A stretch of DNA of 64,000 nucleotides from a virus. The position numbers and the translations under genes were made by a program. The DNA lies in IMG/VR virus record IMGVR_UViG_3300045988_162372. One strand, given 5' to 3'. The notes under the pieces were generated by a model. That model saw only the letters and a list, made by a program, of their open reading frames with translations. It ran no database searches and was not told the origin of the DNA. Numbering within the stretch: position 1 is the first letter of the stretch; every line of letters begins with the position of its first letter. Shown here piece after piece: positions 1 through 64,000 of the stretch.

Positions 1-11
1 TACATCCTCGT

Positions 12-2231
12 ATGGAAAATGGATATCGTGTCATGTTCTATGCTAAAACACCTATGGCATTTTCCAAATTCCAAAAATTCTTTGAAGAAGGTGGAAGACC
101 TATATATCCAAAACCAAGCGACAAAAGTTACGGATTAAGGGATTATATCTGTGTTGCTCCTAATGAACAATATATGATTTCAACAGGAAAAAGAATGTTC
201 AAGGGGTATGAAGATTATGATGACTTGCTACGTCTTGAATGGGACTTGGAAACAGAAGGACTTGACCCAAATATCAATGCCATTTCACAGATTGGTATAA
301 GAACAAACAAGGGTTTTGAAAAAATCATTTCAATTCAAGGCGAAGGTGAAGAAAAACTTGAAAATGAAATGAAAGGTTTATCAGAGTTTTTCCAAATTGT
401 AAGAGAAATACAACCTGATGTAATGACAGGACATAACACAGAGAACTTCGACTGGAATTTTATTGATGTTCGTCTAAAAAAGCGTGGGTTATCCCTTTTC
501 GATTATACACAACAGTTATTTTATGGAAAAGGTATATATAAAAAACAAAAAGAGGCTGTTTTGAAATTAGGAGGGGAAATGGAATATTATTATCCTACTG
601 TAATGTGGGGACATAATCTTACAGATTCTTTATTTGCTGTAAGACGTGCGCAAGCTCTTGATAGTAATATGAAAAAAGCCGATTTGAAGTATGTTACTAA
701 ATATTCAAAACTGAATAAACCCAATCGTGTATATGTACCAGGAAAAGTTATTAATAAAACTTGGAGTGATACATCAAAAACTTATGCTTTTAATAATGAG
801 AATGGTGAATGGTTTAAGATAACAGATGAAATTCTAAACAAAACTTTTATAAATTGTATTGGAGAAAAACTACAAAGATACAGTCTAAATAACGATGGCA
901 CATTACATGATAATAAAGAAAATCGAGATTTTAAATATGTAACAGGACGATACATTGTTGAACGTTATCTTTTGGATGACCTTTATGAAACAGATAAGGT
1001 GGAGCTTCGTTATAATCAATCTAATTTTCTTGTGGGTAAGATGCTTCCTGTGTCATTTGAGAAAATGTGTACAATGGGAACTGCCGCTATATGGAAGTAT
1101 ATTATGCTTGCATGGAGTTACGAACATGATTTAGCAATTCCAGAATTAATTGATACAAAACCGTTTACAGGTGGATTATCACGTTTATTAAAAGTAGGGT
1201 ATGTAGATAGAATTGTAAAATTGGATTTCAATTCACTTTATCCATCTATTATTCTTTCATTTAATATTAAGACACCTGTAGATGTAATGGGTGTTATGAA
1301 TGCTATTCTTGAATACATCTTGACTGAACGTGAATACTATAAAGGATTAAAGGCAGATTTTGGAGCAAAAGCAAAAAAGATAAAGAAACAAATAGAAGTA
1401 AATCCAAATCTTCCAAATATCAAGGAATTAAAAGAAGAGCAACAAAAATACGAAACAGAAGCTGCACGAAATGACAAGATGCAATTGCCTTTAAAGATTA
1501 CTGGTAATGCATTCTTTGGTTCATACGGTTCTGGAAGCGTTTTTCCTCATTCAGATTTGATTTGTGCAGAAGAAACAACTTGTACAGGACGTATGATGTT
1601 GCGACTTATGATTTCGCATTTCACGAGTATTGGATATGAACCTATTGTAGGTGATTCATTTACCGAAGATACTCCTTTATTTATCAAATATAATAATACA
1701 AATGACATTGATATAGTACCAATATCAAAATTGATAAATGAAAAGAAAATTAAAAAGGATAAATTAGATAGGGAGTATGATACCTCTAAAAAAGATTTTA
1801 AGGTATTATGTAGAAGCGGATGGAAAGAAGCCACATATATTTACAGACATAAAACAGATAAGGATATATATCGTATAAATGATAACAATTGTTCTGTTGA
1901 TGTTACAGAAGACCATTCTCTGTTTAATGAAAAACAAGAGAAAGTAATACCAAGCGAAATAAACAAGAATACTAAACTTGAATATTATAATGGTGGAAAT
2001 ATTATATCGAATAAATATACATTCGATAAACGTAAATTAAATATGTGTGCAGTCCTTGCAGCAGGAAATAGAGAACACGCTTTGATAACAAAAGAAGTGC
2101 TTAATAGTACGGTTTCTTGCAAAAAATATTTCTTGGATAGGTTTGAACATTATAGACAACCAAACAAAAAATATTCAAAGCAAATTATAGCTTCATTACA
2201 ATATATTAAAATGTGTGTAGAAAATAGGTAA
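12..2231 (+). CDS. Family B DNA polymerase, N-terminal fragment (3'-5' exonuclease plus palm motifs A and B), ending in a split-intein N-fragment
   Basis: Exo I DLETEGLD, Exo II HNTENFDWNFI, Exo III YLLDDLYETD, motif A LDFNSLYPSII, motif B KITGNAFFGSYGS. Polymerase-like sequence stops at ...EPIVGD (nt 1655). The frame stays open to nt 3, so the true start may lie upstream of the window. Confidence 0.9.
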   Translation: MENGYRVMFYAKTPMAFSKFQKFFEEGGRPIYPKPSDKSYGLRDYICVAPNEQYMISTGKRMFKGYEDYDDLLRLEWDLETEGLDPNINAISQIGIRTNKGFEKIISIQGEGEEKLENEMKGLSEFFQIVREIQPDVMTGHNTENFDWNFIDVRLKKRGLSLFDYTQQLFYGKGIYKKQKEAVLKLGGEMEYYYPTVMWGHNLTDSLFAVRRAQALDSNMKKADLKYVTKYSKLNKPNRVYVPGKVINKTWSDTSKTYAFNNENGEWFKITDEILNKTFINCIGEKLQRYSLNNDGTLHDNKENRDFKYVTGRYIVERYLLDDLYETDKVELRYNQSNFLVGKMLPVSFEKMCTMGTAAIWKYIMLAWSYEHDLAIPELIDTKPFTGGLSRLLKVGYVDRIVKLDFNSLYPSIILSFNIKTPVDVMGVMNAILEYILTEREYYKGLKADFGAKAKKIKKQIEVNPNLPNIKELKEEQQKYETEAARNDKMQLPLKITGNAFFGSYGSGSVFPHSDLICAEETTCTGRMMLRLMISHFTSIGYEPIVGDSFTEDTPLFIKYNNTNDIDIVPISKLINEKKIKKDKLDREYDTSKKDFKVLCRSGWKEATYIYRHKTDKDIYRINDNNCSVDVTEDHSLFNEKQEKVIPSEINKNTKLEYYNGGNIISNKYTFDKRKLNMCAVLAAGNREHALITKEVLNSTVSCKKYFLDRFEHYRQPNKKYSKQIIASLQYIKMCVENR
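1656..2228 (+). other. Split-intein N-fragment (Ser1) with an extra C-terminal tail
   Basis: Begins S-FTEDTPLFI (block A-like [CS]-[LF]-x-x-DT). Contains VDVTEDHSLF (block B TxxH). By eye it parallels DnaE split-intein N-fragments. A TAA stop follows at 2229-2231. The last ~75 aa (ITKEVLNSTVSCKKYFLDRFEH...) may be a decayed endonuclease-domain remnant. Confidence 0.75.
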
Positions 2232-2235
2232 TACT

Positions 2236-2418
2236 TTGACAGAAGAAAAGAGTAAAAATATTTTAGCAAAGAAATATAATTGTCCGCAAAATATATCTGA
2301 ACATGAATTTTGTAAAAGTAAAGGATGGTACAGAATATATGATTGCAGTTGTTTATGCTATAAATGGAAAAAAGTAATAATTAAACAAGAATGTTATGAA
2401 AGTACAAAAAATAAATAA
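2236..2418 (+). pseudogene. Remnant (C-terminal ~45 aa) of a free-standing homing endonuclease gene, lying between the two intein halves
   Basis: SKNILAKKYNCPQNISEHEFCKSKGWYRIYDCSCLCYKWKK aligns with the C-terminus of the 19928..21625 ORF (SKNNMIKKYGLDKKLTEWEMARQLGYDRIWDCGLLKYVWIR). It has a TTG start only and no nuclease core. Confidence 0.65.
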
Positions 2419-2494
2419 GACTGATAAGTATGTTTATGATATTTCACTTGATGGAACAGTTGTAAACGCATTAGGAATGAATATTCTCTCCAAT
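2396..2494 (+). other. Split-intein C-fragment (33 aa, own ATG)
   Basis: MKVQKINKTDKYVYDISLDGTVVNALGMNILSN followed by Thr+1. It resembles known DnaE C-inteins (...VYDIGV...HNF...NG..ASN|C): block F VYDI and a block G terminal SN. Confidence 0.8.
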
Positions 2495-4048
2495 ACAGAT
2501 GGATTTAATTTTCAAATGCCTAAAACATTTCGTTATACTGACGAGCATCCGTATATAAGTGATGGGGGAGGACGCAATAGTGAAAAAGGTAAAAAATATA
2601 CAAAAGTAGATGCAGATGTTGCTGAATTTGAAGACAAGTATTTAAATCACGCCTTTAATGGAGGTATTAATAAAAACGGTCTTGGTATAGATGAATATTG
2701 TAATGCTACCATTAATTTTGCTCGTAAGAATTATGCAGACTTGCTTGATAATGGAAAGATTAAAATGGTTGGAAATACAATCAAATCCAAAAAAATGCCT
2801 ATTTACATTGAAAAATTTTTGAATGAAGCCATAAGACTTTTATTAAATGGTAAAGGCGCAGAATTTCTTGAATATTACTATGATTATGTAGAGAAAATTT
2901 ACAATTTACAAATTCCATTACAAGATATTGCAACTGTTGGTAAAATAAAAGTCAATCTTGATACCTATAAAGCTAATTGCAAGAAATTGACATCAGCAGG
3001 AACTAAGAAAGCAAGACAAGCATGGTATGAGCTTGCAATTAAAGACAATTTAAATGTCAATATGGGCGATGCAATATATTATATCAATGTGGGAAATAAA
3101 AAAGCTACATCAGACATACAAAGAGTGAGCAAATTATATTATATTGATAAAAATGGAAATAAATGCGAGGATTTCATTGATGAAAATGGTGAGGTTGTGT
3201 ATGATAAAAAAGGAAACCCTAGTAATTTTACTAAGAAAATAAAAGCGGAGTATGATAAGCTGAAAAAATCAATGAATAAATCGGTTATAAAGAACATAAA
3301 TGACCCATCCAATACATTTTATACTATACTTGAGTACGCCCAACAGAAATATCCTTTCTTAAAAATTCAGGAAGAAGATGAGATAATATTCAATTGTGTT
3401 AGACTTTCAAATGAAATTGTAGAGGACGAAGAGGAACATTTTTGCACTGCTGATTTTGAATATAATAGGGCAAAATACATCAATATGTTCAACAGTCGTA
3501 TAAGACCCTTGCTTGTATGTTTTGATAAAAAAATCAGAACAAAAATAAACGATAAAGGTAAAGAAGTTGACAACATCTTAATTGATAACCCAAAAGATAG
3601 AAAAGCCTTTACCGAGGATGAAAGTAAACTTGTATCTGGTCAACCATATAACATAAAAGATCAAGACACTTATGAACAACTTATGACTATCGAGGATAAG
3701 GAAATCAAGTTTTGGTTATCAGTTAACAAAACACCACCTTTTGTAAAAGAATGTGGAATTGATTGGGATAAGACTGTTGAAAAATATCAAGAAAGACAGA
3801 AACAACTTGAAAGTGAAGGAGTTAAAGCTGAACTGGAAGAGTATAATAAAATAATTGATTCTTTAAAAGAAAGTGATGTAGAAAAATTCAACGAAACTGG
3901 TGAATTGCCAGATAAGTTAATGAAACTCATTGATATAAATATGGATACATATGACTTCGTTTCAAAGAAATGGGGAGTTATATTAGGAAGTATGTTTGAT
4001 GTACTTGATAAAGATTTTAGTATAAATAGATTTGATGCGGAAGAATGA
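2396..4048 (+). CDS. Family B DNA polymerase, C-terminal fragment (motif C onward, thumb), preceded by the intein C-fragment
   Basis: The C-extein starts TDGFNFQMP at nt 2495. Joined to ...IVGD of the upstream ORF it restores a GDTDG catalytic motif C. The rest has PolB-thumb length and a basic character. Confidence 0.85.
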   Translation: MKVQKINKTDKYVYDISLDGTVVNALGMNILSNTDGFNFQMPKTFRYTDEHPYISDGGGRNSEKGKKYTKVDADVAEFEDKYLNHAFNGGINKNGLGIDEYCNATINFARKNYADLLDNGKIKMVGNTIKSKKMPIYIEKFLNEAIRLLLNGKGAEFLEYYYDYVEKIYNLQIPLQDIATVGKIKVNLDTYKANCKKLTSAGTKKARQAWYELAIKDNLNVNMGDAIYYINVGNKKATSDIQRVSKLYYIDKNGNKCEDFIDENGEVVYDKKGNPSNFTKKIKAEYDKLKKSMNKSVIKNINDPSNTFYTILEYAQQKYPFLKIQEEDEIIFNCVRLSNEIVEDEEEHFCTADFEYNRAKYINMFNSRIRPLLVCFDKKIRTKINDKGKEVDNILIDNPKDRKAFTEDESKLVSGQPYNIKDQDTYEQLMTIEDKEIKFWLSVNKTPPFVKECGIDWDKTVEKYQERQKQLESEGVKAELEEYNKIIDSLKESDVEKFNETGELPDKLMKLIDINMDTYDFVSKKWGVILGSMFDVLDKDFSINRFDAEE

Positions 4049-4314
4049 TGAAAGACAAAATTATAAATAATATAGGTAAAATTATAATACTATCAGCAAT
4101 AGTTATTATTTCTCTTATTTGGATATTTATAGGCTTTAAGAGCGTACTTTTAACTATAGGTGTATTAACTCTACTATCGTACATAAATACAGCTATTACA
4201 ACACTTGGAAATGCCTTTATTGGACGTGATATAAATATGAGTTATGATATATTTTGGAAAATGCTATTCATATTCATAACATCGTTATGTTTTGGAATTT
4301 ACTTTAATATATAA
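4045..4314 (+). CDS. Small membrane protein (about 3 predicted TM helices)
   Basis: Hydrophobic stretches IIILSAIVIISLIWIFIGF, VLLTIGVLTLLSYI and MLFIFITSLCFGIYF. Its ATG overlaps the polB stop (ATGATGA). Confidence 0.55.
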   Translation: MMKDKIINNIGKIIILSAIVIISLIWIFIGFKSVLLTIGVLTLLSYINTAITTLGNAFIGRDINMSYDIFWKMLFIFITSLCFGIYFNI

Positions 4315-4320
4315 AAAAAA

Positions 4321-4353
4321 AATAAGGAAGAGAAAATTAATCTCTTCCTTATT
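4321..4353. terminator. Bidirectional hairpin terminator between convergent genes
   Basis: 13-bp perfect stem AATAAGGAAGAGA / TCTCTTCCTTATT with a 7-nt loop. It is flanked by an A-run, which is a T-run for the minus-strand fibre gene. Confidence 0.75.
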
Positions 4354-4374
4354 AGGTATGTGATGACACTCTAA

Positions 4375-5862
4375 TTAGTATGTTCCACAATCAAATACAG
4401 CATCTGCCTTCATACCAATACCTTCCGCAGATACTTCAATCATAGGATCAGAAGGTTTAGCTACGGCTGTGATGGTTTTTTCAGTACCGTCTCCACTTAC
4501 ATTGATACCCTTACCTGCAACCACTGAAATAGCTGCATCCCTAACAGCATCAATAGCATCAGCATTCGCTTTAGCCTGAGTGTCAAGCTGAGTAATAGCA
4601 TCCATAACAGAAGTAGCGTCATTGACATACGTTGCACCGACAGGAGCAGTAAATGTGCCATCTGTGCCAAGACCAACAGAAGCCTCTACTTTATCAATAG
4701 CAGCTTGAACTCCCTGTTTAGCAGCATCAATAGCAGCTTGAACTCCACTCAGCTTAATACCATCAGCACCAACTGTCAAGAATGCTTCAGTTGAACCGTC
4801 AAGTTTTGCAGCAATAACTTTTCCACTAACAGAAATACCATCGCCTGCTGTATAAACATCAATCAAAGAGGTTACATTAAGGTTGATAACTTTGTCTCCT
4901 GCATCAGTATTGAATGTGAATACCAAGAATGTGCCACTTTGAGCTTCACCAACAGGCTGGTCAGCAGAAGCGGTTTTTAATTCAACATTTTGAAGCATTC
5001 CATCTTTAATGAAATCAGTGGCAGCAATAGTTGCAATTGCAGCACCATCCTTACCAATTAATTTCAAGCCGTCAGATTTGCTCCAAGTCAAGTTAATGTT
5101 AGCAAGTAAACCATCCGTAGTCTGAGTTAAAACTTTATCAGCAGTATTAAGTTTTAAAGAGATTGTCTTTTCACCTTCATTTTCTTCTGATACTGCAATA
5201 GCGTCTTGCCCTACATATTGTACGAGGGCAGCACTTGCAACACTCATAACACCAGTTTCTCCATTAACAACGATAGTAGTGCCATCAACATTTGCTTTCA
5301 AGTCAATGCCACCGTCTGCGCCATCACCGATAACAACAGTTTTGTTATTAGAAGTAATAGCACCACGTTTTACAGCAATTTTACCGTCTGTTTCTGATAC
5401 TTCGGTAACAAAACTTTTTGCAACAGCAGTATCTGCAACATCAAGAGCTTGAACAGCGGCTGTAATTTGGCCATCGGCATAATCTTTTGCATCTTGTTCA
5501 GCTTTTGAGATTGAGCCTTCACCACTTCCATTAATTTTTACCAATGCATCAGCAATTTTCTTAATAGTGTCATAAGCATCATCAATTGCTGAATCCTCAC
5601 CACCTTTAATGGCAGCAATGGCAGCATCAAGAGCATCCTGTACCTCAGAAGGAATAGCATCAGCATCAAAGATTGTATAATCTTCAGCACCTTTAATACC
5701 AAATAAAACCTTTTCAGGTTTAATATCTGTGTCACCGCCACCGTAGGTAGCGATTGCAGGTTCACCGACAGCAGCAGTAGCTAAATAAGCTTTAAGACCA
5801 TTTAAAGCTGCTGTTTTGTTTTCATAATTTACATGTCTTTTTAGTTGTAATGTATAAGCCAT
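4375..5862 (-). CDS. Tail fibre protein (Ala/Gly/Thr-rich)
   Basis: N-terminal anchor-like motif ...GEPAIATYGG, shared with the next fibre gene (GEPTLYFYGD). One copy of the LIDVYTAGDGISVSG...FLTVGADGIKLSG module shared with the other fibres. Confidence 0.7.
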   Translation of the reverse strand: MAYTLQLKRHVNYENKTAALNGLKAYLATAAVGEPAIATYGGGDTDIKPEKVLFGIKGAEDYTIFDADAIPSEVQDALDAAIAAIKGGEDSAIDDAYDTIKKIADALVKINGSGEGSISKAEQDAKDYADGQITAAVQALDVADTAVAKSFVTEVSETDGKIAVKRGAITSNNKTVVIGDGADGGIDLKANVDGTTIVVNGETGVMSVASAALVQYVGQDAIAVSEENEGEKTISLKLNTADKVLTQTTDGLLANINLTWSKSDGLKLIGKDGAAIATIAATDFIKDGMLQNVELKTASADQPVGEAQSGTFLVFTFNTDAGDKVINLNVTSLIDVYTAGDGISVSGKVIAAKLDGSTEAFLTVGADGIKLSGVQAAIDAAKQGVQAAIDKVEASVGLGTDGTFTAPVGATYVNDATSVMDAITQLDTQAKANADAIDAVRDAAISVVAGKGINVSGDGTEKTITAVAKPSDPMIEVSAEGIGMKADAVFDCGTY

Positions 5863-5951
5863 TGTAGTATTATAATTAAATTAATTATCTTATTATTAAT
5901 ATAATTGGTAATCTATTTTTCAAGACCACCAATTATAATTATTATTAAATT

Positions 5952-8900
5952 TTAGGAATTACTTCCATATTCACCAAAATCAATCAAATTATTTATGATT
6001 TCTTCAATCGTTGCCAATCTTTCAGCCACACTAGGCTTGCCTTCTTCTGGTTCACCTATTTGTTCCTTGATTTGGTTAATAGTTTGATTGATAGTGTTAA
6101 TATTATTATTAACAGTTGTCAAATCACCTTCCAATTTTGAAATTCTATTTTCATAGCCTTCAACTTGATTACTCAATTCGGTAAACTGATTAGAGAGATT
6201 AGTAACTTGACTTCCTAGTTCAGTAACTTGTGTTGTTAAGTTATTGATAGCACCCGTATTCTGTGCAATGTTTTGTGTATTCTGTTCAACCTTAGTCTGT
6301 AAATTAGTAACATTGCCTTGAAGGACTGTGATATCGCTCTTAGCCTGTGCCATATCAGACTTCAAAGTATCAACGTCAGAAACAAGTCCTGCAACTTTAT
6401 CAGTTTCAGTTTTCAAATTTTCAATTGCTTTCTGAACAGTAACTTCATCGCCACCCCATAAGGCTGTCAATTTACTTGCCTCATTGCTCATATAAAGTGT
6501 ACCGTTGTTGTTCAATATACCATTATGAGCTTCTGTTGAAATGGCTAACCTTGCACGTAAAATATCAACGTTGTCTGCACCAGCTGTTTTGGTTAATGTA
6601 ATAGGATTATCAGTTCCATTATCAATAGTCCATTCATTTACTATATCTCCAACTGGTATAGAAATTTGCTGTGTTTCACCACCATCTTTAGCAATAGTTA
6701 GAACAATGCTTTGTGTTACACTATCATAATGTCCCTCTTGAACTAGTGAATGTTCGGATAGTGTAAATTTAGATTTTTCATTACCATTAACAATCAAGGC
6801 AATGCTATTCTCAGCCTTATTATAATTCAATGCTATAGAAGAATAAACACCATTACCATCAAGCTTGATAATATTATCTTCGGTTGTGTTGAGTTTTAAA
6901 TCAGCTTTCAATGTTGTACCACCGTCAGCTTTACTTGCAGTCAAAGCAATTGAATTTGTTTCAGAAGTGATAATATTTAATCTTCTATCTTCTGCTTGCA
7001 ATAAGCTAACATTAGTTTCAATCGCAGTTGCTCTATCTTCAAGTGCATCAATAGCGTCAGCATTTAACTTTTCAGCAATTTGCGCTCTGGATGTTTCATC
7101 TGCGACATCTGTTTTCGTTGCGTAATCGCTTAAATCAACAGAGGTAAGATAACCTTTTTTATCAATTTCTTCTTTCGTATATACATCCGCAGAATTAGCT
7201 TTTTTCTCCAACCCTCTATCAGCATACTCCTTAGCTTGAGTTAAGGCATTATCAGCTTTTGTTGTAGCATCAGTGGCAGCGGTAGCAATTGCATTATCTT
7301 GAGCTTCCTGTGTTTTAGTGTCAATAGTTCCATTAAGAGTATCAATTGCAGCATCAATACCATTTATGCTTACACCGTCAGCACTTACTGTCAGATATTT
7401 TTCTGACAATGTTGCTTTTCTTACTGAGAATGTATTTGCGGACAAAGACATACCATCACCTGCTGTATAAGTGTCAACCAAATCAGAAATATCAACTTCA
7501 ATAGGTTGCTCATGTTCATTTTCAGTCTTGAAAATGAATTGAAGTTTATGAGAAGCATTATCATAATTTACAGATTTCAAGAATTGGTCTTGTGGAATGT
7601 TAATATCACCTGCAACAACACCATCAACCAGTACTTGATAATGCAAATCATTTGCTTCATCTTTTACAACTTCGACACTTTCAATCTTTGTTGCAAGACT
7701 TGTTTCAAGCTCTTTATCTTTGGCTTTCAACTCTTCAATTGAGGTAGATAAATTTCCTTCATTTGTCTCAAGTTTTGCAATCTCACTATCCGTGTATGCT
7801 TTTGCATCAGTTAAAACTTTTTCATCCTTAGCAACATAATCAGCTACCAGTTTATCTTCAAGAGCATCATTTGCATTATGAATATCACTGGTTACTGTAG
7901 TGTAATTCTTAGCGATCTCACTATCAGTATAAGCCTTTGCATCAACCAATGCCTTATCAGCTTTAGATGTCGCATCAGAAGAAGCAGTATTAACAGCATC
8001 AGTTTTTGCATTACTGATTTCAGCTTGCAATTCAAGTTTGGCTGTGCCAAGTTGTGTATCAGTATATGTTTTCGATTCGGCAATAGCACTACTAACCTGA
8101 GAAGCGACACTACTCGTTAAATCATTAATTCTTTCATGTAATGCGCTTTCAGCATTTTCTGCACGTTGCTGTTCGGCTTGAATACCCTGATTTAAAGTAT
8201 CATATGTGTATTTCAACATATATCTTACAGAATTTGGGGTATTCTCATCAGCATTTAACGAATCAATAGCTTTCTTGTTTTCCTCTACACTTGTTCTAAG
8301 TGTTTCAATAGCATTTGTATTAGCAGAAATTAAATTAGCATTTGCTAATTCAGCAGCCTTTGCTCTTTCACTTTCTTGTGTAATATTTTCTTGTAGCCTA
8401 GCTTCAACACCAGTTGCTCTTTCTGTTTCAACTGCAATAGCATTATCAATTGTACTCTTGGGAGCAAGTAATTCGCCATTTCCATTGATAGATAAAATAT
8501 TGTCGTTAGAGGCTAATCGAAATGCGGTTGTAACGACTTTTTCTGTGCTTCTTGTGTTATCACTTACTTGGAATACGACAGGGCTTGATGTATTGTTTTC
8601 AAATCTATAAATGGTAATTAATCCACTCATAGGAATTCTTACAGTATTCCCGTTGTTGAATTCAATTACAAGTTCCTGTGTAACACTATCATAATAAGCA
8701 TTGTCAATAAAATCAACACCAGGAAGTTCAACCTCTTTTGTAACATTACCAGTTCTTACAATCAATTTATTAGATGCAATATCACAGGTAATTTCAATAT
8801 CAACTTCCAAACCGCCATCTTTATGGATAATAGTTTTATTACCTCCAAGCCTCACACCACCAGAAATTCTGTAACCAACATTGGTTTCTTTTGTTGCAGT

Positions 8901-9962
8901 AATAACCATTGTATCGGTAGTATCACCTTCAATCGTTGTATTTTCCTCAACATCAGAAATATGTTTCTTTACAGTATCAAGTTCAGAGTTAACCTCATCC
9001 TTGAAATCGTTAAATGAAGTTTCTAATTGATTAATTCCGCTATATACAGTACCACTCTTATACTTGATATTGGTTGCACGTCCATCAACGAACAGTTTTT
9101 CGTCTTGTACGGATAGAATATTATTCGGGTCTTCTGAAATCTTCACGTTTGCCGAAATCGTATTCTTATCTTTATCAACCACAAGATTAACGTTATATCC
9201 GTTATTATCTGGTGTATATTGCGTATGCTCTCCAAGTTTGATGACTTTCCTGTTAGCATCATCCATAAATTTACCATCTTTCATTCCGCTCGTGACAAAA
9301 GACAGTTCGCATTTTTCTGGATCATATTCAAGATTAACAGTGGCGTAGATACCGTCAGGCTTCAAACCAAGAATATTGTTGTTGTCATCAAGGGTATCTG
9401 CATCACCGTATGTAGAAAATTTAACAGACGGTTTCAATTCCATACCCTTGTCAGTTGCAGTATAGCTTACAGCAATGGACTTAGACTCAACAGGGATAAG
9501 ATTAGTTGATTTAAAGCTATCTTGTGCGAATTTTGAGATAACAGCAATAGCCTCTCCAAGGCTGGTTGTATCGCCAATCAACTCATCTTTAACGTCAGGT
9601 TCATAAGTAACTTGATTTTGTATTTTGTTTTCATCAAACGTAAGACCAGCAGCATTTATGACATCTTTTAAAGTTGCAATAGCCTTGTCAAGTCTCTCAG
9701 AATTTTCGGTTTCAGAATTTTCTATTTCATCAACCTTGTCACTTACAGCACCAACGTCTATTGTGGCAATTCTTCTGTCACCCACACCAAAAGCCAAGAT
9801 AGCATTAGGTTCATCGCTATCACCGTAGAAATACAAGGTAGGTTCACCTACCAGACTGTCTGGTAGGAATTCCCTACGGATATATTTCATAGCAGTGTCT
9901 CTGTCAGCGAATATCTCCTTGTGAGAACAAAATTGCAATCTCCAATTTATATTGTTATTCAT
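5952..9962 (-). CDS. Long tail fibre protein (1336 aa, extensive coiled coil)
   Basis: Heptad-rich segments, repeated DAKAYTDSEIAK, the DLVDTYTAGDGMSLS...YLTVSADGVSINGID module and a GEPTLYFYGD N-terminus. Confidence 0.75.
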   Translation of the reverse strand: MNNNINWRLQFCSHKEIFADRDTAMKYIRREFLPDSLVGEPTLYFYGDSDEPNAILAFGVGDRRIATIDVGAVSDKVDEIENSETENSERLDKAIATLKDVINAAGLTFDENKIQNQVTYEPDVKDELIGDTTSLGEAIAVISKFAQDSFKSTNLIPVESKSIAVSYTATDKGMELKPSVKFSTYGDADTLDDNNNILGLKPDGIYATVNLEYDPEKCELSFVTSGMKDGKFMDDANRKVIKLGEHTQYTPDNNGYNVNLVVDKDKNTISANVKISEDPNNILSVQDEKLFVDGRATNIKYKSGTVYSGINQLETSFNDFKDEVNSELDTVKKHISDVEENTTIEGDTTDTMVITATKETNVGYRISGGVRLGGNKTIIHKDGGLEVDIEITCDIASNKLIVRTGNVTKEVELPGVDFIDNAYYDSVTQELVIEFNNGNTVRIPMSGLITIYRFENNTSSPVVFQVSDNTRSTEKVVTTAFRLASNDNILSINGNGELLAPKSTIDNAIAVETERATGVEARLQENITQESERAKAAELANANLISANTNAIETLRTSVEENKKAIDSLNADENTPNSVRYMLKYTYDTLNQGIQAEQQRAENAESALHERINDLTSSVASQVSSAIAESKTYTDTQLGTAKLELQAEISNAKTDAVNTASSDATSKADKALVDAKAYTDSEIAKNYTTVTSDIHNANDALEDKLVADYVAKDEKVLTDAKAYTDSEIAKLETNEGNLSTSIEELKAKDKELETSLATKIESVEVVKDEANDLHYQVLVDGVVAGDINIPQDQFLKSVNYDNASHKLQFIFKTENEHEQPIEVDISDLVDTYTAGDGMSLSANTFSVRKATLSEKYLTVSADGVSINGIDAAIDTLNGTIDTKTQEAQDNAIATAATDATTKADNALTQAKEYADRGLEKKANSADVYTKEEIDKKGYLTSVDLSDYATKTDVADETSRAQIAEKLNADAIDALEDRATAIETNVSLLQAEDRRLNIITSETNSIALTASKADGGTTLKADLKLNTTEDNIIKLDGNGVYSSIALNYNKAENSIALIVNGNEKSKFTLSEHSLVQEGHYDSVTQSIVLTIAKDGGETQQISIPVGDIVNEWTIDNGTDNPITLTKTAGADNVDILRARLAISTEAHNGILNNNGTLYMSNEASKLTALWGGDEVTVQKAIENLKTETDKVAGLVSDVDTLKSDMAQAKSDITVLQGNVTNLQTKVEQNTQNIAQNTGAINNLTTQVTELGSQVTNLSNQFTELSNQVEGYENRISKLEGDLTTVNNNINTINQTINQIKEQIGEPEEGKPSVAERLATIEEIINNLIDFGEYGSNS

Positions 9963-9993
9963 TATTAATATCTAATTTTTATGTGTTATATTA

Positions 9994-12348
9994 TTAAATA
10001 TCTCCGAAATTGAACGAGAACTGAATTTGAATATCATTTTCTCCACCTTTACTCTTTAAAGTAAGAATACCTTTTTCAGTATCAAAACTACTCCCTTCGC
10101 CAATAAGAAGTTGTTTGTCAAGAGTTTCGTCTGCATTTGTTCTTTCTTCAGTTTCCTTGTCAATCTTAGTATTAAGTTCAGTATATTTCGCTTCAACATC
10201 AGCTTTCACTTCATCGACAGTTGCGGATAAATCATCAACTTTTGAATTTACATCATCAATACCTTTTTGAAGGTTATTATCTGCTTGTATTCTGTTCTCA
10301 ATTTCAGCGTCAAGACGTTTTGAAACCTCATCAACATTTCCAGTAACGCTGTCAATCAATGTTCTAATTTCTTCATCGGCAGCTTGTCTTTCAGATTTCT
10401 CAGTATCAATAGCTGTTTGCAAATCAGCTTCGGCTTCAGTTGCACGTTGAACTTCGTTATCTATATTGGTCTGCAAGACAGTTTCAGCCTCGGTAGCTCT
10501 TTGTGTTTCGGCTGTAATTGCATCAGACAATTTCTTATCTTCAGCAGTTCTATTCTCAATCTCGGCAGCAATCGCACCGTTAATCGTATTAATACTGGTT
10601 TCCAATACATTGTTAATCTGGTCAAACGCTTTCTTAGTTTCTTCACCGAAATCAGCCAACGTATCGTTGATTTTCTTGATTGTCTCGTCTGTAGAATCAA
10701 ATCTGTTCTTTAAATCTTGAATATCAGCATCGGTAGAAGCGGCTTCATCATTTAATTTTTGTTCAAGCTCATTATCCTTGTTTGTTGAACGTTCAATTTC
10801 AGCGGACAGATTTTTATCAATCTCATTTTCCCTTGCAATAGCTCTGGTTGTTTCCTGATTGATTTGATCTTGGAGATTATCAAGAGTCTTGGTAACATCG
10901 TTAATAACATCGTTATAAATTGCGGTAGGAACGGCAATCAAATCACCTTTGACAAGACGATATTCTATATTGGAATTTCCATTAGGTGCATTAACGATTA
11001 CAACACTTTCACCTTCTTGCAGTTCATTTTTCAACCATTTCTTACCATCCCACTCATTCAAGAAATACTTCTTTGTTAAAGTGATACCCATTCCGTTATT
11101 AGGAAGCACGGGATTATAACACTTATTAGACAATGCAATGTTTGTTGCAGTCCAAATAGCTTTTCCTTTCTTCTGAGAAGGCATTAATACTGTTGAATAA
11201 GGCATACCCAAGATATTTTCTCTTTCAAGGTAATTATCTCCATTATAATCCTTTATCAAACGTAACGAAAGATTATACTTGGTAGAAATAACATCTTGAT
11301 AAACTGTTGATTTATCATATTCAAATCTCTTGGTAAAAGCATTGCTATATTGACTGTTGCTTGCAGTCCAGAACCACGCTCTTTCCAAGAAATAGCCGAA
11401 TTGTCCTCCATCATCGGTATATCCAGCAGGAGTTACAGCAAAACCATATTTATCTATGCCTCTATTTGGATGAAGAAATGGTTTATGTTGACAAGTTCCA
11501 TATTCGCCACAGTAGGTAGGAGCGCAAGGATTGCTTTTTCCACAAGTACAAACTGGGCAAGGAGTTGAAGTTTCTCCATCGTAGTTTATACATGTAGATG
11601 TGTCACAAACGCTTTCCAGTTTCCAAAAATCTTTCGATTTAAGCAATTTTCCTGCAAATTTACCGAAATAACGATTGCAGGTTGCAGAAGCATGGTCTTT
11701 ATTCTCATCACAAGGTTCAATTGCATTAAGCATATCATCCCAATCATCCTTTGTAGGAATACGCCACGGGGAATTGCAAGCATTTAAATCACAGGCGATT
11801 TGCTTTACTCCTTCATAATTGTACAAGAAACCATATTCACTGATATTTTCCAAAGTAAGATATCTATCGCCAGGCATTACTCTTTCACGGGAAGGCAGAG
11901 TTTCACATCTTGTGGTATCGACAACCTTTGTTACTGGCCTATACATACCAGTCTTGAACATCGGAGAAATACCAATAGGATTGGAGGGTTTTCCGTTTCC
12001 TTTCACAGTACCGTCAGTTGCAACGGCTTCACCAGTATTATAAGTGGTAGCAAACCCAGTAATCGTTTGGGTTACTCCATTTCTTTTAATATAAAGAACA
12101 CCATTAGTCGTATCAAAATCAAAGCTGATATCTTTTGTAAAGTCTGCAAAAGCATTCAATGTCGAAATGGTTTCGCCGTTCAACAAAGTGATGACAAGCT
12201 CATTGCCATTGACATTTACTGATTTAACATCTCTTCCCTCAAGAGTGAAGAAATTACTATCAACTTCATAACCGTCTAAGGCACAATTCTTTGTTATATC
12301 TCCTTCGTATGGAGATGTAAGTCTGAAATATGTTAAACCTTTGTTCAT
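9994..12348 (-). CDS. Tail fibre / receptor-binding protein with a FISUMP-like (Fibrobacter succinogenes major paralogous) domain and a C-terminal coiled coil
   Basis: WRIPTKDDWDDMLNAI ... GFAVTPAGYTDDGGQFGYFLERAWFWTASN match the TIGR02145-type pattern as remembered. Also a Cys-rich stretch and repeated QRATEAE heptads. Confidence 0.65.
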   Translation of the reverse strand: MNKGLTYFRLTSPYEGDITKNCALDGYEVDSNFFTLEGRDVKSVNVNGNELVITLLNGETISTLNAFADFTKDISFDFDTTNGVLYIKRNGVTQTITGFATTYNTGEAVATDGTVKGNGKPSNPIGISPMFKTGMYRPVTKVVDTTRCETLPSRERVMPGDRYLTLENISEYGFLYNYEGVKQIACDLNACNSPWRIPTKDDWDDMLNAIEPCDENKDHASATCNRYFGKFAGKLLKSKDFWKLESVCDTSTCINYDGETSTPCPVCTCGKSNPCAPTYCGEYGTCQHKPFLHPNRGIDKYGFAVTPAGYTDDGGQFGYFLERAWFWTASNSQYSNAFTKRFEYDKSTVYQDVISTKYNLSLRLIKDYNGDNYLERENILGMPYSTVLMPSQKKGKAIWTATNIALSNKCYNPVLPNNGMGITLTKKYFLNEWDGKKWLKNELQEGESVVIVNAPNGNSNIEYRLVKGDLIAVPTAIYNDVINDVTKTLDNLQDQINQETTRAIARENEIDKNLSAEIERSTNKDNELEQKLNDEAASTDADIQDLKNRFDSTDETIKKINDTLADFGEETKKAFDQINNVLETSINTINGAIAAEIENRTAEDKKLSDAITAETQRATEAETVLQTNIDNEVQRATEAEADLQTAIDTEKSERQAADEEIRTLIDSVTGNVDEVSKRLDAEIENRIQADNNLQKGIDDVNSKVDDLSATVDEVKADVEAKYTELNTKIDKETEERTNADETLDKQLLIGEGSSFDTEKGILTLKSKGGENDIQIQFSFNFGDI

Positions 12349-12371
12349 TTTTACGTTATATTTATTTAATT

Positions 12372-12379
12372 ATAAATAT
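12372..12379 (-). promoter_or_regulatory. Late-gene upstream element before the 784-aa fibre gene
   Basis: Sense GATATTTATAATTAAATAAATATAAC, 24 nt upstream of the ATG. Confidence 0.5.
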
Positions 12380-14353
12380 CTACTGTTTTAGGGAAATCGC
12401 TTCAAAATCGTAATTTTCCCTTATCTCGTTAATGTCCAAAATACAATTATATATTTTGAAACTTTTTATAAATCCGATAAAAGTGCCAGCAAACTCCTTT
12501 TCCAAAGGAAGTACATATTCTGGTAATTTTCTGTAATTCATATAAATTACGTCACACAATCCTTGTGTGCCACCTCCTATTGAAATATTAAAAGGAACTC
12601 CTATCTGTTTATCTTTCAAGTCATTCAACTCTTTTAACTCTAATGTGGGAAGTTCTTTTGAAACAAGACATAATTTCCCATTGACATACAAAAATATTTT
12701 CATTGAAGATTTATTGATAGGACTAAGTTTTATATGAATTGTAGCCCATTCATTATTTGCAATAACAGGTTTGGAAAATTCACTTTCAATCTTATAATTT
12801 TTAGTTTCACTATCACAATTCCTTACCATATATTTATAGCCAATACTTCCATCGTCTTTTATCTGGAATGATAAACCATTCTTAAATATATCATCCAAGA
12901 CATCATATTTTTTATTTTTCTTATCAATAAGTTCATCAATTGTCTTGATAGTATAACCGTCCTTAGTATGATTGAACAATATGAAATAATTTTCTATATC
13001 GGGAATTTTTATATCAGTCAAAATAACTTTAGTATTTTCATCCCAATCTTTAATAGTAAAGCCGTCATCAGTGTGATTGAAAAATATGAATTTATTATCG
13101 GTCTTTATCTCGAATATATTAGGTTGATTGAACGAATATCCTTCAGAAGTATGAAATATCTCGTTCTCATTCAATTGTTTTTCTTTATTATAATATTCAT
13201 CTTTGACATACATGTCACAAATATTGCAATTAGGAGTAATATATTCACTATCGACATATTCATCAGAAAAATACGTTCCACAACACACTTCTTTCTTTAT
13301 TGTTTTTGAAATAGATGATTTTTCACTAACAATATCAGGGCTATGTAGTTTTTCGTTATTAACAAGGACATCATGGCTTTCATTAAACCATATTGAATTA
13401 TCTTGATAAGTGTTCAAGTATTCAGGCATAGTAAATATGAATTTATTGTTGACAGAGCAATTACCACTATTATTTTTAATATTAGCCTGATAACAACAAT
13501 TACTTATTTTTTTATCCGATAAATAATCATCAGAAAAATACCCGTCCTTATTATATAAATCATCATAAGGTTTAATATAGTTGTCATTTAGAGTATTATT
13601 GTTATTGTAATCAACATTTACATACCCATCCACTACATAGCCATTATTAGATTTATCAACTTGTATGTCAACTAAATAATTAATCCACCATTTGTTTTCC
13701 GCACGTGTTCCTATATAAAAAAACATACCCTTATTTTGGGGATATCTATCGTTTAAACGTATTAGTTTATTATCTTCTTTGGCAAATTCTTCTTTTTTAA
13801 GTGTTATTTCAAAACACAAACCATCCCCAATATTATCAGGAAGAACTTGATAATCAAAACCAAAAAGTTTATAGAAACCTTGATAAAATCCCCCGTTTAA
13901 TCTAGCACATAATATACCATCTTCCTCAACAAGTTCATTGGAATAGTCATATAACATATTATTTCCATTTACCTTGTTTAATCTTAATCGTTTATCATCC
14001 TGTTCAATAGTAAGATTTGAATTAGTAAACAGATCATAGAATATTTGATTACTTACCCTATCTTTCTGGTATGAAATATATCCATTATCAACCCCAGTAA
14101 ATCCAATGTAATTGGTATTAACACCTTCATTTATGGCATCATTCCATGAATATAAGTTATCACTATATAAATTATCAAACCATACGCAATTAGGATTATT
14201 AATATCAATATAAGAAATAAGGCATCTTGTCTGTAATCCCTTGATTAGATTATTTCCAAACGAAACGTCAGTATTAAGACAAAAATCCCAATATTCGTCA
14301 TACATCAGACGAAAGTCAATTGGTATATTATAATTTTTTAAAATATTGCTCAT
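12380..14353 (-). CDS. Tail-associated protein with a C-terminal LamG / concanavalin-A-like lectin domain
   Basis: WATIHIKLSPINKSSMKIFLYVNGKL ... FIGFIKSFKIYNCILDINEIRENY is typical of Laminin_G_3-type domains. Internal duplicated FNHT[DK]DG[FY]TIK segment. Confidence 0.55.
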   Translation of the reverse strand: MSNILKNYNIPIDFRLMYDEYWDFCLNTDVSFGNNLIKGLQTRCLISYIDINNPNCVWFDNLYSDNLYSWNDAINEGVNTNYIGFTGVDNGYISYQKDRVSNQIFYDLFTNSNLTIEQDDKRLRLNKVNGNNMLYDYSNELVEEDGILCARLNGGFYQGFYKLFGFDYQVLPDNIGDGLCFEITLKKEEFAKEDNKLIRLNDRYPQNKGMFFYIGTRAENKWWINYLVDIQVDKSNNGYVVDGYVNVDYNNNNTLNDNYIKPYDDLYNKDGYFSDDYLSDKKISNCCYQANIKNNSGNCSVNNKFIFTMPEYLNTYQDNSIWFNESHDVLVNNEKLHSPDIVSEKSSISKTIKKEVCCGTYFSDEYVDSEYITPNCNICDMYVKDEYYNKEKQLNENEIFHTSEGYSFNQPNIFEIKTDNKFIFFNHTDDGFTIKDWDENTKVILTDIKIPDIENYFILFNHTKDGYTIKTIDELIDKKNKKYDVLDDIFKNGLSFQIKDDGSIGYKYMVRNCDSETKNYKIESEFSKPVIANNEWATIHIKLSPINKSSMKIFLYVNGKLCLVSKELPTLELKELNDLKDKQIGVPFNISIGGGTQGLCDVIYMNYRKLPEYVLPLEKEFAGTFIGFIKSFKIYNCILDINEIRENYDFEAISLKQ

Positions 14354-14404
14354 TTAATGGTATATCAAAGTCTTTTATAACAATAAATATCATTGGCTAA
14401 CTTT

Positions 14405-14412
14405 ATATTTAT
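14405..14412 (+). promoter_or_regulatory. Late-gene upstream element, plus-strand member of a divergent pair
   Basis: TATATTTATTTAATATAAAAG upstream of ATG 14436. Its minus-strand partner is at 14383-14390, upstream of ATG 14353. Confidence 0.45.
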
Positions 14413-14435
14413 TTAATATAAAAGAACTAATTCTA

Positions 14436-14957
14436 ATGAAAAAACATATTACGATAAAATTAACAGAAAGTCAATTATACGAGGCACAACAAGATGCGTT
14501 TGAATATCTCACAAATTCGGACACAATACATAATGATGGACAAAAAAACGTATCAGTCGGGGGAAAATTGAATGACAAAGAAAATGGTTCACCTATTACA
14601 ACTGACGATTTTGCTTCTATGACAACCGCACAGGGTTATAATAGATATGGAGCTATTGGAAATACATATACAAGAAGATTAACTGAAACAGACAACAACA
14701 AAGATGGGGTTGATGATTTTTATAATAATGACGAACTTGACATTATGAGCAATGGTGATGAAACAGACAATCTTGAAGGTGTTTCAAATACAGTTGATAC
14801 AAGGACAGACAACCTTGTCAATTTAATCAAACAATTACCTCCAAAAAAACAAGCTATTGTATTAAATAAAATACTTGAAAATATGGATTTAAATGGCTTG
14901 AGTTACAATTGGAAGAAAGAATTAGCTAAAAAATTAGGACTTGCAACAATTAAATAA
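14436..14957 (+). CDS. Hypothetical protein (N-terminal ITIKLTESQL motif)
   Basis: Long ORF with an ATG start, preceded by an ATATTTAT element at 14405. Confidence 0.6.
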   Translation: MKKHITIKLTESQLYEAQQDAFEYLTNSDTIHNDGQKNVSVGGKLNDKENGSPITTDDFASMTTAQGYNRYGAIGNTYTRRLTETDNNKDGVDDFYNNDELDIMSNGDETDNLEGVSNTVDTRTDNLVNLIKQLPPKKQAIVLNKILENMDLNGLSYNWKKELAKKLGLATIK

Positions 14958-14958
14958 G

Positions 14959-15930
14959 ATGATACATTTATTGAATGAAGGAAATAGCGAATTACGTCAT
15001 CGAAAATTTGCGTTACCAGATGGTATAAGAAAACATTTGCAAAATGTTTTAAATTCTTACAATGGTGATAAAACAGCAAATGGTTATCAACGTTTAACTA
15101 ATATTTTAAAAATGGATGGCATTATGTATAACGAAATGAAGCGCATCAAGAATTTCTTTGATAACTATAAAGGATCTGATAAATCATCTGAATACGTCTT
15201 AAATGGTGGAGAACCAATGAAGTTATGGGTTGATAACACATTATATAGTGCGACAAAAACCATACGGGATTATAAACAAGCCAAGAAAGATGCAGGGGAT
15301 AAAAATGCCTTTATTCGTCATCATGAAAAAGATAGACAGGAAAAGAAGAACAAACCTACACAAGTAAAATTCCATACAAACGATACAGAGTCTTCAATCG
15401 CAGATAACACCTTTATGAGATATGAAGGAAAAAATAGTGAAACTTCTTTAAATGAAAATGATATAACAAAATATATTCCCAAGAAAGTATATTCAGCAAT
15501 ACAAAAATTGAATGATGCTGTACAACAGCAAAAACAATATACAGGTGATGAATATTGTTTGATGGAACACGATGGGTATGAATACTCATTAAGCCCTATC
15601 ATCATAAATGATAAAGGTGAAATGGAATATGATTTGATTTATGACGATTATAAAAAAACACATTATCACGAAACAATAGCCTTAGTAAGAGAATATGATG
15701 GTGAAGTATGGTTTGACGAAGACGAATATAAAGAATACATTAAGCATTACAAATCAGATTTAAAACGTTATTTTAAATATTTCCAAGAGTATGGGGCAAA
15801 AGAGAGCGATTATGAAGAAGACGGAGAAAATAGGGTGTTAAATAGAATAAATAATGAAAGCAAGAATGGGATTACTATCATTATAACAGAAAAACAATTA
15901 AGAGAAATACAGAAAAATCATAAATATTGA
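14959..15930 (+). CDS. Hypothetical protein
   Basis: The ORF track starts at TTG 14941. The first ATG at 14959 directly follows the upstream stop, so I prefer it. Ends with ITIIITEKQLREI. Confidence 0.6.
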   Translation: MIHLLNEGNSELRHRKFALPDGIRKHLQNVLNSYNGDKTANGYQRLTNILKMDGIMYNEMKRIKNFFDNYKGSDKSSEYVLNGGEPMKLWVDNTLYSATKTIRDYKQAKKDAGDKNAFIRHHEKDRQEKKNKPTQVKFHTNDTESSIADNTFMRYEGKNSETSLNENDITKYIPKKVYSAIQKLNDAVQQQKQYTGDEYCLMEHDGYEYSLSPIIINDKGEMEYDLIYDDYKKTHYHETIALVREYDGEVWFDEDEYKEYIKHYKSDLKRYFKYFQEYGAKESDYEEDGENRVLNRINNESKNGITIIITEKQLREIQKNHKY

Positions 15931-15987
15931 AGATAGAAGTAGAATTCGTTATTATTACTATAATAATATTATTAACAAGTATAGATA

Positions 15988-16383
15988 ATGAGTTGGATTC
16001 AAACAATAGCAGATGGTATAGAAAAGGCATTTGATACTGTCAGACCTGCCTTGAAATCTATACCACCTTTTTTACTTATATGTGAATTATATAAAAGACC
16101 TGGTTTATCAGCAATCGCCCTTACAAGTGCGATAATCAGACGCTTACCAGAAGCTGGTATAGAAACAGGAGTTAATCCTGACGGTTCTGAAAACAAAGTA
16201 AATCAATTTGTAAGAATTATGTGCGAAGAAACAATTAAGGAAATAAAAGATAATGCTCGTGTTACTTGTGTAATTGAACCAGGAAGTGTAATAGGAACAG
16301 GCACAGGAGCGAATGCTGGAGGCCCGATTGTCGTGACAACAATCAATACAATGATTGGTAAAACAGTAGGGTTGATAGAATAA
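15988..16383 (+). CDS. Hypothetical protein (tail/baseplate module by position)
   Basis: ORF only. Gly-rich C-terminal half. Confidence 0.45.
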   Translation: MSWIQTIADGIEKAFDTVRPALKSIPPFLLICELYKRPGLSAIALTSAIIRRLPEAGIETGVNPDGSENKVNQFVRIMCEETIKEIKDNARVTCVIEPGSVIGTGTGANAGGPIVVTTINTMIGKTVGLIE

Positions 16384-16404
16384 AATCATAAATTAAAATA
16401 AATT

Positions 16405-16611
16405 ATGGGATTTAATATAAACACGGCAACCAATGCTGAATTAAAGCAAAAGTGTGAAGAATTAAACAAAGAGTATAAAATACTTCAAGCAGATATGGTG
16501 GAGAAATGGGGAAAAATGATTAAATTATCAGAAGAATACTCTAAAATAAAACAGTTACTGGATAAAAGGGAGGGAAGATTAAATGTCAGTGAGAACAATA
16601 CAGAAGAATGA
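16405..16611 (+). CDS. Small coiled-coil protein
   Basis: 68-aa ORF rich in K/E heptads. Overlaps the next gene by 29 nt. Confidence 0.4.
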   Translation: MGFNINTATNAELKQKCEELNKEYKILQADMVEKWGKMIKLSEEYSKIKQLLDKREGRLNVSENNTEE

Positions 16612-17476
16612 TGATATTATTATACGTTTGTGCGAAGTATTGTCTGTTGAAGATGATAATGCGGGATTAAGGATTAAGGTCAGGATTGACCCCGATGACG
16701 GCGATGTTCAATATATTGATGATTTACCATATACATACCCGTTGTTACCTAAATTGATACATATAAATCCAAAAGTAGGTGAATGTGTTATGGTTATTTT
16801 ATCTACACAAGGACAGTCTAATGGCAACAGGTGGTTTATTGGCCCTCTGATTTCACAACAATATATGACAAATTATGACCCTTTCAAATTTTCTTCAAGA
16901 TGTCTTTTGGAAGGACAACAAGTAGCAAGACCTCTCCCAAACCCATCACAAAACCCATTAAATAACGGAACTATACCTGAACATGATGATATTGCATTGC
17001 AAGGAAGACAAAACACAGATGTTATACTTAAAGACAATGAATTAAGAATTAGATGTGGTTTTAAAAAATATCCATTAGGAAAACCACAAGATAGTCTCGC
17101 ATTTAACAATATAGATCTAGGATACATACAAATGCGATATAAGCAAATGAAAGACAATAATGGTAATAATTTTTCGAGTGTCACTAATATTGTCTCTGAT
17201 AGGATTAATCTTTTAACATATGATTCAGCAAATTATTTCTGTATGACAGATCCAGATTCATTGATTACCGATGAGGAACTTCTTAAAATACTGGAAAATG
17301 CGCATCCGCTTCCGTATGGTGATAAGTTAATGGAATTCTTATCTAAATTAATTAAAATATTCAGGGAACATACACATCCATTTCCTATGGATCCGCCATC
17401 TCTGACACAGCCTGAAAAACAAACATTGTCAACAGACCTTACAAAAATGTTATCACAAGGTGTAAGAATAAATTAA
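16583..17476 (+). CDS. Baseplate central spike / hub protein (gpV / gp5 OB-fold-like)
   Basis: LCEVLSVEDDNAGLRIKVRIDP ... PKVGECVMVILSTQGQSNGNRWFIGPL resembles the Phage_base_V / gp5 N-terminal OB fold. HTHPFP lies near the C-terminus. Confidence 0.55.
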   Translation: MSVRTIQKNDDIIIRLCEVLSVEDDNAGLRIKVRIDPDDGDVQYIDDLPYTYPLLPKLIHINPKVGECVMVILSTQGQSNGNRWFIGPLISQQYMTNYDPFKFSSRCLLEGQQVARPLPNPSQNPLNNGTIPEHDDIALQGRQNTDVILKDNELRIRCGFKKYPLGKPQDSLAFNNIDLGYIQMRYKQMKDNNGNNFSSVTNIVSDRINLLTYDSANYFCMTDPDSLITDEELLKILENAHPLPYGDKLMEFLSKLIKIFREHTHPFPMDPPSLTQPEKQTLSTDLTKMLSQGVRIN

Positions 17477-17507
17477 ATCCGAGATACAATCATTTCTCGG
17501 ATTTTTT
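17476..17507 (+). terminator. Rho-independent terminator
   Basis: 9-bp stem AATCCGAGA / TCTCGGATT with a 10-nt loop, followed by a T-rich tract. Confidence 0.8.
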
Positions 17508-17509
17508 AT

Positions 17510-17517
17510 TATCTTTG
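17510..17517 (+). promoter_or_regulatory. Bacteroidota-type -7 promoter box TATCTTTG
   Basis: Matches TAnnTTTG, 34 nt upstream of the ATG at 17551. Followed by CTATTTAT at 17523-17530. Confidence 0.55.
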
Positions 17518-17550
17518 CATCACTATTTATTTATAAAATAAAGTATAACA

Positions 17551-18984
17551 ATGGCAATAGTTACACATACTTTTATAAGCAAGTCAAATACCATTATTAA
17601 AGATAGTGTCGCTTCTGTTGGTCTAAATCCTATTCTCGAATTAAATTATGGGAAAATGCTGACAAGAGGACTTATTTATTTTGATCATACCAAAGTTCAG
17701 GAAATGGTAGAAGATAAAATATATCCAGATATCTCCAAATTGAGACATGTATTGAAGATGAAAAATGCAGGTTCAATTGATGATAAACATATAAATAGGA
17801 TATATTTAGATTCTAACGGGGATTACTATAAACAAAGAACATCATCATTTGATTTGATATATTTTCTTATCCCAAATGATTGGGATGAAGGAAAGGGTTT
17901 TGATTATAAACAGGATTTAAATTTAAGAAGCCACAGAGCATATTCATGGCGTGGTTGCAATTGGTATCAATATCAAACATATTGCAAATGGGAAAATGAA
18001 GGTATTTACTCAACGGATAAGCTATCAAAGGAACTTGATTTGTTTACATCAAAAAACGGCAATCAATCTAATATTATTATAGGATATCAGCATTTTGACA
18101 AAGGAAACGAGTCAATAGAATTTGATATAACGGAAACCTTCAATAAGTTTATTACAGGTGAATTGTGTAATTATGGTATTGGTATTGCATTTTCACCACA
18201 ATATGAAAATAAGAATACTGAATTAACACAATATGTAGGTTTCTTTACATCCCATACACATAGTTTCTTTGAACCCTATGTGGAAACAACTTACAATGAA
18301 ACGATAGAAGATGATAGAGCGGACTTTTATCTTGATAAATCTAATAAACTATATTTTTATTCCATTGTAGGGGGAAAATATGCCAATCTGGACGAGTTTC
18401 CAACGTGCATGGTAAATGACACTTCATATGAAGTAAAACAGGCTACAAAAGGCGTTTATTACATTGATATAGAAGTTCCAAGTTCGTCTTGTGAAGACAA
18501 TACAATGCTATATGATGTTTGGAGTAACATTAAATACAAAGGAAAATCATTTCCAAATGTTGAATTGGAATTTGTAACAAAATCATCAAATGATTATTAT
18601 CAGTTCGGTATTCCATCCTCAAAGCAAGAAACAGAGTTAATCCCAACTCTTTACGGAATTAAATATAAGGAAGTCATAAAGAGGGGCGATATAAGAAAGA
18701 TTAATGTGGATTGCAGAATACCTTACACTACAGACCAAGACAGGAATAATAATTACATTGAATATAGGCTATATATATTATCAGGTGAAAAACAAATTGA
18801 CGTAATTGATTGGCAAAAAGTAGAAAAAGGGTATAATGAAAACTACTTTTTTATAAACACGAATGAATTATTACCATCACGTTACTATATTGATATTAGA
18901 ATAAACGTAAATATGGAATTATTCAATTACCAAAAAGTATTGGAATTTGATATAGCTGATAATATTACTGAATACTATAAATGA
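17551..18984 (+). CDS. Hypothetical structural protein (477 aa)
   Basis: Long ORF in the tail/baseplate neighbourhood. No motif recognised. Confidence 0.55.
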   Translation: MAIVTHTFISKSNTIIKDSVASVGLNPILELNYGKMLTRGLIYFDHTKVQEMVEDKIYPDISKLRHVLKMKNAGSIDDKHINRIYLDSNGDYYKQRTSSFDLIYFLIPNDWDEGKGFDYKQDLNLRSHRAYSWRGCNWYQYQTYCKWENEGIYSTDKLSKELDLFTSKNGNQSNIIIGYQHFDKGNESIEFDITETFNKFITGELCNYGIGIAFSPQYENKNTELTQYVGFFTSHTHSFFEPYVETTYNETIEDDRADFYLDKSNKLYFYSIVGGKYANLDEFPTCMVNDTSYEVKQATKGVYYIDIEVPSSSCEDNTMLYDVWSNIKYKGKSFPNVELEFVTKSSNDYYQFGIPSSKQETELIPTLYGIKYKEVIKRGDIRKINVDCRIPYTTDQDRNNNYIEYRLYILSGEKQIDVIDWQKVEKGYNENYFFINTNELLPSRYYIDIRINVNMELFNYQKVLEFDIADNITEYYK

Positions 18985-18999
18985 TTTACAATTTTTTGT

Positions 19000-19812
19000 A
19001 TGGCAAGAAAAAAGAATTTAAAAGGAATTTCCCAAGAGGAAATGGACATCATCACCGATAAGATGAATAGTTCTTTAATAAATAAAGAAAATCTTTATAC
19101 AATGATAACAAATGCATTGAATTATAAAATTGCAATCAAATGCAAAAATGAAAAACAGAAATCTTTTGTGAAATCAATGAAAGACGATAATAAAGAAATT
19201 TGTTTTGGTGTCGGATCACCAGGAACTGGTAAAACATATCTTTCGTTGGCCACAGCATTACAATTATTAAAGGACGAAAAAACACCTTATAAATCAATAG
19301 TTGTCTTCATACCTTGCTTGGAAAGTGTTACAGCATTGAAAATGGGGTTTTTGAAAGGAAATTTGGATGATAAGACTGAGGCTTACAAACAAAATACTAT
19401 AAACAATATTATAAAAATACTTGAAAATTCAGGTAATACAAACGCAAAAGAAATAACATCTTTTCTAATAGGACAAAATCTGATAAGATTTGAATTTATA
19501 AATTTTGTCAAAGGAAAAACATTTGAGAATTGTATCTGTGTAATGGAAGAAGCTGAAGATTATACAAAAGAAGATATGTTACTTTTGTTGACACGTAAAG
19601 GTGGAAAAACCTGCAAGATGTTCATCAGTGGAGATGATAAACAAACTTCAAGAAATGACATTAAAAATAAAAAAGAAATAACAGGTTTAAGGTTTGCTGC
19701 AAATGTTCTTAATACAATGAAAGAAGTTGCAGTTACGGAGTTTATTCCAGAAGATATAGTGAGAGATCCATTACTTACAGAAATAATCAAGAGATTTGAA
19801 GAAAATTATTAA
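19000..19812 (+). CDS. phoH: PhoH-like ATPase
   Basis: Walker A GVGSPGTGKTYLSLATAL, Walker B CVMEEAEDYT, then FISGDDKQTS (PhoH GD..Q.D signature). Confidence 0.85.
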   Translation: MARKKNLKGISQEEMDIITDKMNSSLINKENLYTMITNALNYKIAIKCKNEKQKSFVKSMKDDNKEICFGVGSPGTGKTYLSLATALQLLKDEKTPYKSIVVFIPCLESVTALKMGFLKGNLDDKTEAYKQNTINNIIKILENSGNTNAKEITSFLIGQNLIRFEFINFVKGKTFENCICVMEEAEDYTKEDMLLLLTRKGGKTCKMFISGDDKQTSRNDIKNKKEITGLRFAANVLNTMKEVAVTEFIPEDIVRDPLLTEIIKRFEENY

Positions 19813-19818
19813 AACATA

Positions 19819-19854
19819 AATAATGGTCACATTTAATCAATTGTGACCATTATT
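19819..19854. terminator. Bidirectional hairpin between convergent genes
   Basis: 13-bp stem AATAATGGTCACA / TGTGACCATTATT with a 10-nt loop. Confidence 0.7.
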
Positions 19855-19927
19855 AGTTAAATCATATTCATATACCATATTTTCGCCTTTATGTACCTCT
19901 TTTGCTTTTTCTATAAAAATTTCTCGT

Positions 19928-21625
19928 TTATCTTTCATTTCTTATCCAAACATATTTTAATAATCCGCAATCCCATATTCTATCATATCCTAACTGTCTT
20001 GCCATTTCCCATTCGGTTAATTTCTTATCTAGGCCATATTTTTTTATCATATTATTTTTTGATAAGATCATTTTATGAATTCGTTTATTTCCATGAATAT
20101 GAGAATTATAATATTTATAGTCAGGCTTTAATATTTTTGATAAATGAAAACCTATATGTGTATATAAATTATCATTTTCATCAACAGTCCATCTTCTATC
20201 AGCAAAAGAAGTTATCATATTAGAATTGTAATTCTTAATAAAGTAAGAGAATAATTTTCCACCGATACCAACACAATGATAATTGTAATTAGTTGCAAAT
20301 CTATTTAATTCCCATTCTTTGATTTTAACACTTCCATGTTTAAAAGTCATCACCCCAATTAATTCATTATTGTAATAACACCCAAGATATACTGTTGACG
20401 GAGCAAATCCTTGAATGTGATATTTGTTTAGGAATTCTTCAGCCTGATATTTATATATTTCTTTAACCGTACATTTACGAGCATATATTTTATTAACAGA
20501 GTGATTTATATGTAAAATATGTGCTATTTTACTCATAACAATATCGTGTTTTTCGATAAATTCATCATCAAAAATTTGAATTAATTTTATACCTTGTGCA
20601 TTACATTCATTTAATTTATTTAAATGATAATTTTTATCCTTACCAAATCTTTCACAATGCCAATATAAACCGTTATACTCAATAGCAACTCTTTTTTCTG
20701 GAACATATATATCAATTTCTCTTCCATTCAATATACCTCTATCTTTATGACATTCTAAATTATTATTATTAATAAAACTAATAATTTCTTTTTCAGCAGC
20801 AGAAGTATATTTTTCAATACCTTTTTCGCTTAATACTAAATTATTCTTTTGTGCTATTGCTCGAAATTTAGACAGTGTATCGGCACACATTATACCTTCT
20901 TTGCCATATCTTAAAATATATTCTTCTTTTGTAATTCCATGAAATTTCAGATGGGCATTACTTATCTTTGTTAGTTTTTTCCCACATATTTTACAAGTAA
21001 TAAATTTATTAGCATCATCCTCCATTTGCCTATTTTTAATAGGATTGGCAATTTGAAAATATTTTTTTTCTTCTGGAAAATTTTTAATGTAATCAAATTT
21101 AGATATATTGTGAACACTTTTTAGATGTTGCTCAAAAGCACCACTTTTGTTTTCAACATCACTTGTAACCCATTCACAAAATGGACATTTCTTAACAGGC
21201 TTATTTTCTACTTTTCTATACGACAACCATTGTTCCCACCAATAATTACCAGTTTTCATATAATACATTCTTCTATCATACAATGTTGGTATTTCAACAT
21301 TGTATTGTTTTTTAATATAAGACGTTAAAACACCGCCATTATTATTAATGTCACAAGATTTGAATTCTGTATTTTTATCAAAAACTTCATAATGGTAATC
21401 ATTAGTATCAATATACTTTTTTATATGATAATCCTTAACCACAAATGCATCATTATTATTTTGTCCACCTCTTTTTTTAAATTGAATACCATTCTGAGAA
21501 AGTATTTGTTTAATTCTAAGTTTCCCCACATGATATTTAAGGGCTAAGGTTTCAATACCAATTTTACTATTAAGATATTCATCACAAATAATCTTTTCAT
21601 CAAGTATAGCTTTTGTTTTCGACAT
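19928..21625 (-). CDS. Free-standing homing endonuclease-like protein (HTH + two zinc-finger-like motifs + Vsr/PD-(D/E)xK-like core + C-terminal domain)
   Basis: GREIDIYVPEKRVAIEYNGLYWH...KLIQIFDDEF (Vsr/DUF559-like). CPFCEW...HLKSVH and CKICGK...HLKFH fingers. C-terminus GYDRIWDCGLLKYVW. I prefer the start at MSKTK (ATG 21625) over the track start 21724, because a TATCTTTG box lies at 21653-21660. Confidence 0.7.
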   Translation of the reverse strand: MSKTKAILDEKIICDEYLNSKIGIETLALKYHVGKLRIKQILSQNGIQFKKRGGQNNNDAFVVKDYHIKKYIDTNDYHYEVFDKNTEFKSCDINNNGGVLTSYIKKQYNVEIPTLYDRRMYYMKTGNYWWEQWLSYRKVENKPVKKCPFCEWVTSDVENKSGAFEQHLKSVHNISKFDYIKNFPEEKKYFQIANPIKNRQMEDDANKFITCKICGKKLTKISNAHLKFHGITKEEYILRYGKEGIMCADTLSKFRAIAQKNNLVLSEKGIEKYTSAAEKEIISFINNNNLECHKDRGILNGREIDIYVPEKRVAIEYNGLYWHCERFGKDKNYHLNKLNECNAQGIKLIQIFDDEFIEKHDIVMSKIAHILHINHSVNKIYARKCTVKEIYKYQAEEFLNKYHIQGFAPSTVYLGCYYNNELIGVMTFKHGSVKIKEWELNRFATNYNYHCVGIGGKLFSYFIKNYNSNMITSFADRRWTVDENDNLYTHIGFHLSKILKPDYKYYNSHIHGNKRIHKMILSKNNMIKKYGLDKKLTEWEMARQLGYDRIWDCGLLKYVWIRNER

Positions 21626-21652
21626 ATCTAATACATTTTTAATTTTACAATG

Positions 21653-21660
21653 CAAAGATA
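21653..21660 (-). promoter_or_regulatory. Bacteroidota-type -7 box TATCTTTG for the endonuclease gene
   Basis: The reverse complement of caaagata reads AGTATCTTTGCATTG, about 28 nt upstream of ATG 21625. Confidence 0.55.
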
Positions 21661-21726
21661 CTATTTTTATACCAAACATACAAATGAAAACCCATTTATT
21701 TTCGTTAAAAAAATATATAAACAAAA

Positions 21727-21755
21727 ATGAAAGGATTATAAAATAATCCTTTCAT
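21727..21755 (-). terminator. Rho-independent terminator after the major capsid gene
   Basis: 12-bp stem ATGAAAGGATTA / TAATCCTTTCAT with a 5-nt loop, followed by a T-rich tail on the minus strand. Confidence 0.75.
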
Positions 21756-21787
21756 CAATATAATTATTATATGTAATAGTCTGATTA

Positions 21788-23680
21788 TTAACGTAATTCG
21801 TTAATATTCCAATACGTTAAACCATCTACCTTAATAGCACCATAGTATTTGTTATTAACAAGTTTCTTTGCGTAACGTGTCACAATTCCTTTTACAGGTG
21901 CAAAGTTGAAGGGGTTATACATTGTTGGGGTTAATGCCATAGGCACATAAGGTGCATAGATATAGCCAGTGTCAAGCAACGAAGTACCGTGGTGTCCCAT
22001 AATCAAGCTCCAATGAGGTGCATACGGGTCAACAATTACTTGATAACGTCCTTGAAGTGCGCCAATCTTTTCGATACCCATGTTATACTGCATACTTTCA
22101 GCACTTGCATCTGTTACGTGGAAATATTCCAAGTCATTCAACACAGCAGAAATTTCAGCAGAAACTACAATAAACGAAGCACCACCACGAAGTGTAGATT
22201 TTTGGATTTGAGCAGAAATCTTATTGATTTGTGTCATAAGAGTCTGGTTCCAGTCTTTCTGTGTATAGACAGTTGAAGGAGTACCAATTCTTTGCCATCC
22301 ATTGTAATCCCAACGTAATTGCCAAGCAGCGGCCTTACGAATATCTCTTAAAATTTCACGGTCAATCTCGGCAGCAATCTGTTCAGAGAGAATTGCAGTC
22401 AATTCTGCTTCTGCATCTATATTATGGAAAGCACTCACATCCTGTGCAAGTTCAGGAGACCAAGTAGCACGAAGCTTTCTTTCCTCAACCGATACAGATA
22501 CGGAAGTAAGTTGGAACGAAACTTCACCCATATCAGTTTCCAATTCAAGGCTATCATACTGTGCCCAAGCAATCTTGAACAAATCATCAGGCTGTTTGTC
22601 AGCTAATTGTGTAGGATCTACACCAATATAACCGAGCATTGTCTGACCCTGTTTTTTAGCAGGTTTAGTTAAATCAAGTTCAATATAAAGCTTACCATTA
22701 GCATCACAAATGTTCTGATAATCCACCATTTGTGTACCATACTTCTGTGTCATAACACGGAAAGGAATTGATTCATTAGCAGCAAATGAAGTGAAATCAT
22801 CACCGCCGTCAATAGCTTCTTTAGTAATAACTTTCAATGAAGCAAGGAAAGCTTCAGTATCCATTTCATTACCATCTGGGCCAGTCAAACGACCTGCATT
22901 GTAAGAACTGAAACCAGTTACTTCAAGCAGTAACGAACTAATAGAACCGTTAGAATCTGTAGGATAATCATCCAAATCAGCAGCTACATAATCACCGTTA
23001 GGTGCAAGCATAACCACTGTTGAATTCCCAACACGGATAGTAACTTTACCTTTTGAATTATCAAACAAGAAGTCATTATAGAACAAATCATAAAGAGATT
23101 TCTTCATGTATTTTGTGACTTCAGGTTTCTGCACCATTGTGCCAGTACCATCATCTTCCCAAGCAGGTTTTACAACCTCATCAGGCAAGTAATACTGATT
23201 CTTGGTTTCCCAAGTTCTTTCATCATTGGCATCAAATGCCTGGCCATTGTAGAAACGGTTTTGAGCTTTATAACCCATCAAGCCTACATGCTTACCAGTA
23301 TCACCATTAGAAATCTGACCGTCTTCCGCATAAGTCCATTCTCTTTCAGATGTTACGGGTTTAATGAAGAACAATTTACCGATAGGTAAGTTCATAGCTT
23401 GTACTGATACAATGTCATTAGCAAGCAATTTAGAGAATACACGTCTGATAAGAGGGAATACGACTGTTTCAAACGAACCAGAGTTATCAGAACCAGTAGC
23501 TTCATAAATAAGGTGCTTTGCGTTGTTTTCATAAAGGGTTGCAATTGTTTCCTTTACATGTCCTTGCAAGCCTTCCAACAGATGAAGCTTTTCCCATCTT
23601 TCCTGTATATCTTGTCTAATTTTTTTCTGTGCATTAAGTTCAATTGAACCAACTGCTCCACTATTTAATAGTTCTCGCAT
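21788..23680 (-). CDS. Major capsid protein, T4 gp23-like
   Basis: IRRVFSKLLANDIVSVQAMNLPIGKLFF, RKLRATWSPELAQDVSAFHNIDAEAELTAILSEQIAAEIDREI and GYIYAPYVPMALTP...FAPVKGIVTRYA all parallel remembered T4 gp23 segments. Confidence 0.9.
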   Translation of the reverse strand: MRELLNSGAVGSIELNAQKKIRQDIQERWEKLHLLEGLQGHVKETIATLYENNAKHLIYEATGSDNSGSFETVVFPLIRRVFSKLLANDIVSVQAMNLPIGKLFFIKPVTSEREWTYAEDGQISNGDTGKHVGLMGYKAQNRFYNGQAFDANDERTWETKNQYYLPDEVVKPAWEDDGTGTMVQKPEVTKYMKKSLYDLFYNDFLFDNSKGKVTIRVGNSTVVMLAPNGDYVAADLDDYPTDSNGSISSLLLEVTGFSSYNAGRLTGPDGNEMDTEAFLASLKVITKEAIDGGDDFTSFAANESIPFRVMTQKYGTQMVDYQNICDANGKLYIELDLTKPAKKQGQTMLGYIGVDPTQLADKQPDDLFKIAWAQYDSLELETDMGEVSFQLTSVSVSVEERKLRATWSPELAQDVSAFHNIDAEAELTAILSEQIAAEIDREILRDIRKAAAWQLRWDYNGWQRIGTPSTVYTQKDWNQTLMTQINKISAQIQKSTLRGGASFIVVSAEISAVLNDLEYFHVTDASAESMQYNMGIEKIGALQGRYQVIVDPYAPHWSLIMGHHGTSLLDTGYIYAPYVPMALTPTMYNPFNFAPVKGIVTRYAKKLVNNKYYGAIKVDGLTYWNINELR

Positions 23681-23718
23681 ATGTAATAATCTTTAATTGT
23701 TACAATTATTATTTAATT

Positions 23719-23726
23719 ATAAATAT
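23719..23726 (-). promoter_or_regulatory. Late-gene upstream element (sense GATATTTATAATTAAATAA) before the MCP gene
   Basis: One of about 22 gene-oriented (A/C)TATTTAT sites. The extended 17-nt version is shared with sites at 12372, 25265 and 35634. Confidence 0.5.
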
Positions 23727-23744
23727 CTACTAGAATTGAATAAT

Positions 23745-25232
23745 TTATTTTTTCTTGGTATTTTTGTCCAAAGCATCCAATCTAGCCATGAGTGATATTG
23801 TTTCTTGCAAATCTTCAGACTGATACATTTTTGTTTCAACAACAGGTTTTGTTGCGTTATTAGTCTTAGATTCAGACAACTGCTTATCAAGCAAATTATT
23901 AATTTTGGCGACTCTATCAGGATTTTTCAACTCAGTGTCAATAGCTGTGAATGTATCTTTTGCTTCCTGCAATGTTCTTACATTGTTGAACTTATTAATA
24001 ATACTCATTTTTTCTTCTTTTGAAGTTGAGTTCTCTGTTACAAGTTTGATGATTCTACTTAAGTTGTAATTAGCAACGATAGCTTCATTAATCTTGTTCT
24101 TAAGTTCTTCAACAATGCCTTTTAACTGTTTGTTTTCAGCAAAAATTTGATTTGCTTGACGCTTGATAGATTCCATTTGTTCACCACTGTAACGAGGTTT
24201 TTGCGTACTTGTATATTCTCCGCCTTTGCTTTGATTTCTTGCAGCACGTCCATTAGAATTAGGAACGTGTGATTTTGCTGTTGAATTCTGATTAGCAAAT
24301 CCTCCTACATTTGTGGCTTCTTCCACATTGTCATCAAATTCAATTTCAAATTCATCACTTTCGTTTACATTTTCTTCAAACGGATTCATTTCACTGCCTG
24401 CTTTACCGTAAGGTTTTTCAGTTCCAGTAGGAACTCCACCATCCATAGAGTAAGTTTCGCTTGATTTAGCAGGTTCATTGTTAGATGGTGTTGTCATAGC
24501 AGTTTTTTTCTGATAATCAGTTGTATAACCAGTTTCCTCATTTACTTTTCCGCATCCTTCATCGCAAGTGCAATTCTCTTTGTTTTTACCACAACTAGGA
24601 CATTTGTCATCAGACTCATTGCAACCTTCACCACATTGGCTTTCATCAGTGGCAGTCGCAGAAATATCAACGGAATCGCTATCGTTGTCAGTGGTATCTA
24701 CATTAACAACATATTGCTTATCCGTGTCATCATCATTGATAACAATTGTGCCTTGTGCATCATCTTTGAATACTCTTACACTATTAGCAGGGTCTTGTGC
24801 GACAAGTTTAAGAACTTTAACAACATTATCCTTATCCATATTACGCAAGTCAAATTCACCCGTTTCATCCTTGTATTGTTCAAGGTCTCCCCACATATCA
24901 TCGGTTTCATCTCCACCGTCTTCTAATTCACTTGTAGTTTCAACATCGTCTTTGACAGCAGGTAAATCATCACCAGTTTCGTCGCCAGACGTTGCAGAAT
25001 CATCAGTGCTTTCCTTGTCATCGTCGGGGGTAGGGACATCATCGACTTCTTCCTCTTCGTATGAATCATCATCTTCGTCAGCTTCTGAGATAAGTTTGCG
25101 AAGGTTTTTGTTAACCTCTTCGCTTACAATATCTTTCAAACTCTCGTTAGCCATTTCATCTAGCTTTTTCTTCAAAGTATCTTTTTCACTAACAAGATTT
25201 TTAATATATTCGCTTCTTATTTTATTATCCAT
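23745..25232 (-). CDS. Prohead scaffold protein (acidic, gp22-like by position)
   Basis: Very acidic low-complexity centre with coiled-coil ends. Sits between the protease and the MCP, as T4 gene 22 does. Confidence 0.6.
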   Translation of the reverse strand: MDNKIRSEYIKNLVSEKDTLKKKLDEMANESLKDIVSEEVNKNLRKLISEADEDDDSYEEEEVDDVPTPDDDKESTDDSATSGDETGDDLPAVKDDVETTSELEDGGDETDDMWGDLEQYKDETGEFDLRNMDKDNVVKVLKLVAQDPANSVRVFKDDAQGTIVINDDDTDKQYVVNVDTTDNDSDSVDISATATDESQCGEGCNESDDKCPSCGKNKENCTCDEGCGKVNEETGYTTDYQKKTAMTTPSNNEPAKSSETYSMDGGVPTGTEKPYGKAGSEMNPFEENVNESDEFEIEFDDNVEEATNVGGFANQNSTAKSHVPNSNGRAARNQSKGGEYTSTQKPRYSGEQMESIKRQANQIFAENKQLKGIVEELKNKINEAIVANYNLSRIIKLVTENSTSKEEKMSIINKFNNVRTLQEAKDTFTAIDTELKNPDRVAKINNLLDKQLSESKTNNATKPVVETKMYQSEDLQETISLMARLDALDKNTKKK

Positions 25233-25264
25233 TAGAAAATATATTTTCTGTTAATTATTTAATT

Positions 25265-25272
25265 ATAAATAT
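25265..25272 (-). promoter_or_regulatory. Late-gene upstream element before the scaffold gene
   Basis: Sense AATATTTATAATTAAATAATT, 33 nt upstream of the ATG. Confidence 0.5.
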
Positions 25273-25385
25273 TTTTCAGATTTAGAATGTATGCTCATTC
25301 CATATAAATAAATATGGTTTTAAACACAATAATTAATTATAATTTGCTACTGAAAATAATAATAGACATATCAAGACATAAAAAT

Positions 25386-25422
25386 AGTCCGTAAACAAGT
25401 AATACACACTCACTTACGGACT
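25386..25422 (-). terminator. Hairpin terminator after the protease gene
   Basis: 9-bp stem AGTCCGTAA / TTACGGACT with a 19-nt loop, followed by ATTTTTAT on the minus strand. Confidence 0.55.
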
Positions 25423-25449
25423 AAATATATAATTGAATATTTCTAATTC

Positions 25450-26172
25450 TTAGAGCATTAATATTTTTTCTATTACATCAAGTTTAGTGTTTTCATATAA
25501 TGTAGACTTGCCTTTTTTTGTCTCATCATTCTCCATATATTGTTGCAATTCTTGGCGATTTGATTTAATATTTGCTCCAGGGGTACTTGGTTCTATCACC
25601 ACATCCCAACAGACTATTTCATAATCTTCACCAACAACAAAAGTTCCAAATTTTTGTTCAACACTTCCAACTCCACGAGATGAAACGCCAATTAGATAAC
25701 CAGATAACAACATATTTGCGACTAAATCTCCACTTGTAGAACAAACCCCATATTTAATATATCCTGGTGATAGATGTAGTTCCATCTCACCTATTAATGT
25801 ATGACCTTGCCATTCTAAGCTTAAAATATTATGAGCTATGTCATGTCCTGAAAGTGCGGAACTAGAAGGATGGTCTAGGCTGCCTAATGCATTATGATTC
25901 AATATTTTATCTTGGTATTTTTCAACTTCTCTTTTCAAAACATCTTCTGGATATATACGTCCATTAGCATTTTTGATGCCATATTTTTGGAATACAGCCG
26001 ATACAACAAAGTGTTCTGGAATTACAAATTTATGATTATTATTTATATCTTCATGTATCTGTTTAATTATATCCGTATCCCTGTTAATATGACCATCATG
26101 CTCAATAAGTAAACCTGTACCAGTTTGCCCTTTCTTTACTTCTGTAAGCTGTTCAAAATTAACATTATTCAT
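25450..26172 (-). CDS. Prohead core serine protease, T4 gp21-like (S77 family)
   Basis: NANGRIYPEDVLKREVEKY, ALGSLDHP, GVSSRGVGSV and DVVIEPSTPGAN parallel T4 gp21 NRNKRLYPKRILEKAVKDY, ALGELNHP, GVSSRGLGSL and DAVWGPSAPDAW. Confidence 0.88.
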   Translation of the reverse strand: MNNVNFEQLTEVKKGQTGTGLLIEHDGHINRDTDIIKQIHEDINNNHKFVIPEHFVVSAVFQKYGIKNANGRIYPEDVLKREVEKYQDKILNHNALGSLDHPSSSALSGHDIAHNILSLEWQGHTLIGEMELHLSPGYIKYGVCSTSGDLVANMLLSGYLIGVSSRGVGSVEQKFGTFVVGEDYEIVCWDVVIEPSTPGANIKSNRQELQQYMENDETKKGKSTLYENTKLDVIEKILML

Positions 26173-26214
26173 ATTTCAATCTACTATTTTACAATAAATA
26201 GCATAAATATCTCA

Positions 26215-26640
26215 TTAACTGTAAAACATATTACTTTTTTCTAATAAGTTGGACAAATTATTATTAAATGCATTTACCAATGAAGAAATTTCACATTCAT
26301 AGTCTGAAATATTTTTTAATACAGAAGGTTTAACATACACATCATATTTAAGAAATGACTTTTTATTGTATGTCATACCATTTCCGTTCGTATCAAAATG
26401 ACAGATGTAATTGTTCCCAAATGATTTATTATCAACAATTAATTTTTTTACTGTCCTATTAAATTCATCTTTTATTCCAAGAATATCCTTTGAATAATCA
26501 GATTTCTTTGTTTTTGGAATTATTTTTGTTTTAGCTCTTATATAAATAACTTCTGGAATTTCTTTATTTAAAGAACCATATCTTACTGTGTATTTATCAG
26601 TATTTTGTAGTTTTATTTCTTTCTTACTTCTCTTGTTCAT
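26215..26640 (-). CDS. Hypothetical protein (position of the T4 prohead core genes 67/68)
   Basis: ORF plus synteny only. Confidence 0.45.
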   Translation of the reverse strand: MNKRSKKEIKLQNTDKYTVRYGSLNKEIPEVIYIRAKTKIIPKTKKSDYSKDILGIKDEFNRTVKKLIVDNKSFGNNYICHFDTNGNGMTYNKKSFLKYDVYVKPSVLKNISDYECEISSLVNAFNNNLSNLLEKSNMFYS

Positions 26641-26708
26641 TTAATAGTTAAACATATTAAGTATATTATATATACAATGCAAATATACAACTTTTAACAC
26701 AAATAACA

Positions 26709-26760
26709 AAATGAAACATATATTATTAAATCGTTTTGTTAAATAATACATGTTTCATTT
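26709..26760 (-). terminator. Long hairpin after the 314-aa gene
   Basis: 11-bp outer stem AAATGAAACAT / ATGTTTCATTT with further imperfect inner pairing. Confidence 0.5.
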
Positions 26761-26787
26761 ATGTGTAATTGATATTATCGGTTATTC

Positions 26788-27732
26788 TTAATTTATTGTG
26801 TTTTTAATTTGATATAGTTTGATAATATTATCAATTCCGTCTTCCTCTTTATATTTCATTTCATCTACTTGTTTCATAATATTTCCCCATCTGTTTTTCT
26901 CATCTTCTGTATTTGAATTGGAGAAGGATTCATACAAACAACCTGATACCTCCTTTTTAATTCCGTTGAAAGCATCTTCTGTGTTGTTTCCATATTTAGC
27001 CATATTTTCAATCAAATTACGTTCATTTTCATTCAAACTCTCGTACATTTCTTGAGACTTAGAAACAGCAAAATTAAACATATTATCAATATCTGTTTTA
27101 TTTGAAGCACCTTTTTCGGTATGTTCTTTAAGATAGTTGACTATCACATCTTTGCAAGCTAAACACTCATTCAGGTTATTTAATGCTTTTTTATGTGTTA
27201 AAATATATTCAATGGCTTCATATAATCTTGCATCATCATCTGAAACAACCACTAATTCATTTCCTTTGTATTTGTGAATTATATCAATAAGTTTCTGGTT
27301 ATTTTCGCTAATTTCTTTTTTAGAAAACACAGGGGTTTGTTCCAATACCGAATTCAGATATTCAGTAGCGTCAACATTTTCATTGACAGACTTTAAAGCG
27401 TTATAAACATCAAATTGTTTTTTTAACACCTTGTTTTCTGAAATTAATTTCTTAATTTCATTAATCGCCTTTGCCTTTTTCTTATTCATAAACCATTTAG
27501 GAACGTTGGCTTCAATAATATTATAAGTAAGCCCAAAGTTTTTATTTTCTCTATAAATCATTTCTTGATTACCTGCTTGCATATTGACATATCTCTCTGC
27601 CATATCATACAGTTCATTTGCTTGTTTTCTTTCTTTATCAGCAGCTTCCATATTGCCTTCTGCATATTTCTTTAATGCACCTTGCATCAAAGTGTTTGCC
27701 CTTGTATATAAATCGTGTATATTGTTATCCAT
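26788..27732 (-). CDS. Hypothetical helical protein (head module)
   Basis: ORF plus synteny between the portal and the protease. Confidence 0.5.
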   Translation of the reverse strand: MDNNIHDLYTRANTLMQGALKKYAEGNMEAADKERKQANELYDMAERYVNMQAGNQEMIYRENKNFGLTYNIIEANVPKWFMNKKKAKAINEIKKLISENKVLKKQFDVYNALKSVNENVDATEYLNSVLEQTPVFSKKEISENNQKLIDIIHKYKGNELVVVSDDDARLYEAIEYILTHKKALNNLNECLACKDVIVNYLKEHTEKGASNKTDIDNMFNFAVSKSQEMYESLNENERNLIENMAKYGNNTEDAFNGIKKEVSGCLYESFSNSNTEDEKNRWGNIMKQVDEMKYKEEDGIDNIIKLYQIKNTIN

Positions 27733-27769
27733 TGTTTTTACAGTCTAATACTTTATAAATAAATATCTT

Positions 27770-29824
27770 TCAGTCTTTCTTCTTTGTAAATTCGTTTAAT
27801 TGTTTCTGTAATGAATCCAATTCTTCATTGATTAAAAAATTTTTATTAAGAAGAGGTATTCTTTCTACATTGTCTTTTTTTTCTTTTTCAATCCTTTCTT
27901 CGTTAATCTTCTTTTTTAACAACTCTGCGTAATGTTTTTCTCGCTTTTGTAAATCAAGGGAAATTTTCTTCTGCTTCCGTAATGTTTCAGTAAGAAGTTT
28001 TTTCATATATCTACTTCCAAGATTTTCGTTAGCTTGTTCGGGTTGTCCGCCTTCTATACCTCCGTTATCCTCATTAGCGGCATTTTCAATGTCCATTTCT
28101 CCTTCTTGACCGTTATCAATTTCTTCACCACCCATATCTTCTTCGCCAAAATCTACATCACCGCCGCCAATAGCAGCACCAGCAGAGCTACTTCCACCTC
28201 CCATTACACTACCATCGTCTGCGCCTTCTTCGGGAGTATCACTATACTCTGCCCCTGCTTCGCCATATACATTATCAACTGGATCAAATATACCTGTTCT
28301 TTTAATAATTTGGAATGTCTTTTTCAATTCGCCTGCAAGTGCATTTTCAAGACGTAATTCTTCAAGGTTATCTGCGATCTCTTTATCAGACCATTTAAGG
28401 ATTGTTTTCCAAGCTCTTGTTACAGACATTAAAGGAATACCATTACCGCCATCAGTAATAGCATCTTTCGCTGTTGTTATTTTCTTCGCAAGATTTTCAA
28501 TTTCCAGCATTTCTGCCTGAGATGACGGGTTGTTCATTGTAATTGTAAAATTAGTTAACTCATCAGTTAAACCTAATAAAATTAAATGCACAATAGCAAC
28601 CTTATTCAACTCCATAATTAATGCTTGTTGTATTCTATTCACAGTTTTAGAGAAACGTACATCCAACAACGAAAGATTTTTACCATCGCCTTGTGCCTCT
28701 TCAAAATTCAAGAATGATTTTGGTACACGCAATGCTGTAAAGACCTTATTTTGAATAAATTTAATATCATCAATGGCATTCAAATTTTGTGCGGCTGGCA
28801 ATGTTTCAATAGGATTAGGAGCATCATCAGAACGTACAGGAATAAAAAAATCTTCAGTATTTGCCAAAATGTTTTTTCTTAAATCAATTTGACCAGTCAA
28901 AGGATCTATAATAGGGGTACGTTTAAATTCGTTTGCGATTTGCTGCACATAAGCAGGTACGTCTTGCTCGTCAATTGCACCCACATTTATTTTAAATACA
29001 CGCCTTTCAACAGAACGTTCCAAACGATAAACCAACATACTATCTTCCATCATTGACAACAGTCTGAAATGCCTTCTAGCTTTTTGTAAAAAACTGCAAC
29101 CATACGGAAGGAATATTGAATTATAAAGCAGCCTAAAATGTGCAATTTGCCAATCTTGATATGGTATATATTCATTTGTACCTACCCACACAAATTTTGT
29201 TGAATTTTGCATATATGGATTTACATTGCTTAGTTGTGTATATGCACTTGCATAAGGATTTTCCATACCATTTTCATACCTTTCAATCTCATAAACAGGT
29301 AATTCCTTCCATCCAGTTACCCCATTTTTATCATCAATATTGAGTAATAAGAAGTCATTTCCATATTTACACATGCATCTACATATCATAGGAAGCATTA
29401 CATTTATGGAAAGTCGGTTTACAAATAAATCCTGTAATATTGCTTTTACACGTTCAGAACCAGAAGTAATATTGATTACGCATCCACTATCACCAATATA
29501 ATTACATTCTTCCGTAACAATATCTAAAGCAGTACCAATTTCGGGAAATAAATCCATTAAATCGGCCTCACGATAACACAATTTAATTTCATTTAAACTT
29601 GCAAGAGAACGGTTAGTTATATCATATTGCGCACGTTTCCATTGTTTTGCTAAAAGATGCTGCTGCCTTGCTTGTAAAGCAGCCTTATCATATTCATCTT
29701 TATCTTTCGTTTTAACAATAATATCATCAGGATTTGCTCTTTGAACATTGTAATTGTTTACAATAGCACCATTCCCTGAGAACATACTATTGATACGTTG
29801 AAATATAGTAGGTTTTTTTGCCAT
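27770..29824 (-). CDS. Portal protein (gp20-like by size and position), acidic/Gly-rich C-terminal extension
   Basis: 684 aa, immediately downstream of TerL and upstream of the protease/scaffold/MCP. Confidence 0.7.
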   Translation of the reverse strand: MAKKPTIFQRINSMFSGNGAIVNNYNVQRANPDDIIVKTKDKDEYDKAALQARQQHLLAKQWKRAQYDITNRSLASLNEIKLCYREADLMDLFPEIGTALDIVTEECNYIGDSGCVINITSGSERVKAILQDLFVNRLSINVMLPMICRCMCKYGNDFLLLNIDDKNGVTGWKELPVYEIERYENGMENPYASAYTQLSNVNPYMQNSTKFVWVGTNEYIPYQDWQIAHFRLLYNSIFLPYGCSFLQKARRHFRLLSMMEDSMLVYRLERSVERRVFKINVGAIDEQDVPAYVQQIANEFKRTPIIDPLTGQIDLRKNILANTEDFFIPVRSDDAPNPIETLPAAQNLNAIDDIKFIQNKVFTALRVPKSFLNFEEAQGDGKNLSLLDVRFSKTVNRIQQALIMELNKVAIVHLILLGLTDELTNFTITMNNPSSQAEMLEIENLAKKITTAKDAITDGGNGIPLMSVTRAWKTILKWSDKEIADNLEELRLENALAGELKKTFQIIKRTGIFDPVDNVYGEAGAEYSDTPEEGADDGSVMGGGSSSAGAAIGGGDVDFGEEDMGGEEIDNGQEGEMDIENAANEDNGGIEGGQPEQANENLGSRYMKKLLTETLRKQKKISLDLQKREKHYAELLKKKINEERIEKEKKDNVERIPLLNKNFLINEELDSLQKQLNEFTKKKD

Positions 29825-29849
29825 TATCTTAAAATTAGTTTATAATACT

Positions 29850-29857
29850 ATAAATAT
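29850..29857 (-). promoter_or_regulatory. Late-gene upstream element before the portal gene
   Basis: Sense TATATTTATAGTATTATAAAC. Confidence 0.45.
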
Positions 29858-29858
29858 A

Positions 29859-29890
29859 ATGGTTTGAAAGAGATTAATCAATCAAACCAT
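29859..29890 (-). terminator. Hairpin downstream of TerL
   Basis: 9-bp stem ATGGTTTGA / TCAAACCAT with a 14-nt loop. No clean T-run. Confidence 0.4.
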
Positions 29891-29948
29891 ATATCAAACA
29901 TTATTCCTAGTCAACCAAAATAGGTTGTTTTCCAAAAATCAACCATAT

Positions 29949-31847
29949 TTAGTTGTGCGTTTTCTTAAACTTTTTAACGCATCCCAAAAGCATCATTGCA
30001 GCAAATCTTCTCTGCTCATCATTTGCACCTTTACTTGAATAGAAAGGAAGCTGATGTTTAGGTTTTGTTGAAGATATATCAATAGTTTGATTGAGGTTTC
30101 TTACATTATAATTCTGTGTTTTTGCACTTGCAATAAACCAAGATGAAACAATTGTACTGTCTTTGGCTTTGATTTTATCACGTCTAATCATATAAAATTG
30201 CATGACAAATAATCCCATTGCAAGACAAGTAAGCAAGTCGTCATGCTGCCCGTCCATATGGTCTGGTCTTCCGTTTTTATATACCCAGGTCTCCAATTCA
30301 TTGATTGTTCTCATTGAGTGAACTCTGAATGAATTATCCTTAAGCATATTTACAAAATTTGAAATCATTTGCAAACGTAAAGAATTTGTTCTAAAACCAG
30401 GTAACTGCTTTTCATTTTCCTTACCTATATTTTTAGTGTTTGCCAGATTTGTATTTGTATAGTTTTTTAATGATGGATCATCATAATAAAGATTGGGATA
30501 ATTCATTTCCAATAAGGATAATACAATAGAATCACCATAACCACCTATTGCCTCCACAACAGCTAATGCTTCATTATAGATTTTCCCATATCTATCTATT
30601 AATTGTGCAACCTCATTCCCATTTAATTTTCCGTTATATTCTAATACCTGTTCAAAACATGGGATTCCGTTTTTATCTATGGCATCTACATCAATTACTT
30701 GTATTGCAGTAAAATCTTCACCACTTCCAGAACTAGGGTCACAAGAGATTATATATCTATGGTTTGGTACTGGGTCTTTCCATATCCAAGTTTCATGAAC
30801 TGCTAAATCTTTTAAGTTCCAATCATCAGTTATTTCAATCACATTTTGTTGCAGTTGCATTTCAATTGTATCAACTGGTACGACGTTATCACTTGAACCC
30901 AAGAATGATACGTTAATCTCTTGATTTATTTTTATTTCATCATTATTAAAGGATTTGCAAGTATTTTCATACCACGGAGATGTCGGTTTCCATCCGTCTT
31001 GTTCCAATTGTTTCCATCGTTTTTCGTCATAAACAATGTTACCTTTTTTATCTATTACTGTGTCATAACTCCATTCAATTTCTCCATTGGTATTTTTTCT
31101 TGACCATTTCAAATGTCTATTATAACGTGGGTCTTGAAACCATCTAAATTCTACGACATGAAAATTGTTTTCTTTCTTAACTGCTTTTGAATATGTGTTG
31201 TAATATAATGCATCTTTACCGTTTGGTGTAGAAATCATTACAACTTTTGCTCCTTTCACTGTGTTTGTTGCTGCTACTGCTTGTGTATATACAGAAACTC
31301 CATTTTGGATAAACGCTGCCTCATCAAGGATTAACGCACTCACGCTAGGGATACCTCTTGAGGCATTTACGCCACTTGAACGAGCATACACTTTGCAACC
31401 GTTAAATAATTCCAATTTTGCTTTATTTCTTGTTTTAAAAATAGACTTAGTATTCTTAGGGGAATTAGGATCTGGTGAAAAATAATCACTACCCCACATC
31501 CATCTTGGAACTTGTTCCAAAAATGTTGCAACATTCTCCAATAATTGTTGAGATATATCAAGCTTGTTTCCGATACAAAGCACAGTTTCTGGTGAATCAG
31601 GATTTGCAAAAACTAACTGTCCAGTTACCCACGCAGAAGTTACTGTTGTTATTCCACTTTGTCGGGGTTTTATTGTAACAATATTATTGTATTGAGTTAA
31701 TGCTTTAACTAGTTCTATTTGTCGGGGAAACAATCTAAACGGAACTTCTTTTCTTTCGGTCGCATTATACGTTGAAAGATAATTTTCAATGAAATACTGC
31801 CTCGTTTTATCTTTATAACATTTGAGATATTCTAATTTATAATCCAT
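29949..31847 (-). CDS. Terminase large subunit (T4 gp17-like)
   Basis: KPRQSGITTV (Walker A-like, compare gp17 SRQLGKT), SALILDEAAFI (Walker B), and a C-terminal nuclease-type region with IISCDPSSGSGEDFTA and HDDLLTCLA. Confidence 0.85.
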   Translation of the reverse strand: MDYKLEYLKCYKDKTRQYFIENYLSTYNATERKEVPFRLFPRQIELVKALTQYNNIVTIKPRQSGITTVTSAWVTGQLVFANPDSPETVLCIGNKLDISQQLLENVATFLEQVPRWMWGSDYFSPDPNSPKNTKSIFKTRNKAKLELFNGCKVYARSSGVNASRGIPSVSALILDEAAFIQNGVSVYTQAVAATNTVKGAKVVMISTPNGKDALYYNTYSKAVKKENNFHVVEFRWFQDPRYNRHLKWSRKNTNGEIEWSYDTVIDKKGNIVYDEKRWKQLEQDGWKPTSPWYENTCKSFNNDEIKINQEINVSFLGSSDNVVPVDTIEMQLQQNVIEITDDWNLKDLAVHETWIWKDPVPNHRYIISCDPSSGSGEDFTAIQVIDVDAIDKNGIPCFEQVLEYNGKLNGNEVAQLIDRYGKIYNEALAVVEAIGGYGDSIVLSLLEMNYPNLYYDDPSLKNYTNTNLANTKNIGKENEKQLPGFRTNSLRLQMISNFVNMLKDNSFRVHSMRTINELETWVYKNGRPDHMDGQHDDLLTCLAMGLFVMQFYMIRRDKIKAKDSTIVSSWFIASAKTQNYNVRNLNQTIDISSTKPKHQLPFYSSKGANDEQRRFAAMMLLGCVKKFKKTHN

Positions 31848-31872
31848 AAAATAATGATAAAAGCGTTATATA

Positions 31873-31880
31873 ATAAATAT
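31873..31880 (-). promoter_or_regulatory. Late-gene upstream element before TerL, embedded in a short palindrome
   Basis: Sense GCGTTATATTTATTATATAACGC (arms GCGTTATAT / ATATAACGC). Confidence 0.45.
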
Positions 31881-31917
31881 AACGCCAAATTGAAAAATAG
31901 TAAAATTCTGTATAATT

Positions 31918-33042
31918 TTATAATGAATCAACAATCATTTCATCTGCTGTAAAATAATCATTATCATTTATTTGATAAGTTGCATCATTTTTTGATTTCA
32001 TATAATCATTAAATTCATCCTGTTCCTTGTTGTTCATAATTTCATCTACCATATTAGCCAACAATCTTTCACCATTTTTTGTTCCTAGAAATACTTCTTG
32101 TAAGAATTCATTAAATTCATAACAATGTTTTAATGCAAGCTGCATAAAGAAGAAATTAACACCTACGTCATACACATCAGCATTTATCTTTTCAAACATT
32201 GCTGTAATCCTCTTCCACAACGGTATTCCAATTCTTATATCCCAATTCTCAGCCAATTTAAAATCTGATTTTTTGAGGATATATTCAGCCTTTTCTTTTT
32301 CTTCTGGTAAACCATGACTGATAGCAAGCTCTAATAGACCCTTGATTGTTTCACAGAACAAAATAGGGAACATAATTCCTTTTGCTTCTATTGTCACCAT
32401 ATTCTCTTGGGATTGTATATATACATCCACATTTCCACCTTCAGTATTTTCGTTTTGGTTTAAAGTATCCTTTTCTGAATATAGCAGAATATCATTATAC
32501 TTCATTATTTTATTATATAATGATGGTAGGTCTGGATTTATCTTATACAAACTCGAAAGATATATTTCGATGTCTTCAGATATGACAACTGATGCTCCGC
32601 TTATTAAAGCATTAAGCATTCTTCTTTTATATATTTCATCTGTAAGATTTTTCATGTCATCAATACTGTCAAACGAGAAATCAAGAGTTTCTTCTGGCAC
32701 TAATCTTTGTTGTTTTATATCAATTCCATTGACTATATTAGCCTGAATGTCTATTGTGTCCTGTGGGACAGGCATTATTCTGTTTATCACCTCTATACAA
32801 AGATTCTCCAATGCAGGAATACTATTTGCTTCGTTCTTCCTACACGATGTAATCAACATAGGTAATTCGTTTTTTACAGTTTCAATACTTCCAATGCCAT
32901 CTGTTAAGTCAGTATATTCCTTATTGATTAATTTGAATAAGAACTTGCTTTCATCTTCAGGTGGCAATGCAGGGGAATCACCTATTGATGTTTCATTTTT
33001 ATTGATCGCATCAACAATATGTTTTGGTAGTTCTAAACTCAT
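31918..33042 (-). CDS. Hypothetical protein
   Basis: ORF. ATGA-type overlap with the upstream gene. Confidence 0.5.
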   Translation of the reverse strand: MSLELPKHIVDAINKNETSIGDSPALPPEDESKFLFKLINKEYTDLTDGIGSIETVKNELPMLITSCRKNEANSIPALENLCIEVINRIMPVPQDTIDIQANIVNGIDIKQQRLVPEETLDFSFDSIDDMKNLTDEIYKRRMLNALISGASVVISEDIEIYLSSLYKINPDLPSLYNKIMKYNDILLYSEKDTLNQNENTEGGNVDVYIQSQENMVTIEAKGIMFPILFCETIKGLLELAISHGLPEEKEKAEYILKKSDFKLAENWDIRIGIPLWKRITAMFEKINADVYDVGVNFFFMQLALKHCYEFNEFLQEVFLGTKNGERLLANMVDEIMNNKEQDEFNDYMKSKNDATYQINDNDYFTADEMIVDSL

Positions 33043-33353
33043 AATATTTTTTTAAGGTTATATCTTTTTATGACTTCCGCAAAGTTCATCAATTCAGAAT
33101 TTGCTTTTTTATTTTCTATGATATATTTTCTTTTTAGTTCACCAATACTAATCAGTTTACTTTCATTAGTGTCTTTTGCGTCTATTTCAATGGTTGCATC
33201 ATTCAAATTAACACCGCTTTTTAATGCTTGTTGCTTGGAAGTATCAATAGCTTTTTTAACATCCCCGTTAGCGGCTTGTACATCAGCTTTTAGCGTTACA
33301 CCTTCTTTCAAAGCTGATTTATATTGTTCTTCTGTAATCTTAAATTGTTTCAT
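33039..33353 (-). CDS. Small hypothetical protein (N-terminal FKITEEQY motif)
   Basis: The track start is TTG at 33359. The first ATG is at 33353. Confidence 0.5.
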   Translation of the reverse strand: MKQFKITEEQYKSALKEGVTLKADVQAANGDVKKAIDTSKQQALKSGVNLNDATIEIDAKDTNESKLISIGELKRKYIIENKKANSELMNFAEVIKRYNLKKIL

Positions 33354-33395
33354 AATCAAGAAATAATATATAAATAAATAGGTTATTTCATAAGA

Positions 33396-33425
33396 AAAAG
33401 CCTCTTTAAATTATAAAGAGGCTTT
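33396..33425 (-). terminator. Rho-independent terminator
   Basis: 13-bp stem AAAAGCCTCTTTA / TAAAGAGGCTTTT, followed by a T-run on the minus strand. Confidence 0.75.
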
Positions 33426-33444
33426 TATATATTATTAATTTATA

Positions 33445-34080
33445 TCATTTGAATTTAGGTGAAGTAAAAGGTTTTTTCAAATAACCTATACTTGTTATCG
33501 GCTTATCTATCTTTTGTTTTTCGTCATCAGAATGGGAAATTATATCTTGAAAAATCTCATTTATTTTATTTCTCTTTATACTTTCATTCTGATTCACGTC
33601 ATCTTGTGATATATCTTCTTCATTTCCGTTCATTTCGTCTGAGTTCAAATTAGGATTTTCATAATCATCTTCAGTTTCATCGGATTTTATTTTTGAAAGA
33701 ACATCTGTTATGTCTTTATTGCTTAATCCTTTTACCGCTTGTTTGTTAATCATCCCCATAACATATTTACTCAAATCGACATCAGGAGAAGGCAGTTCTT
33801 CATTGTAAGAACGTAAAGATTGACTTAATTTGCCTGCAAGTTGTTGTATATACCTTTTAGGGTCACTTTCTTCATCGGCTTCCACACCTGCGTCAAAATC
33901 AGCTTGATAAGGATTTTGTTCCATTCCTTCATCTCCCATTATTTCTTCCTCACCTGCATTCATATCTCCCATACCTTGATTTGCAACTGGTTCTTGTTGC
34001 GCCATCATATCATCCATTGCAGGTTCTGGTGTATTAACCTTTATCACCTTTCTTTCTTCTACTTCACTTGCTTCACTCAA
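33445..34080 (-). CDS. Acidic protein. Either an independent TTG-initiated ORF or the -1 frame extension of the upstream 507-aa ORF
   Basis: TTG start only, and the first ATG is 21 codons in. An A10 run lies immediately 5' of it on the coding strand. Confidence 0.45.
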   Translation of the reverse strand: MSEASEVEERKVIKVNTPEPAMDDMMAQQEPVANQGMGDMNAGEEEIMGDEGMEQNPYQADFDAGVEADEESDPKRYIQQLAGKLSQSLRSYNEELPSPDVDLSKYVMGMINKQAVKGLSNKDITDVLSKIKSDETEDDYENPNLNSDEMNGNEEDISQDDVNQNESIKRNKINEIFQDIISHSDDEKQKIDKPITSIGYLKKPFTSPKFK

Positions 34081-35600
34081 CTTTTTTTTTTCGCACCAAA
34101 ATGAGCGAGAACAGCATCAGCAATCAAATCAACGATTTTATCTGTATAAGGAGCGTTAGAACCTATCTGTTTTCCATAAGGTTCTTCACCTTGTGCAGAC
34201 TCATCATCCCATTCATGACCGATTTTTGACACTTCCTTGTTGGGTGGTGTTGTCATTGCCTGTTTCTGATATGCAGGATGTTTCCCAAAATCATTTAAGA
34301 CCATTGTAGATTCATTGCAATTTCTTTTCTTAGATTCTCCATATAAATCCTCATCGTCAGCAAACCCCCATTCTTCATCGTCGGGAATTCTGTCAAATTC
34401 ATAGTCAGCAGGGCTGTACGCCGTACTTTCTGGGTCTAATCTTGGGTCATCTATATGTGGAAAACCTGCATCAGGGAATGGAAGTTCTTCATCATCAATC
34501 TCGAAGCTATATTCATCATCTTCGTCTGGCATACCCGCAACATCATTAACATCAATGTTTTCCTCATTTACGGAAGGATTTTCTTCAAAAGGTTGCCCAT
34601 CGCCAATTTCGCCGTTACCAGGAGTCGGGCAATTTTGATTATCTGAATTATGAACCACATCGCACCCTTCTTCTACTTTTTGGCAATCTCCACATTCAGC
34701 ATACGGCGCAGTATCGCCTATTTCAGTTCCATGAGATTTATCCATATAATCAGCACTTCCATTCCAAGCCAATACTTGTTCTTCAGTTACCTTGATACGA
34801 ATAGGTTTCTTTTTGGATTCATTCATTTTTACGGCATTAGCACCACTAGGACGTTTGTCTGCTACTGAATTATCGGGAACATATTTTGCCTTGTCAGTAT
34901 ATACTTCGCCTTTTTCTCCTTTCTCATTTTTATCTGATTGCATATCAGCATCAGTCGCTTTTCCATCCTTATCATAAGGTTTTCCTGCCTTCTCATGATC
35001 TGAGAGTTCTTTCTTGAAATCCTTATCACCACTAGCCACAGCAGTATCAGTATAAGGGCTATTCACTTGTTTATCTGAAGGATTCTTCGCAGGTGCTTCT
35101 GGAAGAGTGTGTTTCATTGTGAAACTTTTTTCAGAATGTTCTTCATTAAGCAGAGCGTCAACATTTCTTGTAATTTGATTGAAACGTTCAATTTCTGCCC
35201 TCATCTCCTTAGTTTCATTAACCTGCCAATCAGATTGCGAAGATTTCATGACATCCTCACATATTGTTTGTTTATTGGAAGTATAAGCCTCATTCAATGA
35301 CATCATCTTCAAATCAAACTGCTTTGATGCCAAAGCGTAAGTGGGATATTCATATTCTTTTTTATTGTTAATACCTCCAATATAATTGTAATCTTCTGCT
35401 AATGGTTCTGTATCTTTAGGGGGTGCAACTTTAATATAAAATTTATTACACTCTCTAATAATGCCGTATGTTTTCCCATCAGCACCTTTCATATGGTATT
35501 CCAATATTGGTTTGTTGCTAACCGTTGAAACTGTATTGCTATTACCGAAATTAATCAGTTTTTGCATCAACTCTAACTCTTTATCTGCAATATTGCTCAT
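34077..35600 (-). CDS. Hypothetical protein with an acidic C-terminal half
   Basis: 507-aa ORF ending ...HFGAKKKS on an A10 run. Confidence 0.6.
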   Translation of the reverse strand: MSNIADKELELMQKLINFGNSNTVSTVSNKPILEYHMKGADGKTYGIIRECNKFYIKVAPPKDTEPLAEDYNYIGGINNKKEYEYPTYALASKQFDLKMMSLNEAYTSNKQTICEDVMKSSQSDWQVNETKEMRAEIERFNQITRNVDALLNEEHSEKSFTMKHTLPEAPAKNPSDKQVNSPYTDTAVASGDKDFKKELSDHEKAGKPYDKDGKATDADMQSDKNEKGEKGEVYTDKAKYVPDNSVADKRPSGANAVKMNESKKKPIRIKVTEEQVLAWNGSADYMDKSHGTEIGDTAPYAECGDCQKVEEGCDVVHNSDNQNCPTPGNGEIGDGQPFEENPSVNEENIDVNDVAGMPDEDDEYSFEIDDEELPFPDAGFPHIDDPRLDPESTAYSPADYEFDRIPDDEEWGFADDEDLYGESKKRNCNESTMVLNDFGKHPAYQKQAMTTPPNKEVSKIGHEWDDESAQGEEPYGKQIGSNAPYTDKIVDLIADAVLAHFGAKKKS

Positions 35601-35633
35601 TATATTCTTTAATAAACTATAGTTATTTTAATT

Positions 35634-35641
35634 ATAAATAG
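35634..35641 (-). promoter_or_regulatory. Late-gene upstream element before the 507-aa ORF
   Basis: Sense CTATTTATAATTAAAATAAC. Confidence 0.45.
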
Positions 35642-35660
35642 TTTCAAAATTCGTTATTTA

Positions 35661-37922
35661 TCAACTAATGGTCTTGCTTTTATTATATGTATTATTTATA
35701 ATGTCCCATATCTTATCAAGATAACCCATTCTTCTGATTATCTTGTAAATAACATTTCCGCTTCCCATTTCACCAGAACGCTTAAGACTCTCTTTCCGTA
35801 TTCCTTTTATTTTATCCAATAGTTTTTTAACATTCTTACCTATCATATCTATCTTATGGTTATCTGTTTCTTTTTTTAGGTCTTTTTCGTAACTGTCTAT
35901 CAGTGTCATAAACTTAGCTGCCTGTTCTTTGACATAGACTTCATTTATCTTAGCATCATCAATGTTTTTTGGTTCTTTAATCCATTCATTCTTGTCAAGC
36001 GAATAGACACCACCCGCCTCTAATTTATCGTCTTTATCTTGAACATATAATTCAACAGGAAAACCGTATATTGTTAAATCTTCATGGTCTCGTTTCCATA
36101 GTTCCTTTTTACTGTTAAAATAATCTTCTACAAATTCTTTTTTCTTGTATATCTTGCTGAAGTCTATAATGATATGCACATCAATGTCAGAATATTTAGA
36201 CCAATTATAATTTGCAATAGAACCTGTAAGAATTATATCCTCTGGTTTCACCCATCTTACAGAAAGTTCGTCTATAAAATCATCAGCTATGTCAAGAAGT
36301 CTTAATCGTACCCGTGAATTAAGTTTATCATTAACCCATATCTTAGGATTAAGTTCATCTTGTACTTCAAACGATTTCAAACTTATGTCAGAGCTTGACA
36401 CTTCATTTATTCTATTAACTGATTCAAGCACCCCTTGTTGGCGTAGATAATCTTCTCCAACAGTCTGACGCAGTATTTGTAATATAACAACATCATCCAC
36501 CCTATATTCTCCGATTTGATTAAGCAGTTTGTTATGCTCCCCTATATAGTTTGCAAAATCATATATATCACCATTACATTTCTTTAATATATTGCTGAAT
36601 GTTTCTTGATTATACCAATCTAGTTCTTCAATTCTAAAATTCCTACCTTGAATACTAACAGAACTATCACGGGAGGTTACTTCGCCCCCATTCATGAATT
36701 CAAATGTATGATTTTCAAATTCAGATTTATCAACTTCAATAGAAAATACAACGCCTCTTGCAAAATTATCTTTGAAAGATGTGAAAAACCAGTTAACTCC
36801 ATAAGTCTCCCCAGTCCTTTTTCCATGACGAGCATTTATTTCTCCATCAAGCAATATATCTTCCAACGCAAATATATCAGTTCCATGATATAGTCTTATT
36901 TTTTGTGGAAGACTATCATAATTTTCAGGTTTCCATTCATTTATATGTTGCACAGATTCATTTGTCGGATTGGATAATATATTCATTATTTCTTGTTTTG
37001 TATGAAAAATGGGGTTTTCTTCTTTGTCAAACAAATAAACACCTTCAATAGCATTAGGCATTACAATACCCCTATACCCTATTTTTGGAAATTTTGTACC
37101 ATATCTCTTACTATTTTGCGCAATCTCGCCTTTAAATGCATTCCAATAAGGTTTGGAAGACGTATAAGGATCATCTTTTCCTGGATATGTAAATTCCTTA
37201 ACAAAGTCAAAGTCAAGTACAACTTTATTCTTATCTATATGGTCTGAATTAATTTTCAAAACCGCCATAGGTGATTTTTTATCATCATTATACATGCCAG
37301 CGTAAGATTTAGCAATAGCGAAATCAGATGTAAGGAAAACAAATCCGTCATTTTTTGCATTAAAAATTGAATTGTCTTGCATTTTTCTAAGACCTTTGGT
37401 TAAAATGCCATATAAATGCTTCATAACAGTACCATGATATAATGGATTGGCGATTTGGATTGTATGCGGATTTTTTACTGTATCATTAATTGTTACAGCC
37501 TTACCATTTACAATAATTTTATCAAATGCCTTTGATTGTTCACTTTGTAGGAATTGCTTAAATTCAGGTGATGCTGTTACATTATATGATGTATTTTCAA
37601 TATCTAAACTCAAGCCATCATCATCATAATCAACCATACCTATTATGACTTTGGGAAAACTAATGAAATAATCATATATTGCATTAATAACATCTCCACT
37701 ATTATGGAATTCATTTTTTAATGCCCCATCATTATAAAAGAAATGTTCTTTTACAGATGGAAAAGCATCGCATAATTCTTTAATCAAACGCATTAAAGTA
37801 TTACTATATCCGTCTTCCTCATTCAAAATATACACATTTCCTTTGAAGATGACTACCATATCATCAACATCCAAAGCATTGAAGTTACCATTTACATATC
37901 TTAATTCGCAAATATCAGCCAT
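35661..37922 (-). CDS. Multidomain protein: two tandem ART-fold-like (Tpt1/KptA/PARP-type LYHGT) modules plus a Pol-beta-superfamily nucleotidyltransferase domain
   Basis: PLYHGTVMKHLYGILTKGL...GFVFLTSDFAIAKSYA and RLYHGTDIFALEDILLDGE...GVNWFFTSF. NTase motif ILTGSIANYNWSKYSDIDVHIIIDF plus downstream FPVELYVQD. Confidence 0.5.
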   Translation of the reverse strand: MADICELRYVNGNFNALDVDDMVVIFKGNVYILNEEDGYSNTLMRLIKELCDAFPSVKEHFFYNDGALKNEFHNSGDVINAIYDYFISFPKVIIGMVDYDDDGLSLDIENTSYNVTASPEFKQFLQSEQSKAFDKIIVNGKAVTINDTVKNPHTIQIANPLYHGTVMKHLYGILTKGLRKMQDNSIFNAKNDGFVFLTSDFAIAKSYAGMYNDDKKSPMAVLKINSDHIDKNKVVLDFDFVKEFTYPGKDDPYTSSKPYWNAFKGEIAQNSKRYGTKFPKIGYRGIVMPNAIEGVYLFDKEENPIFHTKQEIMNILSNPTNESVQHINEWKPENYDSLPQKIRLYHGTDIFALEDILLDGEINARHGKRTGETYGVNWFFTSFKDNFARGVVFSIEVDKSEFENHTFEFMNGGEVTSRDSSVSIQGRNFRIEELDWYNQETFSNILKKCNGDIYDFANYIGEHNKLLNQIGEYRVDDVVILQILRQTVGEDYLRQQGVLESVNRINEVSSSDISLKSFEVQDELNPKIWVNDKLNSRVRLRLLDIADDFIDELSVRWVKPEDIILTGSIANYNWSKYSDIDVHIIIDFSKIYKKKEFVEDYFNSKKELWKRDHEDLTIYGFPVELYVQDKDDKLEAGGVYSLDKNEWIKEPKNIDDAKINEVYVKEQAAKFMTLIDSYEKDLKKETDNHKIDMIGKNVKKLLDKIKGIRKESLKRSGEMGSGNVIYKIIRRMGYLDKIWDIINNTYNKSKTIS

Positions 37923-37982
37923 ATTTAATCTTTTTAATATAAAATAAATAGCAAAAAATTTGGCTATATCAACAATAAGTCA

Positions 37983-37990
37983 TATCTTTG
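37983..37990 (+). promoter_or_regulatory. Bacteroidota-type -7 box TATCTTTG upstream of clpX
   Basis: CATATCTTTGCAAC, 30 nt before ATG 38020. Confidence 0.55.
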
Positions 37991-38019
37991 CAACATCAAA
38001 GCACTAAAAAATATTATAT

Positions 38020-39141
38020 ATGCAAAAAGAAAATACAGTTACAGAAAATGCAAAGGAAATAAAAGACGTTTTGCCAAAGGTAGGATTAACTCCTAAGCAG
38101 CTTCATGACCAGCTTAATGAATACATCATTGGTCAGGATGAAGCAAAGAAAACTCTATGTGTTGGGATGTATAATCATTGGAAAAGAGTTTTAATGAATA
38201 AAATGGGACTAACCATTGATAACGAAACTTTGAAAGATGTAAATATAGAAAAATCAAATATACTGCTACTTGGTAATACAGGTACAGGAAAAACTTATAT
38301 TATTAAAACTCTTGCGAAAATGTTGGGTTTGCCTTGCTATATTGGTGACGCAACTAGACTTACTAGTGCAGGGTATGTAGGTGATGACATAGAAACTGTT
38401 ATCACTGGGCTTTTACAAGAATGCAATTACAATGTGCAAGCTGCTGAAATGGGAATTATTTGTATTGACGAAGCAGATAAGCTATCACGAAAAGGAGATA
38501 ATCCTTCTCTGACAAGAGATGTTGGTGGTGAAAGTGTGCAACAAGGAATCCTAAAGATTGTAGAAGGTGGCGTTGTAGGTGTACCTCCCTTTGGTGGTAG
38601 AAAACATCCTGAACAACCGTTGCTTTATGTTGATACAACAAATATTCTTTTCATTTTTATGGGAGCTTTTGAAGGATTGGATAAGATTATATCTAAACGT
38701 TGTAATACTTGTCGTATTGGTTTTAATCAGCAACCTACAGTAAAGAATACGGAAGATATAATGAACAATGTAACGCCAGAAGATTTGAAGAAATATGGAT
38801 TTATCCCAGAATTGATAGGTCGTTTCCCAATCATTACATCAACCAAAGATTTAACTAAAAAAGATTTAGTCAGAATTTTGAAAGAACCTAAAAATGCGAT
38901 TATTAAACAATATCAAAAGCTATTAGCCCTTGATGATATTACATTGAATTTTTTAGACAAGGCACTTGAAAAGATTGCTGAATATGCATTGGAAACAAAA
39001 ACTGGTGCAAGAGGGTTGAAAAGAATTATGGAACAAGTATTGAACAATGTTATGTACGATTTTTCTGATTATAAAGGAAAGACTATTACCATAGATACAA
39101 AATATGTTGTCAATACTCTAAAATATAAAAAAGCTGCTTAA
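38020..39141 (+). CDS. clpX: ClpX-like AAA+ unfoldase lacking the N-terminal zinc-binding domain
   Basis: Collinear with E. coli ClpX from about residue 62. Walker A LLLGNTGTGKT, pore loop GYVG, Walker B ICIDEADKL, RKH loop GGRKHP, IGF loop CRIGFN, sensor TGARGLKRI. No C4 zinc-ribbon N-domain. Confidence 0.92.
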   Translation: MQKENTVTENAKEIKDVLPKVGLTPKQLHDQLNEYIIGQDEAKKTLCVGMYNHWKRVLMNKMGLTIDNETLKDVNIEKSNILLLGNTGTGKTYIIKTLAKMLGLPCYIGDATRLTSAGYVGDDIETVITGLLQECNYNVQAAEMGIICIDEADKLSRKGDNPSLTRDVGGESVQQGILKIVEGGVVGVPPFGGRKHPEQPLLYVDTTNILFIFMGAFEGLDKIISKRCNTCRIGFNQQPTVKNTEDIMNNVTPEDLKKYGFIPELIGRFPIITSTKDLTKKDLVRILKEPKNAIIKQYQKLLALDDITLNFLDKALEKIAEYALETKTGARGLKRIMEQVLNNVMYDFSDYKGKTITIDTKYVVNTLKYKKAA

Positions 39142-39239
39142 CAGCAACTACCATAAGGCTTCATATCTCAGCAATCATCTATGTGTAGTGCATAGCAGCT
39201 TTATAATTAAATATCATAAAGGAATACAAAGTTATATAA

Positions 39240-39662
39240 ATGAATAATAAAGACAGAAAAGTTAAACAAGTAATAGTTATCAGGAAAGATTTGAAAATGA
39301 GAACTGGCAAAGCAATAGCACAAGGTTCTCATGCATCATTAGGTGCATTGCTTACTGTGTTTGATAAAATGGAATATCCAGATGATAGGGTTAAATATAC
39401 TCTATCCTTTAATAAGGATTCTGTATTGGATAAATGGCTTAATGGCATATTTACCAAAATATGTGTTTATGTCAATAGTGAAAAAGAATTGGATGAATTA
39501 TATAATAATATAAAAAGTAACTCCCCACAAATACCTTGTGTACTTATTGAAGATGTGGGTTTAACAGAGTTTCATAACGTTAAAACGAAAACTTGTATAG
39601 GTATAGGCCCTTGGTGGAATGATGAAATTGATGAATATACAAAAAATTTACCACTTCTTTAA
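39240..39662 (+). CDS. Peptidyl-tRNA hydrolase, PTH2 (archaeal/eukaryotic-type) family
   Basis: KQVIVIRKDLKMRTGKAIAQGSHASLGA ... KICVYVNSEKEL ... IEDVGLTEF..KTKTCIGIGPW follows the PTH2 pattern. Confidence 0.8.
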   Translation: MNNKDRKVKQVIVIRKDLKMRTGKAIAQGSHASLGALLTVFDKMEYPDDRVKYTLSFNKDSVLDKWLNGIFTKICVYVNSEKELDELYNNIKSNSPQIPCVLIEDVGLTEFHNVKTKTCIGIGPWWNDEIDEYTKNLPLL

Positions 39663-39704
39663 AAATAAGCGATATTTATCGCAAATTATTATATATTTTT
39701 AATC

Positions 39705-40040
39705 ATGAATAAACTTAAATTAGATAATATCATTGAAGATGGTAAATATAAAGGGAAAAAGGTTTCAGAATTAGCTTTAAATAAAAAAGTAATTTTTGAA
39801 CTATTAAAGAATGGATATAATTTCGATGATGAAGTGTTGCTGCAAGCAGGTATAAAGAAAACTGTTAGGGACATTAGAACAAGGACTGAGGTTGTAGAAC
39901 ATGAAAAAGATACAAAAGTATATCCAAAAGAGACTGCGAGCATTTCAAAAATATTGAAAGATTTGGAAACTGTCGTTAATCAAAGTCAATACTATGATAG
40001 CAACAGTGACGGGGTTTTAAAAGATTTATCAGATGAATAG
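39705..40040 (+). CDS. Hypothetical protein
   Basis: ORF preceded by GATATTTATC at 39671. Confidence 0.5.
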   Translation: MNKLKLDNIIEDGKYKGKKVSELALNKKVIFELLKNGYNFDDEVLLQAGIKKTVRDIRTRTEVVEHEKDTKVYPKETASISKILKDLETVVNQSQYYDSNSDGVLKDLSDE

Positions 40041-40057
40041 TATAAGAAAGGAAATAT

Positions 40058-40987
40058 ATGGCTAATAATATTATAGGATTTGCTGGTAGGGCAAGAAGCG
40101 GAAAATCAACTTTAGCTCAAGTATTACATAATGAAGAAGGATATCAAATATTGACAATTGCAAATTATTTAAAAAAACTATGTTGTAAATTGTTGGGGGA
40201 TATATCCTTAACTCAATTAAATGAGTTAAAAAACAATGATACTGATATCACTAACCTATTAAAGATTGATGATAATTTCATACACATCATCAATGAAGCA
40301 ACTGGCATAGGTTATGAAGTGATTAAAAATGAATTGATTAATTTACCTTACGGAATTCCAACTGTAAGGGCAATGCTTCAAATTGTAGGAACTGATATTA
40401 TCAGAAAATATTACCCTGATTGGCATATTATCCAATTGGTTAATGAAATAGAAAGTTTACCAGATGATGTAAACATTGTAGTTGATGATGTACGTTTTCC
40501 AAATGAAAGAAAGGAAATAGAAAGATTGGGAGGTATTGTTATTTTTATTATGCGACCTACAATGCTTTCAATGGTTTATAATCATCCTTCTGAAATAAGT
40601 CTTCAATGGTTTAACTTCATGGAAAAAAGGATTATTATTAACTATTCAAATCAATATGAATTTATTAGTAATTTTCTTGAAATGAAAACAAATGATTTCA
40701 GAAGAATGCCTTTAAGACAAGAGAAATATTTAGAAAGTGTAAAGGGTATAAATCATTTGTATGGACTACAATATACAGACATTGAATTACTGAATCATAT
40801 TGTAAGTAATTTAACAGAAAATAATCTAATAAATAAACCTAGTTATTATCCGTATATATCTTTGACATGTAGTAACAGTTTTCAAAAGACAATAATAGCT
40901 ATGGAAGCCAATATCAAACATGGTGGAGAAAATAAAATTGATATTCTAGATCCATTTATAATTGAAAATTTAAAATTATATTTATAA
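40058..40987 (+). CDS. Deoxynucleoside monophosphate kinase-like protein with a C-terminal extension
   Basis: P-loop GFAGRARSGKSTLA and VVDDVRFPNERKEIERLGG (dNMP-kinase D.RF.NE motif). Confidence 0.65.
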   Translation: MANNIIGFAGRARSGKSTLAQVLHNEEGYQILTIANYLKKLCCKLLGDISLTQLNELKNNDTDITNLLKIDDNFIHIINEATGIGYEVIKNELINLPYGIPTVRAMLQIVGTDIIRKYYPDWHIIQLVNEIESLPDDVNIVVDDVRFPNERKEIERLGGIVIFIMRPTMLSMVYNHPSEISLQWFNFMEKRIIINYSNQYEFISNFLEMKTNDFRRMPLRQEKYLESVKGINHLYGLQYTDIELLNHIVSNLTENNLINKPSYYPYISLTCSNSFQKTIIAMEANIKHGGENKIDILDPFIIENLKLYL

Positions 40988-40998
40988 ACAGAACAATT

Positions 40999-41565
40999 AT
41001 GAAAAATTTTCCAGTAAAAGTAGACGGTAAAGAATATTGGATTTCACGTTCAATAGCAGTATGTGTGTTTGTATTTAAAATAAAAGGCAATAAACTGTAT
41101 GCCTTAATTGAACGCAGAGGAAAAGGTGCTGCTGATGAACAAGGAAAGCTATGCACCTGCTCAGGGTATCTAGACTTCAACGAATGTGATAGAGAAGCTA
41201 CCACAAGAGAATTAATGGAAGAGTGTGGGTTTATTGCAAAAGAAGAACGTTTACAATTTATGTATATCAATTCAGACCCCAAAGCGGATAAAAGACAGAA
41301 TGTAACAATACATTATGTTTATTTTGCGAAAGGTAACGAAGACTTTAATGAGAAGAAAGCTATTGGGGGAGAAGTAGATGAGGTTGCCGATGTAAAATGG
41401 ATGGAGATCGGAAATTTTGATAAAGATAAGGTGCTATATGTTAATATTTATGATATAATGGCTGAAGATTGGGCATTTAATCATGACCATATCATGATAG
41501 ACCATTTATCTAAATTCTTTAAACTGAAATATAATGGGCAAGAAAAAGAAAAAGAATCTGATTGA
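40999..41565 (+). CDS. Nudix hydrolase
   Basis: Nudix box GYLDFNECDREATTRELMEECGF (G-x5-E-x7-REUxEExGU). Confidence 0.85.
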   Translation: MKNFPVKVDGKEYWISRSIAVCVFVFKIKGNKLYALIERRGKGAADEQGKLCTCSGYLDFNECDREATTRELMEECGFIAKEERLQFMYINSDPKADKRQNVTIHYVYFAKGNEDFNEKKAIGGEVDEVADVKWMEIGNFDKDKVLYVNIYDIMAEDWAFNHDHIMIDHLSKFFKLKYNGQEKEKESD

Positions 41566-41755
41566 CGAAGACTGTATTAAGGCTTTCAGAAAAGCAAACA
41601 GAGAAATTGAAATGGAAAGAAACGGCGGAAGATGGATTGCAATAGATAGACCACACCGTAACAAAAAGAAGTATTACAGAAAAGAAAAACATAAAAATAA
41701 TGGGGATTCTAAAAATCTCCATTATTTTGCGTTTGTGTATATTGTCAAAAAATAA
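41534..41755 (+). CDS. Small basic ORF with ArfA-like (alternative ribosome-rescue factor) features; uncertain
   Basis: HRNKKKYYRKEKHKNNGD...KNLHYFAFVY versus E. coli ArfA [21 protein letters not shown]...[10 protein letters not shown] (from memory). It overlaps the Nudix 3' end by 32 nt and contains a terminator hairpin, so it could be spurious. Confidence 0.3.
   Translation: MGKKKKKNLIDEDCIKAFRKANREIEMERNGGRWIAIDRPHRNKKKYYRKEKHKNNGDSKNLHYFAFVYIVKK
41699..41723. terminator. Bidirectional hairpin terminator, located inside the small basic ORF
   Basis: 9-bp stem AATGGGGAT / ATCTCCATT (one G-U pair) with a 7-nt loop. T-rich tracts follow on both strands. Confidence 0.65.
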
Positions 41756-42437
41756 GTGCCTTTAATTTTTCAATGTCAGTAGAGATACGACCTCCTATAT
41801 CTTTTATATTCATTGTACTTTCTCTTGAAGTAAGCACAAGCATTGCATCAATTCTTCCGTTCTTTGTTAATGGTATCGCAAAAATAGAATTACTCCCGTT
41901 GTGTACTAATTTTTTACATAATCTTGCACCTACAGTTCCTTTATATTCTTTAATGTTTTCAATATAAAGATAACCATTTTTGTCCATTTCATTAAAAATG
42001 TCATAATATTCACTAGTTCTCTGTTTTTGATAATAATCCGAGATTGGCATGATTGAATCATTAGTAAAATCATATTGTTCATAAACTAAAGACATATATA
42101 AAAATGATACTTTGTTTATGTTCTCGGTTGAATTATGCATTTCCATTAAACATACCCTGTCTACACCATATCGCAGCCTGATATTTTCAAGTATAGGCGG
42201 AATCATCTGGTCTGCTAATAACCTTTTGTCTATAGAAGCAAAATGCTCTTGTCTGTCATTTTTTTGCAATGTCTCAATAACGTGTTCTAAATTAATAGGG
42301 TTAATTATTACAGAATATATTATTATAATTAGCAGTGTACAATATGTTGATACTGCAACCCCATTTCTTTTCACAGCACCAACGAACTTACTGAAAGCGG
42401 ATGCTATAGTTCCTAAAATTGTTTGTTTTTCATCCAT
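41745..42437 (-). CDS. Membrane-anchored protein with a GAF-like C-terminal domain
   Basis: TM helix YCTLLIIIIYSVIINPI. The C-terminal ...IFAIPLTKNGRIDAMLVLTSRE is reminiscent of GAF domains. Confidence 0.45.
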   Translation of the reverse strand: MDEKQTILGTIASAFSKFVGAVKRNGVAVSTYCTLLIIIIYSVIINPINLEHVIETLQKNDRQEHFASIDKRLLADQMIPPILENIRLRYGVDRVCLMEMHNSTENINKVSFLYMSLVYEQYDFTNDSIMPISDYYQKQRTSEYYDIFNEMDKNGYLYIENIKEYKGTVGARLCKKLVHNGSNSIFAIPLTKNGRIDAMLVLTSRESTMNIKDIGGRISTDIEKLKALIF

Positions 42438-42480
42438 TATTGTCTGTATTTGTTTATAATAAATAGTATATTGAAAAAAT

Positions 42481-42507
42481 AAAACGGCAGATATTTTCTA
42501 CCGTTTT
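42481..42507 (-). terminator. Terminator after the 1546-aa fibre gene
   Basis: Stem AAAACGG..CCGTTTT followed by a T-run on the minus strand. Confidence 0.6.
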
Positions 42508-42529
42508 ATCCATGTAAAGTATATCTATT

Positions 42530-45500
42530 TTACTCAAAAGTAATTGTTGGGAATTTATTTGCATCATAATTTATACAATAATCGCTTCCCTGTATAGCAT
42601 CTATACAAACAACAACTACTTGATTTTCATCTTTGCTACCACAAACTGACACTATATCCGAAGGTAATATCTTTTCACCATTATGGATTAAATTAATAAA
42701 GTTTACTTTAATCTTTTCTGGACTGAATAAGTTAGCTTCTTCAGCTTGGGCTTCACTTTCTGTATTAGTATAATCTTCACATATTAAGAAACCACTCCAT
42801 AAAGGATTGCTATCCCACTCATCAACTGTACAGTTAATAATATTGACAGTTACTCCACTTGCATTAGATTTATTACTTAATCTTAATGCGTTAGATATTC
42901 TTTCAAAGTAACAGTTATTCAAAGTAATAGTTGCATTATTTTGTGTTCCAAATATTAATATCGCATTATTTGAGAAGCTACCCTCAAATCTACAATTATC
43001 AAAGATTATATTTTTAGGCAACTTAGAATTATCAGATGATAAACCAATTTCAATACCATTATAAACATTACTTGAATTAAATGTCATATCTTTAAAGATT
43101 ATATTTTCAGTATCATTAATGTTTATTACAGAATTTGAAGTTGATTTAGGAAAGTCACCAGTTACTTGTAAATTATTTATATTAACATTTTCCGCTTTGA
43201 TTCGCATTCTTGCATTATTAGTTAATGTAGAATCATTTAAGATTACAGACTTTGCCGTAATAGATGGGCTATTCGTTATATTAGCATTACTTATTGAATA
43301 CGCTTTAGCTTCATCGTTTAATTCCTGAGAACCATCATAGGTTTCAACTACTTCTGAATTTGATTTTTCTAAATTATCTACTTTTGATTCTAATAATTCA
43401 ACTTTTGCAGACAAGATAGGAATGTTGGATTTTAAATCATTAACAGTTTGATACAAACTTTCGATTTGAGTGTTAATTTTACTTATGATAGCAAATTCTT
43501 CAACTTTAGCTGCTTGGAATACGCTATATACGCCATCAGTAATTTTAATTGATACAGTATACAAACCTGTTGGTTGCATCATATAGTTTTGTCCCACAAT
43601 ATACAGAACATATGCTGCTCCGTTCCAAGCTACTGATATTGGCATCCAATTTGACAGCAACTGATAACCCTTTCCTAAGCAATCATCAAGAATTTCGGCT
43701 GTAGGTAATGTATAACTACCACTTGAGGTTTCTAATTGCAATGCTGCCTTAATATCATCCTCAGAGCTTTCCTTAGTTAAAGCAAACAGTTTTCGTGTAT
43801 CTACTTTAACACCTTGGTAGTACATACCTTTCTTTTGAATTTTTCCATCCAAAACCTTACCTTGTTTAGCTGACAAAGGTAATGTAGCTTCGTCACTAGT
43901 CAAATTGTCAACAACCATCTCTTCGCTCATAACGCTATGTGTTACGCTATTCTTTGCGAGAGTTCCACTTGTATTTTGAATATTGATTTCATTCAAGGTA
44001 TAACCTGCGAGGCTATCAAGTACATAATAAACAGTAGTAATATTACCCAATATTCTAATGGAAACTGGCACAGTTCCATTATTAATATCGCCAATAACGC
44101 TTCTGTTTTCGCTTATAACCGCCCTCAAATTATCAATTCCACCAATAGCCGTTGAAATAGCTTCACTATCAGCATCACCCGCACTATTCAATGCATTCAA
44201 ATCGATTTCATAAGGAGCTTTGAATTGTTCCAAGTCAGCCTTAATTTCATCAATGTCAGCTTGTTCTGCTTTTGTTGCGATAGCAGCATCAACTTCATCT
44301 TTGGTTTGATACAATGAATCGTTTTCCAATTCACTTACCTTAGTAGGAACGGTAATCTCTTGAACATCGCTAAGCAATGCTAATTCAGCGTCATCATTAT
44401 AGGTAGGTCTTTCGTCCTTTCCATTCAGATTGATTGAAACTTGAGTAGAACCTAAATCAACCTTATCCCACTTAGATACCATTGCGATATTAACTGCGCT
44501 TCCGCTTGTTGTATTTCCAAGCAAAGTATCATGATTATTCAGCACAATAGCCTTACGGTTCGGATTTTCCTCAGTTGTAACATCAGTATAAGCTACCTTA
44601 TTAGCCAATTCAGTTTCAATTTCCGTATCCTTAGCAATTCTTGCTTGAGTTTCTGCTTCAATGTTTCCTTGCAATTCAGTATCTTTTGCTGAACGGGCTT
44701 CAATTTCAGCGTTCAAAGCTTCAGTGGTTGCCTTTTCTGCAATTTGGGTAGTAAGAGAAGCTACAATATCATCATTGTCTGACAATTTATTTGCAATTTC
44801 TTCCAACGTATCCAATGCTTCAGGTGCTGCACCAACTACCGCTTGGATTCTAGCATCAACTTCGCTTGAAGTTTGGTATTGAGCATCATTTTCCAATTCG
44901 CTAACTTTTGTAGGAATTTTGATAGCATCAATCTTCTCATTCAACGCATTAACCTGGAAGTCAACATCAGATTGATTAGCCTTCAACGCAACTTCATCCT
45001 TGGTTGCTAAATTAGAAATATCTTGATGTTCTTTCAAAAATCCTTGAGTATTTACCCATTCCTCAGTTGCATAACCGTCCAATGAAGGCATATCAGTAGC
45101 AAATGCCAAATCGCTACTTGTTACTTTGATGTTAGAATTACCTTCAGCAATCGTACCATCCAAGTTGATAATAATTTCATACTTGGTAGGCATGTCATTA
45201 GTTGTATCAAGACCAATAACAACCATCTTGATTTGGTTTGCAGATTCAAATGCAATATATTGAATCGGCATCTTATAGTAATAAGGATTTCCACTCAATT
45301 GAATACCGAATTTCAAGTAGAATTGACCTTCCCTTACAATAAGACCTTTTAATTCAGCAGCATCAGCAACGCTAAACCAACCAAAGATTTCTTTTTGAGT
45401 ATATACCTTATCTTGCAAAGTTCTAATCGGGAAATTAAATTCAATAGGAAGTTTAATTTCTTCGATATCCTTCATCAATGCGATTTCTTCATCATCATTG

Positions 45501-47170
45501 TATGTAGGTCTTTTTTCAGAACCATTTAAATTAATAGGAATAGATGCAGAACCGAAATCAGCCTTATTCCATTTAGAAATCATTGCCAAGTTGTATCCTA
45601 CACCGCTTGTATCAATACCGCTAATAGTATCATGATTATTCAATTGAATAGTCTTACGGTTCGGGTTTTCTTTTGTTGCAATATCAACAAGTCCAACCTT
45701 TTCTGCAAGTTTTTCATCAATATTAACAATTTTAAGTCCCTCCGCTGATACTTCTATGTATTGTTGTGTCGTTGCATCAATTTTAAGAGAAAACTCGTTA
45801 GAGGTCAAAGAAATACCATTTCCTGCGGTGTAAGTATCAACTAAGTTAGAAACATTCACAGTGACAGTTTGTTCACCATCAGTTGTTTCAAATACGAAGT
45901 CAATTGTCTTAGATTCTTCATTATATGAAACTGATTTTACAAATTGGTCTTTAGGAATGTCAATAGTTCCGACGATCGCATCACCTACTTTCAACGTATA
46001 TTGCAAATCGTTTGTTTTTTCCAATACGATAGTTGCTCCAAGACCTTGTACATCTTCAAGCAATGCAATTTCTTTCTCGTCATTGTATGTAGGTCTTTCA
46101 TCCTTACCGTTCAAATTAATAGAAACCTGTGCAGAACCAAGGTCTACTTTGTCCCATTTAGAAACCATTGCAATGTTCACAGAAGTTCCGTTCTTTGTAT
46201 TACCAAGGATTGTATCATGGTTTTTTAATATGATAGCCTTACGTCCAGGATTCTCAGAAGTCGCAACATCAGTATATTCAACTTTGGTAGGCAATACCTC
46301 ATTGATAGCAGAGATTGCATCAGCATTTGCTTTTTCGGCTGTTCTCGCTGTCTCTGCTTCTAATTGTAAATCATTTTGTAATTGTGTATCTTTAACAGTT
46401 CTTGCATTAGTTTCTTCTGTTAATTCATCTTTTGTAGCAAATTTGTCTTCGGCTTCTTGTATGTGAGCAGATATTTTAGCGTCAACCTCATCAGCATTTT
46501 GATATTGTGCGTCATTTTCAAGTTCTGAAACTTTGGTAGGAACAACAATACCATCTACTTTTTCTTGCAAGGCAGTAATGGATTCCTCATTCTTTGTAAT
46601 TGCAGGGCGAATTTCGTTATCAATACCACCATTAATCGTATTGATACTGGTTTCTAACACATTATTAATCTGGTCAAATGCTTTTGCAGTTTCTTGACCA
46701 AAATTAGCTAATGTTTCATTCAGATTTTTAAGGAGAGTATCTAATCCACTAATTTTAATACCATTTTCAGATACAGACAGATATTTTTCAGAAGAAGGAT
46801 CAATTTTTATGAAAAATTGGTTTTTATCAACTCCTAAACCTTGTCCTGCTGTATAAACATCTACCAATTCATGTACGTCGACAGATACTTTCTTTTCTCC
46901 CTCATCAGATTCGAATGTAAATTCAATAGATTGTGTGTCAGGGTTGTAAACAACATTTTTTAATTTTAACTGTGATGTGATTGAGATCACGCCAGCTTCT
47001 CTGCCATTAACCATCAACACATAATTGTCATCATTTGGAACAATGTTAATTGTACCTAATATACTATTTAATTCGTCTATACTTACATTTGAGGAAGCTA
47101 TTGTTATGAGAGTTCCACTGTCATCAACGAACCCCCATCTATTCAAATTATAATCTCTTATGTCAGGCAT
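42530..47170 (-). CDS. Giant tail fibre / tailspike with a C-terminal right-handed beta-helix (pectate-lyase-like depolymerase) domain
   Basis: C-terminal ~350 aa with periodic N-x-x-I/V-x-N repeats (NVNINNLQVTG, IIFKDMTFNSSN, IIFDNCRFEGS, ITLNNCYFERI, VNIINCTVDEW). Three ~80-aa internal repeats and three PTKVSELEND motifs. Confidence 0.75.
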   Translation of the reverse strand: MPDIRDYNLNRWGFVDDSGTLITIASSNVSIDELNSILGTINIVPNDDNYVLMVNGREAGVISITSQLKLKNVVYNPDTQSIEFTFESDEGEKKVSVDVHELVDVYTAGQGLGVDKNQFFIKIDPSSEKYLSVSENGIKISGLDTLLKNLNETLANFGQETAKAFDQINNVLETSINTINGGIDNEIRPAITKNEESITALQEKVDGIVVPTKVSELENDAQYQNADEVDAKISAHIQEAEDKFATKDELTEETNARTVKDTQLQNDLQLEAETARTAEKANADAISAINEVLPTKVEYTDVATSENPGRKAIILKNHDTILGNTKNGTSVNIAMVSKWDKVDLGSAQVSINLNGKDERPTYNDEKEIALLEDVQGLGATIVLEKTNDLQYTLKVGDAIVGTIDIPKDQFVKSVSYNEESKTIDFVFETTDGEQTVTVNVSNLVDTYTAGNGISLTSNEFSLKIDATTQQYIEVSAEGLKIVNIDEKLAEKVGLVDIATKENPNRKTIQLNNHDTISGIDTSGVGYNLAMISKWNKADFGSASIPINLNGSEKRPTYNDDEEIALMKDIEEIKLPIEFNFPIRTLQDKVYTQKEIFGWFSVADAAELKGLIVREGQFYLKFGIQLSGNPYYYKMPIQYIAFESANQIKMVVIGLDTTNDMPTKYEIIINLDGTIAEGNSNIKVTSSDLAFATDMPSLDGYATEEWVNTQGFLKEHQDISNLATKDEVALKANQSDVDFQVNALNEKIDAIKIPTKVSELENDAQYQTSSEVDARIQAVVGAAPEALDTLEEIANKLSDNDDIVASLTTQIAEKATTEALNAEIEARSAKDTELQGNIEAETQARIAKDTEIETELANKVAYTDVTTEENPNRKAIVLNNHDTLLGNTTSGSAVNIAMVSKWDKVDLGSTQVSINLNGKDERPTYNDDAELALLSDVQEITVPTKVSELENDSLYQTKDEVDAAIATKAEQADIDEIKADLEQFKAPYEIDLNALNSAGDADSEAISTAIGGIDNLRAVISENRSVIGDINNGTVPVSIRILGNITTVYYVLDSLAGYTLNEINIQNTSGTLAKNSVTHSVMSEEMVVDNLTSDEATLPLSAKQGKVLDGKIQKKGMYYQGVKVDTRKLFALTKESSEDDIKAALQLETSSGSYTLPTAEILDDCLGKGYQLLSNWMPISVAWNGAAYVLYIVGQNYMMQPTGLYTVSIKITDGVYSVFQAAKVEEFAIISKINTQIESLYQTVNDLKSNIPILSAKVELLESKVDNLEKSNSEVVETYDGSQELNDEAKAYSISNANITNSPSITAKSVILNDSTLTNNARMRIKAENVNINNLQVTGDFPKSTSNSVININDTENIIFKDMTFNSSNVYNGIEIGLSSDNSKLPKNIIFDNCRFEGSFSNNAILIFGTQNNATITLNNCYFERISNALRLSNKSNASGVTVNIINCTVDEWDSNPLWSGFLICEDYTNTESEAQAEEANLFSPEKIKVNFINLIHNGEKILPSDIVSVCGSKDENQVVVVCIDAIQGSDYCINYDANKFPTITFE

Positions 47171-47243
47171 TTTAAATATTTATAGATAAGAAATAATTAT
47201 TATTACCTATAAATATTAAGAAACATTTAATACAAATAAAAAA

Positions 47244-47265
47244 AAGAGACTGATTTAAGTCTCTT
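47244..47265 (-). terminator. Terminator after the lysozyme gene
   Basis: 8-bp stem AAGAGACT / AGTCTCTT followed by T8 on the minus strand. Confidence 0.65.
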
Positions 47266-47692
47266 ACGAAGCCGCAATAACATGATAAACCTTTATTACT
47301 TCATGGTAATACCGTTCAGTTTTTCTTTTTGAAAAATTAGGCCCTCCGTTCCATATTCTAATAGCTTTTTCAATATTGTTTTCAGGATTATAATACCTCT
47401 GTATTATGTAAAACATTTCAACTGAACTTTCTTTATTGTAGCGATGTTTATAAGTATATTTTCTTTTTCCAATTATTCGATTACATTCATCAACTACTGG
47501 TTTTGAAATCTGTAGAAATCCTACATAAGTTCCACAACTAGATACTGCCTTTGTGTTATGTCTGCTTTCTACATGCGCTATTGCATTTACTAAATCATCC
47601 CATACATCATTTTCATTCGCTGCGTTCCCTGTACAAATATTGCACATAAAGAACAAAAATACTAAAATTACGTTTAAAACTCTTTTTCTCAT
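47264..47692 (-). CDS. Secreted lytic transglycosylase / lysozyme-like protein (SLT-type)
   Basis: Signal-peptide-like N-terminus MRKRVLNVILVFLFFMCNICTGNA. Catalytic-Glu motif AIAHVESRHNTKAVS...GFLQIS. Confidence 0.75.
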   Translation of the reverse strand: MRKRVLNVILVFLFFMCNICTGNAANENDVWDDLVNAIAHVESRHNTKAVSSCGTYVGFLQISKPVVDECNRIIGKRKYTYKHRYNKESSVEMFYIIQRYYNPENNIEKAIRIWNGGPNFSKRKTERYYHEVIKVYHVIAAS

Positions 47693-47708
47693 CTTGTCAA
47701 TTTAGTCA

Positions 47709-48083
47709 TTATTTTAACAGATTGACAGATAAAATTCCTTCTTTTGATATTTTATTATTAAACCAGTCTCTTATAATTTGTTTAAAGAATTTTTTTCTGT
47801 CATCCTCTTTTGTAATCATTTTTTGAAATTTATCATCCAGCATCATTAAAAGTTCTCTTGCTTGGAATGTTTTTAACGGTTGTCCATTATTGCTCAACAA
47901 GACCGCCGTTTTGATTTTTACAGGATATCCATCCTTACCAATATCATCACTTTCAGTCTTCGCAAAGTTCTTATCTAAATAATCTTTAACTAAAAGAACT
48001 TTCTCTGTAGTTGGATAAAAAGATTCCGTGAGTATATTCTTGATCACATAATCTTCAGTATTTTCATCAATGACTACTTTCAT
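47709..48083 (-). CDS. Hypothetical protein
   Basis: I prefer the ATG at 48083 (MKVVIDENTEDYVIKNIL), because a hairpin, a TATCTTTG box (48136-48143) and CTATTTAT (48110-48117) lie inside the longer track ORF. Confidence 0.5.
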   Translation of the reverse strand: MKVVIDENTEDYVIKNILTESFYPTTEKVLLVKDYLDKNFAKTESDDIGKDGYPVKIKTAVLLSNNGQPLKTFQARELLMMLDDKFQKMITKEDDRKKFFKQIIRDWFNNKISKEGILSVNLLK

Positions 48084-48186
48084 TATTTCCAAATTATACC
48101 AATTATTATATAAATAGTAGAACGGAAATTTTCTGCAAAGATACAGAAAAATCCGTTCCAAAACAAGTACAGACTGTTAAAAAATA

Positions 48187-50727
48187 TTAATTATATAATT
48201 CTTTCTTTGTAAATATATGGTTTTTAGAAACATTATTATTCAAAATATATTCGGTAACAATATCTTCGACATCTGTCTCAATTTGTCTAATAATTGTTCT
48301 CGCACCGTATTTATTTCCTTCTATTTTGTTATATATTTTATCAATCATATCATTATCAATAAAATTATCTTCCAAATAATAATCAGCGTTATTCAGCCTC
48401 TTTTCAAAATTTTTCAGTTCTAATCTTACAATATCCTTAAGGTTGTCATCGGATAATTTATTAAAATAAACAATCTTGTTTATACGGTTAATAAATTCGG
48501 GCTTAAATTTTCTCTTTATCGCTTTTTTGATTATGTTTTCATTGTTATCTACTGTATTCTTATTAAAACCAATGCCATCTCCTTTCTCATCAATTTCTTT
48601 CGCCCCCACATTCGATGTCATTATAATGATAACATTTTTGAAATCAACCGCATAACCAGTATTATCGGTCAATCTTCCGTCGTCGAATAATTGTAAGAAC
48701 ACATTATGTACTTCTTCATTAGCTTTTTCGATTTCATCAAGCAATAAAACGCAGTGTTTTTTCTTTTTAATTGCTTCAGTCAAAATACCTCCATTATCAT
48801 AGCCGACATAACCACTGGCTGCACCGTATAATTTGTTTACACTCATCTTATCCGCATATTCACTCATGTCCAATCGAACTAGATAATTCTCATCCCCAAA
48901 TACTTCTTTTGCAATTTTCTTAGCAAGAAGTGTTTTACCAGTACCTGTACTTCCAGTAAATAAAAATACGGCAGGTTTATTTGGATTTGAAATGCCTAAT
49001 TTCTGTTTCTTTATAGCATTACATACAACATCTACAGCTTCGTCTTGACCAATGACGCTTTCTTTAATATGCTCGTTAATACTTTTCAATTTATCCAAAT
49101 CATTGATGGAAAGATTTTGTATTGACACTCCTGACATTTCAGAAACAGTTCCTCTTAAATCATTGTCAGTTACATTATACGGCACTTTGTTTAAGTTTTG
49201 TTCTTTTTCCAAAATGGATAATTGTGTCTTAAGCTGTATCTCTTTTCTTATAAGCTCATCATATCTATCATAATCCTTATAAGTTAGATTGTCAACCTTT
49301 TGTTTTTCAATTTCATTTAATTTCAATTTGTTTTTTAATTCACTGACTTTTGCACTATCCTTTTGATTTAACGAAATTTTAGCTCCAACTTTATCAAGAA
49401 CATTAATTGCTGAATCTGGCAACACATTATCAGTTATATAACGTTTGCATAATTTCACACAATCTTCAACAATTTTATCATCATATTTTACATTATGGAA
49501 GTTTTCCATTTTGTATTTAATATTATTAACTATCTTGACAGATCTCTCCAAAGACGGAACTTCCATCGTTATTTTTTGAAATCTTCTTTTAAACGATTGA
49601 TTATTTTCAATACAATTCTTATAGCCTTTATTGCTTGCTGTACAAATAAATTGGATATTTTTCTCCATCAAAATTGTATCCAACATAGTTTCAATGTCAA
49701 CCTCACCAAATTTTGACTTATCATTCAATATTGATTGTATATCATCAATGAAAAAAATATAATTCCCATCTTTTTTTGCGTCACTGACAATACTATTGAA
49801 TTTACTTTCAAATGAGCCTCTAAAACCAGTTCCTGATAACAAAGATGAGAAATCCAATTGCATAAGTTTTTTCTTCAAGAAAGGCTTAGGAACATTCTCA
49901 TTGACAATCATATTAGCTATATGACGAATGGTGGAAGTTTTGCCGCATCCGCTTTCGCCAATCACGACAACATTATTTTTATATCTTTTTTGAAGATTTG
50001 TAAATATATCAAAAATTACATCATCATTTTCAAACACCTCATCAATTTTTCCCTCTAACGCCAACGTATTCAAGTTAATCAAGTTTTTATCAACCTCATT
50101 AGTAGAAGGTTTGGATTTTGGCTTTTGCATAACAAGTGTCTTTATTTTAGATGAAGAACTGCTATTTTCATTTTTTTCTCTTTGTTTAGTATGTTTATAT
50201 TCCTCTAACATTTCATTTGTAGCCTTTATAATAGCAAGTTCTTTTTGTTTTTTATCCCGTTTTTGGTCTTTTGTAAAAGGTTCGTTTTTATATGATACTA
50301 TATTTTCCTTAACTTGTTCCTCAGTTACGCCTAACAATCTAAACGATTTTTTAACAGTTTCGTCTGTTTCTAAAAGACTATATAATATATTTGCCGAATT
50401 AATAACATCATCATCTACCTGCGCTTCTGCCGTTTTAAATGCGTTTTGAAGAAGATTGTCTATTATAGGTTGTTCTGTTGAAACCAATTGTGAAGAATTA
50501 TCAGAAAGGTATTGATAATACCATGTTTTCAACATTTCAATGGTTTCGTTAAACATTATCTTGTTAATTGTCTTATATGCAATACAATCTTCATTACTCA
50601 GGATTGATAATAAAAAGTATTCGGGTGTTACCTTATTGGAAGGATATTCTTTAAGTAAGCTTTCTGTAATGTAATCCATCACCAAATGAAGCTCATCTGT
50701 AATTTTCTTGTTTCCTAATTTGTCCAT
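48187..50727 (-). CDS. ClpA/ClpC-like double-ring AAA+ unfoldase (Clp_N repeats, D1, short M-domain, D2)
   Basis: D1 Walker A VVIGESGCGKTS and Walker B IFFIDDIQSIL. D2 FTGSTGTGKTLLAKKIA and VLLLDEIEKA. GYVGYDNGGILTEAI. The GIGFNK loop aligns with the ClpA IGL ClpP-docking loop. Confidence 0.85.
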   Translation of the reverse strand: MDKLGNKKITDELHLVMDYITESLLKEYPSNKVTPEYFLLSILSNEDCIAYKTINKIMFNETIEMLKTWYYQYLSDNSSQLVSTEQPIIDNLLQNAFKTAEAQVDDDVINSANILYSLLETDETVKKSFRLLGVTEEQVKENIVSYKNEPFTKDQKRDKKQKELAIIKATNEMLEEYKHTKQREKNENSSSSSKIKTLVMQKPKSKPSTNEVDKNLINLNTLALEGKIDEVFENDDVIFDIFTNLQKRYKNNVVVIGESGCGKTSTIRHIANMIVNENVPKPFLKKKLMQLDFSSLLSGTGFRGSFESKFNSIVSDAKKDGNYIFFIDDIQSILNDKSKFGEVDIETMLDTILMEKNIQFICTASNKGYKNCIENNQSFKRRFQKITMEVPSLERSVKIVNNIKYKMENFHNVKYDDKIVEDCVKLCKRYITDNVLPDSAINVLDKVGAKISLNQKDSAKVSELKNKLKLNEIEKQKVDNLTYKDYDRYDELIRKEIQLKTQLSILEKEQNLNKVPYNVTDNDLRGTVSEMSGVSIQNLSINDLDKLKSINEHIKESVIGQDEAVDVVCNAIKKQKLGISNPNKPAVFLFTGSTGTGKTLLAKKIAKEVFGDENYLVRLDMSEYADKMSVNKLYGAASGYVGYDNGGILTEAIKKKKHCVLLLDEIEKANEEVHNVFLQLFDDGRLTDNTGYAVDFKNVIIIMTSNVGAKEIDEKGDGIGFNKNTVDNNENIIKKAIKRKFKPEFINRINKIVYFNKLSDDNLKDIVRLELKNFEKRLNNADYYLEDNFIDNDMIDKIYNKIEGNKYGARTIIRQIETDVEDIVTEYILNNNVSKNHIFTKKELYN

Positions 50728-50827
50728 ACTTTATTTTCTTTAACAGTCTAATCTTAAAGATATATAAAAACTATGCTGATTTCAACATTAATAGTGGTAT
50801 TCATTTGGAAATTTCAAAAATAAATAG

Positions 50828-50835
50828 TATCTTTG
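50828..50835 (+). promoter_or_regulatory. Bacteroidota-type -7 box TATCTTTG
   Basis: AGTATCTTTGCATTG, 26 nt upstream of ATG 50861. Confidence 0.55.
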
Positions 50836-50860
50836 CATTGTTAAAAACTTATATAGAAAT

Positions 50861-51406
50861 ATGGTAGTATATAATAGGTATGTGAATAACAAAGACCACA
50901 CATGGTATGACAGTAGCAATGTGGTATATAGCCTATGTTATGACAACAATGAGGCTACAAAGAATCTAAAGATAGTATTCAAGAACGGAAGGACTTATCT
51001 TTATAAAAATGTAGATGTAAATGATTATATTGGTTTTAGAAGCGGAGAAAGCACAGGAAAAACAGTTAATCAATACATCGTTAAGAAATATCAAGGCGTA
51101 AGGCTTCCTGATACTGATATGGAAAAACTTGATGAACTAAAAGAAGAGTTTATCAACGACAATAAAATTACAGAAGAAGCATTTACTAATCTTGCCTATC
51201 ATTTGTCAGTTAATGATATTACTGGTGATTTCGCTTTGAAACTGAATGGTAAGACAATATACAGAGGCGTTGAAGGACAAGTTTCTATTCTTAATCTTCT
51301 TAAATGTATGAATATAAATTTCTCGATGAGTGAAGATTACGAACCAGAAGACGATAATATCGAAGATAACGAATTAAAGAAAGAAGAGGAAAAAAACAAT
51401 GAATAA
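50861..51406 (+). CDS. KTSC-domain protein
   Basis: SSNVVYSLCYDNNEATKNLKIVFKNGRTYLYKNVDVNDYIGFRSGESTGKTVNQYI fits the KTSC pattern. Confidence 0.6.
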   Translation: MVVYNRYVNNKDHTWYDSSNVVYSLCYDNNEATKNLKIVFKNGRTYLYKNVDVNDYIGFRSGESTGKTVNQYIVKKYQGVRLPDTDMEKLDELKEEFINDNKITEEAFTNLAYHLSVNDITGDFALKLNGKTIYRGVEGQVSILNLLKCMNINFSMSEDYEPEDDNIEDNELKKEEEKNNE

Positions 51407-52541
51407 TGTAGATAAGCAATATTTAGACCTGCTCCAAGATATAATGGATAATGGAGTGTATAAAGAAACACGTAGTGGGGCTGTACGGTCTGTTTTTGGA
51501 CGTATGATGCGTTTTAATTTACAAGATGGACTTCCTATACTTACAACTAAGAAAGTATTCACAAAAGGCTTTATTTATGAATTACTATTTTTCTTAAAGG
51601 CTGAAAGAAATATTAAATATCTTGTAGATAACAATGTACATATATGGGATGATGATGCTTATAGATGGTTCAATAACCTACCTCAGAAAGAATTCCCTAT
51701 TACTCGTAAATTAGAAGAAAGTTTTACATATGTTATAAGAGATAAAAATGGAAATATTCTTTGTGAATATAATGATATGAAGGAACTCATTTCTGGTATC
51801 GAAAAAAATAAATTTTTGTATCATACGCAACAAGAAGATGAGATAGGAATTTCATTTATACGGAATGATACCTCACAATTACGTTTCTCATGCTTATATA
51901 AATTTGGTGATATTGGGCCGATCTATGGCTACCAGTGGCGTAATTGGAACGGTATAGACCAAATACAGAATATTATTAATACATTAAAAACAAATCCAAA
52001 TGATAGAAGAATAATTCTTTCCTCTTGGAATGTTGGAGAATTACGTTTTATGGCTCTTCCTCCCTGTCATTATTTCGCTCAGTTTTATGCACGTTCGTTA
52101 ACAAATATGGAACGTTTAGATTGGCTATGTGAGCATAGTAATGGAGAATATGATGAATGGAAAAGTGCTACAGTTGAAAAATTGGATGAACTTAATGTTC
52201 CCAAATACGGATTAAGCTGCATGTTAAATTGTCGCTCACAAGATGTTCCTCTTGGAACTGTTGGCAATTGGGTAAGTTATAGTATTCTTACCAATATGAT
52301 TGCCCAGTGTGTAAATATGATTCCTGATGAATTTATATGGATTGGAGGAGATTGTCATATTTATGAAAATCAAATTGAAGGAGTAAAAGAACAACTGACA
52401 AGAAATCCTCATAAATACAATCTTCCTAAATTGTGGCTTAACCCTGCTATTAAGAACATTGATGATTTTACCTTTGATGATATTAAGATTGAAGGATATG
52501 AAAGTTATCCAAGTATTAAATTTCCTTTAAGTGTTGGATAA
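51399..52541 (+). CDS. thyA: Thymidylate synthase (ThyA type) with two in-frame insertions
   Basis: FGRMMRFNLQDGLPILTTKK, GPIYGYQWRNW, DRRIILSSWNVGEL, catalytic PPCH, RSQDVPLG..N, GDCHIYENQ. 380 aa, versus about 264 aa for E. coli ThyA. Confidence 0.9.
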   Translation: MNNVDKQYLDLLQDIMDNGVYKETRSGAVRSVFGRMMRFNLQDGLPILTTKKVFTKGFIYELLFFLKAERNIKYLVDNNVHIWDDDAYRWFNNLPQKEFPITRKLEESFTYVIRDKNGNILCEYNDMKELISGIEKNKFLYHTQQEDEIGISFIRNDTSQLRFSCLYKFGDIGPIYGYQWRNWNGIDQIQNIINTLKTNPNDRRIILSSWNVGELRFMALPPCHYFAQFYARSLTNMERLDWLCEHSNGEYDEWKSATVEKLDELNVPKYGLSCMLNCRSQDVPLGTVGNWVSYSILTNMIAQCVNMIPDEFIWIGGDCHIYENQIEGVKEQLTRNPHKYNLPKLWLNPAIKNIDDFTFDDIKIEGYESYPSIKFPLSVG

Positions 52542-52579
52542 TAATAAAAGAACAAATAACATAGTTTAAAAATAAAGTT

Positions 52580-53032
52580 ATGAATATTACAGATTTAAAG
52601 AACGAAAGCAAAGAATTGAATAAAAAGTTGTATGAGTATGTTCGCCAAGTAATACGTGAAATACAAACATACAACAAAATGACAGATGAAGAGATTGCTG
52701 ATTTTCTCAAAACGGATGTTGAAACACTTCACAAGATACTTACGACAGATGTCAATAATTTGGCGGGATTATGTTTCATACCAATAAGTATTATTTCAGA
52801 TATAATTGTGTTATCTTGTAATGGGATAAATCTTAATTTTAATGCAATGTTTGATTATGAACCAAAATATACTGTTCAGGAAATCAAACAATATATTTCT
52901 GACAAACATTTTAAATATAAAAAAGAAAAGTTGGAAGAATTGGCTGATTTATTGGGAATTAATTTAGATAATACTGAAGAGGTTGAGGAACTCATCAATA
53001 GACTTAAAGATATTAAACAAAATGATAACTAA
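52580..53032 (+). CDS. Hypothetical protein
   Basis: ORF only. Confidence 0.5.
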   Translation: MNITDLKNESKELNKKLYEYVRQVIREIQTYNKMTDEEIADFLKTDVETLHKILTTDVNNLAGLCFIPISIISDIIVLSCNGINLNFNAMFDYEPKYTVQEIKQYISDKHFKYKKEKLEELADLLGINLDNTEEVEELINRLKDIKQNDN

Positions 53033-53966
53033 TTTATTTATAGGATTTGTACCACGCATTGAAAGATTAACAGAAAGTCAATTATCCCAATTACTTTTGA
53101 ACGAAGAACTTCATTATCCAAGATATCTGGAAGAAATGACCGATATCATCCTTCAATGGTGTAAGGATGATATCTCTTCCTTATTGAATAATAATGAAAA
53201 CAATGGAGATTTTTTACATTTTTTCAAGAATAGCCAGTATGCCGACAGATTATCCTTATCGATCAATATATCTGAAGGAAATATGTTTTCAAACATAAAA
53301 GCACAATATTACAATGAATATGGCACTTTGGGGTTCAATAAAACCGATAAGAAGTTAAATTGCCCGAATATCTATCTAAATATTACATTAGATAAAAATG
53401 GAATATGTAATGAACATTTATTAAAAACAAGTATTTCGCATGAGCTTATGCATTTATATGATGATTGGAAGTCTCTTTCACAGGGAAACGAACCAATAAA
53501 TACTAATCAAGATTTGATAGCAGCTCATAATATGATGTTTCAAAACACAGATAAATTATTACAAAATATTGGAAAGTTACTTTATTTGAGTAATAAATTC
53601 GAGAAAAAAGCTTTTATTACACAAGTATACAATGAATTGAAAGCAGTTGGATGCACTGATGAAAATTATAGAGAAAAATATAAAGAGACTATAACATATA
53701 AAAATTATAATAAATTAAAAAATGTAATAAAGCAAGAAATTACATCAAGTAGTGATAATGAGTTAAAGAATATCAATCATGTTTTGAATACCGAATATAA
53801 GGAAACCCATCTACCAAAGATTTCAAATAATAAATTTGATGTGGAAATATATAAAAACAAAGTTAATAAATTCATAGATAGTGTCTGTCATGATTTTATT
53901 AAAAAATACGGAGGAATTCTAACAGCGTATTTAAATGATTTCAAAATGTTTAATAATAAAATTTAA
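53022..53966 (+). CDS. Hypothetical protein with an HExxH motif (possible zinc metallopeptidase)
   Basis: SISHELMHLYDDW. I prefer ATG 53022, which overlaps the upstream stop (ATGATAACTAA). N-terminus RIERLTESQLSQLL. Confidence 0.45.
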   Translation: MITNLFIGFVPRIERLTESQLSQLLLNEELHYPRYLEEMTDIILQWCKDDISSLLNNNENNGDFLHFFKNSQYADRLSLSINISEGNMFSNIKAQYYNEYGTLGFNKTDKKLNCPNIYLNITLDKNGICNEHLLKTSISHELMHLYDDWKSLSQGNEPINTNQDLIAAHNMMFQNTDKLLQNIGKLLYLSNKFEKKAFITQVYNELKAVGCTDENYREKYKETITYKNYNKLKNVIKQEITSSSDNELKNINHVLNTEYKETHLPKISNNKFDVEIYKNKVNKFIDSVCHDFIKKYGGILTAYLNDFKMFNNKI

Positions 53967-53971
53967 CAGCT

Positions 53972-55795
53972 ATGGCAAAAAAGAAAATAGATTTAGGATA
54001 TACACCAAGTACATACCAGCAAAATGTATTTGATTTTGTTCAACATGGTACAGGAAATGCAGTTATTTCAGCCCTTGCAGGTAGCGGCAAAACCACGGTG
54101 ATAGTTTCTTGCATGAAACTTGTTCCAAAATCCCAAAAATGCTTATTTCTTGCGTTTAATAAAAGCATTGTCAATACCCTACAAGAGAAAGTAAAAAACT
54201 ACAGTAATTGTTATGTTAAAACAATGCATAGTTTAGGTTTTGCCATATTGCGAAGAAATCTTGGAGATAACATTGAGAAAAATGATTATAAATATAGGAG
54301 TTATATAAAAAGCAACATTAATGAATTAACCAGTATACAGGATGAACATTTAACGACATCGCAAGTAAATGAATATATTGATAGTATAACGAAATTGGTT
54401 GATTTCGCAAGGTTTAATTTAGCACAATCTGAAAATGATATTGAGAAAATCGCCAGAAAATATGATATACCTATCAACTTTGACGAAGCATCTGTTGTCA
54501 AAAAAGTATTAAAATGGGGAAAAGAAAATACGACTGTTATTGATTATACCGATATGGTATGGCTTCCAGTTGAACTCTCCTTACGCCCAATTGGATTACA
54601 ATATGATTGGATATTTGCTGATGAGGTTCAAGATTTCTCATTAGTATATAATCAATTAATGTTTAAATGCTTTAAAAGAGGAACACGTTTTATCTGTGTG
54701 GGTGATGAAAGGCAATCCATTAATGTCTTCGCAGGAAGCAGCCCAGAAGCATTTCAATATCTTTGTAATTACCCTAATACTCATACATTTGAATTACCTA
54801 TTACATACCGTTGCCCTACATCAGTTGTTGATATGGCAAAGGAATATGTTGGGAATATTCAAGCAAGAGAAGATGCACCAGATGGAGAAATCAGATATGA
54901 TTGCAAGATTAAAGATTTAAAAGATGGCGATATGGTATTAGCCCGTACAAAAGCACCACTTTTAAAACTCTATACAAAACTTTTACGCAAAAAAGTACAA
55001 TGTTATATCAAAGGCTCTGATATTGGCTTAAACCTCATTAAAATGCTTGAAAATATTGATAAAGAAGAATTAAACCAAGACTTAACAAAAGATGGGGTAT
55101 TTGTCCGCTTGTTTGATAATCTTTTCACAGAGAGAAACAAGTTAATGCGAAATTACGGACTTTCCAAAGACGATGCAACTTTAACAAGTAATATCATGGA
55201 AAGATATGATTCAATCAATAGTTTGTTGACTCTATCAGAAAGATTAACAACAAAAACAAAATTAATAAAAAATATAGAAAATATCTTCAAAGAAGAGAAT
55301 AATGGTATCATTCTTTCTACAATACATAAGGCAAAAGGATTAGAAGCTGACAACGTATATATTTTATGCCGTTCCTCAATGCCATCAAAATTAGCACACA
55401 GTGATTGGGAAAGACAGCAGGAAGAAAATCTGATATATGTTGCAATCACTCGTCCAAAACAAATATTAGGATTTATATCAGAGAAAGAGATACCTGCAAG
55501 TGGTTCTTCGCAAGAGCCGTTAGTTATACTAAATGATTTACGAAGTATTGAAAAACAAGTTTGTTCAATTCTTGGAAAAGAGCCAGTTCCAGAAGATGAC
55601 AATATTGAACTCGCAAAAATGAGGGTTAAAAATGCGACAAAGATAGATGAACATTCCTCTGAATTACCTCAAAACACCATCAAATTAAATGAAACTAAAC
55701 ATATTAAGCCAGATGACAAATTATTAGATATGCTGTCTTCTTATCTTGGGAATGGTGGAGATATGGAAAGTCTGTCGAAATTCTTAGGGAAATAA
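53972..55795 (+). CDS. UvrD/Rep-family SF1 DNA helicase
   Basis: Walker A ALAGSGKTTVI, Walker B IFADEVQDFS, VGDERQSINVFAGS, STIHKAKGLEADNVYIL, LIYVAITRPKQIL. Confidence 0.88.
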   Translation: MAKKKIDLGYTPSTYQQNVFDFVQHGTGNAVISALAGSGKTTVIVSCMKLVPKSQKCLFLAFNKSIVNTLQEKVKNYSNCYVKTMHSLGFAILRRNLGDNIEKNDYKYRSYIKSNINELTSIQDEHLTTSQVNEYIDSITKLVDFARFNLAQSENDIEKIARKYDIPINFDEASVVKKVLKWGKENTTVIDYTDMVWLPVELSLRPIGLQYDWIFADEVQDFSLVYNQLMFKCFKRGTRFICVGDERQSINVFAGSSPEAFQYLCNYPNTHTFELPITYRCPTSVVDMAKEYVGNIQAREDAPDGEIRYDCKIKDLKDGDMVLARTKAPLLKLYTKLLRKKVQCYIKGSDIGLNLIKMLENIDKEELNQDLTKDGVFVRLFDNLFTERNKLMRNYGLSKDDATLTSNIMERYDSINSLLTLSERLTTKTKLIKNIENIFKEENNGIILSTIHKAKGLEADNVYILCRSSMPSKLAHSDWERQQEENLIYVAITRPKQILGFISEKEIPASGSSQEPLVILNDLRSIEKQVCSILGKEPVPEDDNIELAKMRVKNATKIDEHSSELPQNTIKLNETKHIKPDDKLLDMLSSYLGNGGDMESLSKFLGK

Positions 55796-55798
55796 CAA

Positions 55799-55835
55799 AA
55801 ACGGATGGTTACTGTTAATGGTTAACCATCCGTTT
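55799..55835. terminator. Bidirectional hairpin between convergent genes
   Basis: 13-bp perfect stem AAACGGATGGTTA / TAACCATCCGTTT. Confidence 0.75.
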
Positions 55836-55850
55836 CTCAATTAGAATATT

Positions 55851-56249
55851 TCAAAGATTTGTTGTTTTGATATTCTTAATCTGTTCATTTAGGTCTGAGA
55901 ATTGTTTTAAAAAATCAACCTCATTAAATTTCTCATCAGTATGAGCGTTTATTTTTGTAACTGCATCTGCAATATCTTGTTTAGTTGCAACGCATGGATT
56001 AACTCCACAACTCATATTGTTGATTATTTCATTTTTGACATTCTCAATATGGCAATTCACTCCACAAATACCATTTTTAACATCCTGCATAGAATTGTTT
56101 ATGGTTGTTTCTATTGTATCCTTTACAACGTCAGTATCAACCGAGATATTGGAAAACTTACTGTCAAGATAATCCTCTATCTGCTCAGTTCTGGTAATCA
56201 ATTCTACGTCAGAATCATAATCATATCTTCTATAGCTTTCCTTTCTCAT
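55851..56249 (-). CDS. Hypothetical protein
   Basis: ORF only. Confidence 0.45.
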   Translation of the reverse strand: MRKESYRRYDYDSDVELITRTEQIEDYLDSKFSNISVDTDVVKDTIETTINNSMQDVKNGICGVNCHIENVKNEIINNMSCGVNPCVATKQDIADAVTKINAHTDEKFNEVDFLKQFSDLNEQIKNIKTTNL

Positions 56250-56256
56250 TTGTTTA

Positions 56257-56589
56257 TTATATCCTTCCTAATATTTGATTTATTAAATTTTGAATATTGG
56301 CCAACACTCCAGTGTGATTATCAACTTTAGTTTCTATTGATTCCACTTTCGGTTGAATTGTTTCAACAACATAATTGTTATGTTCTTCAATTTTACGGAG
56401 GATTGCAGTTTCGGCAGTATCAACATTGGTATTGATACTTATTTCTGCATCGTTGATTTCTTTTGTTAATCTTTTTTCAACTTCCGCAAGATGTGTATGT
56501 TCATGTTCCCTCCAATCACGGGTTTCTTCTAACCAAGTTTTCAAGTAATCTTGTTCCTTGAAACCATATACATTCATATTATTATTCAT
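56257..56589 (-). CDS. Hypothetical coiled-coil protein
   Basis: ORF preceded by GATATTTATTGTTATAAAG. Confidence 0.45.
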   Translation of the reverse strand: MNNNMNVYGFKEQDYLKTWLEETRDWREHEHTHLAEVEKRLTKEINDAEISINTNVDTAETAILRKIEEHNNYVVETIQPKVESIETKVDNHTGVLANIQNLINQILGRI

Positions 56590-56690
56590 TCTGTCTGTAC
56601 TTTTGTTCTTTATAACAATAAATATCTGACATAATTATATGTTTAAGGAGTTTTTCCTGAATATTTATATTTTAGATAATATTTTTGATT

Positions 56691-57248
56691 ATGAAAGACT
56701 TAAAAACTTTAATATACGAGGCAATTAACGAATTTGTAAATGAGTATCGCTATCAAGATAGTGCAACGCCATTGAATAGTAGGTCAGATGTTCACAGAAA
56801 CTTGGGGGTTAATCCCCTCACAGTTGACAATGGAGGACATACACCTAATGATGTATTATCTCAACCATCTACTTTTGATAGAAACGGCGCAACGTTCAAG
56901 AGTTCGGACAATATTGTATTGTCGGATAATAAATTTACTATTTATAAAATTAAAAATTTCAATACTGATAAAATTTCATCTACAATGGATTTGTTCGGAA
57001 GAGGGGCAAACGGAGAAAAAAGTTTTCGTAAAGAAATTGATATTATGAATGGTGCTGCTGCAAGAAATGGAAGACATCTCACATACCGCACAATAACATC
57101 GGCTTCAAATGAAGCAAAATCAAAATCCACTGGGCATATGTCAGGAACGTTTTGGGAATTTAGCTACGATATGGGTAATACATGGTACATTATGAAACCT
57201 AATGGAACTCAAAATATGACACCAAGCAAATTAATCAGAAAGCAATAA
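56691..57248 (+). CDS. Hypothetical protein
   Basis: The track start is TTG at 56685. The first ATG is at 56691. Confidence 0.5.
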   Translation: MKDLKTLIYEAINEFVNEYRYQDSATPLNSRSDVHRNLGVNPLTVDNGGHTPNDVLSQPSTFDRNGATFKSSDNIVLSDNKFTIYKIKNFNTDKISSTMDLFGRGANGEKSFRKEIDIMNGAAARNGRHLTYRTITSASNEAKSKSTGHMSGTFWEFSYDMGNTWYIMKPNGTQNMTPSKLIRKQ

Positions 57249-57267
57249 AAGTAATATAAATTGAAGC

Positions 57268-58389
57268 ATGAAGATATTTTGCAAAATTCCAAAGAATACA
57301 TTTATTGTTAGTGAGAACCAAATGAAAAATATATTATTTGAGGGCAACAAACAAAGACAATTGGATATTATATTAAAGAATAATCCTGCTGATGACGTAC
57401 ATTTTGTCAACAGTACATGGATTAGAAGTACTGAAGATATTCTTTCATTTGAAGAGATGTTGGCAGATGCTAAAAAGAACTATGAGGAATACGGAGATAT
57501 GGAATATCCAGATACAACGATAGATGACTATTTGAATGCTGAAAAGACTGGTAAAATTACTGTTTATAGTTCATATCCAATTAAACCAGGTATATTTGTT
57601 AGCCCATCAAGAATGTGTGCTTATGATTATGCAGGTGCAAACGGAAATAAAGTCTATTCAAAAGTTGTTCCAGTTAACGACGTTGCATGGCTTGATCAAG
57701 GGCAAGGGCAATATGCACCGTTAAGCGAGGGTGAAACAATTATTCTTAATTCCCTCCAAATCAAACAAATCAACGAAGCAATGAATGACACTTTTTCGTA
57801 TGAAGAATTAGGGAGTATCAGAGCATTGTCAAAACGTGTCGCATATTGCAAACAGCATTTAGGAAATCCAATAGGTAACGGTTCTTCAAGAATGGTATTT
57901 CAAATTGACGATGAAAAAGTTTTGAAATTAGCTAAAAATCAAAAAGGAATAGCACAAAACAATGTTGAAGCCGATTGGGGTGCGCAGAATTATGGAGTTT
58001 TACCGAATTTATACAAAGTTGCAGACGATGATAGCTATCTTGTGACAGAATATGTATTACCTGCAAAACCCCAAGATTTTCAGGTTTGTTTAGGTATGTC
58101 ATTTGAAGATTTTTGTAATTTTGTTAAGAAATGTTTTAAATCATATGCAAGCTCAAGGCAGTCATTTGGGGTTTCAAGCAATATAGATGATGATAAATTC
58201 TCAGAAATATTGGAAAACAACGAATGGCTAAATCAATTCTATACTTACCTAAGTGATTATCAACCTCCTCTTGGAGATTTGACTAGAATTGCTAATTATG
58301 GCATGTGTCAAAGAGATGAACAACCTGAAATTGTTTTATTGGATTCAGGTCTTTCTCAACAAGTTTGGAATGATTATTATCGAAGATAA
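57268..58389 (+). CDS. Two-domain protein whose C-terminal half looks protein-kinase-like
   Basis: Gly loop IGNGSSRMVF, VLKLAK (VAIK-like Lys), NNVE, hinge LVTEYV, GDLTRIANYG (catalytic-loop-like, with D-to-N spacing one residue longer than canonical), LLDSG (DFG-like). Confidence 0.4.
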   Translation: MKIFCKIPKNTFIVSENQMKNILFEGNKQRQLDIILKNNPADDVHFVNSTWIRSTEDILSFEEMLADAKKNYEEYGDMEYPDTTIDDYLNAEKTGKITVYSSYPIKPGIFVSPSRMCAYDYAGANGNKVYSKVVPVNDVAWLDQGQGQYAPLSEGETIILNSLQIKQINEAMNDTFSYEELGSIRALSKRVAYCKQHLGNPIGNGSSRMVFQIDDEKVLKLAKNQKGIAQNNVEADWGAQNYGVLPNLYKVADDDSYLVTEYVLPAKPQDFQVCLGMSFEDFCNFVKKCFKSYASSRQSFGVSSNIDDDKFSEILENNEWLNQFYTYLSDYQPPLGDLTRIANYGMCQRDEQPEIVLLDSGLSQQVWNDYYRR

Positions 58390-58431
58390 CAATATTTATA
58401 TTAAATAATGTACATTATATAATACAAAAAT

Positions 58432-58905
58432 ATGGCAAAAACAGTTATAAGACTTAACGAGGATGAACTTAAGGGTATGATAAAAAATATCCTCAAAGAA
58501 AATATTGAAAACGGAAACCTTGATGAAGGATTCTGGGATAGTGTAAAAGGATTTTTTGGTGGCGCACAAGGCTCAAAAGATGCACAAGGTGTAAAAAATA
58601 CAGCTAACAAAGTTGGTAACGCAATGTCCAATGCGGCACAAAAAGTAGGAAATGCTGCTAATAAAGCAGTACAAGGGGTTAAAAACGCAGGTAATGCAGT
58701 TAAACAAAATGTACAAAACCGTATGCAAGATGCAAGAAATTACAGTGCGGCTGCTGATATTGAGAATGCATTGGGTGTATTGAACAAGTATGCAAAACTA
58801 TTTGGTAGTAAAAATAGCACTGCAAATGGATACAATATGGCAAAAAAAGGTTTGGAAAATCTTGTTACCGCTTTAAGAAATAGCGAAGTGAACTACACAA
58901 GATAA
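58432..58905 (+). CDS. Hypothetical protein with degenerate ~11-residue repeats
   Basis: KVGNAMSNAAQKVGNAANKAVQGVKNAGNAVKQNVQN. N-terminus VIRLNEDELKGMIKNIL. Confidence 0.5.
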   Translation: MAKTVIRLNEDELKGMIKNILKENIENGNLDEGFWDSVKGFFGGAQGSKDAQGVKNTANKVGNAMSNAAQKVGNAANKAVQGVKNAGNAVKQNVQNRMQDARNYSAAADIENALGVLNKYAKLFGSKNSTANGYNMAKKGLENLVTALRNSEVNYTR

Positions 58906-58932
58906 TATAGAAACAATATAATAATATAATTT

Positions 58933-58968
58933 CCTTGCCATACTGAATGGTGAGGATTATATTTTTTT
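58933..58968 (+). terminator. Rho-independent terminator
   Basis: 9-bp stem CCTTGCCAT / ATGGTGAGG (two G-U pairs) with a 5-nt loop, then a T7 run at 58962-58968. Confidence 0.65.
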
Positions 58969-59003
58969 AACTATACATATTTTGATATACCAATAAAAAG
59001 TAT

Positions 59004-59011
59004 TATTTTTG
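59004..59011 (+). promoter_or_regulatory. Bacteroidota-type -7 box TATTTTTG
   Basis: Matches TAnnTTTG, 29 nt upstream of ATG 59040. Confidence 0.45.
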
Positions 59012-59039
59012 CAGTGTTAAATTTTTAATATATGATATT

Positions 59040-59261
59040 ATGGAGTATTTATGGATTTATTTATCAGGCGTTGTAGTTTATTTAGTATTTGTTGTATGGT
59101 TCAATTATCAATTCGACCATAATCATAATCTAAAAAACGTTACAAGCAAGGAATGGAAAGAGGATTTAAGATTATTACCTTTTTCATGGCTATCAGTAGT
59201 CTTAGGTATTATTGTAACGGTGTGGAGATTTTGCGGAGGGCAACCGTCTAACAAAGAATAA
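59040..59261 (+). CDS. Small membrane protein (2 TM helices)
   Basis: LWIYLSGVVVYLVFVVWF and FSWLSVVLGIIVTVW. Confidence 0.5.
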   Translation: MEYLWIYLSGVVVYLVFVVWFNYQFDHNHNLKNVTSKEWKEDLRLLPFSWLSVVLGIIVTVWRFCGGQPSNKE

Positions 59262-59264
59262 TGT

Positions 59265-59810
59265 ATGGATACATCGAAAACATTATACGAAATTGAGGTA
59301 GCATTAGCTAAAAGCAGCCATTTCAATTTTGTAAAAAACATTATCGCATTCAATGTCAACGGGATAAGTTCTAAACTACCAATTTGGCATGAATGCGACA
59401 TGCTTGTATTATCAAAAAGTGGTTATTTAACTGAAATTGAAATTAAACGTAGTTGGATAGATTTTCTTGCTGATTTTAAGAAAGAGCATCATCACGAATC
59501 TGAGTTAATTAAATATTTCTATTATTGTGTACCTATATCTATTTTAGATAAGGTATATGATTATCTTTACGAAAATGATGTTAAATATACTGGTATCATC
59601 ACATATACAGAGGATTTGCTTATTAGGGTTCATCAAAAGAAATTAAAGCCGTTATTTGAAAGTGATGAAGTTGGATATGCCTCTCCTGCAATGGATAACT
59701 ATCGCAAACTATTTCTTGAAGAACAATTAGAATTAGCGAGATACGGAGCAATGAGAAGCATATTATTAAAAGAAAAAATTATTGACTTACAAAAACAATT
59801 AAAGAAATAA
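59265..59810 (+). CDS. PD-(D/E)xK nuclease-fold protein (MmcB-like)
   Basis: HECDMLVLSKSGYLTEIEIKRSWIDF gives a D...E-x-K arrangement. Confidence 0.5.
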   Translation: MDTSKTLYEIEVALAKSSHFNFVKNIIAFNVNGISSKLPIWHECDMLVLSKSGYLTEIEIKRSWIDFLADFKKEHHHESELIKYFYYCVPISILDKVYDYLYENDVKYTGIITYTEDLLIRVHQKKLKPLFESDEVGYASPAMDNYRKLFLEEQLELARYGAMRSILLKEKIIDLQKQLKK

Positions 59811-59813
59811 ACG

Positions 59814-60233
59814 ATGAAAAATATTAATTTTTACAACTTACAAAATATTGTCGAAATTTGTCTTTATCCTAAAAGACGAAATACATGGTTTAAACTATAT
59901 AGAAAACAAGGCTATCACTGGTGGAGAATATTTGGAAAAATACCATTGCTCAAATACTACGTGAAACAAGATTTGTATTCACTTGTTCTTAGACATGATT
60001 TGACTGAAAAAGATGTTTTAGGTATGGAATCTAATTGTTATATTGAAAATAATAAAGTATATTACAAGCCTCATATACACATCTATTTTGTCGGAGATGA
60101 TATGACAAGCTATCATGGAGCAGCATTTGAAAAATTTTTCCAAGATGAACAGGAAATGCAGGACTATTGTGATAAAATAGTTGCTGAGTGTGAGAAGAGA
60201 AATATACAAATTAAAAATATTGAAGAGATATGA
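59814..60233 (+). CDS. Hypothetical protein
   Basis: ORF with an ATGA overlap to the next gene. Confidence 0.5.
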   Translation: MKNINFYNLQNIVEICLYPKRRNTWFKLYRKQGYHWWRIFGKIPLLKYYVKQDLYSLVLRHDLTEKDVLGMESNCYIENNKVYYKPHIHIYFVGDDMTSYHGAAFEKFFQDEQEMQDYCDKIVAECEKRNIQIKNIEEI

Positions 60234-60970
60234 AATATATGGGGAATAAAAGACGTATAGTTAATGATATACTACCTATTATACTTGAATATAATACCAA
60301 TAATATATTTGTTGATTTGTTTTGTGGGAGTTGTTCTGTAATACAAAATGTACCAACAGAATACAAACGTATTGCTAATGATAAGAACAAATATTTAATT
60401 GAGATGTTCAAGTTATTAACTAATGGTAAGAAATATCCTAATTATATTGATAAAGAAACATATTCTCATTATAGAAATATTTACAATCAAGAAAGAAAAG
60501 GAATTATTAAACTTACTGATGAACAATATGCAGAAGTCGGATGGTATGGTTGGATGGGTTCTTTTAATGGAAGATTTTTCTCTGGCGGATATGCAGGACA
60601 TAATGTGATGCAAAATAATGGAAAACCAAGAGATTATATAACAGAACAAATTAACAACACTCTTTCGCAGATACCATATTTCAAAGGTCTAGAATTTTAT
60701 TCAAAAGATTATCAAGAGGTTGAAATTCCAGAAGATTCTATTGTATATTGTGATATACCTTATAGAGATACAAAACAATATGAAACAAGTAAAGACTTTG
60801 ATTATAAATGTTTTTATAATTGGTGTAAAGAAAATAAAGACAGATATAAGATATTTGTCTCAGAATACTCCATGCCTAATGATTTTAAATGTATATGGCA
60901 GAAAGAAGTAACAAATGCGATGAATACAACAAAAACTTATAAACCGATTGAAAAATTATTTAAAATATAA
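60230..60970 (+). CDS. DNA adenine methyltransferase, Dam / D12 class
   Basis: MKYMGNKRRI (Y.GxK), motif I FVDLFCGSCSV, motif IV YCDIPY (DPPY variant). Confidence 0.8.
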   Translation: MKYMGNKRRIVNDILPIILEYNTNNIFVDLFCGSCSVIQNVPTEYKRIANDKNKYLIEMFKLLTNGKKYPNYIDKETYSHYRNIYNQERKGIIKLTDEQYAEVGWYGWMGSFNGRFFSGGYAGHNVMQNNGKPRDYITEQINNTLSQIPYFKGLEFYSKDYQEVEIPEDSIVYCDIPYRDTKQYETSKDFDYKCFYNWCKENKDRYKIFVSEYSMPNDFKCIWQKEVTNAMNTTKTYKPIEKLFKI

Positions 60971-60972
60971 AT

Positions 60973-61188
60973 TTATTTCTTCTTTGCAAAATAACCTCTT
61001 AGTGCAGCTTCTGCACTTTCTTTGGATTTGTAATCAGCAGCCCAATCACCATCTGCTTCATTGTGACCTTTTCCTTTATGTCCACGGATTTTCCATTTGT
61101 TGCCTTCTTTATGGATAACATTCTTTAATTCTTCTTTAATGATTCTCTTCAAATCACTTTCAGTTATAACAAAATTTTTTTTCACCAT
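60973..61188 (-). CDS. Small basic hypothetical protein
   Basis: I prefer the ATG at 61188 (MVKKNFVITESDLKRIIKEEL). The longer track ORF runs through the divergent promoter region. ATATTTAT lies at 61210-61217. Confidence 0.5.
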   Translation of the reverse strand: MVKKNFVITESDLKRIIKEELKNVIHKEGNKWKIRGHKGKGHNEADGDWAADYKSKESAEAALRGYFAKKK

Positions 61189-61240
61189 AGTTTTAACACT
61201 AATTTTCTTATAAATATTTGCATATATCAAAAGAAATATG

Positions 61241-61248
61241 TATCTTTG
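61241..61248 (+). promoter_or_regulatory. Bacteroidota-type -7 box TATCTTTG
   Basis: TGTATCTTTGCAAC, 29 nt upstream of ATG 61277. Confidence 0.55.
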
Positions 61249-61276
61249 CAACAGAATTATAAATTGTAAATTGATT

Positions 61277-61888
61277 ATGGCTAATAAAGATTGGACTGGA
61301 AATGCAAACAGCATTTGGAAAACATTGGGTGCAAGTAATCATACTGATAAAGAACGTCAAAATGAAGACTACTATGCAACTGATCCAATAGCTGCTGAAT
61401 GGTTGTTAAAAATCGAAGAGATACCAAAGGATAAACCTATATGGGAATGTGCGGCAGGCGAAAAACATCTTTCAAAAGTATTTGAAGAACATGGCTATAA
61501 AGTACGTTCAAGCGACCTTATTGTAAGGATAGAAGACGTAGAACAGCTTGATTTTCTTACAAGCAATGAAACATGGGATGGAACAATAATCACAAATCCA
61601 CCATACAATCAGGCAGTAAATTTTATACAGAAAGCAATGGAGAGTATAACGGAAGGTAATAAAGTGATTATGTTTTTGAAAGTTCAGTTTCTTGAAGGAA
61701 AATCTAGAAAGAAACTTTTTGAAAAATACCCTCCTAAAACAGTATGGGTTTCTTCTTCTCGTATTACTTGTGCTAAAAATGGCGATTTTGAGTACATGAA
61801 GGCTAATGGGGGTTCTGCTGTTGCTTATGCCTTTTATGTGTGGCAAAAAGGGTATAAAGGAGATACTATTCTAAAATGGTTTAATTAA
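61277..61888 (+). CDS. N6-adenine DNA methyltransferase (NPPY)
   Basis: Motif I-like WECAAGEKHL and motif IV IITNPPYNQ. I prefer the start at MANKDW. Confidence 0.7.
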   Translation: MANKDWTGNANSIWKTLGASNHTDKERQNEDYYATDPIAAEWLLKIEEIPKDKPIWECAAGEKHLSKVFEEHGYKVRSSDLIVRIEDVEQLDFLTSNETWDGTIITNPPYNQAVNFIQKAMESITEGNKVIMFLKVQFLEGKSRKKLFEKYPPKTVWVSSSRITCAKNGDFEYMKANGGSAVAYAFYVWQKGYKGDTILKWFN

Positions 61889-61902
61889 AATGCGATATAA
61901 AA

Positions 61903-62469
61903 ATGATAGAAACTGAAATTATATACAACGATAGCACTGAGCGTGTAAAAGCCTATAAAGACTTCAATAAAGAAACACGCACAGTTACTTTTTATCTTGA
62001 TGATAAGAAAATGTTTCCAATTGATAAGGATGAGGATGGTTTTACTGAATATATTCCAACACCGTATGAATTGTTTGGTATTGAATGTGGTGATGGATGG
62101 AAGGGTTTAATTGAACCTATTATGGAATATATAAACAATTATAATAAAGACAAGAAAGAAGAAGATAAAATTATAATATTCCAGATTAAAGAAAAATTCG
62201 GAGGACTAAGATTCTACGTTGACCACGGAAACGAAGAACTTCATAATATGATAGATAAAGCTGAAGAAGAAAGCTATAAAGTTTGTGAATTTTGCGGAAG
62301 TAAAGAAGATGTAGGTCAAACGGCTAATGGATGGATTACAACTTTGTGTCACAACTGTGTTAAGAAAATAACACAAGAAAAAGAAGTACCTATCCGTTGG
62401 AGAAGAAATAGTGATGAAAAACTTTATATTGTAAAATTCAATGAAGATGATGAATTAATAGAAAAATAA
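61903..62469 (+). CDS. Hypothetical protein with a C-terminal zinc ribbon
   Basis: KEKFGGLRFYV ... CEFCGS ... LCHNC. Confidence 0.5.
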   Translation: MIETEIIYNDSTERVKAYKDFNKETRTVTFYLDDKKMFPIDKDEDGFTEYIPTPYELFGIECGDGWKGLIEPIMEYINNYNKDKKEEDKIIIFQIKEKFGGLRFYVDHGNEELHNMIDKAEEESYKVCEFCGSKEDVGQTANGWITTLCHNCVKKITQEKEVPIRWRRNSDEKLYIVKFNEDDELIEK

Positions 62470-62486
62470 AAAAATTAATAAATAAT

Positions 62487-63713
62487 ATGGGTTGTTTTAA
62501 TAAAATGGGCTTTTATAGTCACCTGCCAATAACAGCAGGTGATGAAATTGTGATGTTTATATGTGCTGATAATACACAGTCTAATAAAGGTAATAATAAT
62601 CCTATTTATATAGATGAGTTTTATGCTCCATTTTGTTTACCTATATATGGTACATATGACGAATATGGGTTTATTGAAAATATCGTAAAAGACACAAACA
62701 CTGATTTGCTTGAAAAGAAATTCGGCAAATCTGTAGAAGATATACTTAGATTAATATACGATTATGAAAGGGGTTATCCTACAGATATAGCTGAAAAATA
62801 TGTACACATGTTTAAAGATGTCATCGAAAAAAATAAAGTCCCAACATTGATACTTACAATGGAAAGGAAAGATGTATTCGATACAATGGTAAAACTTTCT
62901 GATAAACCATATTTTGATGCAAATGCTTGTAATCTATGGCATAATATAGGTGATTTTTGGCTCTCTCAATTAGGATTTATTAAAAAAGAAAAACTGGAAA
63001 AATATAATAATTTTCGATATGTTCTGGATAAATATGAGGGAGAATACTATGTTTCAAGCGATGGGCATTGTCCTCACATTATCAATAGTAAGACTTTGGC
63101 AGAATATCCTTGTTATAAAGGTTTTCAAGATTTAATCAGAAAGTGGAAGGAATTTACTGGTATTGAGCTTAAATTTAAGGATGAAAATTTATATGGCAAA
63201 AATATAATAGATTTGTCATTCGATATAACAAAAGAAGTATATTATACAAATTTTAAATATGAAAATAATGACATTATCACTAATGAAACAAATATTACAG
63301 ATGAAAATTTAATAAATATAATAAAAGATTATAAGAGACTTACGGAAAAAATAGGTAAGGGTAATTTTTTCACAGAAGATCATTATGTATTTGTTTATGA
63401 TGGGGAAACAAAATTTCCTAATGATATTATCCCATTCAATATGTATTGCTGTCTATTGTTTAGAGGCTCAATGCACTTGTATGATGATTATTATAATATT
63501 TTTACTGACGAATTTAAAGATATATGTTGCAAATTTGCTAAATTTAATTATACTTTAAGAGGTCTTTGCGGAAAATATGATGTATCCATGTATGGCAATC
63601 AGAGTGTTTCAGACAGATTTTATTTGAACAATTTTGCAAAGTTAAATAATTCATATTCACAAATCATTGAAAAATTATATAAACGATATGACGACATTGA
63701 AGAAACTGAATGA
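62487..63713 (+). CDS. Hypothetical protein
   Basis: ORF only. Confidence 0.5.
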   Translation: MGCFNKMGFYSHLPITAGDEIVMFICADNTQSNKGNNNPIYIDEFYAPFCLPIYGTYDEYGFIENIVKDTNTDLLEKKFGKSVEDILRLIYDYERGYPTDIAEKYVHMFKDVIEKNKVPTLILTMERKDVFDTMVKLSDKPYFDANACNLWHNIGDFWLSQLGFIKKEKLEKYNNFRYVLDKYEGEYYVSSDGHCPHIINSKTLAEYPCYKGFQDLIRKWKEFTGIELKFKDENLYGKNIIDLSFDITKEVYYTNFKYENNDIITNETNITDENLINIIKDYKRLTEKIGKGNFFTEDHYVFVYDGETKFPNDIIPFNMYCCLLFRGSMHLYDDYYNIFTDEFKDICCKFAKFNYTLRGLCGKYDVSMYGNQSVSDRFYLNNFAKLNNSYSQIIEKLYKRYDDIEETE

Positions 63714-64000
63714 TAATGCACAGTGGCTTAATGCGGATTGTATTGAAACAATGCAATATATGAAAGAACATAACATACAAGTGGATTTAACTGTTACAAG
63801 TCCACCTTATGACAACCTTAGAACTTACGGGAATAAAACAGATTGGTCTTTCGACAAATTCAAAGAAATTACAAAACTTTTATATGATATAACTTCAGAT
63901 GGAGGAATTGTCGTTTGGGTGGTCGGTGATGCCACTATTAACGGTTCTGAAACTGGTTCGTCATTCAAACAAGCATTGTATTTTATGGAATGTGGTTTCA
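63688..64000 (+). CDS. DNA methyltransferase (SPPY motif IV first, beta-class N4-C or N6-A), 3'-truncated by the window end
   Basis: Translating from ATG 63688 gives MTTLKKLNDNAQWLNADCIETM...VDLTVTSPPYDNLRTYG...GGIVVWVVGD. It is absent from the ORF track because it runs off the window. Confidence 0.75.
   Translation, partial: MTTLKKLNDNAQWLNADCIETMQYMKEHNIQVDLTVTSPPYDNLRTYGNKTDWSFDKFKEITKLLYDITSDGGIVVWVVGDATINGSETGSSFKQALYFMECGF

Follow-up and report, generated by a model that had tools for sequence, protein, structure and literature searches.

Fractured genes were described from GOS metagenomes by Dassa, London, Stoddard, Schueler-Furman and Pietrokovski in 2009, with gp41-1, NrdJ-1, IMPDH-1 and DnaE loci among them (PMC2677866). 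In these DNA-metabolism genes a conserved motif is broken between two adjacent same-strand ORFs, each with one half of an intein, and a Vsr-like or GIY-YIG homing endonuclease gene (HEG) lies between the halves; the accompanying model foresees eventual loss of the HEG (PMC2677866). Here we describe a family-B DNA polymerase (PolB) gene with the same anatomy at the left end of a 64,000-nucleotide viral sequence (the window, meaning the whole stretch analysed). It shares with the fractured genes the motif break, the paired ORFs and a Vsr-like HEG, whose family matches I-Bth0305I, the structural representative of theirs. However, a family-B polymerase lies outside their eight enzyme types (PMC2677866), the HEG of the window has been deleted to a stump, its N-fragment carries a 79-aa LAGLIDADG relic where theirs are minimal inteins, and contiguous sister inteins exist for direct comparison. 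A text search of that paper finds neither 'LAGLIDADG' nor 'remnant'.

Split-intein PolBs are already known from MIJ3, Aes123 and Nanoarchaeum. In Pseudomonas jumbo phage vB_PaeM_MIJ3, a Ser1 split intein likewise divides PolB within motif C, and a free-standing HEG separates the halves (Imam et al. 2019, PMC6892783). This HEG (orf154, annotated HNH) belongs to the window HEG family: the two share 35% identity over 265 aa (E 3e-36) and the C-terminus ...GYGRIWDSG.... However, the MIJ3 intein is inserted at GDTD|S, two residues past the GD|TDG site of the window, its N-fragment stops ~116 aa into the intein without a helical tail, its C-fragment has a long N-terminal extension, and similarity between the inteins is confined to block B. 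Cysteine-less natural split PolB inteins comprise Aes123 PolB1, CP21 PolB1, LCGC14 PolB2 and GOM-OPS-1 PolB2 (PMC11923092, PMC12707363), and trans-splicing in vitro has been demonstrated for such related inteins (PMC11923092, PMC12707363); an atypically split intein, PolB16 OarG, comes from a sheep gut metagenome (PMC10189870). Like the window, the cysteine-less inteins combine Ser1 with Ser/Thr+1 oxyester chemistry and an R/K-His NX motif in phage-type PolB, and are split at the homing-endonuclease position; their C-inteins are 39-46 aa long. Aes123 (9hth) matches the window family at a profile E of about 1e-4 and a Foldseek probability of 0.99-1.0. Nevertheless, the cysteine-less sequences are only remotely related, and their N-inteins (115-120 aa) have no endonuclease relic.

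Nanoarchaeum equitans Neq Pol (PDB 5oxz, 5oxx) is a family-B polymerase with a naturally split Ser1 intein, and is the best structural match of our N-fragment model (TM 0.69-0.72, target-normalised; probability 1.0; identity 22%). Unlike the window, it is archaeal, its halves are unlinked in the genome, and it has neither HEG nor relic domain. Its intein we take to be located at D|TD of motif C as well. At the identical site, IVGD|S...N|TDG, PolBs of related phages have contiguous LAGLIDADG inteins (P0009, P0084, P0109, P0111, P0119; L057, L059-L069) of 339-359 aa that match Pfam Intein_splicing and LAGLIDADG_3. Both of their splicing halves are homologous to those of the window, their LAGLIDADG helices align with its tail, and one (L057) is sister to all split forms on the N-intein tree. 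They differ in being one ORF with a complete endonuclease domain of ~215 aa, a penultimate His and no free-standing HEG.

The features of the window are as follows, with the evidence for each in brackets.

1..1655, + strand: PolB N-extein, partial (translation; Pfam DNA_pol_B / DNA_pol_B_exo1; alignment with uninterrupted PolBs)
1656..1991, + strand: splicing (HINT) half of the N-intein, 112 aa (homology to same-site contiguous inteins; residues; AF2 model; Foldseek; dN/dS)
1992..2228, + strand: helical tail of the N-fragment, 79 aa (hhalign; MAFFT columns; AF2 helices; conservation; dN/dS)
2229..2231, + strand: TAA stop of the N-fragment ORF (position kept across the family, 175-201 aa past the intein start)
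2232..2395, + strand: 164-nt spacer, stump of a deleted free-standing Vsr-like HEG (blastn against L002)
2236..2418, + strand: 60-codon ORF in a third frame, TTG start (3′ end of the deleted HEG)
2396..2494, + strand: C-intein fragment, 33 aa (homology to contiguous inteins; near-invariant motif; strands of the fused model)
2495..4048, + strand: PolB C-extein, 517 aa plus stop (collinear with uninterrupted PolBs)
19928..21724, - strand: intact free-standing paralogue of the deleted HEG, Vsr-like (EDxHD / I-Bth0305I family) (PDB, PHROG, Pfam, homology)

Translation bears out the first-pass annotation. Exo I-III and motifs A and B all lie in the N-extein, which also reaches halfway into motif C (...IVGD); polymerase-like sequence ends at EPIVGD (nt 1638-1655, + strand), and the ORF runs on directly at nt 1656 as S-FTEDTPLFI...VDVTEDHSLF to the TAA at 2229-2231. 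The second ORF (550 aa, ATG at 2396) opens with the 33-aa C-intein fragment, followed by TDGFNFQMP, in which Thr+1 (2495-2497) and the rest of TDGFNF supply what motif C lacks. Joining 1655 to 2495 gives IVGDTDGFNF, so that the predicted removal of the intein does restore a motif absent from either ORF. The joined protein aligns with uninterrupted PolBs (~1143 aa) over 99-100% of the length at 60-68% identity, and a Salinibacter phage PolB aligns through the junction. The first ORF is still open at the left window edge, the ATG at nt 12 not being its start; the complete N-ORF, read from L001, is 842 aa with an N-extein of 651 aa. Because the N-ORF extends beyond the window, the ligated product would be 651 + 517 = 1168 aa, which corrects an earlier figure of ~1060 aa.

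That the two fragments are intein halves, as first proposed, is borne out by homology and by predicted structure. The N-intein splicing half is 39-45% identical to the contiguous LAGLIDADG inteins of the same site (E to 1e-30), and the C-intein is 47-57% identical to their C-termini. An AF2 model of the N-intein and its tail is a beta-rich HINT half (pLDDT 90.1, pTM 0.82) whose best Foldseek matches are NeqN/NeqC, PI-TkoII and Aes123 PolB1. A fused N- and C-intein model (pLDDT 83.3) has inteins as its best 39 PDB matches, with E to 1.5e-5, and places beta-strands in the C-intein at 204-208, 213-215 and 219-222; confidence in the C-intein part is low (pLDDT 41-68) because few sequences covered it. 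The family profile matches the Aes123 PolB1 intein 9hth (E 4e-5 to 9.5e-5) and 8/23 family members match Pfam Intein_splicing; on the other side, the window's own two fragments match no Pfam intein model and their single-sequence PDB matches are marginal.

The residues of splicing are in place. Ser1 (1656-1658), Arg64-His65 (1845-1850) and block B Thr84..His87 (1905-1916) lie in the N-intein; S1, H65, T84 and H87 are invariant in 30 relatives, and R64-H65, invariant or nearly so, fits the NX motif known from Ser1 inteins (PMC10189870). The C-intein MKVQKINKTDKYVYDISLDGTVVNALGMNILSN starts at ATG 2396 and ends at nt 2494, with block F Asp15 at 2438-2440 and block G closing on Ser32-Asn33, the terminal Asn at 2492-2494. 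Its motif YVYDISLDGTVVNALGMN..SN is nearly invariant across 40 split loci and the 90% cluster of the window, and D206, N224 and T225 (joined-intein numbering) are invariant among relatives. A likeness to DnaE C-inteins had been suggested; it goes no further than the generic block F/G pattern.

We therefore favour, with a probability of about 85%, a fractured PolB gene in which two adjacent same-strand ORFs with a natural split intein are rejoined by trans-splicing; anatomy, the same-site inteins and ~55 split loci agree on this. Both ORFs would probably be carried on one transcript and translated separately. The two intein pieces are expected to dock into a complete HINT fold. Class-1 oxyester splicing may follow, in which Ser1 would undergo an N-O shift, transesterification would move the ester to Thr+1 and the terminal Asn would cyclise. 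The product would be a PolB of ~1168 aa whose catalytic GD-TDG hairpin is formed only by ligation. An unlikely alternative is that the intein halves act as a non-covalent dimerisation module in a two-chain polymerase, comparable to the split gp43 known in some T4-like phages or to Aeh1 NrdA, which assembles through HEG-derived interaction domains. Split polymerases and a split RNR that work ligation-free are documented (discussion of Dassa 2009, PMC2677866; PMC3045599), and the penultimate residue of the C-intein is Ser instead of the usual His. Against this, all residues that the chemistry requires beyond docking (Ser1, TxxH, R-H, Asp, Asn, Thr+1) are invariant at ~50% divergence. Moreover, the break falls within motif C, between its pair of catalytic aspartates (GD|TD), and therefore an unremoved 224-aa insert would occupy the active-site hairpin.

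The tail of the N-fragment is a relic of two LAGLIDADG core helices and one following helix, without the catalytic acidic residues or beta-saddle. Tail-only and endonuclease-only profiles align in hhalign against the LAGLIDADG region (Prob 94.8%, E 5e-8), and MAFFT columns pair KRKLNMCAVLAAGN of the tail with REAWLFGFFMADG of the LAGLIDADG domain and CKKYFLDRFEHY with KKAFLDGFCCGDG. Its helices (125-137, 146-149, 153-166, 175-189) are modelled at pLDDT 91-97. The tail had been suggested to be a fossil endonuclease domain; the ancestry holds, but it is not merely fossil, being folded, conserved (open, with a common end point, in about 55 loci) and under purifying selection (dN/dS 0.06-0.38). 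With it the N-fragment reaches 191 aa, whereas characterised split inteins have 100-120 aa, a difference that counts against the trans-splicing reading.

The spacer retains the stump of an endonuclease gene, as the first-pass annotation had recognised. In blastn, window 1-2258 corresponds to 3346-5603 of its closest relative, L002 (98.5%), and window 2251-4100 to L002 7339-9191 (95.8%). L002 5604-7338 is therefore missing from the window: a clean deletion of 1735 bp, with 8-bp microhomology AGTAAAAA at its junction (2251-2258), which takes out a 626-aa HEG save its 3′ end. Where it matches the C-terminus of this HEG, the 60-codon ORF is 86% identical over 35 aa, and its identity to the C-termini of about 14 other gap HEGs is 60-75%; it is probably a leftover, non-functional as a gene.

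Some 55 independent IMG/VR loci show the same split, as do many ENA/Logan assemblies. Between the halves most of the loci have a free-standing Vsr-like HEG of the I-Bth0305I family, or two of them; related phages also have uninterrupted PolBs and contiguous-intein alleles. The source genomes are gut/rumen-type jumbo phages of ~350 kb (contigs of 312-363 kb, 32% G+C). Thirteen contigs of up to 363 kb, from different samples, carry an identical C-ORF, which belongs to a 90% cluster of 286 members, and for the 191-aa N-intein piece there are 146 homologues, mostly at 97-100% coverage; such recurrence is far beyond chance. Within one 90% cluster the HEG is intact (633 aa, L081 and L082), broken (369 + 227 + 29 aa, L080), a stump (window and L001) or wholly absent (18-nt gap, L083-L085), and both polymerase ORFs are intact at every stage. 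We hypothesise that the ancestral state was a contiguous LAGLIDADG intein at the same PolB site, that a Vsr-like free-standing HEG entered its endonuclease-coding part and split it, and that the N-fragment kept the old LAGLIDADG helical core as an appendage that still folds without being catalytic. A recent 1.7-kb deletion in the window lineage would then have left the 164-nt stump, so that the window catches a fractured PolB just after loss of its selfish endonuclease gene.

The plain decay or deletion of the HEG might also suggest that the whole locus is a decaying pseudogene, an intein-containing PolB broken by mutation while another polymerase replicates the genome. This is very improbable: hundreds of assemblies and ~55 diverged loci keep both ORFs intact, the N-ORF stop position is conserved, dN/dS is 0-0.06 in the extein and 0.05-0.39 in the intein parts (the N-intein splicing half spanning 0.05-0.39 in close pairs), and in 32% G+C DNA the 79-codon tail would close without selection.

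More doubtful still is a joining of the ORFs before or during translation, by a group I intron with a HEG, frameshifting or ribosomal bypass, and subsequent cis-splicing of the intein. Vsr-like HEGs do also reside in group I introns (PMC2677866), and bypass-like short stop-containing gaps occur elsewhere in the PolB gene of related phages. However, an Rfam scan of nt 1-6000 returned no intron at E <= 1, neither terminator, structured RNA nor Rfam intron was found between the halves, and nt 2200-2420 fold no better than shuffles (z 0.44). Each of the three frames has several stops from 2229 to 2396, and in relatives the gap is anywhere between 18 nt and 4.6 kb long, with the ATG of the C-intein ORF always at the same place. 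An assembly or sequencing artefact inside one continuous intein, for which the A-rich region with its homopolymer runs could be cited, is negligible in probability, given an independent ENA assembly identical to the window through 4100 nt, the recurrence of the exact C-ORF in different samples and of the split in relatives from different projects, and the uninterrupted state of the window's other long ORFs.

Lastly, the intact paralogue (19928..21724, - strand; probable ATG at 21625) lies just downstream of the major head protein gene. It matches PDB 3r3p (I-Bth0305I, E 1e-4) and phrog_3339 'homing endonuclease' (E 1.6e-94), has weak Pfam matches (Vsr, ROS_MUCR, Mom), and is homologous to 34 ORFs between split PolB halves of other loci (E to 7e-99). 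The resemblance of the 60-codon ORF to the end of this gene had been noted over ~45 aa; the match is real (41% identity, E 3e-8), but spans its last 39 aa.

Re-reading of the window matched exactly the coordinates and sequences that the first-pass annotation had given at the split of the family-B DNA polymerase (PolB). The two halves lie on separate ORFs in different frames (1..2231 and 2396..4048), each in frame with its own extein, and are laid out as follows.

N-ORF, + strand: Exo I (DLETEGL), Exo II (NTENFDWNF) and Exo III (YLLDDLYETD)
N-ORF, + strand: motif A (DFNSLYPSI) and motif B (KITGNAFFGSYG)
nt 1655, + strand: end of the polymerase-like part at EPIVGD, followed by SFTEDTPLFI...VDVTEDHSLF
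2229-2231, + strand: TAA stop of the N-ORF
2236..2418, + strand: 60-codon ORF in the third frame, beginning with TTG
2396, + strand: ATG of the 550-aa C-ORF, whose first 33 residues are MKVQKINKTDKYVYDISLDGTVVNALGMNILSN, followed by TDGFNFQMP

Because the N-ORF extends without a stop to the left edge of the window, the ATG at nt 12 lies inside it and is not its start. Its complete form, 842 aa long, is present in L001 (3308-5836), an ENA contig 100% identical over 4100 nt. Therefore, the N-extein is 651 aa and the ligated product would be 651 + 517 = 1168 aa, not the ~1060 aa originally proposed.

When conceptually spliced, the polymerase can be aligned across 99-100% of its length with thousands of PolBs encoded by a single ORF; the closest are 60-68% identical and typically 1143 aa long. 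All of these read ...PIVGDTDGFNFQMP... at the junction, where nt 2495-2512 of the window encode an uninterrupted TDGFNF, and the alignment also runs through the junction with the PolB of a Salinibacter phage. This end-to-end alignment of the joined protein bears out the proposal that the two ORFs are halves of one PolB. Genes for a major head protein, portal and tail fibre within the window give a phage context, and contigs bearing the split PolB gene are 312-363 kb. A blastn search of nt 1-4100 against 50,697 phage records returned no match, and thus no cultured close relative in that collection. Gene callers give the halves as a truncated polymerase and a ‘hypothetical protein’; therefore the essential polymerase of abundant ~350-kb phages is easily misread as broken.

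The interpretation of the insert as an intein is upheld by homology to contiguous inteins at the same site, by predicted fold and by invariant catalytic residues. Among the best PolB relatives, five (about 1500 aa) have a contiguous insertion of 339-358 aa at exactly IVGD|S...HN|TDG, and twelve IMG/VR loci contain the same kind of insertion. These contiguous relatives carry the Pfam families Intein_splicing (PF14890) and LAGLIDADG_3 (PF14528). In tblastn searches of the window, residues 1-112 of the contiguous inteins match nt 1656-1991 (39-45% identity, E to 1e-30) and their last 28-36 residues match nt 2411-2494 (47-57% identity).

The catalytic residues are invariant among aligned relatives that are only 40-55% identical. 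Ser1 (nt 1656-1658), directly after the N-extein, is invariant in 30/30 and 23/23 aligned relatives. T84 and H87 of block B/N3 (T84-E-D-H87, nt 1905-1916; Thr-x-x-His) are likewise invariant. Within Y-I-Y-R64-H65-K, H65 never varies, and R64 is either invariant too or conserved at 90% or more; HMMER aligns the pair with the K-H of the Aes123 intein. R64-H65 conforms to the NX motif, a His preceded by Arg or Lys that is a signature of Ser1 inteins (Pasch et al. 2023, PMC10189870). On the C-terminal side, D15, N33 and T+1 of the C-ORF (D206, N224 and T225 of the fused sequence) are the block F Asp, the block G Asn and the +1 residue, and are invariant in 23 sequences. In two relatives the terminal Asn is replaced by Gln (L010:7358-7456, ..NVLKQ|TDG; L057:5001-6047, ..NVVAQ|TDG). 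The penultimate His of block G, common but not universal, is present in the contiguous relatives, whereas the window and at least 90% of the split relatives have Ser there. DnaE split inteins likewise end in ...ASN.

Structure prediction was in agreement. AlphaFold2 modelled the 191-aa N-intein fragment (IntN) with a pLDDT of 90.1, a pTM of 0.82 and a beta-rich N-terminal part, and Foldseek matched this model best in the PDB to the NeqN/NeqC split PolB intein, PI-TkoII and the Aes123 PolB1 split intein (probability 0.99-1.0). In the fused two-fragment model (pLDDT 83.3 overall) the C-intein is modelled at low confidence (41-68) because only six rows of the alignment cover it; the top 39 PDB matches of this model are all inteins, with E values down to 1.5e-5. 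The check for a HINT fold thus came out in favour, with models at pLDDT 90 and 83 matching PDB inteins, and the two pieces together are predicted to adopt this horseshoe fold.

Profile searches gave a more divided answer to the expectation of intein HMM support. Eight of 23 relatives match PF14890 (best E 2.9e-5), albeit below the gathering score, but the window's own N-fragment, tail, middle ORF and C-ORF match no intein or endonuclease family in Pfam, and neither intein-bearing piece has a match in PHROGs. Single-sequence searches of the PDB were marginal (E 0.02-0.9), and profiles were needed; a family profile recovered the chain of the Aes123 intein (E 4e-5 to 9.5e-5). With the N-intein as tblastn query, the 50,697 phage records yielded only block-B-level matches, to MIJ3-like and SCTP-2 PolBs. 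A 40-aa C-junction query returned nothing useful on the insertion sites of the Aes123, Neq and Tko inteins, and motif-level insertion sites are not stated by Novikova 2016.

The split form is present in about 55 of the 78 loci found by a scan of IMG/VR. In about 55/78 loci the N-ORF stops 175-201 codons after Ser1; downstream on the same strand, at a distance of 28 nt to 4.6 kb, the C-intein ORF begins in every case at a Met of its own, some 33-38 residues ahead of ...SN|TDG. Moreover, the ATG of the C-ORF is kept throughout the cluster to which the window belongs. Database searches recovered 146 homologues of the 191-aa fragment; most span 97-100% of its length, and all end a few residues past a conserved ...SKT..AG.q[YF][IL]K motif. 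In a tree of IntN sequences the split forms are one clade whose sister is the contiguous intein of L057, a topology that fits a single splitting event. Comparison of close relatives in pairs put dN/dS at 0.05-0.39 in the splicing core, at 0.06-0.38 in the tail and at 0-0.06 in the extein. Typical split inteins have an IntN of about 100-120 aa and an IntC of 35-40 aa (PMC11923092); the 33-aa IntC of the window fits this pattern, and its 191-aa IntN (175-201 aa across the family) is oversized because of a 79-aa relic at its end. Judged across these loci, the split is real, old and widespread.

Taken together, the anatomy of the split gene is essentially certain. The splicing chemistry we infer, and we put the probability that the split intein is functional in trans-splicing at about 0.85. 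Ligated PolB of ~1168 aa would then contain a junction peptide spanning ...GYEPIVGDTDGFNFQMPK. The only serious rival is that the two halves assemble non-covalently, with no peptide ligation. We disfavour this, as residues needed only for the chemistry are invariant and the break falls between the two catalytic aspartates of motif C. Among the explanations that we reject, a pseudogene runs against the observed conservation and dN/dS. RNA splicing is opposed by the variable gaps set against a constant IntC start, by the lack of any group I or II intron in an Rfam search of nt 1-6000 (E <= 1) and by an RNA fold of 2200-2420 no better than that of shuffled sequences. Frameshifting or read-through would meet several stops in every frame; stop-codon reassignment would have to contend with the TAA stop, the differing frames and several stops of all three kinds between the halves; and an assembly artefact is discounted by independent, identical assemblies. 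A sigma-70 promoter scan found a 10/12 match at 2236-2264, for a consensus that is uninformative for the probable Bacteroidota host.

In most split loci, the gap between the halves contains one or two plus-strand ORFs of 300-640 aa. Of these, 34 are homologous (E down to 7e-99) to a 598-aa ORF elsewhere in the window (19928..21724, minus strand). This ORF matches phrog_3339 ‘homing endonuclease’ (E 1.6e-94) and, across its E-x-N-G-x-Y-W-H region, the catalytic domain of I-Bth0305I (PDB 3r3p, E 1e-4), the structural representative of the Vsr-like (EDxHD) family first described in fractured genes (PMC2677866, PMC3239194). We place this intact, free-standing paralogue and the remnant in the gap in the Vsr-like I-Bth0305I (EDxHD) family of homing-endonuclease genes (HEGs). 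The paralogue sits directly downstream of the major head protein gene (21788-23680, minus strand), and has additional N-terminal matches resembling ROS/MucR-type and BED-type zinc fingers and a Mom/GNAT-like C-terminal half.

The HEG is intact in L002 (the closest relative), L081 and L082, as it is in the majority of 44 related loci. The window has no complete free-standing HEG between the halves, only a 164-nt stump. Window 1-2258 corresponds to L002 3346-5603 (98.5%) and window 2251-4100 to L002 7339-9191 (95.8%), which leaves a clean 1735-bp deletion with 8 bp of microhomology (AGTAAAAA). [quoted passage not shown] Within the same 90% protein cluster the HEG is intact at 633 aa (L081, L082), broken into 369 + 227 + 29 aa (L080), or absent, with 18 nt between the halves (TAA TAATTAAAAAGAAATATT ATG; L083-L085). 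The polymerase ORFs of 842/850 aa and 550 aa are intact in all of these states; therefore, splitting is independent of the current presence of an endonuclease. By comparison with its relatives the window is a derived, HEG-less state of a fractured gene, and it is the ‘endonuclease lost’ stage proposed by Dassa et al.

The 79-residue tail that ends the N-fragment had been suggested to be a fossil endonuclease domain, and profile comparison sustains this. A tail-only profile matched a profile of the endonuclease region of the contiguous inteins with 94.8% probability (E 5e-8), pairing ...DRVP..ILN...K.F...F...SKT..AGLq[YF][IL]K of the tail with ...KKVPEFILNAKKEVKKAFLDGFCCGDG...QKSKVAMAGLYFLLKEL of the contiguous form. 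Independently, MAFFT placed KRKLNMCAVLAAGN under REAWLFGFFMADG. AlphaFold2 predicts helices in the tail at 125-137, 146-149, 153-166 and 175-189 (pLDDT 91-97); two of these, 125-137 and 153-166, fall on LAGLIDADG motifs 1 and 2, with which the tail aligns. The window tail has lost the catalytic acidic residues (ADG to AGN, GDG to EHY), along with some 100 aa that separated the helices, some 40 aa that followed them and the beta-sheet DNA-binding saddle. On these alignments the tail is the helical core of a former LAGLIDADG domain, a relic and not an endonuclease.

We argue that the tail is kept by selection, because it is conserved, has dN/dS <0.4 and keeps its frame open in about 55 AT-rich loci. 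A further reading, which we regard as rather doubtful, is that the 79-aa relic is a selected module (for example a folded solubility cap or association tuner) in a clade that preserves all the stages. Were it true, the clade would hold a contiguous LAGLIDADG intein, HEG invasion, HEG decay and HEG loss in living populations, and how split inteins arise without a lethal intermediate would become directly testable.

The system is of a known kind. The fractured genes of Dassa et al. 2009 likewise comprise two adjacent same-strand halves, each with a split-intein half, separated by a free-standing HEG of the Vsr-like or GIY-YIG family, and family-B polymerase is not among their host genes (PMC2677866). 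The closest cultured analogue is the Pseudomonas jumbo phage MIJ3 (PMC6892783), in which a Ser1 split intein divides PolB within motif C and an endonuclease gene separates the two parts. However, the MIJ3 insertion site is two residues further downstream (GDTD|S) and its N-fragment, unlike that of the window, has no tail. MIJ3 orf154 (L094:3670-5352) is annotated ‘HNH homing endonuclease III’. From its ELDIYVP..AIEYNGLYWH motif, and from 35% identity over 265 aa (E 3e-36) to the Vsr-like HEG of the window, it appears instead to be a member of the I-Bth0305I/Vsr-like family. The cysteine-less split PolB inteins Aes123, CP21, LCGC14 and GOM-OPS-1, from T4-like phages and metagenomes, trans-splice, with N-fragments of 115-120 aa compared with 191 aa here (PMC11923092, PMC12707363). 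The best structural match is the Neq Pol intein of Nanoarchaeum. What is distinct here is the LAGLIDADG relic giving a 191-aa N-fragment, the contiguous sister inteins and the population-level HEG series.

For the origin of split inteins, the locus provides a population-level natural series for the gene-breaking model of Dassa. A single 90%-identical phage cluster contains the HEG intact, broken, as a stump and absent, and a contiguous LAGLIDADG intein is sister to the split family. To our knowledge, earlier evidence for the model consisted of end states only. Moreover, natural Ser1/Thr+1 split inteins are scarce, and their ability to work without reducing agents makes them desirable tools for protein engineering (PMC11923092, PMC12707363). 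The present family is large and diverse (146 N-fragments) and bears an unusual folded appendage on a usually aggregation-prone fragment.

On comparison of the related loci, the split-PolB locus is a rearrangement hotspot. In L086:4001-4519 and L088:4001-4519 (protein P0252) the gap contains an additional ORF of 172 aa ahead of two endonuclease genes in tandem (513 and 628 aa); this ORF is a degenerate duplicate of the N-intein and LAGLIDADG relic that lacks a Ser1 context and has lost block B. In P0157 (L089:1165-1692) an apparent degenerate C-intein-like segment (..NALNMNLIDN) is fused to a degenerate N-intein and relic. Downstream, a 483-aa reverse-transcriptase gene (Pfam RVT_1, minus strand) adjoins the polymerase at L080:5954-7405, L081:5954-7405 and L082:5974-7425, three sister genomes from the same 90% cluster as the window. 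At that place the window (4375-5862, minus strand) and L083 have an unrelated Ala/Gly-rich ORF of 495-512 aa that matches no family.

Lastly, in nine related split loci a stop codon, variously TAA, TAG or TGA, ends the C-intein ORF directly after ...SN|TDG. After a further 0-3 nt comes a second Gly codon, from which the polymerase resumes as GFNF... These Gly-stop-Gly sites are at:

L012:7681-7710
L014:7660-7686
L016:7474-7503
L020:5828-5856
L027:3708-3737
L029:6591-6620
L031:2248-2277
L034:6594-6623
L038:7334-7362

Their sequences are GGT TAA GGT, GGC TAG CTA GGT, GGC TGA ATA GGY, GGC TGA AA GGT, GGC TGA AT GGT and GGT TAA AT GGT. A pattern scan of IMG/VR found none beyond the loci already identified. 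The polymerase resumes in the same frame in five of the nine loci and in a shifted frame in four. Eight have no canonical in-frame start at the beginning of the post-stop part; the exception, L038, has an in-frame ATG one codon past the second Gly. The post-stop part is intact for 476-516 codons in eight loci and is under strong purifying selection (dN/dS about 0.05-0.07, synonymous sites saturated). In L020:5845-6160 only 104 codons follow before another stop, which suggests a further interruption of the C-extein. Loci with the element are scattered on the intein tree, and among L029, L031 and L034 it is far more alike than the flanking extein; therefore, the element travels with the mobile intein cassette. 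One reading is that these loci encode a three-piece enzyme with a 3-aa C-extein. The other starts from the sequence of the Gly-stop-Gly element, which looks like a miniature take-off, stop and landing bypass site; there, a hop by peptidyl-tRNA-Gly over the stop would restore TDGFNF exactly. Such a hop recalls the bypass of T4 gene 60, described in a 2022 preprint as encoded by a mobile element (10.1101/2022.08.31.505936).

Follow-up and report, generated by a model that had tools for sequence, protein, structure and literature searches.

An ART-ART-nucleotidyltransferase protein encoded at the head of a phage head/packaging block: a possible capsid-packaged, protease-processed polyprotein

The window (the whole stretch of 64,000 nucleotides analysed here, from IMG/VR virus record IMGVR_UViG_3300045988_162372) carries on its minus strand, at 35661..37922, an ORF that begins with ATG and encodes 753 amino acids plus a stop codon, exactly the coordinates, strand and length given in the initial annotation. 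That annotation had read the product as two tandem Tpt1/PARP-like LYHGT modules fused to a Pol-beta nucleotidyltransferase (NTase), and all of the strings that it quoted are found in the protein: PLYHGTVMKHLYGILTKGLRKM (aa 160-181), DGFVFLTSDFAIAKSYA and MAVLKINSD, then RLYHGTDIFALEDILLDGE (aa 343-361) and GVNWFFTSFKDNFARGVVFSIEVD, and finally ILTGSIANYNWSKYSDIDVHIIIDF (aa 564-588) and FPVELYV (aa 621-627). The protein is made of three enzymatic modules, namely a unit of an N lobe and a first ADP-ribosyltransferase (ART) module (N+M1), a second ART module with a helical subdomain (M2), and a Pol-beta NTase (C). The module map below was derived from the architectures of homologs.

35661..37922, minus strand: whole ORF, in the order leader, N lobe + M1, linker, M2 + helical subdomain, linker, C-terminal NTase
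37905..37922, minus strand: N-terminal leader MADICE (aa 1-6), with an I-x-E end followed by the invariant L7
37473..37904, minus strand: N lobe (aa 7-150), always co-occurring with M1
36963..37472, minus strand: M1 (aa 151-320), a Tpt1/KptA-like ART fold (AlphaFold2, Foldseek, hhalign)
36936..36962, minus strand: linker 1 (aa 321-329, PTNESVQHINE), with an I-N-E end directly before W330; predicted protease site(s)
36588..36935, minus strand: M2 (aa 330-445), a minimal ART fold that resembles Tpt1 in structure and PARP in its Pfam match
36432..36587, minus strand: helical subdomain (aa 446-497), which travels with M2 and lies within the M2 HMM envelope in all architectures
36402..36431, minus strand: linker 2 (aa 498-507, VLESVNRINE), with two [LIV]-x-E motifs, VLE500 and INE507; predicted protease sites
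35664..36401, minus strand: C module (aa 508-753), a Pol-beta superfamily NTase with a conserved helical tail

Among 22 full-length homologs, with identities down to 45%, both LYHGT motifs, GS567-568, D579, D581 and E624 never vary. For the ART-ART-NTase architecture, which the initial annotation did not recognise as a described one, we found no description in Pfam, PHROGs, NCBIfam, PADLOC or the Aravind-lab surveys. It is not confined to the window and recurs in many uncultivated relatives.

The gene stands at the head of a minus-strand head/packaging block, as had been claimed, and carries the upstream motif of that block; its divergent neighbour has a host-type promoter-like element. The surrounding features are as follows.

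27770..35600, minus strand: conserved downstream block of four unannotated ORFs (507, 211, 106 and 374 aa), the large terminase (TerL) and the portal
29949-31847, minus strand: large terminase, in the downstream block
27770-29824, minus strand: T4-type portal, in the downstream block
25450..26172, minus strand: T4 gp21-type prohead protease (Peptidase_S77, 70.6 bits against a cutoff of 27; phrog_207)
37943..37951, minus strand: CTATTTATT, a copy of [AC]TATTTAT[AT], putative late/structural promoter element of the ART-ART-NTase gene
37983..37992, plus strand: TATCTTTGCA, upstream of the divergent ClpX-like gene, resembling the Bacteroidota -7 promoter consensus

TerL, the T4 portal, the Peptidase_S77 protease and the Gp23 major capsid protein (MCP) are all encoded on the same strand as the ART-ART-NTase gene, and five homolog architectures or loci, on contigs of 82-428 kb and down to 38% identity, are syntenic with the downstream TerL/portal block. 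The [AC]TATTTAT[AT] motif lies 14-38 nt upstream of every head/packaging gene (MCP, scaffold-like, protease, portal, TerL and others) and has 38 matches where 18 +/- 4 are expected, a number reached in 0/100 shuffles. The Bacteroidota -7 promoter consensus is TAnnTTTG, and the TATCTTTGCA element, with 6 exact copies in the window, marks the ClpX-like neighbour as belonging to a different regulatory class. On the divergent side, here and in relatives, the second gene, which follows the ClpX-like one, encodes the peptidyl-tRNA hydrolase PTH2 (39240-39662), and a NUDIX gene is also found near the locus. The source is a T4-like jumbo phage, and its host is probably a Bacteroidota bacterium.

Foldseek searches run on the separate modules match both LYHGT regions to ART folds only (Tpt1/KptA, pertussis and cholera toxins, DarT and Tre toxins), which bears out the claim that both segments are ART folds, Tpt1-like in the first place. 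The AlphaFold2 model of M1 (pLDDT 86.7, pTM 0.79) matches pertussis S1 (E 9.5e-4), Tpt1 8tfi (1.1e-3), TreTu/TreX, cholera toxin and DarT in the PDB, and that of M2 (pLDDT 88.5, pTM 0.84, with helices at 110-166 of the model) matches Tpt1 8tg3 (E 2.3e-3, probability 1.0), DarT and TreTu. Tpt1 structures lead the structural matches of M2 and rank high among those of M1 (probability 1.0), with E-values against the PDB that are modest for both modules, about 1e-3. M1 also aligns with E. coli KptA (hhalign E 2.5e-5), and the alignment runs on collinearly, at low confidence only, into the N lobe of KptA. The N lobe of the phage protein, with Y113, S118 and E120 as invariant residues, may correspond to the winged-helix lobe with which Tpt1 binds RNA, though without its R-H-R residues; M2 is without any N lobe. 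Standalone phage proteins of 368-372 aa, such as R9TEX3 of Vibrio phage nt-1 (E 1.9e-12), match the N+M1 unit as a whole.

Profile matches of the 753-aa protein lie close to the Pfam cutoffs, with 26.1 bits for PARP (cutoff 26.7) and 23.3 bits for Tpt1/KptA PF01885 (cutoff 26, profile positions 96-130 only), and P0023, a homolog with the same modules, exceeds both (PARP 34.3, PTS_2-RNA 27.8). The curated NCBIfam Tpt1 equivalog models are not reached (20 and 18 bits against cutoffs of 231 and 239). With Tpt1/KptA, members of the H-H-h clade, the modules share the LYHGT strand, a next helix with G-L, a [VF]-x-L-[ST]-S strand and the minimal ART fold, and to this extent the proposed Tpt1/PARP likeness stands; what does not stand is a strict Tpt1 or PARP identity. 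In addition to the unmet curated thresholds, M1 differs from Tpt1/KptA by large insertions, and none of the four positions of the Tpt1 R-H-R-R tetrad (E. coli KptA R21, H22, R69 and R125) is kept in the ART modules. At the positions of R21, H22 and R69 the residues vary and are not basic, in an N-lobe alignment of low confidence, and position 192 of M1, in place of the catalytic R125, is never Arg (E14/D7/N3/K3/S1/I1). As for the H-Y-E triad, whose retention the initial annotation had proposed checking, the His is kept (M1 H163, equivalent to KptA H105, in 29/29 homologs; M2 H346 in 31/32). The second position is Phe196 in M1 (in place of KptA H129; Phe in 29/29) and Trp378 in M2, and no strand-5 Glu can be assigned to the third, for which D237/D239 (M1) and E372/E396/E432 (M2) are candidates. 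True Tpt1 or PARP identity is ruled out for M1 and M2, since the canonical triad is not retained and the tetrad is absent. The tetrad of Tpt1 binds the 2'-phosphate, and M1 and M2, which are without it, are therefore presumably not 2'-phosphotransferases.

The C module is a Pol-beta NTase that retains its three catalytic carboxylates (D579, D581 and E624), in agreement with the assignment first made for the C-terminal third. It matches Pfam NTP_transf_2 with 28.3 bits (cutoff 21) and conforms to the motif h-G-[GS]-x(9-13)-D-h-[DE]-h with the third carboxylate on a later strand. G567-S568, D579, D581 and E624 do not vary in either the 22 close or the 40 distant members, and among the 40 diverse family members, GS, DxD, H, E, R, N and K are all invariant. 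The helical tail is conserved as well (K706, R709, GEMxSGN 717-723, K727 and RR730-731). The module belongs to PHROG 36119 (phrog_36119, E 1e-47), and its family comprises 3,691 clusters (50% identity) at E up to 1e-3, or 1,007 at up to 1e-30. The partners to which its members are fused differ widely and include ART-PolyVal, NUDIX and InPase (pyrophosphatase) domains. There is no PDB match below E 0.06 and no Pfam match to the RlaP or CCA-adding families, and apart from the motif the module is unlike GlnE, Cca, PcnB and GlnD, which leaves it without assignment to a specific subfamily.

Each module behaves as an independent cassette: comparison of relatives shows gain, loss, duplication and reordering of the modules at a single syntenic locus. 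Homologs have the architectures N+M1+M2+C, N+M1+C, M2+C, N+M1+M2+M2+C, M2+N+M1+C and C+M2, and some relatives swap in a Pfam ART-PolyVal (E 5e-16) or a DUF3990-like ART. The two LYHGT regions align with each other over 22 residues only (hhalign E 7.6e-5, probability 62%). Given this short alignment and the homolog architectures, the description of the modules as a tandem repeat has to be given up: they share a motif and a fold, but are not recent duplicates.

Are the ART folds enzymes at all? It could be that both are catalytically dead and serve as NAD+/ADP-ribose-binding, nucleic acid-binding, targeting or scaffolding domains, with the NTase as the sole enzyme. Such a reading would account for the Phe (M1) or Trp (M2) in place of Tyr/His, for the unassignable third-position Glu and for the missing tetrad, as well as for the NTase being the constant, strictly conserved part of the family and the ART modules dispensable. 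We consider it distinctly improbable. The polar residues of both modules are very strongly conserved, in a pattern typical of active sites: D237, D239, K280 and Y283 are invariant in M1, where H163, T165 and N191 are also very strongly conserved, and in M2 E372, T373, N377, W378 and F379 are found in 32/32 homologs, E432 in 29/32 and E396 in 27/32. Tpt1 and the H-Y-[ILY] PARPs are active without the triad Glu. Moreover, the ART-PolyVal domains that relatives substitute exceed curated thresholds, and this replacement therefore suggests ART activity as the selected function.

If the modules are active, might they repair RNA? Under this alternative the protein would be a cytoplasmic RNA-repair or RNA-end-modifying enzyme, whose NAD+-using KptA-like modules clear or modify phosphorylated ends and whose NTase restores or adds nucleotides, for example on tRNAs cut by host anticodon or acceptor-end nucleases, with the neighbouring PTH2 as partner. 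The structural kinship of both modules to Tpt1/KptA speaks for it, as do the Pfam and NCBIfam matches, which likewise indicate RNA 2'-phosphotransferase, the second place of PTH2 on the divergent side here and in relatives, and a weak 2H/CPD match between M2 and C in one relative. In addition, the H-H-h ART clade is chiefly tied to RNA repair and small molecules (PMC9503650), and jumbo phages join KptA, Pol-beta NTases (RlaP, CCA-adding) and PTH2 for RNA repair or ribosome rescue (PMC7824862), a set that the present combination of a Pol-beta NTase and a KptA-like ART in a PTH2-encoding jumbo phage resembles. However, the NTase here is fused to ARTs and not linked to an RNA ligase, is neither RlaP nor CCA-adding by Pfam, and is unlike E. 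coli Cca and PcnB, and its gene falls in the late/structural regulatory class. All four tetrad residues are missing and the curated Tpt1 models are missed by a wide span (NCBIfam, 20 against 231 bits). The window has no tRNA genes, and no RNA ligase or PNK match was found in a scan limited to its ten largest remaining ORFs. PTH2 is divergent, in a cluster headed by the ClpX-like gene with its different, host-type promoter element, whereas the ART-ART-NTase gene is co-regulated and syntenic with head/packaging genes. RNA repair would also leave unexplained the motif at the module junctions, and we think it unlikely.

This motif, [LI]-x-E, occurs at every module junction of the 753-aa protein. 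The leader ends in ICE-6 followed by L7, where homologs have ITE-6, INE-6 or LNE-6 (MALITE|L in some relatives); E6 and L7 are invariant in homologs, and 61/83 of these have an [LIVM]xE leader. Leaders vary in length but end in [LI]xE irrespective of which module comes first, and homologs beginning with M2 start M..[LI]NE|WKP. E329 of linker 1 is invariant, as are N506 and E507 of linker 2. In the AlphaFold2 models the junction residues are disordered (aa 1-5 and aa 320-329 with pLDDT below 50, and the end of the M2 model), and W330 is the first ordered residue of M2. In the wider family S[IL]xE is present at 86/88 junctions between the C domain and an extension (background 0.12), and 103 proteins that end at the C domain stop one residue short of the junction Glu. 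[LI]NE is enriched 2.4-2.9x (z 16-17) in sequences that are homologous and non-independent, the control [LI]ND standing at 0.95x. [LI]NE is also common in the N/E/I/L-rich proteome of this phage, and [LI]xE falls within the first 12 residues in 8/49 window ORFs, the MADICE leader being very short at 6 residues. The Glu-Val at the start of the C domain, conserved superfamily-wide, may be partly structural.

Cleavage by prohead proteases has been reviewed (PMC9026906; PMC9958956), and T4 Alt is processed at ITE-6 and LTE-619 (PMC5694885). Judged by their residues, the junction motifs and the leader match the specificity of a T4-type prohead protease and the ITE-6 propeptide of Alt, and MADICE is predicted to be a capsid-targeting sequence or propeptide cut by the prohead protease. 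The prohead protease of this phage itself carries QLTE at aa 8-11, which resembles LIE-9, where T4 gp21 cleaves itself. T4 Alt is an ADP-ribosyltransferase of the R-S-E clade that is packaged in the capsid and ejected with the DNA. The analogy to Alt that had been offered earlier has thus gained sequence support, from the ITE-6-type leader and from the gp21-type protease in the genome. As with Alt, we find an ART in a phage with a T4-type head system and a gp21-family protease in the same genome, a 6-residue leader M-x-x-I-x-E|L of the same form and position (MALITE|L in homologs, MELITE|L in Alt), and further [LI]xE sites downstream, comparable to LTE-619. Similarity to Alt ends with the leader, nothing else falling below E 0.6 (BLASTP, hhalign). 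Unlike the R-S-E Alt, the ART modules here are Tpt1/KptA-like, the protein has two ART folds and an NTase in what is apparently a multi-site polyprotein, and its gene adjoins terminase and portal genes, which T4 alt does not.

Here, we propose that the protein is a late-expressed, capsid-packaged, protease-processed modular multi-effector polyprotein of a T4-like jumbo phage, a reading to which we give a probability of about one in two and in which we infer packaging, cleavage and activities alike. Capsid loading, cutting and injection are probable because the linkers between the modules look like sites of the phage capsid protease. In keeping with such a fate, phage ARTs adjoining terminase/portal genes have been predicted to be head-packaged (PMC9503650). 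The polyprotein would be made alongside the head proteins and brought into the prohead by its short leader, where the protease encoded at 25450..26172 would cut after Glu6, Glu329 (perhaps Glu323) and Glu507 (perhaps Glu500). Three enzymes of about 37, 20 and 29 kDa would so be freed and leave the capsid with the DNA. Once in the host, the ART modules may bind NAD+ through the conserved His and the aromatic residue and pass ADP-ribose to a target, for which a protein side chain, a small molecule or the end of a nucleic acid is the more likely candidate. The NTase would move NMP from NTP onto a hydroxyl of a host macromolecule or of a nucleotide-derived signal, and the overall effect could be early host take-over or counter-defence.

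Counter-defence might also be exerted by an enzyme that is never packaged. In that case a late cytoplasmic protein, expressed with the head genes, would neutralise sensors of the portal, terminase or capsid, or destroy or modify NAD+-derived or nucleotide immune signals, its ART folds processing NAD+/ADPr or transferring ADPr and its NTase modifying the signal or the sensor. The recurrence of the NTase hub with NUDIX, inorganic pyrophosphatase and several ART types amounts to a nucleotide- and NAD-centred set, a NUDIX gene is close by, and the countering of packaging-targeted immunity has been given as an alternative explanation for the linkage of ARTs to packaging genes (PMC9503650). Standalone C-domain homologs, moreover, lie outside structural regions, those of S-CRM01 and Maribacter phage Molly being found among early/metabolic genes. 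On the other hand, a cytoplasmic role leaves unexplained the Alt-like ITE/ICE-6 leader, the junction-specific Glu (present at 86/88 junctions and absent at natural C-termini) and the [LI]NE enrichment. A PADLOC search of the 753-aa protein detected no recognised anti-defence family, giving only a weak, sub-threshold PDC-S09 match (E 0.0061, 14.9 bits, aa 561-591). We hold this alternative, too, to be an unlikely one.

The packaged polyprotein proposed here has relatives of a kind among known phage proteins. With two ART folds and an NTase in one phage polypeptide, it resembles the polyvalent proteins (Iyer et al. 2017, PMC5512222), in which ARTs are the commonest enzyme class and Pol-beta NTases are also used (PMC5512222). 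Other shared traits are the place beside packaging genes (at the front of the block with TerL, portal, protease and MCP, an arrangement kept at five loci) and fast-diversifying architectures, with Pfam ART-PolyVal domains carried by relatives. The differences are that the NTase belongs to another family than the ArdC-linked one of firmicutes (PMC5512222) and that the conserved [LI]xE linkers suggest the prohead protease, and not embedded peptidases, as the processing enzyme; in the 753-aa protein neither a MuF nor a portal domain nor any other known anchor was detected. In giant phages of the phiKZ/SPN3US type, too, a gp21-related protease cleaves many internal head enzymes at short motifs that end in Glu, and their propeptides often have several redundant cleavage sites. 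Theirs, however, are [SAG]-x-E sites and long propeptides, whereas here a T4-like [LI]-x-E accompanies a short leader, and the cuts would part enzymatic modules instead of removing propeptides.

More tentatively, and with rather less confidence than we have in the single case, we suggest that T4-like jumbo phages may have a large class of effector polyproteins, not described before and plug-and-play in design, of which this protein would be one member and whose [LI]-x-E linkers the prohead protease would cut in the capsid. Set around the Pol-beta NTase as a constant hub, the cassettes of this class would be diverse ARTs, NUDIX, pyrophosphatase and numerous unknown modules, and the standard linker would be a device for shuffling an injected arsenal at a single locus: if the prohead protease cuts the linkers, any recombined cassette would therefore be packaged, freed as a separate enzyme and injected.

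The prediction is that virions contain N-termini at L7, W330 and V508, and that the modules have NAD+- and NTP-dependent activities. Two unstudied groups of enzymes are also flagged here, the Tpt1-derived ART folds without the phosphotransferase tetrad, and a Pol-beta NTase family of thousands of clusters without a name, a structure or a known substrate. The capsid-targeting sequence (CTS) of T4 has served to package foreign proteins, and the linker and leader described here are potentially useful for loading foreign proteins into phages of this kind. If our proposal is true, it would extend the T4 Alt paradigm to polyproteins of several enzymes, encoded by uncultivated jumbo phages whose hosts are probably Bacteroidota, and standard protease-cleavable linkers between cassettes would be a simple mechanism for the rapid turnover of injected effectors.

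Here, we propose that the product of the gene listed below is a polyprotein that joins two ADP-ribosyltransferase (ART)-fold modules to a Pol-beta nucleotidyltransferase (NTase), and that it is made late, packaged, cut by the phage protease and injected.

35661..37922, minus strand: ART-NTase gene (the query), an ORF of 753 aa

We put this composite explanation at a probability of about 0.5; the domain assignments within it are very likely correct, and packaging and processing are slightly better than an even bet. Every string quoted in the initial annotation is found in the translated ORF, and the low-complexity plus-strand ORFs within the gene (53-84 aa) were taken as spurious. The protein comprises an N lobe, the LYHGT modules M1 (N+M1, aa 7-329) and M2 (aa 330-507), and the NTase domain C (aa 508-753). 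Neither LYHGT motif (aa 161-165 and 344-348) varies in 22 full-length homologs of 45-99% identity, and G567-S568, D579, D581 and E624 are likewise invariant. Pfam NTP_transf_2 matches above its curated cutoff (28.3 vs 21), PARP (26.1 vs 26.7, aa 323-382) and Tpt1/KptA (23.3 vs 26, aa 154-188) fall slightly under theirs, and both ART cutoffs are passed by homolog P0023, which is made of the same modules. PHROG 36119, of unknown function, spans aa 512-750 (E 1e-47). With the whole protein, a sequence search of PDB gave weak matches only (DrrA, E 0.065-0.28; Tpt1, E 0.3-3), PADLOC a single very weak one (PDC-S09, E 0.0061, 14.9 bits), and the NCBIfam RNA 2'-phosphotransferase equivalogs 20 bits vs a cutoff of 231. 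A full-length match is absent from the phage genome database, where the relatives (Lak megaphages, cyanophages and Maribacter phages) share the C domain only, so this phage is not one of its entries.

The two ART folds first read from the LYHGT segments are borne out by structure prediction. The AlphaFold2 models of aa 1-329 (alignment of 29 homologs; mean pLDDT 86.7, pTM 0.79) and aa 330-505 (32 homologs; mean pLDDT 88.5, pTM 0.84) are both confident, and their structure matches are homogeneous for ART, with modest E-values. Top PDB matches to the first are all ART folds, including pertussis toxin S1 (E 9.5e-4), Tpt1 (1.1e-3), the Rhs toxins TreTu and TreX, cholera toxin and DarT; the second matches Tpt1 best (E 2.3e-3, probability 1.0), then DarT and TreTu. 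Among predicted viral structures, the entire N+M1 unit resembles standalone proteins of 368-372 aa, one of them from the T4-like Vibrio phage nt-1 (E 1.9e-12), and more weakly phage "putative RNA 2'-phosphotransferases" and a Bacillus phage G paralog family. M1 and M2 do share motif and fold, as had been claimed, but they are not recent tandem duplicates, since their resemblance is confined to the 22-residue LYHGT segment.

The M1 profile aligns with E. coli kptA (hhalign E 2.5e-5), placing the invariant H163 on KptA H105. An invariant Phe196 stands in place of KptA H129; position 192, the counterpart of the catalytic R125, is E/D/N/K/S/I and never Arg; and the counterparts of R21, H22 and R69 in N+M1 are variable and non-basic. 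In M2, H346 is kept in 31/32 sequences and the second position is an invariant Trp378, preceded by a loop in which E372, T373 and N377 are invariant. Candidates for residues lining the nicotinamide and ribose pockets are D237, D239 and K280 in M1 and E372, E396 and E432 in M2. The canonical H-Y-E triad, to which the initial annotation had likened these segments, is thus missing in both modules, only the His being retained, and the tetrad defining Tpt1 catalysis is, on these alignments, absent. M1 and M2 are most aptly called Tpt1-derived (H-H-h-like) ART folds that keep the NAD-site histidine and have a new set of conserved polar residues beside it; their enzymatic activity is plausible. Both the descent from Tpt1 and the links of the H-H-h clade to RNA ends and small molecules lead us to favour nucleic-acid or small-molecule targets over protein targets such as those of Alt, the packaged ART of T4.

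The Pol-beta NTase assignment also holds. An exhaustive search with aa 506-753 yielded 3,691 clusters (50% identity) with a threshold of E 1e-3, of which 1,007 also pass E 1e-30; the proteins are 263-1,999 aa long, and the domain may be N-terminal, central or C-terminal. Forty diverse members all keep the GS, DxD, next His and third carboxylate, together with several basic residues in the helical tail, and the NTase is almost certainly active. Its Pfam partners among these members (NUDIX in 5/40, ART-PolyVal in 4/40, WG repeats in 4/40, and inorganic pyrophosphatase) have NAD, ADP-ribose and nucleotides as their common theme, and the flanking sequence is mostly unannotated. Among 145 representatives (P0084-P0228), 118 consist of the NTase hub and a median of ~490 residues without recognisable domain. 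Sequence search of PDB reached no solved structure for the C domain, and hhalign comparisons of its profile with E. coli GlnE, Cca, PcnB and GlnD gave similarity in the GS..DxD core only, so the domain stays unplaced in the Pol-beta superfamily. The enzymes of the NARP3 NAD+-rebuilding pathway proved unrelated.

Mapping by BLAST and HMM of 83 homologs and the 145 representatives revealed the architectures N+M1+M2+C (that of the query), N+M1+C, M2+C, N+M1+M2+M2+C, the permuted M2+N+M1+C, and C+M2; judged by these arrangements, the modules are independent cassettes. N+M1 is replaced in homolog P0081 by a bona fide Pfam ART-PolyVal domain (E 5e-16) and in P0045 by a DUF3990/ART-PolyVal-like N-terminus. 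The altered triad could mean that the ART modules are catalytically dead, but this is improbable in light of their strongly conserved polar residues and of their substitution in relatives by canonical ART-PolyVal domains. Five architectures, three from this list and two that are more distant, occupy one and the same locus (contigs of 82-428 kb). In 4/5 cases a ClpX-like gene lies divergently beside the gene, and in the most distant (L009) the upstream genes are different. The block that the gene heads in 5/5 cases consists of a 530-610-aa protein, smaller ORFs, the large terminase and a T4-type portal. Separately, one relative's large terminase is split by an intein with a LAGLIDADG endonuclease (locus L006, 16646-17815), and in another the stretch from the ART-NTase gene to the terminase has an inserted dockerin-bearing Peptidase_C10/C39-like protein (L010, 14917-16743). 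A 755-aa unannotated neighbour in relative L003 has no relation to the query.

In the window, the gene is followed on the same strand by four unannotated ORFs, TerL and a T4 gp20-type portal, and farther in the block by a prohead protease of gp21 type (Peptidase_S77; 25450-26172) and a Gp23-family major capsid protein. The latter (21788-23680, minus strand; 630 aa) matches its profile at aa 377-619 only, so that some 250-370 aa would be an insertion or extension, and is adjoined by a 598-aa homing/HNH-endonuclease-like ORF (19928-21724, minus strand; PHROG 3339/559) with weak Mom/GNAT, Vsr and zinc-finger matches. Head-block genes preceded by an intergenic gap have one copy of [AC]TATTTAT[AT] 14-38 nt upstream of the start codon (the block genes other than p141, p374 and p211), and most structural genes of the window have one 14-45 nt upstream. 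The motif occurs 38 times in the window vs 18 +/- 4 expected, including:

37943-37951, minus strand: copy upstream of the ART-NTase gene
12371-12379, 23718-23726, 25264-25272, 26193-26201, 27758-27766, 29849-29857, minus strand: further copies
31872-31880, 33373-33381, 35633-35641, 42458-42466, 47208-47216, minus strand: further copies

We regard this motif as a candidate late/structural promoter element. Being the reverse complement of the T4 late -10 box TATAAATA, it reads on the strand opposite to T4 usage; TATAAATA itself, enriched yet on the strand opposite the genes, was rejected in favour of the coding-strand motif. A generic sigma-70 and terminator scan was uninformative (42 promoter-like sites vs 44 expected). 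The divergent ClpX-like gene is preceded not by the head-gene motif but by TATCTTTGCA, which has six exact copies in the window, several directly upstream of non-structural genes (ClpX-like, 17551 and 50861):

17510-17519, 37983-37992, 50828-50837, 61241-61250, plus strand: copies of TATCTTTGCA
21651-21660, 48134-48143, minus strand: copies of TATCTTTGCA
9994-12348, minus strand: structural-region protein with a Fib_succ_major domain (E 1.4e-15)
38020-39141, plus strand: ClpX-like AAA+ protein
39240-39662, plus strand: PTH2 peptidyl-tRNA hydrolase, archaeo-eukaryotic type
40058-40987, plus strand: dNMP kinase
40999-41565, plus strand: NUDIX hydrolase
48187-50727, minus strand: ClpB-like AAA+ protein

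These two motifs agree with the initial placement of the gene as first of the late block, facing the early region. The Bacteroidota -7 promoter consensus is TAnnTTTG, to which TATCTTTGCA conforms, suggesting early promoters for the polymerase of a Bacteroidota host. The Fib_succ_major domain, typical of Fibrobacter/Bacteroidota surface proteins, is a hint of a Bacteroidota/Fibrobacter-type host, as a clue on host or receptor. Synteny with relatives extends over the cluster of ClpX-like, PTH2 and dNMP kinase genes. Could the protein instead be an RNA repair enzyme? Jumbo phages combine KptA, a Pol-beta NTase and PTH2 (PMC7824862), and here PTH2 comes directly after the ClpX-like gene, in second place on the divergent side. 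However, the Tpt1 tetrad is missing, no RNA ligase, PNK or tRNA genes were detected (tRNA scan of the window, which found none, and the ten largest remaining ORFs), the cluster with PTH2 has a different promoter class, and the junction motif would be left unexplained, making RNA repair unlikely.

The leader and the inter-module linkers resemble sites of a prohead protease. In the sequences that follow, a slash stands after the Glu concerned. Homologs that begin with N+M1 all carry a leader, 2-12 residues long and with [LI]-x-E at its end, then L-[RK]-Y; those beginning with M2 start M..[LI]NE/WKP, the motif that also precedes internal M2, and a distant group starts MGKTIRF-x-E/N. The query starts MADICE/L, and P0023, P0027 and P0031 start MALITE/L; the T4 Alt sequence, which has no homology to the query beyond the leader, starts MELITE/LFDED. 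The protease gp21 processes Alt "at the motif ITE-6", with LTE-619 as a further site (PMC5694885); T4-type proteases cleave after Glu within a short motif, and gp21 takes small N-terminal peptides off Alt and internal proteins (reviewed in PMC9026906, PMC9958956). Between modules, the query has the linkers PTNE-SVQH-INE329/W and VLE500-SVNR-INE507/V, disordered in the models, with E329, N506 and E507 invariant in the 22 full-length homologs. A caveat is that the Glu-Val opening the C domain is conserved superfamily-wide.

The strongest test of the protease-site reading is the junction after the C domain. S-[IL]-x-E lies exactly there in 86 of the 88 family proteins that continue at least 25 residues past the domain (background 0.12 per 8-residue window), and the family shows a 2.4-fold enrichment of [LI]NE (z 16), which reaches 2.9-fold outside the C domain (z 17), with [LI]ND at 0.95-fold, all from related sequences whose independence these statistics overstate. 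Since, in addition, the 103 proteins ending at the C domain stop one residue short of the junction Glu, this Glu reads as a property of junctions and not of the fold. [LI]NE as a signal in itself was dropped, being common in this proteome; its weight rests only on junction-specific placement, conservation and family-wide enrichment. A further caveat is that 8/49 window ORFs have [LI]xE within their first 12 residues; one is the prohead protease, with a QLTE (aa 8-11) comparable to the N-terminus at which T4 gp21 cleaves itself. An unpackaged late counter-defence enzyme would agree with the NUDIX and inorganic pyrophosphatase partners and with standalone NTases lying outside structural regions (those of cyanophage S-CRM01 and Maribacter phage Molly sit amid early/metabolic genes), but does not fit the leader and linkers, and we regard it as unlikely. 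A search for virion proteomics of homolog-bearing phages (S-CRM01) found nothing usable.

Other head-block products deserve mention. A 106-aa ORF (33039-33359, minus strand) starts MIMKQFKITE/EQYK, with ITE at aa 8-10, resembling the start of homolog P0083 (MKRKFIITE/QQYK), and may encode a small internal head protein whose propeptide targets it to the capsid. Two proteins of 507 and 211 aa (34077-35600 and 33445-34080, minus strand), both strongly acidic, of low complexity and without family match, keep their position between the ART-NTase gene and terminase in 5/5 relatives examined and are candidate internal head or ejection proteins. The extreme C-terminus of the capsid protein (...YWNINELR, then stop) echoes the INELRY opening the ART-NTase family.

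Under the packaged-polyprotein explanation, which fits the evidence best, the protein would be made late and enter the prohead, where the gp21-type protease would cut it into N+M1, M2 and NTase enzymes that would be ejected together with the DNA. This mechanism agrees with the general rule proposed for phage ARTs whose genes lie beside terminase and portal genes, namely predicted packaging in the head (PMC9503650), and shares a theme with polyvalent proteins (PMC5512222); what would differ is processing by the phage's own maturation protease at standard linkers.

The ART-ART-NTase fusion is real, with support beyond what the first reading could know, and its function is predicted. Its components belong to known superfamilies, and packaged phage ARTs and polyvalent effectors are, as a general concept, not new. 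New are the specific Tpt1-like ART + ART + NTase architecture, cassette exchange at a single syntenic locus, a very large unnamed NTase hub family, and standardised [LI]-x-E junctions together with an Alt-type leader. The residues flanking this hub constitute a large reservoir of unannotated putative effector cassettes.

Follow-up and report, generated by a model that had tools for sequence, protein, structure and literature searches.

Two gene families, those of the back-up ribosome-rescue factors ArfA and BrfA, are the sole ones known in which a conserved terminator or cleavage hairpin lies before the stop codon, and in both the K-H motif of the product contacts U534 of the 16S rRNA (PMC6881298). 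The initial annotation of the locus presented here knew of no ArfA outside Proteobacteria or in phages of Bacteroidota; an ArfA here would in any case not be the first in phages, several of which have annotated PF03889 (ArfA) genes. Examples are found in Pseudoalteromonas phage J2-1 (ATN93434), Citromicrobium phage RXM (gp10) and Pelagibacter phage HTVC027P (gp30), with further copies in Pseudomonas phages pf16 and Y3 and, as an unannotated ORF, in Roseobacter phage CRP-212. These homologues pass the PF03889 threshold with 29.6-72.5 bits, and bona fide phage ArfA genes end either with an intragenic hairpin (RXM, Y3) or with a true stop after the motif (J2-1, CRP-212, RsoM2USA, XM05).

The window analysed here is a 64,000-nucleotide stretch of viral DNA (IMG/VR record IMGVR_UViG_3300045988_162372) in which a + strand operon encodes a ClpX-like AAA+ protein (38020-39141), a PTH2 peptidyl-tRNA hydrolase (39240-39662), a 111-aa ORF, a dNMP kinase (40058-40987) and a Nudix protein (40999-41565; PF00293, E=1.4e-8), the named genes being assigned by Pfam. 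A terminator scan found no clean + strand terminator within this operon (38020..41565) before position 41694. Its synteny is shared with five related loci (L001-L004 and L088), and a Tpt1/PARP-nucleotidyltransferase protein is encoded divergently. The PTH2 and ClpX-like ATPase genes support a translation-related context for the operon, and a role in ribosome rescue has been proposed for PTH2 of jumbo phages (PMC7824862). In a check on the host, the Nudix protein found only Lak phage proteins, at about 35% identity, and TAnnTTTG, the -7 motif of Bacteroidota, showed no enrichment in the window (98 observed versus 107 expected).

The final cistron of the operon is the small basic ORF under study (41534..41755, + strand; ATG start, 73 codons and a TAA stop at 41753..41755). 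It is present with the sequence initially quoted; the first 32 nt are shared with the Nudix gene and the last 11 nt with a convergent 230-aa gene (41745..42437, - strand). The protein begins with a lysine run, K3-K7 (41540..41554, encoded by AAGAAAAAGAAAAAG), and a K-rich N-terminus is frequent among the huge-phage members of the family. This is followed by a conserved N-terminal module, I15-W34 (IKAFRKANREIEMERNGGRW; 41576..41635), supported by both alignment and AlphaFold2 prediction, in which W34 is invariant. The AlphaFold2 model consists of a single helix and an extended segment; its overall pLDDT is a moderate 66, rising to about 80 in the stretch predicted as helix (residues 12-29). The conserved basic core, P40-K54 (PHRNKKKYYRKEKHK; 41651..41695), forms invariant or near-invariant columns in three family alignments (A1, A3 and A8) and contains Y47-x-R49-K50 together with K52-H53. 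The C-terminal tail, A66-K73 (AFVYIVKK; 41729..41752), is unconstrained, as near-identical relatives differ there by indels and frameshifts that move the stop codon; its hydrophobic character follows from its T-rich codons. Across the family, the codons past the T-tract likewise show frameshifts and vary in number from 0 to 50.

Directly at the end of the basic core begins a hairpin of 15 pairs with the loop CTAAA (41694..41728, codons 54-65), found by terminator scan and folding on both strands; the 9-bp hairpin originally noted at 41699-41723 is real and forms its inner part. It is the sole terminator-like site within positions 40500-43000, where shuffled sequences give 0.7. On the + strand it folds with -17.2 kcal/mol (z=-5.9; 0 of 200 shuffles equally good) and on the - strand with -12.6 kcal/mol (z=-5.6), the latter being weaker because one G.U pair becomes an A-C mismatch. 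T-rich tracts are present on both strands, as the initial annotation had it: ATTATTTTGCGTTTG follows the G+C core of the stem on the + strand (41721..41735), where the tract is interrupted (ATTATTTTG), and TTTTTATGTTTTTCTTTT lies 3' of the hairpin on the - strand (41676..41693). The convergent gene shows the canonical order of stop and then terminator, with the hairpin 17 nt downstream of its stop, and 41694..41728 is plausibly a bidirectional terminator that also serves this gene. In style the hairpin resembles the intergenic terminators of the same phage in a scan of the full 64 kb, all other clean hairpin and T-tract sites being intergenic and only this one lying inside an ORF; Rfam holds no known RNA element near 41694-41728. 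The stop codon of the small ORF sits 25 nt past the hairpin and would therefore be missing from a transcript ending in the T-tract, as originally proposed. By the geometry typical of intrinsic terminators, + strand 3' ends are expected within the tract at 41721..41735, which would yield a product ending near residue 65-68, some 5-8 encoded residues short and about 12-15 residues past K-H.

Comparative searches place this ORF in a large family. We found 89 close homologues of the 73-aa protein, all of them phage-borne and unannotated, and the identical protein occurs on 146 contigs of up to 368 kb. The wider family comprises 343 clusters at 50% identity, again all phage-borne and unannotated, with the consensus core W-x(5-8)-P-H-[RK]-N-K-K-K-Y-x-R-K-x-K-H-K, and in the family alignments the W, P, H, Y and R positions do not vary. 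It spans two very different phage groups, from huge gut phages of roughly 360 kb to marine T7-like podoviruses, and includes a 36-aa marine form (MKKIQLTTQEWKEALKLPTPHRNKKKYYRKQKHKNK). Among cellular genomes (one per species) there were 6 matches, all on metagenome-assembled contigs with the look of phage. Catalogued phages gave no DNA match to the window and none by tblastn with full-length family proteins, for which the low-complexity filter may be responsible; the less biased N-terminal part of the protein finds weak matches in uncultured phages of 635-735 kb. A coding signal comes from 36 marine loci in which the gene lies inside another gene: within the core, entropy is 0.18, 0.08 and 0.75 at codon positions 1, 2 and 3, so that variation there follows the third positions of the small frame, and downstream of the core the pattern is that of the long frame. 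The ORF is a genuine gene, and purifying selection acts on it as far as the basic core. Most huge-phage members carry RKRDxK in place of K-x-K-H, and the K-H motif is therefore not universal in the family.

The placement of the hairpin within the reading frame extends well beyond the window. We surveyed 125 non-identical family loci for hairpins, and 79 of them carry a strong hairpin and T-tract directly past the core; these hairpins are compact (-10.7 to -23.7 kcal/mol) and start 19-48 nt past the motif. In all 79 the stop lies at or beyond the hairpin end (median +23 nt, range 0-150 nt), whereas the other 46 loci have a stop directly after the core and no terminator-like hairpin. The usual order of stop and then terminator, or a stop inside the hairpin, was seen in none of the 125. 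The stems are wholly different between loci (for example AATGGGGATT, AGAGACTCTAA, AGAGGGTAA, GTGGCGGCCA and AAAGGACGTG), and RNAalifold applied to 13 marine members gives 9 pairs with compensatory changes in 4. Hairpins stand at convergent gene ends in some loci (L001, L003 and the window) and within co-directional operons in others (L005, L030). The in-frame terminator is conserved and covaries across the family, and it is found in two phage groups and two genomic contexts.

This layout can also be read without ribosome rescue. The product may be a small basic nucleic-acid binder that serves another purpose (binding of RNA or DNA, regulation or packaging, for instance), and a terminator would overlap the 3' end of its gene through genome compaction; the tail would then do no harm, and the presence or absence of a stop in the message would not matter. 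A Lys/Arg-rich core would bind any nucleic acid, and no rescue factor is significantly similar to the protein. Conserved codons (RKRD) form part of the 5' arm of the hairpin, and a stop could therefore not stand before the hairpin in any case, and the stop-free-frame test, with stops in 0 of 17 lineages in the ORF frame against only 4 of 17 in the +1 frame, is a weak one. In a few relatives the module is internal to proteins of 179-441 aa, which is at odds with a C-terminal probe of the mRNA channel. In T7-like marine phages the gene is embedded in a scaffold-like gene within the head-morphogenesis module. Against this reading, a stop in the loop, 3' arm or T-tract is found at 0 of 79 unique loci representing at least 25 distinct stems, and all the other clean terminators of the window stand in canonical order. 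The same layout is known only from ArfA and BrfA (PMC6881298), with whose basic segments that of the family aligns in register, and a PTH2 gene shares the operon. On balance we regard a function outside ribosome rescue as possible but unlikely.

How close the family stands to ArfA itself was assessed at the level of sequence and predicted structure. The E. coli ArfA sequence that the initial annotation had given proved accurate (97-100% identity to proteins named ArfA or assigned to PF03889). BLASTP against ArfA gives 8 of 22 identities with a pairwise E of 0.003, over a short and compositionally biased segment, and hhalign always pairs Y-x-R-K-x-K-H with S-Y-M-R-K-G-K-H of ArfA, the segment that lies in the mRNA channel. 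No significant profile similarity was found: neither the window ORF nor 8 relatives match PF03889 at E<=10, 0 of 145 family representatives match it at E<=0.1, and hhalign against narrow and broad ArfA alignments returns probabilities of 0.9-6.6%. Searches of the PDB with phmmer and with profiles retrieved no rescue factor at E<=10, and Foldseek of the AlphaFold2 model against the PDB found nothing. ArfA homology thus falls below significance in Pfam, NCBIfam, PHROGs, PDB and hhalign searches. The RF2-binding strand of ArfA (A-L-L-x-D-P-L-F-R-Q-R, with F25) has no counterpart when the ArfA alignments (A4 and A7) are set against those of the family (A1 and A8), which have IKAFRKANREIELERNGGRW or QEWxEALKxPTP in its place, and the KGKGS motif of ArfA is absent. 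Of the original proposal of an ArfA-like rescue factor, the conserved gene, the in-frame terminator and the in-register alignment of a short, biased basic segment stand; neither an ArfA profile match nor a counterpart of the RF2 segment was found, and membership of the ArfA family is not established.

Other families were compared in the same way. No chain in the PDB, which presumably includes the BrfA-ribosome structure, gave BrfA similarity at E<=10 in phmmer or profile searches. The best library matches of the marine members are to models of unknown function, DUF7230 (PF23876) and PHROGs 6310, 2701 and 18092, all below threshold. For DUF7230 these members score 15.3-18.9 bits (E=0.002-0.02) against a gathering score of 27 bits, over alignments that cover the basic segment only, and 12 of the 145 representatives match models of this DUF7230/PHROGs type at E<=0.1 (best DUF7230 E=1.8e-4); the window protein itself matches none of them. 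The J2-1 ArfA significantly matches the same four models, with 28.6 bits for DUF7230 and 41 bits for PF03889. The Y-x-R-K-x-K-H segment of the window ORF is also closest to this protein, with 9 of 12 identities between its end, KTKYRRKKKHKN, and KKKYYRKEKHKN. A resemblance of huge-phage members (NKKKYDRKRDSK) to the SmpB C-terminal tail (G-K-K-x-[HY]-D-K-R-x-D-x-K) is apparent by eye only; BLASTP against E. coli SmpB gives E=6.3 in an unrelated segment, and SmpB is absent from the PDB matches. A bS21-like protein was rejected, as Ribosomal_S21 went unmatched in every Pfam scan. Among the Pfam matches of the 145 representatives there is no ArfT/KGG-repeat family, and ArfT is not produced from non-stop mRNA; no significant homology to ArfB was found.

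Taken together, the gene layout suggests, and does not prove, that these phages have a rescue factor of their own. In the most likely reading, to which we give a probability of about 0.5, ORF 41534-41755 codes for a rescue factor that resembles ArfA or BrfA and is translated from non-stop mRNA. Under this model, transcripts of the ClpX-like/PTH2/dNMP-kinase/Nudix operon would have their 3' ends in the T-tract, near 41726-41737, leaving the last cistron without a stop, and ribosomes reaching the 3' end would stall. With host trans-translation active, the product of about 65-68 aa would be tagged and degraded; with tmRNA-SmpB saturated or disabled, possibly through mass cleavage of mRNA or tRNA during infection or abortive-infection defence, untagged product would build up. 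Its extended Lys/Arg tail (Y-x-R-K-x-K-H) could then be inserted into the mRNA channel, which lies empty in non-stop ribosomes; a release factor recruited by the upstream helix and Trp module would free the peptide, and the co-encoded PTH2 may handle peptidyl-tRNA that has dropped off. Members with a true stop directly after the core would be a constitutive version. For the family as a whole, we tentatively, and with somewhat less assurance, propose a third lineage of release-factor-dependent rescue factors, which arose apart from ArfA and BrfA or has diverged extremely from both. In most members the terminator would tie synthesis to failure of host trans-translation, and others would be constitutive and overprinted in a head-scaffold gene.

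The same architecture and motif evidence could also describe a ribosome-targeting effector, with a basic tail that sits in the mRNA channel or at the decoding centre of host ribosomes, whether vacant or stalled. During takeover it would block trans-translation or host translation, or else protect ribosomes, and through the non-stop design the level of product would report on tmRNA activity. The lack of ArfA's RF2-binding segment suits such a role, and phages reportedly encode early ribosome-binding proteins; the existence of bona fide phage ArfAs and the co-encoded PTH2 favour rescue over blockade, and we consider an effector improbable. Least credible by far is a non-coding noise ORF that happens to extend over a bidirectional terminator where two convergent genes meet, a caveat of the initial annotation to which the short, lysine-rich frame, the A-rich DNA and the overlaps with both neighbours lend some colour and which the comparative data refute, with the frame kept across the 89 homologues and 343 clusters, invariant columns, a codon-phase signature in its own frame and occurrence in unrelated genomic contexts.

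Should the rescue-factor reading hold, the family would be the third of its kind, confined to phages and invisible to current models, and the regulatory logic would appear as a recurrent evolutionary solution. Ribosome rescue would become a contested resource in infection, for example against defence nucleases that generate non-stop complexes, and phages would routinely carry insurance against the jamming of non-stop ribosomes that results when mRNA or tRNA is cut during infection or defence. A large block of small phage genes now labelled hypothetical would also gain a name. The family supplies short peptides (36-65 aa) suited to direct assay on non-stop ribosomes, as well as a search rule for hidden rescue factors, namely small basic ORFs in which a conserved terminator precedes the stop. 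Even with another function, a conserved in-frame terminator and overprinted marine copies constitute an unusual gene architecture.

Set beside the known systems, the family shares with ArfA (YhdL, PF03889) of E. coli and other beta- and gamma-proteobacteria several traits of its gene: about 70 codons, an in-ORF hairpin upstream of the stop that gives a non-stop message (here at the level of sequence), a dispensable hydrophobic tail encoded past the hairpin, and a Lys/Arg tail in which a short, biased segment aligns in register at Y-x-R-K-x-K-H. It differs in having a helix with an invariant Trp and no LLHDPLFRQR, in occurring on phage contigs only, and in a hairpin that looks like an intrinsic terminator and not an RNase III site. 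The bona fide phage ArfAs are likewise small genes with both gene-end designs, and the CRP-212 copy is embedded in a head-module gene as in marine members of the family; they retain the P-L-F-R-x-R segment, whereas the present family has neither that segment nor a threshold score. BrfA (YqkK) of Bacillus subtilis is chromosomal and restricted to Bacillus, unlike the phage-borne family, and resembles it in its rho-independent terminator inside the coding region and in a basic C-terminal extension, bearing a K-H motif, that comes after N-terminal helices (PMC6881298). It leaves 9 last codons untranscribed, against a predicted 5-8 or so here, and the product geometry predicted for the window resembles that of BrfA, whose product has K49-H50 and retains about 62 of 71 residues. 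BrfA evolved independently of ArfA and follows the same logic.

The small basic ORF at 41534-41755 (+ strand) is a real gene whose reading frame contains a terminator-like hairpin. As the initial annotation had described, it encodes 73 aa and overlaps the 3' end of the Nudix gene (40999-41565, +, PF00293), here by 32 nt; its TAA stop lies at 41753, and its 3' end shares 11 nt with a convergent 230-aa gene (41745-42437, -). Within the Nudix overlap, five consecutive lysine codons at the ORF start (41540-41554, +) are written AAGAAAAAGAAAAAG; A-runs of this kind are known to promote ribosome sliding. The hairpin, previously given as 9 bp over codons ~56-63, is present and larger than proposed, with 15 pairs at 41694-41728 that cover codons 54-65. 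Its + strand form has a folding energy of -17.2 kcal/mol (z=-5.9) and its - strand form one of -12.6 kcal/mol (z=-5.6), and the expected T-rich tracts follow it on both strands, the + strand tract being interrupted. The TAA is 25 nt past the stem end. A terminator scan returned this hairpin as the sole terminator-like site within 40500-43000, where shuffles give 0.7. Scanning the whole window gave ~10 clean A-tract/stem/T-tract sites (e.g. 4321, 19819, 33397, 42478 and 55797); those elsewhere are all intergenic, and 41694 is the only clean in-ORF site, similar in style. Symmetric hairpins of this type form a uniform intergenic class in this phage (42478-42510 (-), 19819-19854, 33397-33425, 58923-58963 and others), and several of the intergenic hairpins look bidirectional, with terminator scores on both strands.

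Conservation of the reading frame, which the initial annotation had suggested checking, bears out the gene: 89 homologues turned up among 5.8 billion proteins, and a profile run against 1.84 billion cluster representatives found 343 family clusters at E<=1e-3. Identical copies of the protein are encoded on 146 contigs of up to 368 kb, under the sole name 'hypothetical protein', and the family appears to be phage-borne, because prokaryotic genomes sampled at one per species gave just six matches, all on metagenome-assembled contigs. In alignments, conservation covers an N-terminal module (IKAFRKANREIELERNGGRW) and is strong across a basic core, P-H-[RK]-N-K-K-K-Y-x-R-K-x-K-H-K, with W34, P40, N43, K44, K45, R49 and K50 invariant or nearly so. 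Past ~residue 57 family proteins differ in sequence and length, and relatives that are near-identical through residue 57 carry tail indels, including a +2 frameshift, with shifted stop positions. The module YIKAIKKADRELEYELNGPGWxAKDKxHKNKxKYDRK also occurs inside 179-441-aa family proteins (P0296, P0303, P0315, P0328 and P0353), one of which has a DnaD/replisome-organiser-like N-terminus; these may be true fusions or miscalled read-throughs.

The gene takes three forms. Form (a), in huge gut and rumen phages (200-380-kb contigs, including the window), encodes the full two-module protein and always closes a ClpX-like AAA+/PTH2/x/dNMP-kinase/Nudix operon, with convergent genes opposite. Form (b), in marine and other small phages, is a standalone gene in co-directional gene strings that encodes 56-70 aa of the type QHEWxDAxKxPTPHRNKKKYYRKEKHK plus a tail. 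Form (c) encodes 36-45 aa with a true stop just past the core, and most copies lie in the +1 frame within a 400-420-aa acidic, scaffold-like gene after the portal gene of T7-like phages (for example locus L047, 1944-2069 inside 1691-2896). An overlapping 36-41-aa member was seen in T7-like marine phages at loci L041, L047-L054, L057-L064, L070, L071, L075, L076, L078 and L080-L087. Across the embedded core in 36 loci, variation falls on the small frame's third position (entropy 0.18/0.08/0.75 for positions 1/2/3), so the constraint is on the small frame and not on the long one; past the core, variation moves to the long frame's third position (0.61/0.39/1.02). Selection thus acts on the embedded ORF in its own frame, and a functional protein can end directly after the core.

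The in-frame terminator is a conserved trait of the family. We located the core in each fetched locus and sought the best single hairpin downstream, giving 125 non-identical sequences. Among these, 79 carry a compact hairpin (-10.7 to -23.7 kcal/mol) that begins 19-48 nt beyond the first codon of the core and leads into a T-rich run; the stop codons of these 79 are all at the hairpin end or past it (median +23 nt, maximum 150). The other 46 stop right after the core without a terminator-like hairpin, their weak structures being irregular folds within the overlapping scaffold gene. The canonical order of core, stop and terminator was found at none of the 125, nor was a stop in the loop, 3' arm or T-tract of a hairpin. 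Stem sequences fall into at least 25 distinct, unrelated types, and an RNAalifold consensus of 13 marine members predicts 9 pairs, of which 4 show compensatory double changes; one such pair is C-G in six members and G-C in six others. At two family loci, L001 and L030, an independent scanner picks out the in-ORF hairpin as well. Since the hairpin occurs both at convergent gene ends and within co-directional operons, it is not a by-product of a convergent neighbour. In a frame test, stops occur in the ORF frame in 0/17 lineages, in the +1 frame in 4/17 and in the +2 frame in 14/17, a result that is not decisive alone.

The tail past the T-tract is unconstrained. In marine members its 'SYIY' simply arises where a recurrent + strand DNA motif, TCGTATAT[TA][TC]A, is translated; this is direct evidence for a tail of regulatory DNA and not of selected protein. 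This motif, always on the coding strand, repeats at several gene starts in marine loci and sits just 5' of the small gene and just past its hairpin (L005, L030-L042, L056, L084, L144-L191; in L084 at -1321, -87, +67 and +459 relative to the core). The motif probably serves as a phage promoter, in which case the small gene would be its own promoter-ORF-terminator unit.

The E. coli ArfA sequence used in the initial annotation is correct, and the Lys/Arg core it proposed as shared with ArfA held as an in-register motif but not as profile homology. BLASTP aligned the window protein with ArfA at 8/22 identities (pairwise E=0.003), and BLASTP and every hhalign run place PHRNKKKYYRKEKHK against ArfA's mRNA-channel segment, which bears the K-H (Lys-His) motif that is common to BrfA and contacts 16S rRNA U534 (PMC6881298). 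The likeness appears to hold at motif level, in register. Membership of the ArfA family fails: PF03889 matched neither the window ORF, eight relatives nor any of 145 representatives, NCBIfam gave no match, PDB sequence and profile searches returned no rescue factor, hhalign against narrow and broad ArfA alignments gave probabilities of 0.9-6.6%, and Foldseek found nothing similar to a model of moderate quality (pLDDT 66) with a helix at residues 12-29 and an extended segment after it.

The window operon comprises a ClpX-like AAA+ gene (38020-39141, +, 373 aa, AAA_2 and ClpB_D2-small), an archaeal/eukaryotic-type peptidyl-tRNA hydrolase, PTH2 (39240-39662, +, E=1e-30), a dNMP kinase, the Nudix gene and the small ORF, and the ClpX-like/PTH2/small-ORF synteny is kept in related huge phages. 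Jumbo-phage PTH2 has been proposed to hydrolyse peptidyl-tRNA in ribosome rescue (PMC7824862). Divergent from this operon, a 753-aa protein (35661-37922, -) with a nucleotidyltransferase domain and weak Tpt1/KptA RNA 2'-phosphotransferase and PARP-like matches may act in RNA repair or RNA modification. The Nudix protein shares ~35% identity with Lak phage proteins, and the window shows no enrichment of the Bacteroidota -7 motif.

Taken together, the genuine gene with its conserved in-frame terminator and unconstrained tail, the in-register motif and this operon context suggest, with a probability of about 0.5, a functional analogue of ArfA and BrfA made from non-stop mRNA, possibly their very distant relative. 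As the window scan found no clean + strand terminator in the operon before 41694, we infer that operon transcripts would end there, leaving the last cistron without a stop. Its product would then be tagged through host trans-translation, and its synthesis, being from non-stop mRNA, would be gated by that pathway; product that accumulates could enter the ribosomal mRNA channel and recruit a release factor. Several features weigh against a rescue factor: the lack of significant homology to any such factor, the absence of K-H from most huge-phage members (RKRDxK), the internal module copies in longer proteins, and the interrupted + strand T-tract. A rival is a generic basic nucleic-acid-binding protein whose gene the terminator overlaps through genome compaction, a reading we consider unlikely though serious, and one that must also accommodate a stop beyond the hairpin in every hairpin-bearing sequence. 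A ribosome-targeting blocker would share the alignment to the mRNA-channel segment and is distinctly improbable; the true phage ArfAs described below and the co-encoded PTH2 favour rescue over blockade. A noise ORF is barely credible against the frame conservation.

Compared with known systems, an ArfA/BrfA-like role would place the family beside genuine phage ArfAs, which already exist: a 2025 paper reports high expression of an ArfA-domain gene in pelagiphage HTVC027P (PMC12753301). The concept is therefore not new. Our tblastn searches with ArfA found copies in Pseudoalteromonas phage J2-1, Citromicrobium phage RXM, Roseobacter phage CRP-212, Pseudomonas phages pf16 and Y3, Salmonella phage Arash and others, and four of four phage ArfAs scanned passed the PF03889 threshold. 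Some are unannotated or carry another name: the pf16 ORF (KU873925.1, about 131775-131927; PF03889 72.5 bits) partly overlaps annotated gp199 on the opposite strand, and Arash gp99c, annotated 'ribosomal protein L2', has a C-terminal part that shares 63% identity with E. coli ArfA across 38 residues. The unannotated CRP-212 ORF (MZ892988.1, 39070-39192, minus strand of the record; MRQKNPVAKILRTPRYRQRKVMPKKGKGSYKRNTKHRKETT; PF03889 33.3 bits) sits within gp38 in an alternative frame, close to the gene's 3' end and between portal and coat genes, an embedding that parallels form (c). The C-terminal end of J2-1 ArfA, KTKYRRKKKHKN, is identical at 9/12 positions to KKKYYRKEKHKN of the window. J2-1 ArfA passes the DUF7230 threshold and matches PHROGs 6310, 2701 and 18092, whereas marine family members match the same models below threshold, at 15-19 bits (cut-off 27); at E<=0.1, DUF7230 matched 12 of 145 family representatives. 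The present family has no significant homology to any rescue factor; it is large, recognised by no model and a further case of the rare terminator-before-stop design. That design is one of two shared with true phage ArfAs: RXM and Y3 ArfA carry a hairpin before the stop, and J2-1, CRP-212, RsoM2USA and XM05 ArfA have a true stop past the basic motif, the same two gene ends seen in the window family.
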